Positions 1 through 64,000 of a DNA stretch of 64,000 nucleotides are shown one piece after another. Position 1 is the first letter of the stretch. Each line of letters starts with the position of its first letter. Source of the stretch: Haliotis rubra (taxonomy: Eukaryota); the NCBI RefSeq assembly GCF_003918875.1, contig NW_025767052.1, forward strand, positions 1-64,000. Reading direction: 5' to 3'. The position numbers and the translations under genes are program-made. The notes under the pieces were generated by a model. It worked only from the letters and a program-made list of their open reading frames with translations. It had not been told where the DNA came from and made no database searches.

Positions 1-12200: not shown

Positions 12201-12549
12201 CACACATTGCAACTCTCCTAACAAACAGCATATAAACAAATCAACTGTAGACGCCAGACACTGCGACTATCAGCTGTTTTCAGTCTGTCGTATCAAGAGT
12301 GTATGTGTGTAGAAGTGGTATCTTAAAGGATATGAAAATAGAAGCAACAAAACTCTTTCCACGTCCATAGGAAATCTCGATTGTACAATTGTGATGAAAT
12401 CATGAATATATATTTGTTTCAGCAGCATTACAGCTGTATGATGTTGTTTGTAAACAAATCGAGTCTGAACCGGACATTCCAGTGATTGTCACCATGTGAT
12501 ACGATGACAGAGCATGTGTTAATGAATCACTATGAAATAGTGATGATAC

Positions 12550-13920
12550 CAGGTGTTCGCGAAAAGGTAACCGTATCCTGCCCCACCGGTGGCACCCGTC
12601 ATAAACATATGCAAAGTCTAGTCAATTGTTCACCTGAAATAATTCGGGAACGTATGGTATAAGTCAAAACAGGGAATTGCATCGGACATAAGTCAAAACA
12701 GGGAATTGCATCGGACATGATTTTTGTCACTGATGAGCCAAATTTGGAATTTCCTCCACATGTCTTCCATAAAGCGTTTTGAAAGCTTTACTGAGGCCTT
12801 GGATATGGAAACGGTACGCTCTTACCACGGTACAGTACGTATTGCGGTACAAGATCTTCGGTTCGGTATATGAGATAAGATCATAATTCAAAAATGGACA
12901 ATACGAGCTAAACCTTACATTGTTTAATGACAGGGAAATAATAATCATAATCTTTGCTATTTTGAATGAACAAAACTGTCATTTCATGACTAGATTGAAA
13001 AAGTAATAAGTCCGATAATATTGTAAACAGTGTTTTTTTTAATGAAATTGGGATTAAATGTAATCAAATAAAAAGAGATCGAGGAAGTTTTATTATGAGT
13101 TTTTACATCATACGTTTTCGGATGGCATGTTTACTCGCGCTATATGGCGCTGTGTGTTGCATCAGAGCAAACATGGTGAGTACTCGGCTGATGGTATGTC
13201 TTTATGATAAAGTTGTCTTTTATAAGTTATTACGATGTTCGTCTGATTTGAAATAACTGAAAAAGAATCAGAACCCAGCTACTGATCTGGTATCTGCAGT
13301 TGCTGTCTTGCTGACTTTGTAAGTTGACGACTTGAGGCGATCTCGACCTTACTTCCAGGAAAACAGCGGTCGTCCAGCAAAGAAATGCACAGGTTTTGAT
13401 GAAATGATTCGATTTCAAGACGTTTTGGAAAAGGTTCAAAAAGGTGAATAAAATGACGGTACGAAAACCGAAAATACCGAATTTTAGGATTGCATTACGG
13501 TATTCCTAACCGAAGGCAAAATACCGCGGTTCAACTAATACCGCGGTTCAACTAATACCGCGGTTCAACTAATACCGCGGTATACCGTTTGACCCCTACT
13601 AATCAAGAAATTTCTGAGCAAGAGTGGCATGACGCCTTTTGAATTCCTGATAAAAATAGCACGCTAGATTGTACCTCAGAGCTGTTGGAATATTGCCCAA
13701 CATGAAAGGAAGATGACTAATGGAAAGTTGAAATCAACCCTTTTGTCATTCAGCTTTGTGGAGAAATGTGTCACTGAATCTTTATGTATAGATCTAAATA
13801 TGAAACAGTTGAGGCGGTCTCACTTGTCTTCTTAATGTCAAGATCAGGTCGGTAAATCAGTGGAATGCAATTGGCTATTTGCAGGTCACTTAAAATCCAA
13901 AGCGTTAGCATTCATCAGAC
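12550..13920 (-). mobile_element. Degenerate Penelope-like 3' fragment, interrupted by an unrelated insert at about 12950-13597
   Basis: Minus strand gives SYLDL...STKLNDKRVDFNFP...NIP (13600-13900) and LSKAFKTLYGRH (12760-12800). 13780-13880 is similar to 10020-10130. The insert has tandem aataccgcggttcaact repeats. Confidence 0.45.
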
Positions 13921-16380
13921 AATTATTAGTCAATTAACGTGTGCTTTTTCCTTTCCATAAAATTTGAGACGTAAAGATCATAGAAATAATAAATAACAAC
14001 AGAACAAGAAAACATGAATAGACGTAGAATAGTATATGTAACTAAAGGTTTAGGTGACAATTGACCGCTGTCGGTAGTCTCTATGAGAGGGTGTATACAA
14101 GCATCGTCTTGAAGGAGTAAACATTTATACACGGTGAACTCCTAGCTACAAACATCTCAACAAACCCCTTTCCATAAAATAGACCATCCAGAATACCTAC
14201 CAATTATTGCGATGTTGATGCTAATATCACTTTTATTAGACACAGTAACGAATTCAAAGTATTCGTAGAAAGGCATACAATGTCCATGTGAAAGTGTTGA
14301 AATCAGACACTACACAATTAGCTTCCCAAAATGACCTATTCTAGGGCGTAATCTGACCTTATGATGCAGCTGTAAGGGACTAATATTTTCATTGGCTGAT
14401 ATGTAGGCTTGTTGGCCATGGTATGTAATACCGAGCCGACCTGACATAGACAGATGATGCTATGAAGAAGATCCCAGGCAGACTGGGCGCCGGCCCAATC
14501 GTTGAAGTTCAACATCGTGTCAAACAGGATGAACCCGTTTAAACCCAGTGAGGGGATTCCCCAAGTGCTGAATTTTTTTGCGAATGATGGTGGCGATTTT
14601 GTAACTTGAAGCATAAACAATACACATACTATAAATGTTAACACAATAACAACACAACACGGACATGCTATAAATGTTAACACAATAACAACACAACACA
14701 ACACAACATGCTAACAGGTTATAATACAGGCCACACAAAGCCAAGGAGGCTATACAAGAGAGTCAGTCACCTTACACAGGCGACAGTGATTGACAGCAAG
14801 GTACATACTGCGTCGCAGTACTGCGACCATGAAATGTACGTGTAATACGCCACACGCTACTTACAGTATAATGAATGTCCGCTAAGATCCTATTCTGTCC
14901 ACCCCTTGCTGCTGTGTACACGTCTACCGTCAGTGTCCAACACGGCACGCATGTGATGGCTTTGTGTGACGCTTGACCTGCCACCGATAACCTACCTCGG
15001 CTAAACCTGCATTCAGTCTCTTACGTTCTATATGAATTCAAATAAAGATTCCTCGGTAATATAAATAAGTTGTCCCTATGAAAGACTGGCGTTCTTAGAC
15101 TGTCCTCTTACCTAGACGTGTCTATTATAAATGGATTGAATCACAACACTTCCCTGGACTTAACATCCAGTGCAGCCTTGCAGCAAGGCTATATCTGGGT
15201 CTCCTGCCTTCGACGGTTGTGTCTGAGCCGCTGAGTGGAGGAGGGGACGGTATAGACAACTTTTAGAGGATATTACACACATAGCCTGTCAACAAAAGTA
15301 ACCGGCATGTGTGTCATGTCTAGCCTGTTTTTATCGATGGCACGGTGACATTTGACCTTTAGTTACCAGCTTCTTCCGGGAGTACCTCAATAAGAGAAAT
15401 TGTGAGAGAATGTTTTAGTTGTGTCCCTCGAATTTTTGCAGACGTCCCCCTTCCGTGTTTACAAGGTAGAGTGTCAGGATGCCATAGCGGATAGAACCAC
15501 TATGACCTCATATTGAGATACCAGCTTATTGAGTTTTAACTGTGATGTTTAAACTGTGAATGTCTGAAAGTAGTCTGTCTCACAGGCCCTGAACAACATT
15601 ATTTCCCCAACTGCCTAGCCCTCCTTGCAATAAATGAAGCAAGTTTAGATTTCCTCAGGTTCTGAATTTCACATCTCACTAGAGCTCCTTTTCAGTTTAA
15701 ATCGATTTATTTGTTACTATTTACATTATATATATTCACAGACTAAGCTTTAGTCTAGTCTGAGAGAGGAGACATTGAATACACAATATCAAGAGAAAAA
15801 CCGTCTAATATTGTCACGTAGACATAACCCCATAATATACTCAGCAGCAAAAAACCGTCAGTACGAATTCAAAATTAGATAGGCACTGTAATCACATCAC
15901 TACAGAAATAGACATAATAAGCCGATCGAAAACATTTTGTGTACAATATCTTGACACATCAATGAATAACTCAGCACAATTCCAAGACATTACGTGAACG
16001 TTTGCAGTCTTGACTTCAGTATCTAGACTCTTGACTTCAGTATCTAGTGTGATCACCACGAGCGGCAATAACTGCAGCACAGCATCTATGCATGGAGTGC
16101 ACCAATCGATTGATGAATGCCATTGGCCATTTGCCTGGAACCACACTCTGAGAAAGGCCTGGCGCAATAAATCGGTTGTGTTCAGCCTTGGTATGACATT
16201 ATTCAGTCTCCTCTGAATTTCATCCCAAAGATGTTCAACTGGGTTTAAATCAGGACTAAGGGCTGGCCACTGCACAATGTTGACACCGTTCTGCTGTAGG
16301 AAGTCCCGTGTAGCTCTGGCAGTATGGGCTCGGGCGTTATCATGCTGGAAAATATTGTTCTGGTGACGTGCGAAATGTAG

Positions 16381-19300
16381 TAGATAGATAGATAGATAAT
16401 CTTTATTTCCTCCGAAGTCGAAGATACAGCAGGTTGTTACATAGGTTACATACAGACACCAGTGCTAACACATGATTTCATTGGTGTGTGCATAGTGTAT
16501 ATAAGTCGCCACAGTTTACCTCGAATTCCGAAATTGTAAAGCTTATAGAAAAGTCCATTCAACTAAGCTCTGTCAAATGCTTTCTCATTATCAAGGAAGG
16601 CACAATAAACTGGTGAATTTCTTTCGACATAGTAGGCAATACTTTCAGTTAGAGTAAGCGCTGCCGTTTCCGCCCCCGCACCCTTCCTAAATCCAAACTG
16701 GAGAGGGTGGGGGGAAGTCGTTTTCAGCTTTTGTCCATGTTTCAATTCTTTTGAGCAGTAATCTTTCAAAAAAGTTTTGAGAGAACAGGCGTAAGAGTGA
16801 TACCTCTATAATTACATGGATCATGCTTGCTCTTACCATTTCCTTTGTGAATTGGTAAAACATTACCAACACTAAATGCATTTGGTACATACTCAAACGA
16901 TACAATGGCATTAAATAGTGATACAATATGGTCAATAACAGACCGACCAGCATACTTTACATGCTCGTTTGAAATACCATCTGGGCCTGGAGATTTGTTG
17001 TTTTTAAGACGTTTCACGGTATCAAGTACGTCATCTTTAGTAATCGGGGAGAGAATGACTGAATCACTGTCGTCATTTACAGGGTTATATACAACATCTT
17101 CTACAAACTTATCAACGTGGTCTGTAAATCCAGTATCAAAGCATTCTGCATTCTGAGGTACAGACAAGTCTCTGAAGTACCTGGCAAAGAGATTACATAC
17201 ACCTTCCCGCGTGTTACAGGAGTCACCGTTATAACTTAGAGACTGTGTTTGTTCTTACGTTTTAACTTTTTTGTAACTCTAAAGTATTCTTAAATGTCTA
17301 CCTCAGCTGCTTGGTAAATTTCATCAAATGTTTCATTTCTGTAACGTTGCTTAGCTGAACGGTGGTTTCTTCGAAATGCACGTTTGGCTTGTTTATATTC
17401 AATAAAAAAATTGTCATCTGAGCTGTGGCTTTTGCCGTTAGAAATCCAATTTTTGCGGCAATTACGCATATGGTCATGATGTTCTTTAAGTTCCTACTTC
17501 CTCCAGTATGGCTTTAATTGTGCTTGGAATTTTGAAGTAAGAATTGCAAGTAAAGTTGCAGCATGTAGACATTCTGTGATATAACTATTGTGATACTCGA
17601 TGTATTCACCAGGAGCTTAAAAATGGGATTCATCAAACTGTACATTTCTAAAGTAATTTTCGGTTTCATACCGAAACAGCCTAAAGTCAGAACAATTTGC
17701 CTTCCGCCAGTTGGGTCGTTCACCTTGATAACTGACATTACCAGCGTCCATATTTAAACATACAAAGACAGGGCTGTGATCAGACACAGAATATGGGACG
17801 CTTATATCTACGTAATAGCCTACAACACTACTGCGAAGTTCAAGGTCTATGAACACATAGTCAATCATACTTCTAACAGTGCTGCATTTACTCCTAAACG
17901 TGTATGTACAGCTGTTATCTAGTGGTACAATTGAAATAAGGTTCCGCGCTGCGAGAGCGCGTGCTAGAGTCTTTGCCCTACCTTTTAAGGGATCACGTAC
18001 ACATATATTGGCATTAAAATCACCGAGTAAGATAGTTGTACAAAGTTGAGAGCATTCGTCATACACGTCTAGCATATCATACATGACATCAAAGTACACA
18101 CTGTCTAGGACGTTTGATGACGGTAGACGGACACCAATAACGTAGAGCGGTGCACCGTTTCTGATTAATTTGGCACCAATGATATGGTTGCTTACATCTA
18201 TATCTATACTAGCTATACTCTGAAACGTACTCTTTCTCACAAACAGAGCAACACCGCCTGCACCTCGTTGTTCTACATGGAATTTAGTAAACATCTTAAA
18301 GTCATTATGTAGAGTCTCAAGGACATGACACTGAGATGGGTCTAGCCAATGTTCATTCACAGACATGACGACAGTGCTATCTAGCTTGACTTCAATATCA
18401 GCTAAACAGTTCTGAGCTCCACGAACATTCCAAGTGACAATGGGAAGCACCATTGCAATAAGGCACCAGTGAAGAATATGCATGGTTGTTGAGGTCATGA
18501 ACGTGTATGTTCGTTGTACCAAGCGTTTCGAGGAATCCATTCGCGGCACAAGACATTTTCAGGCCAGAAGTCATCATGGAGATTATGCATAGTGTGTCTC
18601 GATACAGCGATTCTTATCGTGTATGTGGCGTTACGTCCAGTGTCCCAGTGCTTCAATAATGTTGCATTTGTGGCAACATCCCGTGACTTGGCATAGTTAA
18701 TAATACAACTTCAAACGGTTTATCAGCAAGCACGTAACTGAGTACATACCGTTTATTACGCGTCCTTGATACTCTACTGAATGACCTTGACCACTCGTTA
18801 TCGAAGGTCACCTTCCTATTGATGTTAGTGCGTTGGTCATGAGGGTGGGTAACATCAGCACTATCATGGTTAATATCCTCGTCGGTAGTGTTCTGTCCCA
18901 CGTTGTCGTCCATGATGATGACGTCAGCACTTCGGTTGTCTTCCATTCTGCTCTTGCAAGGGTAGTTTATCTCCTCGCTTGGTTGTTGTCGACACGGCTG
19001 TTGACTCTGAATAGTAGCAATTTGACCACCGGCTGGAGGGGTATCCTGAACGTCCCTCTTGACAGCCTCTGAATACATGAGCTTGTTGCGTGTATTCATC
19101 AGGTCAGTCTTACCGTCGAGAGAGCGTACGCTATTGTCAACAGATATGATTGATGGGCTTATGCCGTCTTTGTACTGACTGAGTTCAGTGTCTTTACTTT
19201 GAGTTCATTACTAAGCATAACAATCTCGGTTTTGAGATTCTTTTCATTGACACGAAGTTTCAATAACTGCATTGTTTTCACATATTTTATCCTTAATTTG

Positions 19301-21257
19301 ATATTGCTCAAATAGGTTAAGCATGTCATTGCTATACATGGCTTGAAAGACGTCGATCATTTTATACACATCTTGAAATTTTCTACAATATAGAACAAGT
19401 TTTATGGATAACAACTTCTTTATTTCGTGAGTGCGACGTTTCGATACAGATTCTTGTACCGTTGTCAAGCAGGAGTGATACATGAAGTGGTGGAGCTGCA
19501 TATTTATGCTGTGTATAACAATGAAACAACATAATAGACAAAGGAAACAACATAATTGCCATAATTGGCTAAGCGGTAAGCTGGTGAAGCCAGTGAGTAC
19601 ACAACGGAAAGTGAATGGAAGCCAGAGATGTATAAATACAGGAGTAGTTACAATGAGATGTTTATGCAATAGGTGCGATGTTTTATACAATGGATTGGGC
19701 TTGGTGGAGGAGTGGATCATAAGCTGATGGAATGAAGTATCCTTGGTCACGGTTGATGGTGGGCTTATGGCGTTTGATGTGAATGGCTTCGGTGAGCTTG
19801 CGTTTAGTGAAGTCCGTTTGGTTGTTGGCGAGAATGGTGATGTCGGACCACTCTATTAGATGATTGGGGTTTTCTTTGATGTGTTCAGAGATGGCTGATT
19901 TGGCGTCGGAATTGGAAACCGAGGTGCGATGTTCTTTGACTCGGGCGTTGATGGGTCGGGATGTTTCACCTATGTAGCTTTGTCCACAATCACAGTTAAT
20001 TTATAAATAACACATTTCGGGTTGTTGTTGTTGACGGTGGGTTGTTTTCTTCCGTTGGCATGGAGGAGGTTGTTGAGGCTGGATGACGCTGAGAAGGTTG
20101 TGTCTATGCCTGCCTGTTGTTTCAGGAGTCGGCTGATTTGGTGTGATGGTTTACCAATGTAGGGAATGGATATCTTGATGGGGGCTGATTCTGGTTTAGA
20201 TCTTTTGGCAGGAGGTGAAAGCGTTGCTTCGGTGGTTTTGTTGACTATTTCAGGTGGGTAGTGGTTGCGTTCTACAAAGACTTTCCTCAGGTGTTCAATT
20301 TTTTCTTGTAGGTTTGTTGAGCAGATGTTTTTGGCTCTTCTGGTCAATGTAGAGATGATGCCGGTCTTGACTTTAGGGGGTGGTTGGTAGTATTGATCCG
20401 TAAGGGTTTTCTGTACACTGAGGTCTGGAGTTGGTTGCAGGAGGTGCGGGATACAAGGACATCAAGGAAAGGTAGTTGGTTGTTCTGCTCTGTTTCAATA
20501 GTGATTTGATGCGGGGATGTTGGCTGTTGAGATGGGCGAGGAGCTGCTTTGGATCTTGCTGAGGTTGGAGGATGACGAAGGTGTCATCCACTTTGCGGTA
20601 CCAGCAGGACGGTTTGAAGGGTGCCGTTTCTGGGGCCTTATCTTCCAGGTCGGTCATGTAAATTTCTGTTAGGACCATTGGAAACAGAGCAGAACAACCA
20701 ACTACCTTTCCTTGATGTCCTTGTATATATGCAGTATCCAGTATAAATATGCAGCTCCCACACTTCTGGTATCACTCCTGCTTGACAACGGTACAAGAAT
20801 CTGTATCGAAACGTCGCACTCACGAAATAAAGAAGTTGTTATCCATAAAACTTGTTCTATATTGTACGTCTCTACTTCTAAAATGCCACTCAAACAAGTT
20901 GAAATTTTCTGCTCTTGTCTTCATGCATAAATAGCATCTTTGAAGGCAAATTTGACATCATATCCCTTTCATCGTCTTTGCACTCGCTTTGCCCCTGTTT
21001 AACCTGGGGCGGTTTACCTTTGCTTAATACATCTGATTGAATCACATGTGCAGGTACAACAATAGGTACACATCAGATGCATATATTTCAATAACAGTCT
21101 TCACTTGTCCCAATAGGCTTACACATCAGACGCATATTTTTCAATAACAGTCTTTCAGACTTGTCCCAGTCTCTTAAGAATTAACTCGCTTAATGAGAAC
21201 ACCTTCTGGAAAGTCTTGACAATCTGACTTCCCTATATCATACATACACACTGATTC
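16381..21257 (-). mobile_element. Non-LTR retrotransposon (APE + RT), internally deleted, inserted in the Tc1
   Basis: APE motifs TWNVRG, NEHWL, GGVALFV, LGDFNA, IDYVF, SDHSPV (18460-17620). RT motifs KSPGPDGI, NYRGITL, QFGFRKG, FLDNEKAFD. 3' aataaa plus (atct)n tail at 16381-16410. ORF1-like region at 18650-21000. Confidence 0.85.
19385..20898 (-). mobile_element. Penelope-like element (RT + GIY-YIG) with an inverted pLTR copy, nested in the LINE
   Basis: WYRKVDDTF RT motif; VIYK...SYIGETSR...RVKEH...EAIHI...INRDQG GIY-YIG. 19385-19505 is the reverse complement of about 20745-20866. 12-bp TSD ttgaaattttct at 19373-19384 and 20899-20910. Confidence 0.9.
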
Positions 21258-24089
21258 TTGGTCGATGTAGCGCACCGCTGTGATGCCGCCTACTCTCCCT
21301 GGAACCAAGGTTCTGGAACACTACAGGACCCACTCTCTGGTTCAGGCCTATTCCACCCCATACCATGATGCTTGCACCTCCCCATGAGTCTCACATTGGT
21401 CTGAGTAACGCTGGCCACGTCGTCGCCATATTTTTGTTCTGCCATCTGTAGTTGATACGCAGTACCGACTCTCATCTGTGAACAGAACAGTTCTCCATTG
21501 CCTGTATCGCCAGTTTTGGTGTTGTAGGGCAAACTGTAGACGTTCACGCCGATGACGAGGGGTGCGGATAGGTCAACGGTAAGGTCTACGGCAACGGAGG
21601 TTCCCGCTGTTAAGACGTCGGCGTACTGTATCAGTACTGTTTGGTCTTCCGTGTGTTCCCCCACTGTCTGTCGTGCTGTTTGGATGCCTGCATGAAGGGA
21701 TTCTGTACATGCTGTCGCACAACATGGCGGTCTTGTCGTCTTGTGGTCACCCTTGGTCTGCCAGTACGGGGGCGATCATTTGTGGTGTTGGTGGCCCGGA
21801 AACGTTGCTGCAGCCTGTAGATGGTCCGAACGTTGACCTGGAAGTGATTGGCAACGGCTTGTGTAGTGTGGCCAGCTTCAAGTCTTCCTAGCGCCTGGTT
21901 CCTCTGAGCTGTCGTGAGTCGCGGCATCCTGCTGACGTTGTAATGTGAATGTTTCAACCAGGTTTGGGGGTGCATTTTATAGGGCTGGTCCTTGTGAACA
22001 GCACGTGCAGCATGAGTTGCATGTAAAACATGGAGAACACCGTACCATCTCCGAGATCAGGTTGCGTTTTTGAGACCATTTCCTGGGTTCCATTCTGAGT
22101 TTGGGAAGGAATGTCTTTGCTCAGGTAAAGTTGGAGATGTTGTCAAAACTATACAATCAAAACATTTAATGAGTTTACAGTTATCCGTTCTGCGAAGGAA
22201 AATTCCAAACTGACGTTTCTTTTGCTGCTTAGTATAGTACAAAACTAGTTATTCTTTCAGCAACAATGCGCCCAGATACGGCCCAAATACCATTCCGTCC
22301 TCACTAATGGACCTATGGATGGTGGCAAAGTTGCCAGTTCTACAATCACTGGATCTAGACTTCATTCTACTGGATTATCACGGAGCCCTGTTATTGGTTC
22401 CCCTAATTGCTTCTGTAACCAAACTGTTCAAGCATCCTTCGCTTCTGACTGTCTTGTGTTTGCGCTTAGAGCATAGCCAAGTGTTGTGGAGTCAAGCGCA
22501 TTACAAATTATCTATGTTATATCATTATCCTTGATGTATGTTGAAACATATATAAAACATTGCTGGCAACACAGGAGCTGTTTCCGTTCCATCAGCGCTC
22601 TTTCCAGTCCTTGTATGTAATTGATACAATACACTTATACTCAAGTAGATATAAATAGTTGTGTAGCCCTTGTGATATGGCACAATTTACTTGACCGCGG
22701 AGACGTTTTATCAAAGGGAAAGTTTTTATCATTGAACTTATGCACATTATCAAAACTTTAAGACAGTTTCAATGGTAGGGAACTCGGTCACAGTGAGAGT
22801 CTTTGTGATTTTTGCGACGGAAACTTTGCGATATGTCACAGAGTCTTTGTGATTTTAGCATCAGCAAGGGAAGGGTAAGATTCGATAAATAGCCTGTATG
22901 CCTACAAAATCAATATTACAAGACAGTTGAATTCACATTTACTTACATCAGGTTTCCGTCAATAACAAGTAAATATATATACATATATATATGTTGTTCA
23001 GAAAGCTACTGATGACCATGTAAAACCATTAATTGTCACGAAATTAATGCTTTTGATAAATAATCGGTATTGTGACAAATGACCCCAAAAAAGAAGTGTA
23101 AAAATAATACAAAATGTTCCGATTAGTGTTTATCCCCTTTCATCACAAAGCATGTGCTGTTTTATCAGCGAAACAAAACATACATATCAATTTCCATGAA
23201 TTGGTCTAATGTCACAGGAACTTTGCGCTTACGAAACTGATGTAACGGAAAATTCATGGTATGATTCGTCAATGAATCGGATTTGGATGTGTCTGTGATA
23301 ATGTGTTAACCAACATTCATTCATCTCATTGCCGTGGACGTTCGCCATTGACGACCTTGGCCTTGGTAGCTTTCAAACAACGTAGATGTCGTAGATTCGG
23401 CATATCTATACTTTCCAAGGCCAAGAAGATTAAACATGAAGCAGCATACTACAGAAAACACCTGAAGAAGGGAATAATATTGTGAAACTATATATTTTTG
23501 AGATATGATAGTAAGAGTGAGGTTAGACATAGATATCCCAGGATTATTAAAACACATCTATCTTTTGCAATTATTTTTCAATTTTGTATTCATTTCAGAA
23601 GGTTGTTACAATCTCCCATAGTCTGGCAAATTACACATGCATTGCCAGGGACGTTTACTATAGGACAATGGAGTACAAATGGAGTTAATACATCTGATGT
23701 GGGTACAGGAAGTAGTAATATTTCTGGCTTATGAGAGAGGCATTGTTTGCCCTGTGAATGAAGATAAATACACAGGTATGTTTGACAAGCTACCTTTGTT
23801 CCAGTTACTTACCACCTGTATAGGAACATCGACTCTAACAGATGTTAAACTATTGAACATGATATTAATAAAATACCCCATGATAGGGCAGATTCTAACA
23901 TGGGTTACCTGAACTGTAGGGCAGGTGTCATACTTTGAAAATAAACTAATTTACACAGTTCACTGATACTCCATCTGCACGTGCAGCCAGAGTCGTTAAG
24001 TGCCACGGACAACGCATGCGTAAACCTGTTCCCGTCAACATGACAGCGTGTTTGGGATGTTGTAATGACAGGGATGGAGATGGGAGATG

Positions 24090-24218
24090 TTCTGATTGCG
24101 TAGATTGATGCTCATGCTGTTGATCACTGGATTAACTGGTCCAGACTCGATTATTTACAGACTGCCGCCATATACCTGGAATATTGCTGAGTGCGGCGTA
24201 AAACTAAACTCACTCACT
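24090..24218 (+). mobile_element. SINE 3' fragment
   Basis: Ends in ggaatattgctgagtgcggcgtaaaactaaactcactcact, like the other SINE copies. Confidence 0.7.
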
Positions 24219-24819
24219 ACAAGGAGCCTAAATAAATGATTTTTCCAATTTTAAGAAAAAGATTGGTATGTGTTTTCATTAAAAATAGGTGTTATATATC
24301 CAGTTTATGTGAATCAGTTTCAGGTTTTTCATGTAGATTTCATTCTCTCTTTTAAATGTAGCTGAGATTTCAAATCAGATAAATAAAATACCAGTTATAC
24401 TATAGATATTTGCTAGGGTTCACTCAATTCTGCTCCGCATAATAATATGTAGTTACCAGTTAAAGTTAAGAGAGAACAGGCTTATCCTTCAATCACCTTT
24501 TGAAATTGTTTTGAAATTAATAGCATAGAAAATATAAATGGTATCATATTTTCCCAAGCTATCATTCTGGCATATGTTTTTTCAAGTTCTGTTAAATCTT
24601 GATGCATAATGTCCCATTAATCACCAGTGTGCGTAGTCTTACACGCCCGCAATGCATATAATTTTATGGGCTAATTAAGGGAGCTGAATCACCTCTTTTA
24701 ATTGTAGCTTTCAGTTGTCTTTTTAATCCTTTATCTATTAGGCTAACTATAGCCTCATCTAGTTAGAGTTTTATAAAAGATAGGACCTTTCCTTTCCATT
24801 CTGCTGCTTCAATATAAAA

Positions 24820-27800
24820 GGTGGCATGCCAAAAAAACCAAACTCAGACTAAGGCGTGTTTTGGAATAATAACAGAGGTATGTGCAGCTTGAGGAGCTCT
24901 TTCCTTTGATTATAACGTTGTTGGGGGATGTTTCATAGTTTTCGAGAAAATAGCTTTTAAAATATGATACTCAGTGCCAAAATGACCCAAGTCAGACTTA
25001 ACTTGTTTTGACATGGAACTGCCTGTAAACACTTCCGGAAGGAGGTAGAAAAGTCTTCCGACCGCATGGTTACCAGCCAAACAAGCAACTCAAAATGAGG
25101 ACAATTCTGGAGTTAAAACAGCTTAAAGGTATGTATAAATTATATGAAATGATAATTTATGATGAACACTGTTACCAGTATTAAACAAAATATGTGATTG
25201 AACGTTGAAGTTATTAATTTAGGCCTGTAAACTCCATTTTCCACTCCCGTGACTTTGGTTGTTTTGGCAGGGAATGGATCCAACATGTTGATGGGATGTT
25301 TTATTCCTACCAAATGGGTTTCAAAGAATAATTGACATGTATTGATGCGGAAGAGTAAAATCTTAAGCACTATTACATATTTCACCTTTCAAATCTTTTG
25401 TTAAGGGGTAGTAAAATCTTGTTATTAGTTGATATATTTTGCTTTTCACTCATTCTGAAGTACAATGAAAACTTCTGTTTCTTTCAGGTTTCTGTAGTCG
25501 TGATGAATAGTCTTCCTACTGAGGTTTTGAGAGAGATCTTTCAGTACTTTTAAACCGACCATCTTATTCAGGGATGTAGCTTACGTCTGTAGACGCTGAG
25601 CCGAGATTTCTAGAAGTCCACCTCTTTGGTCGAAATACATCTACCTCAATCTTCAAATTGATGTCTGCCTTTCAAAATCAGATGGAAATTATGAGTTTCC
25701 AACATATACCATTATGCACCAAATGTGGAGAAGCTTCTGCCCAGTGGCGTACATTTATGCTCATTGCAGTCATTGCATGTGCTAAAAAGCCTAAAGAGCT
25801 CACCTTTTCCAGTTGGTTACATGACTGAGGATGTATGCATGTCTATCTCACCTCAGAATAATGGGGCTTCAGGATCTATCAGAGAAAAATCAGTTAGAAA
25901 TTATCTCTGCCATACCGCGGCTGAAATACATTAAAGTTTGCAATTGACCTGCAGTATCTCCTGCCAGTGTGCGACAGGTCCTCGTGGAAAAGGTGTAACT
26001 GCAAATGAAGAAGTTGATCAATCGGCCATGCTTTCAAATGACTTCGTTGGTGATGTATGTCTTGGACATGGTATCATGATGCATATTCCAGACTTCCTGT
26101 TACTCGGTGCCCTATCAATGAGGACTATCAACAAACGATGTCCTCAAGCTCATGTTTGATGAGGGACTCTGACACGGACAGCAGTGGTCCTGACACTGAG
26201 GAACTTGTAAGCAATGACAATGTAGTGATGAATACTGTCAAGTGTACCATGGAGAAAGAAGTTCTTCTAATTGATGAACAATTGTTACAGAATAGCTTAT
26301 CTGAAAATGAAGAATGTGTGAGTGATCCAGAGTATGAACCAGATGTCCCAGTCATCATCAGACGAGGAAGCAGTTCCATGTTCTAGTATTATGTCTGGAT
26401 CAGAAGTGTCTCAATCACCAAACAACCTTCATTCCAATCCTGATCTAGCTCAAGCAGTACCTCCAGTCGACAAGAGGTACTGCTTGATGTACTGGAGGTG
26501 AATGTTCAAGTTGCCTCGACAGCTATTGACAGTCAATCTCCGATAAACACTCTTACGCATCTGACTATAGAAAAACAAACATCTTCAAAGGAGAGACAAG
26601 AACAAATGAACGTAAGTGAAATAAATAAAATGAGAAAATAAAGAAAGCAAATCCAGATTCATGGAAAAGAATTAGAAAACAGAAGCGATCTAGTGGACAG
26701 GAGTACGTAAATTATAAGCATGAAGTCGTAGCAAAGAAAGAACTATTGTCCAGAGACTGTCGAAAGAAACGTTTGGAGAAGATGGAGGATAATGCTAAGA
26801 GAATTTGTGATGAGTTTTACAGATTACCCACCAAGACCAAGACATGTACCTCTTCGGACTGATTGACCAAGAGACTGAAACAAAGCAACTAAGAGGCAGA
26901 CATCAGGTTGCTAGACAGCGCTCATGTCCTCGTAGCTACCACGTGAGGCTACTCAATGGAGAACGGCTTGAAGTCTGTTGTGGCTGTTTTCTTCATGTAC
27001 ATGTTCATGTGCATGTGATAGATCACGAAGGGTTCATTGAAGAAGTTCGTTGTTTTGGATTGTTCCTCAAAGTTCTTGAAATTTAAAGATTGAAGTTTGA
27101 AAATTAGTTTATATTTTTATCCTCAATATGTAAGTTCCAGTTCTTTTATACGTTACCAGCAGAATCAAATCGTGAAGGGCGCCTCAGTCTGAGATCCCGA
27201 TCGCTGTCATTATCGCGGCTAGGTCATGTGACATGGATTTTTCTACGAGATTGAATTATGGTTTGACAAACAGACAAAAATAAGTATTACATTATGGTTT
27301 GTTGATGTTACCTGAACAACACAAAGGAAACATACTGCATTTCCTTTTCAATGTATTTAATTTAATTGCGTTAATTTTTTGATGATAGACACTGCTGAAA
27401 TCTTGTTGTTTTGTGACATTTGATAAGCTGTTGATTGCCATGTTCATATTTGTAATTGGAAATTAAAAGTTTACATTATTGTAAAGTCTGTTCTTTATTG
27501 TCATTGACCATATTGTGGTTACAGAACTAAAATACACTGACACAGAAGTGACAGAGTACTAAAAGACTTTGTCTCACGGGTACCCATTTACAGCAACTGC
27601 TAGTCAAATGCAAGATTCAGGATATCTTCAACACCATCATATTTTTAACGGAAACAATTTGTTCCATACCCCATGAGCATGCTTGTCACAGTGTGAGGGC
27701 TCATGCTATCACAATCATCATCTTGTTTAAGTGGCAATAATTATTGAATCGGGAACTGCATATTCCATTAGACTTACATGCCCATACCAGGACCTATTCT

Positions 27801-28000
27801 ATTGTCATTGTTATCATTTAGCATTGAAATAAAATAATGAATATACTTACAACCACAATGAGGGTAATTTGCACTGAAATAATCAAAATAGTTAAGTATT
27901 TTAGTGACTTAGTTTATTTTTGGCATGTAACTTTTGTGACCTAGGTTGTTTTGGCATGGAAACTTGTGCTGACTTAGGTCGTTTTGGCGGGTGATGAAGA
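24820..28000 (+). mobile_element. Decayed DNA transposon (Sola-like) with subterminal repeats; boundaries approximate
   Basis: gccaaaa..acc..a.tcagact motifs at 24826-25000 are inverted relative to the gacttag...ttttggc motifs at 27905-27990. Transposase-like remnant NPDSWKRIRKQKRSSGQEY...QDMYLFGLI...Y...EVCCGCFL at 26640-27000. Confidence 0.4.
25503..25640 (+). pseudogene. F-box domain remnant
   Basis: MNSLPTEVLREIFQYF, then a frameshift, then LFRDVAYVCRR*AEISRSPPLW. Splice acceptor just upstream at 25487. Confidence 0.65.
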
Positions 28001-28659
28001 AGTCACAAATGGGTTTTGTGCAATAAATGTTGAAATATTATTGAAAACTCATGTAACGACTCATAAGCCTTCATTGTATGCTTCAGGTTATGATTTGAGC
28101 CTGTTTCCGACGTGTTTCGTTTCTCCTGTAAAGTTGCAAAAAAATTACTTAGGTTGCATGCAGCCCTTTATATATTGTAAACAAAGGGGAGATACCTCTC
28201 ATTTACTTGTTTTCAGTGCGCTGGAGCGTCAAAAATCCAAATTCAAACCTCATGTCATAATTTTTTTTCAATTTTAGCTTTCATTATTTACTATTTTGTA
28301 TACTTTAGTTCTGCAAGATTTTATACCATTTTTTGGCCTTATTTTCTTAGTTTTTGTCCCAAAAAGGCCACTTAGCATCACAATCCAAGGGAGGACTTTT
28401 TATATATTGTTTACATAACTATCATAAATGATATAAACACAACCATTTCTGTACCAATTCTTTTTAGGTTCAGCGATTTTTTCCACTAATTTTACTGGAC
28501 TATATAGTACAGACACAGATATATATTCTTTCCGACAGTACAGTGACACACGATATACATCGTTTTTTAGAAGAATGTATTGCGTTAGTTTATCGGTAAT
28601 TATTTCTTGCAATTGTAAGGGTAAGAGGGTGAAAATTTTGCTTACTTTAGTCCTCAAGA

Positions 28660-29988
28660 TGGCATCAAATACAGTACTTTGCATGGCCGCCGCTGCTCGG
28701 CACCGTCTTGGTACAGACTGGATAAGTAGACGAAGTTGCTCTTGTGGAATTCGTCCCCATTCTTCCTGCAGTGCGCTGGCCAATTGTTGAAGTGTCTGAG
28801 GCGTGTTTTGACGTTGACATACAGGCCAATCGAGTTCATCCCACAGGTGTTATCGGGTTTAGATCTGGTGATCGGGAAGGCCGTGGCAAGACTCTGACGT
28901 TAGAATTTGCAAGGAAGGGGACCGTGATGCGTGCTGTATGTGAAGTAGCGTTGTCATGCTGGAACAACTCCCTCTGTCGGTCCATAATCGGAAGCCTGTG
29001 ACGTGCAAGGACTTCGCTGATATATCGAATTGCTATCAAATTCACCCGAACCACCATAAATCAGACATTTGTGTGCTAGATATCGCACCCCATAGCATGA
29101 CACTGTCTACACCGAATATGTCTCTTCCGAATGCAATTAGCGGCAAAACGTTCATTTCTCCGGCGGTAAACACGCTGTCTTCCATCTCGCCGGTGAAGAA
29201 GAAATCGTGATTCATCACCGAACCAGACCCGCCTCCAGTTTCTCAGGTTACTGTTCAGTACTCTACGACACCGCCGCAAGCGATTGCGCCGATGGAAGTC
29301 TCTCAAAACAGGGGCGACAACAGGCCTTCTTGGTCGAATCCCCACTTCACGCTATCGATTCCTGACAGTTTGGTCGGAAATTCTTTCCAAACCAAGGATG
29401 CGTTGTGCAGTCTTTACGGCTGTGGCAAGACGATGACGCAAGTGGACAAACCGGATGTAGCGGCCCTGGGCTTGGGTTGTAACTCTTGGACGGCCGCTTC
29501 TCGGGCGATCTTGGGCAGAGTTAGTCTGCAGAAAACGATCCCAAAGACGAGATATGGTGCTCCGATGCGCGTTGAAATGTCGGGCAACTGCAGACTGCGA
29601 CTCCCCAGCTTCAAGGCGGCCTTTGGCAATGTTTCGATTATCGGCACTCAGTCGTGGCATAATGATTTCATCTTTTCAAGGCAAAACCGAATGACAAAAT
29701 TAAATACAACGTTTGCCTTTCTATTATGATCGATACCGCCTGCTTTTCCGCTCATTTGCACGTGCATTTTGCTTTGCATGTTTTCTCGGTGACGTTTTGG
29801 CGATCATTTCTTCAAACTCTTCTAAAACAAGGGAAAAGTTAGAATTGCAGCATTGTGGCACTGAAGTTGTTTACAATCACACAAAGATGACGTTTTTGAA
29901 AGAAATAGTATATTTGTATTGCTCCCGCAGTTACATGAGTCCAAAGTTCTCAAAATCGCCTATGCGTATCTTTTTTGAAGAGTGTATA
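28660..29988 (-). mobile_element. Tc1/mariner element with disrupted transposase
   Basis: MPRLSADNRNIAKGRLEAG, VWFGDESRF, FQHDNATSH, RSPDLNPI motifs across ORFs 29660-28700. Terminus ...ttttttgaagagtgtata at the right. Confidence 0.85.
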
Positions 29989-30835
29989 TCGTCCCCTATA
30001 GTCCTTGCCCACAGTACAGTGACGCACGATTCATGTTGAGGTCGGGAAGAATATATATCTGTGTTTATACTATATGTAAAGATTTTCACCCTCCCTTTTC
30101 CATATCTTGCTCCGTATCCATCCCGCGACGCCCATATCTGACTGAGGGTTTAGCTCAGATATGGGTCGAAGGATGATACGCGGCAAGACATGGAGAAGGG
30201 AGGATCATAATATCTGTATCACTTCATACTAACCAAGCAGGAATCTATCATTTTTTAAACCCTTTTATACTCTACAAACCTATTTCACCCAAGCACTCAA
30301 AAAACACTTCGACCAAATTTTATTCAACATTAATTCAACAACTGTAGAATGTCATTTGCACGTGTTCATTCATCGTCGGTGTCGCTGTCGATTACCGGGG
30401 GTCGGATACGTTTGTATCGTTTACCCTCGTTTATAAAAAGGCATGCCAGATAGAGGTCCAAAACTTTTGCGTCGATTTGCGGAATGTCCCGATTCTCTTT
30501 CTCCGATAGCAGTCAGGCGTTGAGCATCTTGCTTTTATTTCCAATAGTGGAACCGGATTGGTAAACAAGTTGTATGTTGCTTATTTGAATACCGCTCCCG
30601 AACACAAATATATTATAACTATAACAATAATGAATGGAAAAGCATGCTATTAACAAACACAGATGAGCTTTCTGGAACTGTAACAATCAATAACTGTAAA
30701 TATAGCTGCTTATAACATTGTAACAATTAGTGTCGGAAAGTAATACATTGTAGTTAGTGCAATGTGGTTTTTACTATTACAACACAAATCTGCCTGATAG
30801 TACAATGAAAGAACTGATAGATTCTAATAATTCAA

Positions 30836-30927
30836 CTTGTTTGAGTGGCATTTTAGAAGTTGGGAAGTACAATATAGAACAAACTTTATGGATAACAACT
30901 TCTTTTTATTCGTGAGTGCGACGTTTC
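30836..30927 (-). mobile_element. Solo fragment of the Penelope pLTR
   Basis: Near-identical to the reverse complement of about 20808-20900. Confidence 0.8.
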
Positions 30928-31368
30928 TATCCGCCTCAGTAAGTTGATTCTCTGGGGGATATGACTCTAATCAGCACACAAGTCCGTCTTGGGGTCCACA
31001 CGATTTATTCTGGTCTAGTTACAAGGGGTGGCTCTGAACTCTGAGTTTCAGTCGGAACTGCCCAGCACTGCTGGTTCACAATCATTTATACCATCCATTA
31101 GTTGACATAGCTGACATTCCTTGCCCGTATCCGGCTTTCCCCCGATTCCATGTTTGGTGTAGGTCCCTGTGGTCAGTTTGTGTCTTTCGCCAGGGTTATG
31201 TCTCCCCCCATCGGATTCTTGACCGATGGGGGAGGGGTGACTCATGTCGCCAATTCGGGTTCCCTAATACGGAGACCGATCCTTGATTCTTGCCTCTGAT
31301 ATACGCCTCCCCCCCCCCCTATATTTAAGGACGCGTCCATGCGTCCGGATGAAAAGGCAGGTGTGACA
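30928..31368 (-). repeat. 3' LTR
   Basis: Matches 36463-36718. Begins TGTCAC on the minus strand; contains TATA-like (aaatata) and aataaa signals. Confidence 0.85.
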
Positions 31369-31812
31369 CGGCAGGCCTGTCAGCTATGTATACTAGTGTA
31401 TACTAATATGTTGGTATTTCAATTTGTCATTTATAGATGGACATAGAGTACTTGACTTAAATTCATGGCAAGTTACAATAATTTGCGTGAGGACCATTTT
31501 CTATACATGTACATATAAATACAGACATATACAGGATTGTAGTAGTACATACTGACAGTATTGATTATATAGCACGGTTACACAAAGTACAAATGATTAA
31601 TTTATAATGGACAATATTGTCAACATGATGTTGACTACCTTATTATAAATGAGAATGGACAAAAAAAACAACAACCCCAAACCAACAACAAACACATGGA
31701 TGTAGCCATTGGCTTCAATGATACCATATGAACACAACGATTATGAGCAGTATTTCCCGTATTTGTTAGTGCCATCCACGCATACCACTGCTATAGTGTG
31801 TAGTGACAACCT

Positions 31813-34230
31813 TTAAGAGTCGATAGAAGGGTACAGTCGATATGGATAACTGGGTGGTGGGTCTGGTTGGGTAGTCCTGTCGAGTGCCCTGACGGAGTAA
31901 TGGACATTAGCATGGACTAAGTACAAGTGAGTTATATAATTGGCCTTAATTATTCGTTTGAGTTTCCTGGCTGTTGGTTTCGATATGGTGAGATGGGGAG
32001 GGAGAGATAGACGCGTTGTTGAGACACGATTAACGACTGATAAGTTGTTCCCTGGCCAAGTAATCGTGAGTTGATCAGCGAACAACCTGTAAGAGTCATT
32101 AATGACCACAGATGAAGGCGAATAGTCCTGGTGTGAGAGGGACAGAGCAAGGGGTGGTGCATTAATCTCAGCCACTTTTACACAAACGGACTCCGTGCCT
32201 GAAGAAAAGCTGATATATAGTATGGACGCAACCTTTGTTTTAAGTTTATACACATACAAACTCAGCGATAGGACAATAAGGAACATCAATATGAGGAGAA
32301 CAATTTCTAATTTGAGATAAGCTTGAATACGGTCAAGTATGGAGTGGGTGGGGCTGGCAGGGGTGGAGGGAGTCCAGACGAGTATATCTGATGTGGTTGA
32401 TACTGTGACCGCAGTGATACCTCGGGCTAATATATAGTTGGACCCGCAGGTGACCAATTCTTCGATTCATAGTAACTATTATAAATCCAAATAGAATCAA
32501 TATTCCGCACATTGCCATATTGGGATACGTGAAAGGGTTGGTCCAACTAAATGTATCGGACTCCCCGCTCAAGGAATTTAGAAATAGTGGGTTGGAAGGA
32601 TCAGTATAGATCATTTGGTCTGCCTTTGCTTGTGCCACCACATGTTTAAGATTGACACTTAGTTGTCTATCAGTTTTGATAAGTTTGTTGAAAGTTCTAT
32701 TTGCCAAACGAAGTGGTGCCGTTTTGTATCGAACCGGTTCCTTAGCTAACAATGTAGGGATGGAGTTTTGGATTTGATCTGTATCGAAGAAATGGCGTAA
32801 GAACCCAATGTTTACTGGATATTCAATTTGGGTGACATTATTATCGATACTGCAGTCATTAAGACGTGGGGGAATAGTTTTATTGCTTCCGTGTAGTGAG
32901 CATGAACAATACATGGGGGCGAGACACAAACTACATCCTTTGTTGGTCTTAACCTCTTCTCCACATTTATACTTGATATCAGGTACGTTTTGTAATACAT
33001 AGTTACATAACCTATGTACCAAATCGATGTCGTTAAGGAATAGGGCGAGTGTGTACAACTCGGTGAAGCGAACGAGGATTCTGGTGGCAGTATATCACAG
33101 TGAATGTGTGACTGTCCACTACACGCTTCGTATTGTTCAACCTGAAGTTCTACATACTTCTCACTTTCCCTGGAGATGGCAATGTTTGGAGCCACATCCC
33201 GGACTATAGTTGCGTGAGGGGATGCCACGTGAGTCGGAAGTGAGAACGTCGATGTCCTGTAAACGCGCAGTACAGTACTGTCAGACACTACAGGCACTAG
33301 TAACGTCACAAATATCATGTCGATATGGCGGGCCAAGTGGACGTCGACGTCTGTGTAATACATGGTGGCGTTGGTGTATCGGAGTTTAAATGCAGGGTAG
33401 TTTTGGGCCAAAATTTCTTGAATGGAGGAAGTAGTTGTGGATAAGGTGTGTAAAGGTACGACGTTAGGGGACAAGCGACCCCTTAACAGTTGGAGAATAC
33501 CTGCCAGGAGAGACTGAGACTGAGAATGAACTATTGTCGCTAGCTGGTTTTCTCGGCCCACTATTAGTAAAAATGTGGAGAAAAATCTTTCATACCACTT
33601 GACCTCTTGACGAGTAACTATACCTGTTTGCACTATTTGTTTCTGGTTACTGTTAATAAGTTTGATGATGTTGTCAAAACGGGCGTTTGTTTTGTCATGT
33701 ATGAGGCCATTTGGTGTTGAGAAACATTGAACCCAATGTCACGTGCGTGTATGTTTTCCACAATAATTCGGATGTGGTCAGTCACTATTTTGAGATCGCG
33801 TTCTGTGGCCAGTCCAAAGGCCCCCTTGTCTAATTGCCCAGAGACTACGTGTTTTACGTGATCTGGATCTGATCTCGGGAGTGTCCGGGATAAGATCCTT
33901 GATCAGTTTAATGGTGTTTACTAGGTCAGTATTGGCGCGTTTGTGGATAGAACTAACCAGACTGAGTATAGTGCTTATATGGAAGTGTGTGTTTCTACAT
34001 GTAGCGTTACGGTGGTTCGTGCAGGCAGGTACATGGTAAGACATGCCTTTCAAGTACGGCTGAGGTAGGTGTAAGGCGAATGTGTGTATCCATGACCCGT
34101 CATACGTTGTGAGCTTAACTCTCTCGGAGAATAGTACCCCGTAGTGTAGACGGTCATGATCCTGTCCGTGGACTGAACTGGTCAAAATGACCAACAGCAA
34201 CCAGGCACAGGAAAGTATGTCGGTCACCAT
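31813..34230 (-). pseudogene. env-like class I fusion glycoprotein (baculovirus F / errantivirus Env-like), frameshifted
   Basis: Signal peptide MVTDILSCAWLLLVILTSSVHG, GVLF...W motif, furin site RSRSRKTR/SL, LLRGRLSPNVVP, Cys-rich region, TM segments. Spread over four ORFs. Confidence 0.75.
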
Positions 34231-35209
34231 CCTGAGTAAAGATAAAGGTCATTTGGTAACCCACTGGTAAACTACTCTCCATCCATTCCAGTAATTATTT
34301 TATTATGACCTTGTGGTGAAATTCATTAAAAAAAAACCTCATTCAATAAGTATATTCTTAATGAACCATGGAACATTCAGACATCTGTCGGCTGTGCTGA
34401 TACACACGTTCTCCACATAATTATACCTACATAGCCCCAAGACGTCTTCTCACAATTACTTCAACAGTTCCCTCGGGTCGGCTGGCCCTTTTACTACTAC
34501 CGGGACTTGTGGGAGGGGAAATGATTGCTCTATCCTCCCGTCCCATGGGTATCGAGCACGCCTGTGGACCCGTCCGTGATCAAGAGACGGGTAGACGGTG
34601 GAATCCATCAGCCGCCCTATCGCGTAACGACAAACACCTGGGCCACAGACAGTGGCGTGATGGCTCTTTTGTCTGCGGGTTGTCCTGTGCCTGTTTCTGC
34701 ATAGTTGACACCTCACTCTACATCATTTCACAACTACTCACAAACACCTGGTGTCACTCCAGGGCCCACAGACAATGGCGTGATGGCTCTTTCGTCTGTG
34801 GGTTGTCCTGTACCTGTTTTTCCACAGTTGACACCAAATATCAGCACTGCACAGCCCTTCCATTCTTTAAGTCTTTCATACATGAGTAAACAAAAATAGT
34901 TTTAAAAAAACAACAACTCCAAAAAAACAAGGCATCTACACAGGTGATGACCGAACTATTGCATGTAACCTATTTTATGCGTGATGCATCATAAGTAGTA
35001 ACCCACTTCTAATGGGTTATCAATGTGGGTACCTCGAGGGTGTGATATGGAGAACTATCCGTTTGTTGATCACGCATTGTTTGTGTTGTAAGGAAGGACA
35101 ATCATGTGGTGTGTGATGTACTGATACCGACGAACAATGTAAAGAAAGCACATGTTGATTTCTGGTTTGTGGGACTGGGTCACATTATTTAATAACTAGG
35201 GAATTCTTG

Positions 35210-35392
35210 TTAGCGTTCTGTTATGCTCTTCAGTGTGCATCTTGCATAGTAGTCCTCAACAATAAATGTGGGTATTTGTGGCTGGGAAACCCACTGTGGG
35301 GTGGGGTAGCCCACATATTGTACCTTGAAGTGTTGAACGCCGCATATGCGTTTCGACGACAACACGTGTTCAATAACGGGTGTCTGGTCCAC
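35210..35392 (-). pseudogene. Chromodomain-like C-terminus of pol/integrase
   Basis: IEHVLSSKRICGVQHFKVQYVGYPTPQWVSQPQIP fits the chromo-fold pattern, at the expected position upstream of env. Confidence 0.6.
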
Positions 35393-35903
35393 AGAGTCAC
35401 TGACAGGTGAGATTTGGTTTGGGGTATTCCATCTCCTCTGTAGGACAGCGAGTGGAATATCATCCTCGGGGTCCCAACTGCTATTTATGGGAATGGGATT
35501 TGGCTCGTCTAGGCTTGTGTGGCTTCTTTGGGAACTGGTTGGGACATTGGTGGAGGCACTGTCGTGATGTAAATCAGCGTCGTTGTCTCCGTGGGGTTCA
35601 GTTTGGGTTGCGTCAAGTCAGTAGTAGTTTGGCTGTCAGTCAAAGATATGGATTGACTGTCTTTAACTGTTCAGATGAGGTATCTGTAAGTGGTCCCAAG
35701 TCAAAGTTCGGCTCAAGTGGCTCAAACATAGCAACAGGTGCGTTTGCTGGCAAGGTAATTGTAGAGTTGGTTGGGTTGAGTAACCTATAAGGGACCTGAG
35801 AGTCGACACATCTCACTACACAATGTATACCTATGACCTGATGAGTTTGGGTCAGAGTACAGTACAGAGTGGCTGCAGCATACCAGGGAAGCCTGTCGGG
35901 GTG

Positions 35904-36386
35904 TTAATTGGGATGTCTAATTGCAAAATACAGCTCTGATCGAGGAGGAATACAGGCATGTGTGGGACATCTGGCTAAGATATGATCTGCTGGCGGGATA
36001 AGGAATGGGGCTTCGGCTAAACCCTGGTAAAGACAGAGTTTGTTATTGGAATAGTCAACTGAAGCTGAATGTTGTTTGAGGAAGTCAAGGCCAACCAAGA
36101 TATCCTGTTGTAGATCTTCCACTACATAGAACTTATGGGATAGTTTTAGATTGGCAATGTGCACGACTAAATCAGCTGACCCAGGCACATTAAGCGTTAT
36201 ACCATCTGGACCAGCTAATTCAGCAGAACCACTGGGCGTAAGGGGGAATTTATCAGACCCCTTAAGATTGTTGGATTGGAGAACATTAACCTTAACGGTA
36301 AGTTCATTAATTGCTGACATTAGCTGATCAGATTTGGCGTCAGACAACCCAGATGTCGCATCTGAGATCTCAGCGCTCTCTATCAC
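35904..36386 (-). pseudogene. gag remnant fused to the C-terminal half of a retropepsin protease
   Basis: LAGPDG...FYVVEDLQQDILVGLDFLKQH; the catalytic DTG motif is missing. Confidence 0.7.
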
Positions 36387-36462
36387 TTGGTCTTATGAAG
36401 TATGGGGATGTGTAAGAATGAACTGGCGGATATGGGGCAAGGCATTACGGATTATGAGATCC

Positions 36463-36718
36463 TGTATATCCGCCTCAGTAAGTTGATGCTCTGGGGGATA
36501 TGACTCTAATCAGCACACAAGTCCGTCTTGGGGTCCACACGATTTATTCTGGTCTAGTTACAAGGGGTGGCTCTGAACTCGGGTTCACAATCATTTATAC
36601 CATCCATTAATTGACATAGCTGACATTCCTTGCCCGTATCCGGCTTTTCCCCCATTCCATCTTTGGTGTAGATCCCTGTGGTCAGTTTGTGTCTTTCGCC
36701 AGGGTTATGTCTCCCCCC
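36463..36718 (-). repeat. 5' LTR, truncated
   Basis: Matches 30928-31209 with a small deletion, then switches abruptly to Maverick TIR sequence. Confidence 0.85.
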
Positions 36719-36719
36719 T

Positions 36720-36824
36720 CAAACAGTCAGGGTAACGACGTGCGTGACATCATCGTCAAGCCCCGGGGCACACGTTACTCCACACCCGGGCGATAAGCGC
36801 CTGTACACCATTGTCAAAGCCTCG
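36720..36824. repeat. Remnant of the left Maverick TIR
   Basis: Reverse complement of 54664-54769 with about 2 mismatches; runs into the N gap. Confidence 0.8.
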
Positions 36825-37030
36825 NNNNNNNNNNNNNNNNNNNNNNNNNNNNNNNNNNNNNNNNNNNNNNNNNNNNNNNNNNNNNNNNNNNNNNNNNNNN
36901 NNNNNNNNNNNNNNNNNNNNNNNNNNNNNNNNNNNNNNNNNNNNNNNNNNNNNNNNNNNNNNNNNNNNNNNNNNNNNNNNNNNNNNNNNNNNNNNNNNNN
37001 NNNNNNNNNNNNNNNNNNNNNNNNNNNNNN
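36825..37030. other. Assembly gap
   Basis: Run of N. Confidence 1.
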
Positions 37031-37743
37031 CGAGCAGCTCATCCAACGCCCGTTTGTCTGAGTGCTCGCATCGGATGTTTTTGTGAAGCATTTGGAGCAC
37101 TTCTCACGGGTACCACCATCATCTCCTCTTCATCCCAGAGGTCGCTCTCTGGGACCTCCTTCCGTTTCTTGGACACCGAGGGATCGTGGGGCACCGTTTG
37201 GCGTAGTGTCCACTCCCCGCCCCAAACGCTCCAGGGTGTACGTACAGCGCATCTGGCGCTTCAGCTGGCGATGGTCCTGTCAGGTGTATGCGGCTGACGG
37301 CCCGAGCGCTTCAGGGGTCCTCGCGGGGTTGGTCATCACCCTGCCCCCTAGTGTGGGACAGTTTCTTCTATAATGTCCCTCCTTGTTGCACTCTGTACAG
37401 GGTTGGGGACACTGCATCCCCCAATGCCCGGAACCCCCGCACCTGTTCCCGCACACCGCCTTCGGGCAGTGCTCAAAAACATGGTCGGTCGACCCCGGAC
37501 AGGAACAGCAGTAGTGGTGTTCTCTTTAAATAAAACATTGGCAGCCATCTCTTTAAATAAAATGGTAGAGACAGGGAGTGAGAGCCTGTAAACGATGTGT
37601 TGTCGATCCACGAGCGAACAGCAAACACAGCTATTCTGTACTGGGCACGCGTGTTTATATACCCGTACACGACTACCCTGAAGAGGGAGGGTTGTCTCTT
37701 ACGTGATAGTCGGCAGACACCTAGATCGCCACCAGTTCACTAT

Positions 37744-38020
37744 CCGATGGCCATATGGCCTATCGTGGACTGGTTAAGTGATAAGAAAATTGCGATACTA
37801 CATCGAGCGAGCCACTCTGTCAGTAGCCGATGGCCATATAGCCTATTGTGGACCGGCTAAGTGATTAGAAATAGCGATAACACACCGAGCGAGTCACTAG
37901 CCACATAGTCGCAAACGCCCTGTGGAAAGAAATTACGATATCACACTGCGTGACAATCACCAGCCGATGGCCACATATAGTCGCTAATGGAATAATTAAG
38001 CGGCAAGAATTTGCAATAGC
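37744..38020. repeat. ~83-bp direct repeats upstream of pPolB
   Basis: ccgatggccatat.gcctat.gtggac.gg.taagtgat.agaaa at 37744 and 37827, with a partial third copy at 37964. Confidence 0.75.
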
Positions 38021-38265
38021 TATGCTGTAATGTCCGACGAAAACGACATGGGAACGCCATCAACTGGGTTTATGGCATCTAAGCAATGTCAAACAAAGCT
38101 GTCACAATCTACGCATCTTTGATAAGACGTTACACATACTGTTACACGAGGAAACTCTGGTGGTAGGGGTGATTTTATATAAATCCGTATTATACACTGC
38201 AAGCATACCCGTAGCTCGGTGTTGCCATCGTGAATTAAAGTACAGAGTCCATATATCAGCACAGT

Positions 38266-38334
<69 letters not shown>
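38266..38334. repeat. (CTA)n microsatellite
   Basis: Perfect trinucleotide run. Confidence 0.98.
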
Positions 38335-40997
38335 ATAACATGGCACATGGAAACGTGAATGACACCCTCATAGCTCATCTGGGTAGCTTGGAAGGTACGT
38401 ACATATTACATCATTATTTTAAACTAGGTAGTCGTTATATCTCCCGATCTAATACATAATTTCGTTCTTTTCATTCATATATATTCACCCAATAGGGGTG
38501 GCTCAATCACTAAATGTCGATAACCTGTGCTTAGGCCGGGCTATTACTGTAGCCCTGTACCTTCTTAGACAAGCCGCGTTACCCCGGGATTTGACCAAGA
38601 AGGAACGCAGACAGTGATACACTGAGCGAGAAGCGTTCTTGAGGGATGCGAGAGGCATACAAACTGAAGCTACCGAACCTGTATGGAAAGTTGTCCAACA
38701 TGGGAGGTGTTTCAAGCATGTTTAAGGGACGAGGCGCGCTTGCACGTACACACTATTACACCCGGTAATGGTTCTTCTGTTTTGTACGCTCCGCATACCC
38801 CACCTGGCATGGTTGAACACATCCTGTGCATCGATATTTTCTGGTGGCCTGCTAACACCCTCCAAAGCGGTACAAATGGTCACTACGATTGTATAAATTC
38901 AGTAGCGGGTTTGTACGGCGGTAACAAGTTTGCAAGCAATGCCATAGGGGGTACAAAACGCACGACAGGCATGCGTGCACTAAAGAGTACGTGCACTAAA
39001 GAGTATGCATGCGGAAAATGTGGGCGTAAGGGTTAAAGCTGTCTTAACGATTTTTGGTGACGTTGGCGATCAATTGGATCTGCTCGGTCATCCTTGTCGA
39101 CAGTGTCGTGTGTTGCCTACCGTGTTTGTGGGCAGAAGAGCTTCTGGTGTCCCCAATGCCGGACCGACAGAAATGCGGACCACGAATGTCTCGAAGTCAA
39201 CAAAAACAAAGTGTGTCGTCGGTGTAAGAGTCTTTTTGGACCCTCTCACCGATGCCACATGTCTGTCGACGTCATCGAGGAGGAGGACCGTATAGACCAC
39301 GATCTCACCAAGTATATTTTTTACGATTTCGAATCCATGTGCGACGAAAACGGCAAACACATACCTAATCTATGCGCTCTCCAGCTCGGTTGCGGCAAGT
39401 GCATGGGTTCAGAGTCTGAATACTTGTGTGAGACATGCCCCTGGCGTGCCAAGAAGATAACCCAGTGCGTACCCCCGGATAATAAACGGGAAATAGTCAT
39501 AGACGGTCACCATACCGAGACACTCGTCGGTCAGTTTTTTTCTCACCTAGTGCTACCACTGCCTCCAAAAACACGGCCGAATACCACCGCGAACACCGCT
39601 GCGTCCCAAGAGGGGGATACGTCCGTTCAAAACTCTACCGCAGCTGATGACGACGACATCGATGACAAAGGTGGTAACCCAGCCATTGTGGTCGTGGATC
39701 ACTATGCTAAGGGTTATGAGAACCATTTCATTTTGAAATCGTTGTTAGAACATCTCACGCAAAAACCGGAGGTTATATTGACCGGGAGTAAAATTTTGAA
39801 CATGTCTGTCGGCAGACTTCTTTTCCGCGACTCCCACAACTATATCCCTGACGTTCTTAAGAAATTCTGTAAGACTTTTGGTTTGGAAGCCGGTGAAAAT
39901 GGATTTTTTCCTCATCTCTTTAATAAGGTTGGCGCCAACCAGACAGTTCTCCTGAACAATCTGCCCACCATACATTATAACGGTGTGGATAGCATGTCTT
40001 GGGGCGATCGCGAGACCTCCGTCTCGTGGTTTGAGGAAAACAAAGGGAAATCATTCAACATGCAGGTCGAACTTTTAAAGTATTGTTGGCAAGAAGTGGC
40101 CATCTTAAGACAGGGTTGCACGAAATTCATAAACATATCTCTGAACGACGTCAACACCTTTTACGAGTGCATCACTTACGAGTGCCCCACGCCTGTGTTG
40201 ACGTTTAGGCGAAAGTACCTGAGACCCGACACCATATCCATAATACCTCCCAGCGGGTACCAGAACAACCAGCCATGACAGTCGATTGGTTAGCATCTCT
40301 GGAACGAAACCAGGGCTTACGACTGGATCGTGAAGTGTCCTTCACCTGCTGTGCTGATGGCTACGACGACGACTACGACGACGACACCACAACCGCGCAG
40401 AGACCGCATACCTACAAGGTAGACGGTTACGATCCGGTCACTAAAGTAGCTTACGAATTCCTAGGGTGTTTCTGGCACGCGTGTACGACGTGTTTCCCGC
40501 GTAAGCGGAACACCAAAATGCACTACGGTTCAGGCACTACACTGGCAGACAGACACGACCACACCATGTATCGTTTAGGTCTTTTACGACAACACCCAGA
40601 AGTGTCTGCCATACAGGCTATATGGGAGTGTCAATACAGAGCCGGTAGAGTGTAAATACAGACGATCAGAGATCATGGGTGGGTATCTACACCACCGTAG
40701 AAGTGTGTAAAGCGGTTCGAGAACTGTGTTATGCAGTCAGACGTATTTTCTCTGCGTGGCACTTTTCTCAGTTCGAAGTTTACGACCCCAACACCGCTGG
40801 CACCACGGGATTGTTCGCCGGATACGTCGACAACTTCTACAAACTGAAACAAGAAGCTAGTGGCAAGTGTGACATGGAGGATAACCAGTGCAGTTTCGTC
40901 GAGGAAATTTTCCCAAAGGAGGGAGTTCGTATGGATCCCTCCAATATCAGATTCAACCCGGGTATGCGAGCAATCGCCAAGTTTATGTTGAACAGCC

Positions 40998-43505
40998 TGC
41001 TGCGAAACTGTCTTCATCATTTTCAGATTACACACATAAACTTAGTAACGCACTCTCTACTAAAGACAGTAAATTATTCTGGAGAACTGTGAAATGGAAA
41101 TCATCATTTGTAAATAATAATATTACACCATTTGACTGGATGAATCATTTCAAGAATGTTGTTCAGTCTTCCTATTGTTCAGCCGATGAAGAACACTTCT
41201 ATATTTTTGTCAATCATTTTGTTGATTCAATCAGTGATAGACTTATTGATTCATCTGTGGACAATGACTATTTGGATAAAGAAATATCCTACCAAGAAAT
41301 AGTTAATGCTATTCAAGAAATGCATAATGGAAAAGCACCAGGACTCAGTGGCATTCCAATTGATTTTTTTAAAACTGCACCTCATCATTGTATTGATTTA
41401 TTGAAATCTCTTTTTAATAGCATTTTGTCTACAGGTATTTATCCATCTCAGTGGACGTATGGAGTTATTAATCCTTTGTATAAGAAAGGTAAAACTGATT
41501 GCCCTTGGAATTATAGACCTATTACACTGCTTGAAGTAACTGGTAAAATATTTTGTAAAATTATCAACAACAGGTTAAACTCTTGGGCTGAAAGGGAAGA
41601 ATTCTTCGGTGACGAACAAGCTGGGTTCAGGTATGGTTTCCAAACACATGATAATATATTCATTCTTAATGCTATAATTGATTAATATCTTTCACTTTAC
41701 AAAGGGGGCGGTGGGGTAGCCTAGTGGTTAAAGCGTTGGCTCGTCACGCCGAAGACCCGGGTTCGATTCCCCACATGGGCACAATGTGTTAAGCCCATTT
41801 CTGGTGTCCCCTGCCGTGATATTGCTGGAATATTGCTAAAAGCGGCGTAAAACCAAACTCAGTCAGTCAGTCACTTTACAAAGGCCGCCTCTATTGTGCA
41901 TTTATTGACTTGAAGTCCGCTTTTGACTCAGTCGATAGGTGTGGTCTCCTTTACAAACTGTGGCTTGGCAATGTGAAAGGTAATACCTACAGGCTATTGA
42001 AAAATATGTACCAAAATGTTAAAGCTTGTGTGTCGATGAGAGATGGTTACACACCGTTTTTTGATTGTTTATCAGGAGTTCGTCAGGGATGCCAGTTGTC
42101 TCCCTTTCTCTTTTCCTTCTTTGTCAACGACATTGTTGATTGTCTATCTGCTGATGGTCAGAGGGGTATCATTTTAGACTTAGTTGAGCTGTTCAGCCTA
42201 TTGTTTGCTGATGATATTGCGCTTTTTGACTTCACAGTTATAGGTCTGCAAAAGAGGCTAGACAAGCTAGTTTCGTATTGTAACAAGTGGAAATTGAAAA
42301 TAAATCTTGATAAAAGTAAAGTTATTGTATTCAGGAAGGCTGGTCGTCTAAGACATTACGAAAAGTTCCATTTGAATGGACAGTTGCTTGAAATTGTTGC
42401 ATCATATGAATACTTGGGTGTTCACTTCTGTTCCTCTGGATCATGGTATGTTACACAGAAAATTTGGCTGACCAAGCATAGAAGGTGTTGAATACTTTCA
42501 AATCATCGGTTAAGAATTTTTATAATCTACCAATTAATGTTCTGCTCCATATATTTGATGTCAAGGTTTTGCCATTGTAACTATACGGAAGTGAAGTCTG
42601 GGGTTTCCTCCCGTCGCCATCTGTATTGAATGTACACGATAGGTTCTGTAAACAGGTTTTGGGTCTTTCAAGATACACGCCAAATATTGCAGCTCGTGCT
42701 GAGATTGGTCGTCATTCATTAAAGGTAAATCAGTACATTAAGATTGTTAAATATTGGGTTCGCCTCCTGTCTCAAGTTGAGAATGTAATCTTAAATAAGG
42801 TTTATGAGTATCAGTATTGTCTTGCTGAAAAAGGTATAGATTGTTGGGCTTTTAAGGTGAAATCTCTTTTGTACAGTTATGGTTTTGGCAATGTGTGGGC
42901 CAGTCAAAGTGTTGGAAATATCTCTACTTTCATATCATTATTTAAGCAAAGATGTATTGATATAGATAACCAGTTGTGGGCATCTCGTATTATACTTGTT
43001 TCGAATTTGGATTTTTATCGCAGGCTCAAAGAAGGTGTAGCTTTTGACTTCTATATCGATAGTGTTAGTGTAAAACAGTTTCGAATCTTCTTAAGTAGAT
43101 TTCGTTGCTCAAACCACAATTTGATGATAGAGTACGGTAGACATTTAGATCTTAAAAGGGAGGATCGCCTGTGCCCGCTTTGTATCATACCTAACATAGA
43201 AAATGAATATCACTTTTGCCTGGAATGCCCTTTTTATGGGAAATTAAGAAATGATATCCTCCCTACATATTATCACATATATCCATCTGAAGTGAAATTA
43301 GCCCAGTTGTTTACAACAAAGAATACTATATCATAAATTGTCTTGCAAAAACGAAATAAATTTCTTTCAGCCTTCGTACCCACAATTGTATAATTGTGCA
43401 GCTCTCATGATGTTGTACGGTGCTCTAATAATTGTATATTCTGTACACCTAATGTATAATGGGCCTGTGGCCCCTTTCCTGAATAAAACAAAAACTCTCT
43501 CTCTC
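40998..43505 (+). mobile_element. 5'-truncated LINE inserted into pPolB motif B
   Basis: RT motifs NYRPITL, QAGFR, GVRQGCQLSP, LFADD; C-terminal CxxC...EYHF..C; aataaa plus (ct)n tail. 12-bp TSD tgttgaacagcc at 40986-40997 and 43506-43517. Confidence 0.95.
41706..41870 (+). mobile_element. tRNA-derived SINE nested in the LINE
   Basis: A/B boxes; 14-bp TSD tcactttacaaagg at 41692-41705 and 41871-41884. Confidence 0.95.
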
Positions 43506-45232
43506 TGTTGAACAGCCACTGGGGCAAATTTGGTCAGTCTAATGACAAGACCCAGTGTCGGTACATCACAAACGAGCGCGATTTCTACGACCTCATTCAC
43601 GACAGGTGCATAGATATGAAAGATGTCATTTTGGCCAGCCCCGACACTCTACTCGTCACCTTCGCCCCCACTGAAGCACACTGAGTTCCACACACCGCCA
43701 GCAATCCCGTCACAGCCGCGTGGGTCATGGCGCAAGCTGAGCTAAAACTGTACGAAGCCTTGGAGTGCCTAGGTGATGCCGTGTTGTACTTTGACATGGA
43801 TTTGGTGATTTACATAGAGAAGAAGAGCGAGCCTCGACCTTTGAAACTTGGTGATTCTCTAGGCGAGTGGACTGACGAGATAAAAGAGGGCAATTGGATC
43901 GACGAATTTGTGACCTGTGGACCGAAAAATTATGCGTATCAACTACGTCATCGACCGCGTAAAGGGCCTCAGGAAGTTTGTAAGATCAGAGGTTTTACCT
44001 TAAATTATCACTCTTTTGAATTTCCAGGCCCTGGTCAACACAGCTCTCCAGGCCCCAGACGCTCGTACGAAAATTCGCGTCACGTGTCCTCATTTTCTCA
44101 AGAGGTTGGGTCTAGAGTGAGAGTTGGACGTACACACCGTGAGTCAATCAAAATACGGCTTTTGCTACAGCAAGCGTCGCATCATCCCCGAACCCGTAAC
44201 CTCTGAGTTGACCTACACGGTACCCTACGGCTACGACACCAGCCCCACGTGATTCGTCGATCGCACTCAACCAGTTAATAGCCCGGCATCCCGCCAAGCT
44301 GCACTCTCTCCTTTTGAGAGCCACACCCCCCCCCCCCCTCCCACACACACACACACACAAACGAGTCATGACACGCTCGACGTATACTTTACTTTACTAT
44401 CTATCGTCATGTCTCAACAGCTGAACGACGGGTTGTATAAGGATGACGACATGTTCCAAATCAGCTATGCCCTCACTAACGCCCTGTCACACGTGATGGT
44501 AGCCCTCCGTCACAGCATGGGCTCCTCCAAACTGACCCCGCAACCCCAACAACATCAACATCACCAACACCCGCGAAAAAGAGACGCCTCAACCCCGACA
44601 GACTGACCCAACATCTTCAACAACGGAGAACCCTCATCAACCACCACCACCAACAACAACAACAACAACAACCATGACAACGCCCACCAACACCGGCACA
44701 AAAACCCTGCCACTACCACCACCACCACCACCACCACGACCACGGCCAACCACGCCGCACACCCAAACTCGAAACGACCGGCACTCACGTGCCAAACGAA
44801 GAAGACAAACGGCGGCATACCGACAGTCGCCAATGACAGCAAGAAGAAGAAACCGAAGAACCAAAAGACAGCGCCCTCTTTTTCTTCTTCTACAAAGATA
44901 GGTATCCAAGAACGCCAAGAACTAGGAGAAGAAACAACTGTCGAACTCGATGCTGAATTACAGGGGCTCGTCACCGAGCTGATAGGGGGGTAGCGACGAG
45001 TGAAAACGCACCCAGGCATACAAATGAAATAAACGAACGGATCGTGTGGTCCGTTGAAATGTAAAACCCAGTATTCGGTTGTTATTTTCGTACGTCTCTC
45101 TCTCTCTCTCTTTCACACCGAAAAAAAAAAGACAACAAACGAACAATAAACAAACAAGCAGGCATAAATTCATTATAAAAGCATCACGCTTCTGCTTTAC
45201 AGAAGCACTTTTATAAGTTTATTTATACGCGA

Positions 45233-45954
45233 AATGTCAGCTATCACGGCCAACGTGCAGCACGCGATAACTAACTTAGTCGTCAGTAGCGCGACTGGAA
45301 CGGTTAGTAGACAGAACTCATTTCCAATTCCCTAAGATATTCAGACTCACATTCGTAAAACACATGCTAGAAAATGATATCGATGGTCCGAGGCCCTTAC
45401 TACAAAAACAAGCGGACATCATACTGTGGGTGTATAGCAAAACGCAGCCTATATACGATGTTATAAAAACGACATGCGCGAGGGGTAGTATTGAAATTCA
45501 TTTTGTGAAGAAGATTAGCGACGACGTAGAAGGCTACGTAGACGCTTCCAAACATAACTGGCTAGTGATTGACGACGCTGCAGGTGATTTGACCCAGGAG
45601 GATGAAAAAAAGTTACCTAGATGCTTCGTTTGGAGGTCCGATCACAAGCAGACCAGTATTCTATACTTACAACAGAACATTTTTGCGTGGACACCGTTCC
45701 ACAGAAAAAACAGCTTAATTTGCACGCATGTGGTTGTGTACAAGAACACTCGGGATAGAAGCCAGATAGAACATTTAGCTAGACAGATATTCCTGGGTCA
45801 ATCAGGATTTATAAGAGACGCTTACGCCCTTGCTACGTCACAGCCCCACACCTATATACTGCTGGATTTAACGCCGAGTACACCCGACGAGTTTAGAGTG
45901 CGTGGTAACCAGTTTAACAGGGAACACGGGGGAAATAGACGTATACCAGCCTAA
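45233..45954 (+). pseudogene. Maverick packaging ATPase (A32/FtsK-like), Walker A region disrupted
   Basis: WLVIDD Walker B, LQQNIF, VYKNTRDRSQIEHLARQ, YILLDL, FRVR. Confidence 0.8.
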
Positions 45955-46044
45955 AATTATAAAGTGAATTGTATGGATTGCCACAATGATAAGGGTTGCA
46001 TATTGGGGAAATAAATACTATGATGGGAGGCTGGAACTCGCGCC

Positions 46045-47130
46045 ATGAACACTGCACATGAAGACGGTAGTAGTAGTAGTAGCAGTAGCAGCTATGACGA
46101 CTATTCTCCGACGTCTCCAGACGGATATACCGACGACTCTAGTATGGACGATACCAGTGACGATGCAACGACGACGTCCACCAGTTCTTCATCTTCTCTG
46201 TCGGCATCGTCTTTGGTTAAAGAGACAACCCGCATACCTTATTCCGCCACCGTGTGTAGAAAAGATCAACTGTGGCAGGCTTACTTGTCAGACGTGTCAC
46301 GTATCAGTAAAGTCAACGATGGTTACAAATTCATATTATTCATGATTGACGTGTTCATCAGATACGCATTTGCCGAACCGCTCAAAGATAAAAAAGCTAA
46401 AACGGTGACCAATGGTTTCAAAAGGATCTTGGCCCAGGCTAAGCCTCGTATGTTTCTTAGCTTAATGACCGATAAAGGTAGGGAATTTGTCAACAGTAAT
46501 TTTAGACATCAGGTTGAGAAGGTTCTGAGGAAATCGTTTTATACCAGTCAAAACGACGACATGAAAACCCTAAAGACGAGAACAGAGAACCCTAAAGACG
46601 CGTTTATGGAGATATTTTACCACGATATCTCAACCTCGGTACGTGGAGGTGTTGCCTAAAATATTGAAAGCTTACAATAACGCGTACCACACTACCACCG
46701 GGCGTAAGCCTAGCGAAGTGATTACTATCCGTAATGAGCTAGGGGTGTGGGATCACAACAGCCACCGACAAAATACTCTGGATGCAAAACATTATATTCT
46801 TCTAAACGCGAGCAATACCTACTGCCAGAAACACCCGTGAGGATCTCTAAGAGAAAAGGGAATTTCGATAAAGGGTACGAGGCCAACTGGACCAGAGAAA
46901 TATTTTACATGGTCAACAAAGTTAAACATCGGAGACCGTCAGCCTATAAAATTCGCGACTACAATAGAAACGCTATAAAAGGAACATTTTTTGGGGACGA
47001 GTTACAAGTCGTATCAGAGCTGGAGGCCTACGAAGTAGATAGCGTAGTGAAGAGAAGGGTCAATAAGGCTAAGCTAAAACTGAACTGTTAATTCGATGGA
47101 AGTGATACCCGGCCAAAGAATTCGACCAAT
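46045..47130 (+). pseudogene. Maverick retroviral-like (rve) integrase with a C-terminal chromo-like region, frameshifted
   Basis: LWQA.LSD, IDVFIRYAFAEPLKDK, TDKGREF, AYNNAYHTTTGRKP, FDKGYEANWTREIF, YKIRD...IKGTF...ELQ. Confidence 0.9.
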
Positions 47131-47437
47131 GGCTACCAGAAAGTCACGTGGTAAGGAAATCCTCAAAAAGGGCTTGATGTGTATGAGGAAGCTACCACTA
47201 AACACCATTCTGTTATGCATACTGGTCGTATGCTTCTTGTGTCTGAAAGGTACTACGCCGTTCGATCTAGCCGAGGATATAAAGAAGGTGGAAGAACAGT
47301 TGTTTGAATTACTAAAAATATCGCTATCTATGCGCACGGTTCATACCTCTCCCGGTATGTTAAGAAGTCGTAACAGCAACAGCCCTCATTTGTTCCTGTC
47401 ACCGAACATCAGTTTATGGGAGAACAAAACTATACAT

Positions 47438-47730
47438 ATGAGTAATGGTGTGAAACCGTCAGATTTTTACCTTACCCTACCTAGCGATGCCAGCCCAGAA
47501 ACACGACCGGATAATGTACAGCACACGTACACCGTAGATTAACCGTACCCTCTGAAGGTAGACAGAAAGAATAATTGGAGAGTGGGCGTTAGTACTGTAC
47601 AGATACCCGTGACATGGCACAATTTACCCGCTCCACATAATACTTTCAGCGTGTATATCACTGTGCCCGTGTGTTGTAGAGAGGGGGGTATAGCAGAAAA
47701 TGACATCATCGAACACCTGGCTGACCTCAT
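47438..47730 (+). pseudogene. Maverick minor capsid (penton) N-terminal fragment
   Basis: DFYLTLPSDAS....PDN....YTVD*PYPL...WRVGVSTVQIPVTWHN; one in-frame stop at 47540. Confidence 0.7.
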
Positions 47731-47991
47731 TTCACAGGGGTGTCAATGACCTTGTACTGAGCTGACCTTGGGATAAACAACATTCCCAGAGGTATTTTTA
47801 TATCAGGTGCATAGCAACGGAAAATGAAAAAGATATCTAGGAATATGGATAGATCAACTGGTTTAATCCAGTTTGGAAATGAAAATATATAAACCCCTTC
47901 TTTTTAGATCATGCATCACTTCATCCCTGACTACACAGACGACATCCAGCTATACAACTCTCTCTCTCTCTGTTGGCTGTTTATCTTGAAG

Positions 47992-48624
47992 ATGGAAGCC
48001 GTTCACCGTGATATCCTGAGGAAGAATCACTCCGGTCTAGTGCAAGCTATAAAGCACGTAGAAGAGGTGGTGGACAAGCTGATGCAGTCTAAAGTCCTTA
48101 CCATCTTCATGAAGGCAGAGATTATCGAAAAACCTCCAACCTCCTTTGACCTTGTCAGAGCTTTATTAGATACCCTTCCCCAGCGGGGACCAGAAGCCTA
48201 CTCCCTCTTCTGTAAAGCTTTGGAGGAATGCGGAGAGATACAGGCCATGGCATTGTTGGGACTGGAGACAGACAGGACAGAGTATCCTCATGGTCATGAA
48301 GATCTAGGTGGGTACCTATGTATGGACAGTATTCCTCTCAGACCTCGAACACAGTTCCAAGAACGGCTGAATTCCTCTCAGTCTTGGCCTGTGCAGATGA
48401 AACAGAGTCCTAGTCAAATGGCCCAGGCTGGATTTGTGTACTTAATCAGAGGGGACGCTTGCAAGTGTGTTCAATGTGGTGTTGTTCTCAAGAACTGGGA
48501 CGTAGAGGATGATCCTTGGGGCGAACATGAAAAATGGTCTCCAAACTGTCCGTATTTGGCCCTGGTAGGAGTACCTCAGAAAGAGGTGGTCCGCTGGGGT
48601 AGTCATGTAGATTTACATGTGTAA
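47992..48624 (+). CDS. Intronless CARD-BIR protein (IAP-like), 210 aa, within the Maverick
   Basis: CARD MEAVHRDILRKNHSGLV...LLDTLPQRGPEAYSLFCKAL; BIR RLNS..SWP...MAQAGFVY with intact Cx2Cx16Hx6C. TATA at about 47886, AATAAA at about 48673. Confidence 0.88.
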   Translation: MEAVHRDILRKNHSGLVQAIKHVEEVVDKLMQSKVLTIFMKAEIIEKPPTSFDLVRALLDTLPQRGPEAYSLFCKALEECGEIQAMALLGLETDRTEYPHGHEDLGGYLCMDSIPLRPRTQFQERLNSSQSWPVQMKQSPSQMAQAGFVYLIRGDACKCVQCGVVLKNWDVEDDPWGEHEKWSPNCPYLALVGVPQKEVVRWGSHVDLHV

Positions 48625-48744
48625 GAGTGTGATGTTCATTGTACAATACTGTGTGTATTTGTGACTATTTGAGAATAAATCAATATTGGTTGTCATTAGT
48701 TAATGTGGTGTATAAAAGTCCTAACGAAAGGTAGGTGAAGGGAG

Positions 48745-48816
48745 AGCAGTGGAACACAGTGGAAGCGCACTGGGCTCATAACCCAGAGGACCGTGGATCG
48801 AAACCACGCTTTGCTA
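48745..48816 (+). tRNA. tRNA-iMet(CAT)-like gene, D-arm degenerate
   Basis: 72 nt, A1:U72 pair, anticodon arm CTGGG-CTCATAA-CCCAG, T-arm CGTGG-ATCGAAA-CCACG with the initiator-type loop. Confidence 0.75.
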
Positions 48817-48840
48817 ACAACATGTGTTTAGGAGTTAGAA

Positions 48841-48960
48841 TTAGGGCTAGCAGACATCTATATACAGGACAGAAACGGTGATTTAGATTCATTTAGCCGT
48901 GGACCCGTGATAGTGACACTTCATCTGAAACCTCTGTGTGAGAGTCAGTTTTCATTCTGA
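48841..48960 (+). pseudogene. Penton C-terminal fragment
   Basis: DIYIQDRNGDLDSFSRGPVIVTLHLK resembles the Maverick penton end motif IxIxDxxG...F..G...VTLHF. Confidence 0.55.
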
Positions 48961-48969
48961 ATCAGAAAA

Positions 48970-49266
48970 TGAACAAGAGACCCTTTTTTGACGACCCTAA
49001 GAAATGGACCAAATATTACTAATTTGCAGGCTAAAGGATATCCCAATCCCTGTACTAACGTGGATGATTATGTGATCTATGACGAGAAGCAAGGCGTCAA
49101 GATGGACCTACCCCCTTCTTCTGAAGAGACTTTTGCACTCACTTCTCCCACCCAACAAGTGGTTCAACAGGCTAAAGCCAAGTTGAAGAGAGAAAGGGAA
49201 AGTGTCGTCAATAGGGGAAACACAATGGAAGCAGTGTCAACAAATCGAATGAAAACATATTTTTAA
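48970..49266 (+). CDS. Small Maverick-type hypothetical protein
   Basis: LTSPTQQVVQQAKAKLKRE motif; located between the penton fragment and the ATPase. Confidence 0.4.
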
Positions 49267-49326
49267 ATAGAGACAAAAGGCTAAATGTGTCATTTTTAGT
49301 AGGACTGTTGACGTGTAAACATCATT

Positions 49327-50112
49327 ATGCATCCCTGTCCTGTATGCACCAAACAATATGTTTGGGCTCATGACTTGTCCCGTCATATTCGAACAAAACA
49401 TTCAGAAGATATCAAGCAGCAGCAGCAACAGCAACAGCAGCAGCAACCAGTGCAACCACATTCATCAGAAAGTACTACCTAGTCATTGGAAGAATTTAGG
49501 CTTCTACACCCCTTTACCATGATCGTCTCAGGGCCCATCTCCTGTGGGAAAACCTACTTAGTGAAACAGCTTTTAGAACGGATGAACATTAAACCTTATC
49601 CTGAACGTATTATTTGGCTCAACAAACGATGGCAGCCCTTGTATAACACCATTCAAACCCATGTTTATCCCTATGTGGAATTTCATCAAGGCATTCCTTC
49701 TGATCTCGAAAAGGATCAGTTTCTGGACCCCCATGTGGTGAATGTGGCTATCCTCGACGACTTAATGTCGACAGCGAGCAAAGATCCATGCATTACAGAT
49801 CCATTTACGGAAGGAAGTCATCATCCTAATCTCTCAGTGATAGCCTTGAACCAGAATTTGCATTTTAGTAAGGATCCCACACAACGAAGAAACTGTCATT
49901 ATCTGCTTCTGTTCAACAACCCTATCGATCAACAACCCATCATCAGGCAAATGTATCCAGGTAACACAGACCATTTCATGGAGCCGTTTCAAAGGGCTAT
50001 CCAGAAACCATATGGCTACGTGTTGGTTGACCTAAAACCCCAAACACCTCCCCATTTACGACTTTGTCCCAATGCATTCAGTTTAAAAGGAGACCTCCAT
50101 GAAAGGAACGAG
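49327..50112 (+). pseudogene. Second packaging ATPase with N-terminal C2H2 zinc finger and polyQ
   Basis: CPVC...HIRTKH and polyQ, in-frame TAG at 49480, then HPFTMIVSGPISCGKT (Walker A), ILDDLM (Walker B), EGSHH.NLSVI, PYGYVLVDLK. Truncated by a Tc1. Confidence 0.85.
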
Positions 50113-50806
50113 TTCAGGGGTGAGCACCTGGTCGCGGTAAGCAGCAGCTGTGAGGTTTCCACGGATGACCAGAAGTCGGGAACGGTTGTTCCCACAGAAA
50201 GCACCCCACGTCGAGAATGGAGATTGGCAGCGTGCAGAATGGTCTGTGAGGACAGTCGACCTCTAAACATCTCAGCCCTGGTTCGTGTAGCCGGCAGAAA
50301 TCTGTCACGTAGGTGACGTAGGACGATTTGACGGTCTTCTGTTCGTGACGTCACACGTGGACGACCCGACCTTGGGCGATCAGAAGTGGTGCCAGTTTGT
50401 TGTAGACGACCTCGCAAGTCATACACAGTACGACGGCTGCATCCAATTGCTCTTGCGACGTCAATAACTGATCTTCCCGCTTGCAACATGCCAACGGCAC
50501 GTTCACGTTGCACATTTGACAATCGTGGCATTTCAAGTACCGTTAGAACTGTGGTTTGAAAGTGTTTTTTCAATTCTTGAAGCCAATGCAAACACGTGCA
50601 TATGAAGAAAACTTCGATGCGAAGATCACGTGATCGACTGCACGTGCAAAACCTGATTTGGCACTAGCGTCATTTGCACGACGAACTGATGGGTTTGAGT
50701 GGGTTTTGCTAACGTTTTTCTTCGGATACATAGATGTATCATCAGAAAACAATTATTCATTATTTTTCAGATTACATTTTGTGAAGTTTCTTTTTTGACT
50801 CAGTAT
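50113..50806 (-). mobile_element. Tc1/mariner 5' fragment
   Basis: MPRLSNVQRERAVGMLQAG...RSGRPRVT (from 50531); terminus ...ttttttgactcagtata. Confidence 0.85.
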
Positions 50807-50809
50807 ATA

Positions 50810-53800
50810 TAGAGATTATAAAACCTGCCGACAAAGGACATTAAAGCAACTAGAGTATCACAGATATATATGTCAAACTAGTAATTGAATCTAAAACATT
50901 TTAACTATAGGGGACAACACAATATAAAAATGGGCTATAAATCGCCAACAACTGAAGGTAGATCTACTAGGAGCCATGGGGACTTACATTACTTTTGCTA
51001 CCTGCATGGATCCTAGCTGGATTTACACCATCCCTTCAGCCGCTGACGATTGTAGGAAAATTTAGCCAACAGTTAAAATAACAAAAATACTACGTTTAAA
51101 ATGTGATAATTTATATTTTACTTTGAAAGTTTTGGGACTTACGTACCCTCTCAGGAGGACAAAGATTTTACAGTACTTTAACCCCCTTTGAGGGTACAGC
51201 CACTAACAAGCTAAGTTACTCATCTAAACTACCAATAATAAAATAAAATAATCTATTTACAAACTATTCATCAAAATGTATCTAGCAATTCTATTTCTTT
51301 TAAAAATTCAATGATTAAATGATAATTAACACTAAAAAGATCCTTCACTGTTTAGACATTAAAATATTTATCCCTTGTGATGGCAAAATCAATACAGTCA
51401 AGCAAGACATGCTTGACTGTGATTCTTTCATCACAAGGGATACAAAACGGAGGATCCCCACCTTTTAACAGGTATTCGTGAGTATACCTTGTATGGCCAA
51501 TGCGACATCGTTGCATGATGACCTCTTCAAATCTGGACTGACAATCCAGGTAGGTGTAACCTATATAAGGTTTTATTTCATGTTATTTATTAATACCTAC
51601 TTGGGTGTCCCATTTCTTTTGCATCAGATCACGGATGTAAGTTCTAATGCTAGCTTTGCAATCAGAGTATGGAATAAGAAGTGGTGTCACAGATTTATTG
51701 AGTGCTGCCTTAGCAGCAAGATCAGCCATTGTGTTCCCAAAAATGCCAACATGACTGGGTAACCAACAAAAGACGATGTCGCATTGGCCAGTAGCAAGCT
51801 CATTATACAATTCTATAATTTATATTAAAAGTGGATGTTTACAAGAACTATTTTTAATCGCCTGAAGGCAAGAAATAGAGTCAGAAAATATTATATATTG
51901 TTTATATTTAGGGTGTTTATTTATATATTTAAGAGCTGTTAGTATTGTCTTTGCTTCTGCTGTGAAAATTAAACTGTCAAACCCAAACATGAGTCTCATT
52001 AACCTATTCAGGCAATGACCTACTTTTCAGCCGATCCGAATTTTCTCGTGTGAAAGTGAAAATAGACATCACAAACAACTATGGTTACACTGAATCCCAA
52101 TTCCTTTTTTCATAAGACAAAGGTATTTAGAACTGAATTTTAATTTTAAACTTTAATAACATCGTATTTCTATATTTTATGGTGAGGTGTAGGCAGCATG
52201 ACCTTAACTAAGGCGTCACAGACTGCCCCAGTTTAATGAGGTCGTAAAATGATTCACAATGCATCTGGCTCACTGGTTACATCTGTTATGTGTTTTTTTG
52301 CTTATTCAATGTAGTTCTGTAACGCACAATGTGATTGATATAATATCAAGGCCGTACAAGACCGCCAAACTTTTCTAGCGGCAGAGCCGATTTTGAGATT
52401 TCCACGATTTCCAGGTTACTGTTTGTCAGTGCTCGCTGTACGACAGAGCAGGCTGCACGACATGTTTGCAAGGATTATAAGGAGCGTAGTGTTCCAATAT
52501 ACAAGTGCTTAGATGTATCAAATAATACTGATTTATATTTATGTATCCAGTTAAATGAATTGGTCTCAAAATTCTGGACTGGTTACTATACTAAGTTGCG
52601 CAATAGGACGGACCCAAGGAAACGAGACTGTTGTGTAATCAATGTTTTGACTTGATTGTTTTGGACCCAATGACAGTGTATGATATTTACTTTTTAATTG
52701 AATATATTCTTGTTTATATAGTAAGTCATTAGTTTCTGATTTTTTAAATTTAGTGAGTGTTAGGTCGACTTGTGGCCTAACCAATTGCCAAGGAGGAGAA
52801 GAAAGAAGACGAGAAGGAGATATATTTTCCAGCTCAATGCCAGCAGCAGAAATGAATTGTTTAATTCTTGGCCCAAGAGGCGGAACAAGAGAAGGCTTTT
52901 TGTTTTATAAATCCTCATACAGAGGATTGAAAACACAGTTAAGTGCAGGATTAGACTCGTTAGAATAGAGTTTTGTTATATACTGTAAAGATAGTATGAT
53001 ACAACGTTGGTTAAGGGATGGCTCATCAGCCTCAACATAGAGACTATCAATAGGAGAAGTTCTAAAAGACCCAAAACAAAGTCTTAGGCCTTGGTGGTGG
53101 ACAGAATCAAGTAGTTTTAGGTTGCTTTTGCAGGCTCCACCATATACGATGGAGCCATAATCAAGTTTCGAGCGGACCAATGATCGATATAGGTGGAGGA
53201 GTGTAGCTTGATCCCCTCCCCACTGTGAGTTGGAAACAACTTTCAACAAATCATGGGCCTTCAGGCATTTAGCTTTAAGGGATTTAATATGCGGCAAAAA
53301 AGTTAAATGAGAGTCGAAAATTATGCCCCAGGACTTGGCCTCCTTGACAACTTTGATTGGAGTGCCATTTAAAGATAGTTCTGGGTCTTTATGCGGCTTA
53401 TATTTTCTACAAAAGTGTAGACAATTAGTTTTAGACTTGGAGAATTTAAAGCCGTTTTCAAGACACCATTTATTTATTTTATTTAAACACAACTGCAATT
53501 GCCGTTCAATAGTATGTATATTTTTACCACGACAAGAAATATTAAAATCATCCACAAAAAGTGATCCATCGATTGAATCGTTTAAAACCTTGGATAAACT
53601 GTTGATCTTGATACTAAATAAAGTGACAGACAAAATACTTCCTTGAGGGACACCATCTGATCCTGATTATAATGATCAGACAGGGTTGAACCCACTCGGA
53701 CTTGAAATTGTGGCAAAAAGAGGCAAACGGCCTCTCAAACCAAAGTCATGTAAATCCTTCAAAATGCCATGCCTCCAGGTCGTATCATAAGCTTTCTCAA

Positions 53801-54222
53801 GATCAAAGAAAATTGATACAGCATGTTGTTTATTTACTATAGCATTCTTAACAAAGGATTCAAGGCGAACCAAATGATCAATGGTACTACGATTTTTCCT
53901 GAAACCACATTGAATATTTGTTATAAGGTTATTGGTTTCAAGATACCAAGTTAATCTATTATTCACCATACGTTCCATGGTTTTACAGACACAGCTAGTT
54001 AGAGATATCGGTCTGTAATTAGACGGATCTGTATGATCCCTGCCAGGTTTTGGTATTGGGACTACAATGGCATTACGCCACGAAGCAGGAAATGCTCCAG
54101 ACGTCCATTTTTGGTCAAATATATCTAAAAGTGTCATCAGACATGGTTCAGGTAAGCGTTTCAGTAGCTGGTAATGTATATTATCATCACCCGCTGCAGT
54201 GTCATGGGCTTGCTCAAGAGCA
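50810..54222 (-). mobile_element. 5'-truncated RNase H-containing LINE (I-group-like), with an unrelated insert at about 51976-52560
   Basis: RT NYRPISLTS, QCGFRK, FFDLEKAYD, FVDD, KLDYG; RNase H FCWLPSHVGIFGNTMADLAAK; C-terminal Cys motif. Confidence 0.88.
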
Positions 54223-54540
54223 GTTGTTAACAAAAGAGGCACCCGGAGATTACACATACACGAATCATACGGTATAGATTACATGCGAATTTGGGTCGAA
54301 TTTCACGAATTTGTGTCAAAATATGGTCGTTTGCAATATACCTACAATAGAGTTCGCGTGCAGAGCCTATCGTCTATAGCTTGCGGACACCATTGCCTAT
54401 ATTTCAGTAGCTGTCGTTCTAGGGGTATTTCCTAAGACGAGATAGTGAAACATTACAGTCAAAAGAACACGCTTAAGAATGATTCGATGGTTTTCAGATG
54501 GTATGACGACAGCGTGAAACGTATGCTCGAAAAATTCTAA
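54220..54540 (+). pseudogene. Maverick adenain-like cysteine protease, C-terminal fragment
   Basis: HESYG...YNRVRVQSLSSIACGHHCLYF carries the Q-x5-CG-x-HC catalytic motif. Confidence 0.75.
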
Positions 54541-54663
54541 ATACGCGCCGGGGCAGGGTTGTGTATTCCTAGTGGATTCTGTTTTGATTAGCGTTTAGGC
54601 AGAGACCCTCACGTGTTTGCTCTGACACGCTGGTATAACGAAGCTATTGGCGACAGACGCCCC

Positions 54664-55932
54664 CGAGGCTTTGACAATGGTGTACAGGTGCTTATCGCCC
54701 GGGTGTGGAGTAACGTGTGCCCCGGGGCTTGACGATGATGTCACGCACGTCGTTACCCTTACTGTTTGACCCCCCCCAGATATGTCAGGCTCGATGTCAG
54801 TTAGAACCAGACAGCCGGAGAGTGAGGTTGTATATTTTTGAGTGTCAAGGGGTCAATTGTCCGATTGCTATGATGATGATACCGACGCGAGGAAGCCAGT
54901 GACTTTATCGGACTATGTATACGAAGACGGTGTAACTCTGGATGGTAAATATCATCTTCAACGTGGGTACGACACCTGTGGGAAACAACCATCGATAGTG
55001 CATAGAAAGCTACTGGTCGATTTAAGCCAGAACTACTGCCACGAAACGATGTTATGTGGCTACGACAGGATGGCTACTTTTAAGGACTGTCCCGAACAGC
55101 TGGTTCAGCCTGGTGGGGATTACGATTGTGGAAATGGTGCGCCCAGGATGACATTGACTTTGAACATAACTGGTTTAGCCCATCGTGCTCATTCCTGAAA
55201 ATTACGTGTCCCTTTAAATTCGACAGTGATATGAGGACGCATACTATCGTATGACGGTAAATTATTGTATATCTACTCCTCGTCGTATTGCTTAAAATGT
55301 GTATATTCTCGTCGTTGTTGTATTGGTTAAAAATGTGTATAGAATATATTCTCGTCGCTGTTGTATTGCTTAAAAAAATGTGTATATGAACATATGTTTG
55401 ATGGTGTCCAGATTTGCGAATAAAATGTATGAAATGTATGAATGTCTATGTTGTATTTTACGTGTTGCTTCGTACGGCCTAGTAGAGACCTCGGGAGTAC
55501 ACGATTTGTTTGGTAGACTTATAGCTTTACACACACACACACACAGAGCAGGGTCAGCGCATGACCGCCACCGTGACGTCATGCTGGACGCTTTGTGCTG
55601 GACGCTTTGTCATTGGGAGGGGTGGCATGACCACCACCGTGACACCTTGAGTGGACGTTTTTCTCCTACGTCATAAGGCGCATGACAGACACTGTGACGT
55701 CAGGCGCTTTTCCTACGTCGTAAGTCGGACACCGCCATCGTGACGTCAGGCGCTTTTCCTACGTCATATGGCGGTCACCGTTATCGTGACGTCATGGTGG
55801 TTGTGAGTCAGGGCGTTTTCGACGCCATAGGGCGGTCATCACATGACCGCCTCTGTGACGTCATGGTGTTGGGCCAGCGCTTTCCCGAGGGCATATTACG
55901 TCACCTCGTAAAAGCGCTGGCCCCATACTACT
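54664..55932. repeat. Right terminal inverted repeat of the Maverick (at least 1.27 kb if it is all TIR)
   Basis: Inner part matches the left remnant; ends in the canonical ACTACT. Host duplicated sequence resumes right after. Confidence 0.7.
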
Positions 55933-56420
55933 CAGCTTTTTGCATGGTAACCTGAAGTCACATCATACACCCGTGTGTACCTTTGTTGTATCTGGTGTAC
56001 TTTTGATGAAATCTTGATCGGAGTAAACAGCGTTGTTCAAGCTAACATATTTTGAACATGCATGTCCGTTAACGATATTAGTTCCCATGTCGTCACCTCA
56101 TCTCTAGTTCAAGGGAAGTATAAGTAAATCTTTAAAACAAAAAACGTAACCTTAATAAACAAATAGTTCAGGTTAAATGTTATATCAACAAAGGCATGGG
56201 TTGTGTTCCTTTACCACAGAACTTCACACGACAAGAACACTCAAAAGGTCAATCACGAAATGGGATAAACATGTCCTGCCCTACCATCAGCACCAGTCAC
56301 AGTGTTTGTTTGTTTGTTTGTTGCAGTAGCTCCTACCATGCAATACCTTGAGGGTTCAACCTCCAAATCAGTTAGAGACATTTTAAGGTCATCCCAAAGG
56401 GGCTACCTCAAATATCCTAA
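55933..56420 (+). repeat. Diverged duplicate of about 5285-5990
   Basis: Shared ordered blocks: ttttgcatgg, ccgtgtgtacct.tgttgtatctggtgtac, caagctaacat, ttaaatgt.atatcaa, ttaccacagaac, tcatcccaaaggggcta. Confidence 0.8.
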
Positions 56421-57271
56421 ACTCGACATTTAAGCCCACTTCACACCACCTTGCCGACTTCTCGTGTTCTCGCCAGACTATGATTTTGAATGTGTAACAA
56501 ACATGCCCATGGTGGAAAGGGAAATACATCTGATCTAGTCAAGCGCCGCCTGCATTCAAACCGCAGGACCTTGCAGCACACGTATCAGAGACATCTTAAC
56601 GTGGCGCCACCTTGACCCACATTACAGAAGTAGAACAAGTGTTTGCCACTAACATGGCTAAAGTGCATGAGACATTGCGTTAACAAGAAAAGGGATCAGT
56701 GGTGTGGTGACCTTGAGAATACGGTCAAGGTCACCCAAATGGACTGGAGTCTGCGTAATCCCCCACAGTAGGCTTTCACCTAAATCGAAGACATTGGGTA
56801 CAACAGTTCATGAGATATCGCGTTAACAAGAATCGGAACGTACGAACGGACGTACGGAGGGCGCTGAATACATAGTACCCTGTTCCGCGTTGCGGCCGGG
56901 GACAATATACTTGCTGGAAACAGTAATTATGTCCCATATAAAGTGGTGTAAATGTTATATAATTACAACACTGTGTTTGGTCATTCGTCTGATCAATTTT
57001 CATCAAAACACATTCCCTGTGTAATTGCTCAACTGACAATGTGGAATACAGGCAAAACAGTCATGTGCCTCACACACACGAGGTAGCAGCTGCGCACTGG
57101 AGCAACCAGCGTGTTCAAATTCCAAATGTCACCCACGACTAAGCTAGTGTGTTCTGTAGCCTTAGTTTTGTGTAGACATTGTTTTATCTCAATCGCGGCA
57201 TGTTGTACGGGGAAGGGGTCCGGAGGAACAACTTGGCATTACAGCGTCATAACGTCCGCTTCAACACATGC

Positions 57272-57428
57272 GGGGCGGTGGGGTAGTGGTTAAAGCATCC
57301 GCTCTTCACGCTGAAGACCCGAGTTCGATTCCCCACATGGGTACAATGTGTGAAGCCCATGTTTGGTGTCCCCCGCCGTGATATTGCTGTAATATTGCTA
57401 AAAGCGGCGTAAAAGTAAACTCACTCAC
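57272..57428 (+). mobile_element. tRNA-derived SINE
   Basis: Same family as 41706; imperfect TSD tcaacac[a/c]tgc. Confidence 0.9.
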
Positions 57429-59721
57429 TCAACACCTGCCACGTGTGAGCTTGTGTTACTGTGTTGCAGTGTGACGTTACGTCCCTGCGAGGGGTGACGT
57501 TACGTCTCGAACGATGTGTTTAGGCTGTGCATGCCGTTCAAATTTTCATTAACAATCATGAGCTGTGCTATACCATACCATTCCGCTTCTAACCTCAAAC
57601 AAAAAGCGCAACTAAAACGTTTTCCTGAATGCCTGTATACCACTACACAAACACCTGAGAAATTGTCTGTGAAATCATTTGTGAAAATTATACTGTCCTA
57701 GTCTTGTATTCTGAACCTCAGATGCTGTCTTCATAAAAACAGGAAGCAAAATTGGGAATAGCCTGCGACTTCGCTGTATCGCGGTACTTGACATATCCGT
57801 AATCGTAAATAAAATTAAAAACTTTAAGGCCTATTTTATTATTAAATCCGATTACCATCACATTTAATCAACACATTTGTGAAAAGAATATTATTTTAAC
57901 TTTGATAGTGTTTCAGCGAGAGCCATTAACGAACGAAGCCGGTTAATATTTACCAAAGGATAGAACTACATCGTATCGCGGTAAACACTAAAACTCGGAT
58001 TGCAAGGCGAAGTAGGGAACAAAAAATGAAATAGTTTAACTCACCTTAATATGAAATCAGTTGAGATATTATTTGCAATCGAAGGTGCACAAAACTGTGA
58101 AATTTTATTCAAAGAAATCACCAAACTTCCAAAATATATCATTTTCATCATGATTTTCATAATATTTGTTCATACTGTTTATTTTTATAATTTCAGGCAT
58201 GATTTCAACAATATTTCAATGCAAAAAATTCTTTGAAATAATGTGAATAAATAATTGAACAACAGTATAATAAAATCCTTTCTAAATTTCTATTTTGTTA
58301 GAGTGTGCAAAATCGTTTTCAGTGAACAGGGATCATTTTTACGTTTTGTGTCCTTTTTTGAATTACAACTTTTGGTATTCTGCAGGAATTTGGGGCCTGG
58401 TGTAGTGCTTCCTCAACCGGTTACCTACAGCAACGCCATCAAGAACTGGTTCAATACTTGTTCTCCAGTGGTTAGTATAGCCCACAGCAACTAATGCCTG
58501 ACGTAAGAGACGACCGTATGTATCGGGTCTGAGGAACGGTGACGTTCAGATAGCTCCTTGACAACGTGGGTCGTTGCTCACAGAAGCAACCACTGGATTA
58601 TGTGGAAAGTGCTAGAGTGTGGCGGTGGAGAACTTACAATTTATCAATACAAATATTCAACAGAAGCCGCATACCATTATTGGCAAAAAGATAAGAAAAT
58701 GTTCAAAAAATATGTTTTTCATCACTATTTATTCACGTTTCTATTAACGGTTTGTATTACACTAAATGGATACAGTGCAGCCGTGGGTGCTCATTAGAGA
58801 AACAAATCGAACAGTTTACAAAATATGTAAGTACATTAGTGCTTGAGTATCCTTAAATAGATGCCACAGACTGTGTTAAAAGAGAAACAAATACCACCAA
58901 TAGCATGACTGGGTAGTCAAATCAAATCATATTAAGTCAAACCAAGAAAAAAACCCGGTAAAAAGTTAGTTACATTAAACACGTAAAACGGCAAATAATC
59001 TATCTTTAGACTACAAAGTGTTGATCCAAACATACATAATTTAATCTATTGTCAAACAATAAAGCAATAAAAATCCCATGAGTGATCAAACTAGAAGTCA
59101 ACCTGTGATACGGACTGAATGACCTGGCACAATGGTGACAAAATGTGTTGGTTTTGTACACCTTCTAACTGTTCTGACACATTTCATAAGTTGTAGAAAT
59201 ATGACAGATACTATCTTTAGATAGCCAATAGCCTACATATAGCCCAGTTAAATACCTAAACAACACTTTACATAGTCCAAAGCACAGTCACCTGGTTCTA
59301 AAAAAAATCATGACATGAAAACTGAACCAACTGAAAATTATCTTTACCTGATACCTGTGAGTGTTATTTTAGCCAATCTGGAGGCTGTCAAGTCTAATTA
59401 CCATTGAACGGTTTATACATAGAGCAAACAATATCGTTTCCTCTTAACTTACTTCTCATATACCGTCTAATGATTTCTGATCATGTACTAATAACCTAAC
59501 GTCTCAGAAACCACAATAAAATGTACCCAAACTACACGAATGGATATTAAAAGAATCAGAACGAGACAACTAGATATAACACCGTGACCATATGAATTGA
59601 ATCGATGAAAATAAGAATCGATTCACAATAATAAAAGAGGGAATTTGTTTACATCAAATGCTGTGACACGTGAACACAGCATAAGACTGTCGTATGTGTG
59701 ACAAAACATTTCAACCCCATG

Positions 59722-62030
59722 TTTTAAAGAGATATTGGACATAAAACCAGCAATAACAATGTCAGCTGAGCAACATCAAGCTTTAAAGAGATATTGGACA
59801 TAAAACCAGCAATAACAATGTCAGCTGAGCAACATCAAGCTTTAAAGAGATATTGGACATAAAACCAGCAATAACAATGTCAGCTGAGCAACATCAAGCT
59901 TTAAAGAGATATTGGACATAAAACCAGCAATAACAATGTCAGCTGAGCAACATCAAGCTTTAAAGATATATGGACATAAAACCAGCAATAACAATGTCAG
60001 CTGAGCAACATCAAGTTTTAAAGAGATATTGGACATAAAACCAGCAATAACAATGTCAGCTGAGCAACATCAAGCTTTAAAGAGATATTGGACATAAAAC
60101 CAGCAATAACAATGTCAGCTGAGCAACATCAAGTTTTAAAGAGATATTGGACACCATAAAGCACCAGCAATATCAATGTCAGATATTGGACATAAAACTG
60201 CAATAACAATGTCAGCAAACATCATTTAAGCTTTTTAAAGAGATATTGGACATAAAACCAGCAATAACAATGTCAGCTGAGCAACATCAAGCTTTAAAGA
60301 GATATTGGACATAAAACCAGCAATAACAATGTCAGCTGAGCAACATCAAGCTTTAAAGAGATATTGGACATAAAACCAGCAATAACAATGTGAGCAACAT
60401 CAGCTCAGCAACATCATACTTTAAAGAGATATTGGACATAAAACCAGCAATAACAATGTCAGCTGAGCAACATCAAGTTTTAAAGAGATATTGGACATAA
60501 AACCAGCAATAACAATGTCAGCTGAGCAACATCCTGTATGTTAAAGAGATATTGGACATAAAACAGCAAAATTCTCAGCTCAGCTAGAACAAGCTTTAAA
60601 GAGATAACATAAAACCAGACAACTGCAATGTCAGCTGAGCAACATCAAGCTTTAAAAGAGATATTGGACATAAAACCAGCAATAACAATGTCAGCTGAGC
60701 AACATCAAGCTTTAAAGAGATATTGGACATAAAACCAGCAATAACAATGTCAGCTGAGCAACATCAAGCTTTAAAGAGATATTGGACATAAAACCAGCAA
60801 TAACAATGTCAGCTGAGCAACATCAAGCTTTAAAGAGATATTGGACATAAAACCAGCAATAACAATGTCAGCTGAGCAACATCAAGCTTTAAAGAGATAT
60901 TGGACATAAAACCAGCAATAACAATGTCAGCTGAGCAACATCAAGCTTTAAAGAGATATTGGACATAAAACCAGCAATAACAATGTCAGCTGAGCAACAT
61001 CAAGCTTTTAAAGAGATATTGGACATAAAACCAGCAATAACAATGTCAGCTGAGCAACATCAAGCTTTAAAGAGATATTGGACATAAAACCAGCAATAAC
61101 AATGTCTGCTGAGCAACATCAAGCTTTAAAAAGATATTGGACATAAAACCAGCAATAACAATGTCAGCTGAGCAACATCAGGTTTTAAAGAGATATTGGA
61201 CATAAAACCAGCAATAACAATGTCAGCTGAGCAACATCAAGCTTTAAAAAGATATTGGACATAAAACCAGCAATAACAATGTCAGCTGAGCAACATCAAG
61301 CTTTAAAAAGATATTGGACATAAAACCAGCAATAACAATGTCAGCTGAGCAACATCAAGCTTTAAAGAGATATTGGACATAAAACCAGCAATAACAATGT
61401 CAGCTGAGCAACATCAAGCTTTAAAGAGATATTGGACATAAAACCAGCAATAACAATGTCAGCTGAGCAACATCAAGTTTTAAAGAGATATTGGACATAA
61501 AACCAGCAATAACAATGTCAGCTGAGCAACATCAAGCTTTAAACAATGAGATATTGGACATAAAACCAGCAATAACAATGTCAGCTGAGCAAAGATCAAG
61601 CTTTAAAGAGATATTTTAAAGGACATAAAACCAGCAATAACAATGTCAGCTCAGCAACATCAAGTTTTAAAGAGATATTGGACATAAAACCAGCAATAAC
61701 AATGTCAGCTGAGCAACATCAAGCTTTAAAGAGATATTGGACATAAAACCAGCAATAACAATGTCAGCTGAGCAACATCAAGTTTTAAAGAGATATTGGA
61801 CATAAAACCAGCAATAACAATGTCAGCTGAGCAACATCAAGCTTTAAAGAGATATTGGACATAAAACCAGCAATAACAATGTCAGCTGAGCAACATCAAG
61901 CTTTAAAGAGATATTGGACATAAAACAAGCAATAACAATGTCTGCTGAGCAACATCAAGCTTTAAAAAGATATTGAACATAAAACCAGCAATAACAATGT
62001 CAGCTGAGCAACATTAAGTTTTAAAGAGAT
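59722..62030. repeat. 59-bp satellite/minisatellite, about 39 copies
   Basis: Unit ctttaaagagatattggacataaaaccagcaataacaatgtcagctgagcaacatcaag. Confidence 0.98.
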
Positions 62031-62786
62031 TTGGGGTCATGCCATTTAGACTCCATGTATGTGATGCAGAGTACTTTAAACACTATGCTCACCTCAACTG
62101 GAACTGCTAACCTCCTACAAATCATTCAGACAACTGCGATCTGAAAGCAAATTCTTATTGAAAACTCTTATAGATGGGCCTCTTGTGGAAAGGGTTCTTT
62201 CAGTGTGTGTGTTCCATCGCTGTGGAATGAACTGCCCCTTTACTTCAAATAACATCATAAACGCATCTCTTTTCACTACACTATTAACTCTACCCCAACA
62301 TTACTTTGTTCCGCCGGAGCACCCACTAAGTGGTTGTTTTTTGCGCTATATAGTAAATCACAATTTGAATGACATCACAAAAGAAAGTACAATAAGTTAG
62401 AAATGGGAAATGCACTAGTCCAAACAAAAACTGGTTTATCATGGTTAATAATTCCCCAGCGTAACATGGCTGCCTCACTAAGGCACATCATACTCACTCC
62501 GACAAGTGTTTAATCCACTTAGTGTTAAGTGGCTGGCAGGGTAATAAAAAGTACCATCTCTTTTGTCGAATCCCAAATCCTCTGCTCTATGTCGGCCCCG
62601 TGTAATACAAGGTACAGTCACAAACATACTCTCATATCCCATAGTTTGCAGTTTACTTGTTGATCTTCTTGAAAAATAACTTTTCTGTATTGTCTTTAAA
62701 CTGGATTTGGAGCTTCATTCGGACATATGTTACAATTTACTGTATATTGATGAATATTGTATATTGGTCAGCATCACTAATGTCCA

Positions 62787-63474
62787 TCACTGTACTTGTA
62801 ACAGTCGGCGAAAGGGATCCACGTCCATTCTTTCTATTTGTCGAGCCATGTCCCAGATATCGTCTTTCACCACTGAAGGGGGACGCCTTTTATTTTGCAC
62901 ATTTTCTGAAATGAACTCGTATAAATTCATTTTATCCATTGGGATTTCCTGCCCGTTGATGTTGAAAACCATCTTTGAAGCGGACTTTGCGGATTGTCCG
63001 AGAGATATCATCATATCTGATATCTGTACTGGCTTGACTTTCAGACGTTCCACAACTGCGCTTTCCACCAATTCTTTCATGACATCATCTTGCTTCTTCA
63101 GGATAGAAATATTTCTCTCCAGTAACTCCACTGCTCTGATGTACGCCTCCAAGCTCTCTTGTGCACCTTGTCTTACTTGACTTTTCTTAATTGACAACAA
63201 GAATGCAGCAATGAGCGCTACTACAGAAGCAGCACCCAGGCCCGCAGTAGCAGCTCCAAAGGCGAGGGATGCTCCAAACGTGAAGGGAGCGGCAATCAAT
63301 GCAGCCGTGCCAAGAGCAGCCCCTCCAACCATAGCTCCGTTCAGGAGTTTCCCAATTTTTTCCACCTCTTCAGCTACGTCTTTAAGCCCTTTAACAGACT
63401 GGTGCTGTACGATCTCTTCGTTGCGTGAACTGTCCAAAAGCTCCTCCACAAGTTCACAGGCGAACTGTTTCTTT
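62787..63474 (-). CDS. Gene B paralogue, last exon: ApoL-like domain; upstream exons not found in the window
   Basis: Colinear with 7959-7293, about two-thirds identical by eye; same tatcctcag| acceptor; open to the stop codon. Confidence 0.8.
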
Positions 63475-63674
63475 CTGAGGATAGAAAACATATTTCACCT
63501 TTCAGATCATGTAAAAACTATGTTCAGATATTTAGATATGAAGTCTCCAATCTCTTCATAACAAGACATGATCACATAAGTAGCCAGTGGTTAAGTTAAA
63601 TTGGTACGTCATATGGGAGTATATTACTACACAGTTAAGAGTCACAAAGAAAACGCCCATTGAGCTCAACATTT

Positions 63675-63760
63675 TAGTAGTAGTAGTGAGGAGGAGTAGC
63701 AGTAGTAGTAGTAGTAGTAGTAGTAGAAGTAGTAGTAGTAGCAGTGGCAGTGGCAGTGGC

Positions 63761-63798
<38 letters not shown>

Positions 63799-63860
63799 CA
63801 GTGGCAGTGGAATTAGCAGTAGCAGTAGGAGTAGTAGTAGTAGTAATAGTAGTAGTAGTA

Positions 63861-63901
<41 letters not shown>
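63675..63901. repeat. (AGT)n-rich microsatellite
   Basis: Imperfect trinucleotide run. Confidence 0.97.

Positions 63902-63902
<1 letters not shown>

Positions 63903-64000: not shown

Follow-up and report, generated by a model that had tools for sequence, protein, structure and literature searches.

A 64,000-nucleotide stretch of Haliotis rubra DNA (assembly GCF_003918875.1, contig NW_025767052.1, positions 1 to 64,000; hereafter the window) carries, within a decayed Maverick element, an intronless gene whose product joins an N-terminal CARD to a single BIR domain. We consider it reasonably likely that this gene was accessory anti-death cargo of an abalone Maverick lineage, in which the CARD would dock on a platform, and that the copy in the window is now a fossil. 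How animal Mavericks, which have been argued to be viruses, deal with host defence is little known. The carriage of IAP genes by Mavericks has been published; what is new is a minimal CARD-BIR protein with a CARD-PC4 sister family, an arrangement that is apparently undescribed.

A CARD-BIR gene in a decayed Maverick element

The coordinates of the gene and of the element that surrounds it are collected in Table 1. When the frame was searched against Pfam minus its first Met, the CARD (E 9e-15) and the BIR (E 1e-21) were both recovered above the cut-off, and no RING was found in the frame. All four zinc ligands are present in the BIR, which places the protein among the IAPs (BIR proteins). Type II BIRs follow the rule E/Q76, H77, W/H80 and C84 (PMC8917759, available sections); the corresponding residues in the window are E178, H179, W182 and C186, and they are the same in the H. 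asinina relative P0005. A 237-residue version that begins at the in-frame ATG at 47911 was considered and rejected, because this codon lies only ~20 nt 3' of the TATA box, at the expected start of transcription. An earlier sequence-only reading of this DNA had described an intronless 210-residue ORF with an N-terminal CARD, one BIR with all of its zinc ligands, its own TATA and AATAAA signals and no RING, and the ORF, the Pfam matches, the ligand positions and both signals bear this description out.

Table 1. Position of the CARD-BIR gene and of recognisable parts of the surrounding element in the window.
Feature	Position	Strand	Remarks
Protein-primed PolB, broken; LINE inside at about 41000-43510	38490..44250	+	DNA_pol_B_2 E 2e-9
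First ATPase-like ORF, without P-loop	45280..45954	+	31% identical to second
Retroviral-type integrase, broken	46045..47150	+	Pfam rve E 6e-7, under cut-off
Probable minor capsid gene start, one stop, then cut off	47441..47700	+	named from motifs; no Pfam match
TATA box, TATATAA	47886..47892	+	consensus match only
CARD-BIR ORF, 210 aa, intronless, no RING	47992..48624	+	ATG 47992, stop 48622-48624
CARD, aa 1-93	47992..48270	+	same family as abalone CARD-PC4 CARD, 70-87% identical
Flexible linker	48271..48363	+	first part weakly like PC4 domain start of CARD-PC4
Type II BIR, aa 125-189	48364..48558	+	ligands C159, C162, H179, C186
AATAAA	48674..48679	+	50 nt 3' of stop; consensus match only
tRNA-Met-like copy, CAT anticodon, partly decayed	48745..48816	+	Rfam 42.7 bits; ARAGORN 0 genes
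Small ORF with a frameshift, present in several copies in other runs	48970..49266	+	taken to be a Maverick gene; no Pfam match
C2H2 zinc finger and packaging ATPase, one stop; Tc1-like insert at about 50100-50800	49328..50100	+	Adeno_IVa2 E 2e-5, above cut-off
Probable adenain-like protease end, one stop, front replaced by LINE	54271..54537	+	named from a motif; no library match
Probable second BIR gene, broken, halves in two frames	54870..55254	+	Pfam BIR E 0.014, below cut-off; local profile iE 0.002
Element right end: short repeats closing in ACTACT (55927-55932)	55552..55932	.

The element has a protein-primed PolB, a retroviral-type integrase and a packaging ATPase, assignments that rest on Pfam, and the earlier statement that the recognisable core Maverick genes nearby are broken held for all three. 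The remaining assignments come from motif likeness, as the fragments at 47441-47700, 54271-54537 and 48970-49266 have no match in the domain libraries: we take the first to be the probable start of a minor capsid gene (contigs of other runs break off before 47704), the second to be a probable protease, and the third to be a Maverick gene. No major capsid ORF was recognised in the element, which is deleted internally. Mavericks, or Polintons, end in terminal inverted repeats with the termini (AGT)2//(ACT)2 and are flanked by a 6-bp target duplication (PMC8097293, available sections). The window contains no left terminal arm that could partner the ACTACT end, so the target duplication is not readable. 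By the features given in the available sections of PMC8097293, the surrounding element is a deleted and decayed Maverick.

Several further observations concern this element. The two packaging-type ATPases are divergent and may belong to one element or to two nested ones, and ahead of the second stand its C2H2 zinc finger and a run of glutamines. A small ORF with a hydrophobic stretch (47186-47400, no Pfam match) lies between the integrase and the minor capsid gene. The tRNA-Met-like copy, presumably of the initiator type by its features, stands directly 3' of CARD-BIR, and in contigs from other runs it likewise neighbours the CARD or the BIR. An ACT run (38266-38334) is situated close to the element's left edge, and minus-strand ORF pieces at 37030-37500 have zinc-knuckle-like motifs. 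A 106-nt inverted match (36719-36824 and 54664-54769, 98% identical) has one arm that abuts an assembly gap; its reading as terminal repeats was rejected, as the element continues past it.

Predicted fold of the CARD-BIR protein

AlphaFold, supplied with a 20-row alignment, predicts two folded domains (mean pLDDT 81.6) that are joined by a linker in which residues 96-116 score below 50; prediction from the single sequence gave a pLDDT of 36. The modelled CARD superimposes on the caspase-9 CARD with a Z of 15.7 (rmsd 1.7, 91 aligned), on Apaf-1 with a Z of 15.5 and on an MDA5/MAVS entry with a Z of 14.6, and its matches to the MDA5/MAVS, RIG-I and NOD1 CARDs differ from the caspase-9 match by no more than about 1-2 Z. 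When CARDs are ranked by profile, those of Dronc and RAIDD come first and the CARD-only protein in PDB 6j52 is near-tied. The latter is also the best single-sequence match of the window CARD (E 6e-5), and the NOD1 CARD is among its best sequence matches. The modelled BIR resembles BIR3 of cIAP1 (Z 14.4, rmsd 1.6, 83 aligned) and, by Foldseek, BIR2 of XIAP (rmsd 1.1). Atlas searches returned leads only, all below 0.9.

The CARD-BIR fusion recurs in other copies

All seven matches in the first search for relatives are named Haliotis proteins, which are 68-87% identical to the window protein. Two proteins annotated 'caspase-2-like', P0001 from H. rubra and P0003 from H. asinina, consist of the CARD and the same linker followed by a BIR that is out of frame, as their tails match the window BIR at 10 of 13 residues each in two different shifted frames. 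Programmed frameshifting as the source of such short CARD-only models was rejected for this same reason. The H. asinina model P0005 joins the start of the CARD to a BIR (87%) and to a zinc finger (70%), and this zinc finger is the one located 700 nt downstream in the window. P0001, P0003 and P0005 are all broken or spliced models. A search of 1.84 billion representatives yielded 7248 matches, and among the 150 listed only P0044, which is without the last zinc ligand, spans both domains. Its cluster contains P0170, a protein from an ENA contig that is a whole 208-residue CARD-BIR and is 47% identical to the window protein; with the window copy, this brings the known whole open versions to two. 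Identity between them is 50/92 in the CARD, 7/29 in the linker and 34/70 in the BIR. P0170 keeps the four zinc ligands, and its BIR is graded as type II-like only, as it has a Leu at position 80, where type II BIRs have W/H. That both domains, but not the linker, are conserved at 47% identity suggests selection in the lineage. We assume that P0170 lies in a Maverick context.

Assembled contigs from four of 17 listed runs were also surveyed, of which 32 pieces out of about 2870 were shown. In three DNA-type runs from three organisms, divergent contigs cover 30 of the 30 bins of the region 47400-49400. At least three of the 32 pieces shown bridge the CARD and the BIR (X9 records 24 and 26; X11 record 12), and none of them spans the whole 47400-49400 stretch. 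One contig joins the end of the BIR to the tRNA, the short side being 30 letters, and another, from X11, joins 47823 to 48598 and skips the CARD-BIR gene. A presumed RNA run gave six partial contigs, one of which bridges the CARD end and the BIR in unlike flanks, and it is uninformative on a transcript either way. The nine best-supported differences between the window ORF and the contigs (from 40 of 459 rows) comprise six replacements and three silent changes. Scans of viral contigs with CARD-BIR, the ATPase, CARD-PC4 and PolB found no locus, and the one locus that a metagenome scan yielded, from 59 candidates, is that of an unrelated IAP with several BIRs and a RING.

As the fusion recurs in H. 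rubra, H. asinina and an ENA contig, CARD-BIR is family cargo rather than a one-off. The earlier proposal that the gene is Maverick-borne is strengthened by the zinc finger neighbour in P0005 and by the many divergent copies.

The CARD is shared with a CARD-PC4 family

In H. rubra and H. asinina, this CARD also stands at the head of the CARD-PC4 proteins, a multi-copy family on which our literature search found no paper. Relatives that contain PC4 only occur in Gigantopelta and in contigs. Members of the CARD-PC4 family (P0002, P0004, P0008, P0009, P0011 and P0171-P0176) are annotated 'uncharacterized' or 'caspase-2-like', and the accession numbers of several from H. asinina are adjacent on one contig, which suggests a tandem array. 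Among 8000 scored candidates, the CARD profile found 11 matches in longer proteins, all of them from the family (ten of the CARD-PC4 type and one CARD-BIR), and no host donor of the CARD appeared in this set, in a search that was limited by word crowding. We infer that CARD-PC4 also lies in Mavericks; the sole link is one contig in which tRNA-like sequence precedes, by ~190 nt, a CARD whose continuation is unlike the BIR linker.

Separate phylogenies of the two domains, which the sequence-only reading had recommended, gave a divided answer. In a tree of the best 70 of 494 BIR domains (71 columns), the BIRs of the four fusions fall into one clade with support of 98/83, in which the BIR of P0170 is sister to that of the window, a grouping that is favoured by the choice of domains with a profile seeded on these two proteins. 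A clade of fusion CARDs was rejected by the AU test (p 0.018 for 5 of 14 rows and 0.027 for 3 of 14 rows), in which the groups were set by architecture and tested after the first tree had been seen. Identities among the CARDs follow the same pattern: the CARD of P0003 is 91-92% identical to H. asinina CARD-PC4, with which it has a 2-residue gap in common, and that of the window stands at 86-88% identity to both CARD-PC4 and CARD-BIR of H. rubra. As there is one BIR clade but no CARD clade, the CARD appears to have been shuffled between two partners, and the simplest reading of these sequences is that the two cargo genes have likely exchanged it repeatedly within each lineage. A likeness between the window linker and the beginning of the PC4 domain was seen in two of five validly placed comparisons with CARD-PC4 (shuffle p 0.003 and 0.005; the others ~0.3).

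Proposed function and alternative explanations

It is established that CARDs bind one another and that type II BIRs bind newly exposed N-termini, both those of processed caspases and those of IAP antagonists (PMC13159474 and PMC8917759, available sections); a CARD-only protein of an iridovirus blocks apoptosis (PMC4457926, available sections). By analogy to viral IAPs and viral CARD-only proteins, an anti-death role may be proposed for CARD-BIR. The CARD would dock as a decoy on a host CARD activation platform, as has been reported for the iridovirus protein, and would hold the groove of the BIR beside a processed caspase, so that the BIR could cap the caspase or soak up antagonists. As it has no RING, such a tethered inhibitor would act by binding alone, with no ubiquitination. 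We infer that the gene was under selection while the element was active. The sequence-only reading had offered a viral counter-defence gene as one of two options, and this option is plausible for Maverick cargo whose fusion is present in other copies.

The other option, that the copy in the window was domesticated and is kept by abalone selection as an anti-death gene, seems very improbable. No other recognisable gene of the element has escaped both breakage and large loss, and the copy retains its TATA box, AATAAA, zinc ligands and groove residues. However, 17 stops and frameshifts, counted by eye and without an intact reference, occur in the 2212 codons of seven core genes, a rate that predicts 1.6 breaks per 210 codons and leaves a frame of this length unbroken with a probability of 0.20 (95% range 0.08-0.39), or 0.11 once six insertions and deletions are added. 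Thus, unlike the domain assignments, which lie far beyond chance, the open frame does not. Open runs of 405, 224 and 206 codons persist in the dead core genes, the longest in the dead polymerase, and the closest annotated relatives in two species are broken. Both domains of the window copy also show wear: CARD residues 33, 54 and 64 depart from columns that are at least 90% conserved among 18 other family CARDs, which the two closest broken copies nowhere do, and the BIR has a serine at residue 129, a position that is aromatic in 98% of 488 other BIRs. Given the probability of 0.20, the open runs in dead genes and the copy-specific replacements, the open frame is no evidence for domestication. 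The description of the gene as intact is correct for its frame and zinc ligands and overstated for these four positions, and the accompanying caveat that a short ORF may survive by chance is the better reading: the frame probably stayed open by chance, and the window copy is probably a fossil that is no longer under selection. That the gene is the retrocopy of an ordinary host gene, inserted into this one element, had been named as an outcome that would overturn the cargo reading and is extremely improbable. CARD-BIR is intronless, and intronless mollusc IAPs are usually read as retrocopies (PMC7831173 and PMC8917759, available sections), but the CARD profile uncovered no parent among the 8000 candidates scored, the window BIR has 51% identity to that of the nearest named host IAP of H. 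asinina, which is not its sister in the tree, and the fusion has many copies and the same Maverick neighbour in H. asinina.

Two further explanations were weighed. Deletion or recombination may have joined the front of a CARD-PC4 gene to a BIR-only cargo gene, producing a chimera that spread passively with the element while only its two parents were selected. The partial likeness of the linker to the PC4 start fits such a by-product, as do the scatter of the fusion CARDs in the tree, a Met at residue 111 of the ORF that could be the old start of a BIR-only gene, and the fact that whole members are far commoner in CARD-PC4 than in CARD-BIR. We nevertheless judge it unlikely, as P0170 is a whole fusion at 47% identity with a different linker, domains that are more conserved than that linker and a sister BIR, and as the junction is common to two named species and the window. 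Alternatively, the gene may be Maverick cargo that targets innate antiviral or inflammatory CARD signalling (a RIG-I-like receptor, MAVS or an NLR) and not the apoptotic caspases, a reading that we regard as decidedly unlikely. The closeness of the MDA5/MAVS, RIG-I and NOD1 CARD folds to the caspase-9 match is in its favour, as are the NOD1 CARD among the best sequence matches and the fusion of the same CARD to a PC4-type domain, for which we know of no role in caspase control. Against these points, the CARD is joined here to a type II BIR that has the groove residues for binding caspases and antagonists, and the family profile places the Dronc and RAIDD CARDs first.

Comparison with known systems

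Adintoviruses carry homologues of IAP and Bcl2 (Starrett et al. 2021, PMC8502044, available sections), and the gene in the window resembles the IAP genes of adintoviruses and Mavericks in being an intronless BIR gene amid PolB, integrase, ATPase and capsid genes. It differs in its architecture, as the available part of that report speaks only of 'IAP', whereas here a single RING-less BIR is headed by a CARD that is common with a PC4 fusion; the accessible text of its supplement does not mention CARD, PC4 or Haliotis, and its figures could show more. The accessible text of a coral polintovirus paper (PMC11131425) likewise does not mention apoptosis, CARD, PC4 or tRNA. The viral IAPs of baculovirus, iridovirus (193R), oyster and abalone herpesviruses and an abalone asfa-like virus share the BIR fold (E 8e-6 to 6e-3 in a library of viral structures), but structural matches to viral IAPs cover one domain (TMq about 0.3), and none of the best 50 rows listed covers both the CARD and the BIR. 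Viral CARD decoys, such as the grouper iridovirus CARD (PMC4457926, available sections) and PDB 6j52, are also virus-borne CARDs; they consist of the CARD alone, whereas the abalone CARD bears a BIR or PC4, and the match to 6j52 is too weak to argue for a common origin. A CARD-targeted, RING-less IAP would be a compact viral death-blocker design that is absent from both viral IAPs and CARD decoys.

Among cellular proteins, cIAP1 and cIAP2 (BIRC2/3) likewise combine a type II BIR and a CARD in one chain. They contain three BIRs, a UBA, a CARD and a RING in this order, with the CARD restraining the RING (PMC13159474, available sections), whereas the window protein has its CARD first, one BIR and neither UBA nor RING, and so falls outside this type. 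In a survey of 2843 IAPs that included two Haliotis species, 58 entries contain a CARD, and outside vertebrates these come only from Lingula and Mercenaria (PMC13159474, available sections). Lingula LOC106155253 also places its CARD ahead of the BIRs but is a CARD-NACHT-3BIR-UBA-RING protein with 8-10 exons (exon numbers from the available sections of PMC13159474); this model (P0179) is possibly an annotation fusion. Mercenaria LOC123539234 has a CARD, one or two BIRs and no RING, and is encoded by 9-10 exons; the comparison is by content, as the order is not given in the available sections of the same survey. The earlier claim that CARD-before-BIR is an unusual order therefore stands as to rarity and not as to uniqueness, because the Lingula model has it. 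We did not find the minimal CARD-BIR order in print, in a literature search without most subscription papers.

IAPs of the G3 type, in which a BIR is joined to PC4, have been reported from hard clam and mussels and interpreted as an innovation of the host (Song et al. 2021, PMC7831173, available sections). These proteins have two of the three modules considered here (CARD, BIR and PC4), the PC4 being likened by name, and the accessible text makes no mention of 'Maverick'. PC4 terms are absent from the supplement of PMC13159474, and no protein with both BIR and PC4 was found among the 192 proteins that we checked. Taken with the published BIR-PC4 type, the CARD-PC4 sister family suggests a three-module shuffle. 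In one hard-clam clade, 42 of 49 members are intronless single-BIR IAPs, and DNA transposons are enriched near IAPs, which has been read as retroposition (PMC7831173, available sections); in the same clam, Mavericks are the largest class of DNA transposon in the published table (PMC8905726, available sections). H. rufescens has several one-exon, one-BIR models of 143-172 residues (PMC13159474, available sections). Our results bear on whether intronless single-BIR IAPs of molluscs are retrocopies or Maverick cargo. Tentatively, we suggest as a possibility that abalone Mavericks run a modular anti-defence kit, in which one captured CARD, kept alike by recombination, would deliver either a caspase-blocking BIR or a nucleic-acid-binding PC4-type domain to host CARD platforms, and that many 'retroposed' intronless single-BIR and BIR-PC4 IAPs of molluscs may be Maverick cargo. 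Part of the growth of IAP families in molluscs would then have been driven by virus-like elements and not by retroposition.

Other features of the window

Two intronless ApoL-like paralogues lie on the minus strand at 7296-7979 and 62790-63494, 55 kb apart; they are 69% identical and both are open, and the ApoL-like match of the latter (E 1e-5) is just under the cut-off. If these ORFs are the two putative host death effectors between which the CARD-BIR gene had been said to sit, they are 14 and 40 kb off, outside the element, with other transposons between, and we found no ties between them and the CARD-BIR gene. An LTR element on the minus strand (30928-36718) has LTR pieces that are 96-99% identical, a fragment of an aspartyl protease, and broken ORFs that we take to resemble an envelope gene. 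The window also contains a 59-nt tandem array (59560-62000) and an AGT-rich repeat (63665-63950).
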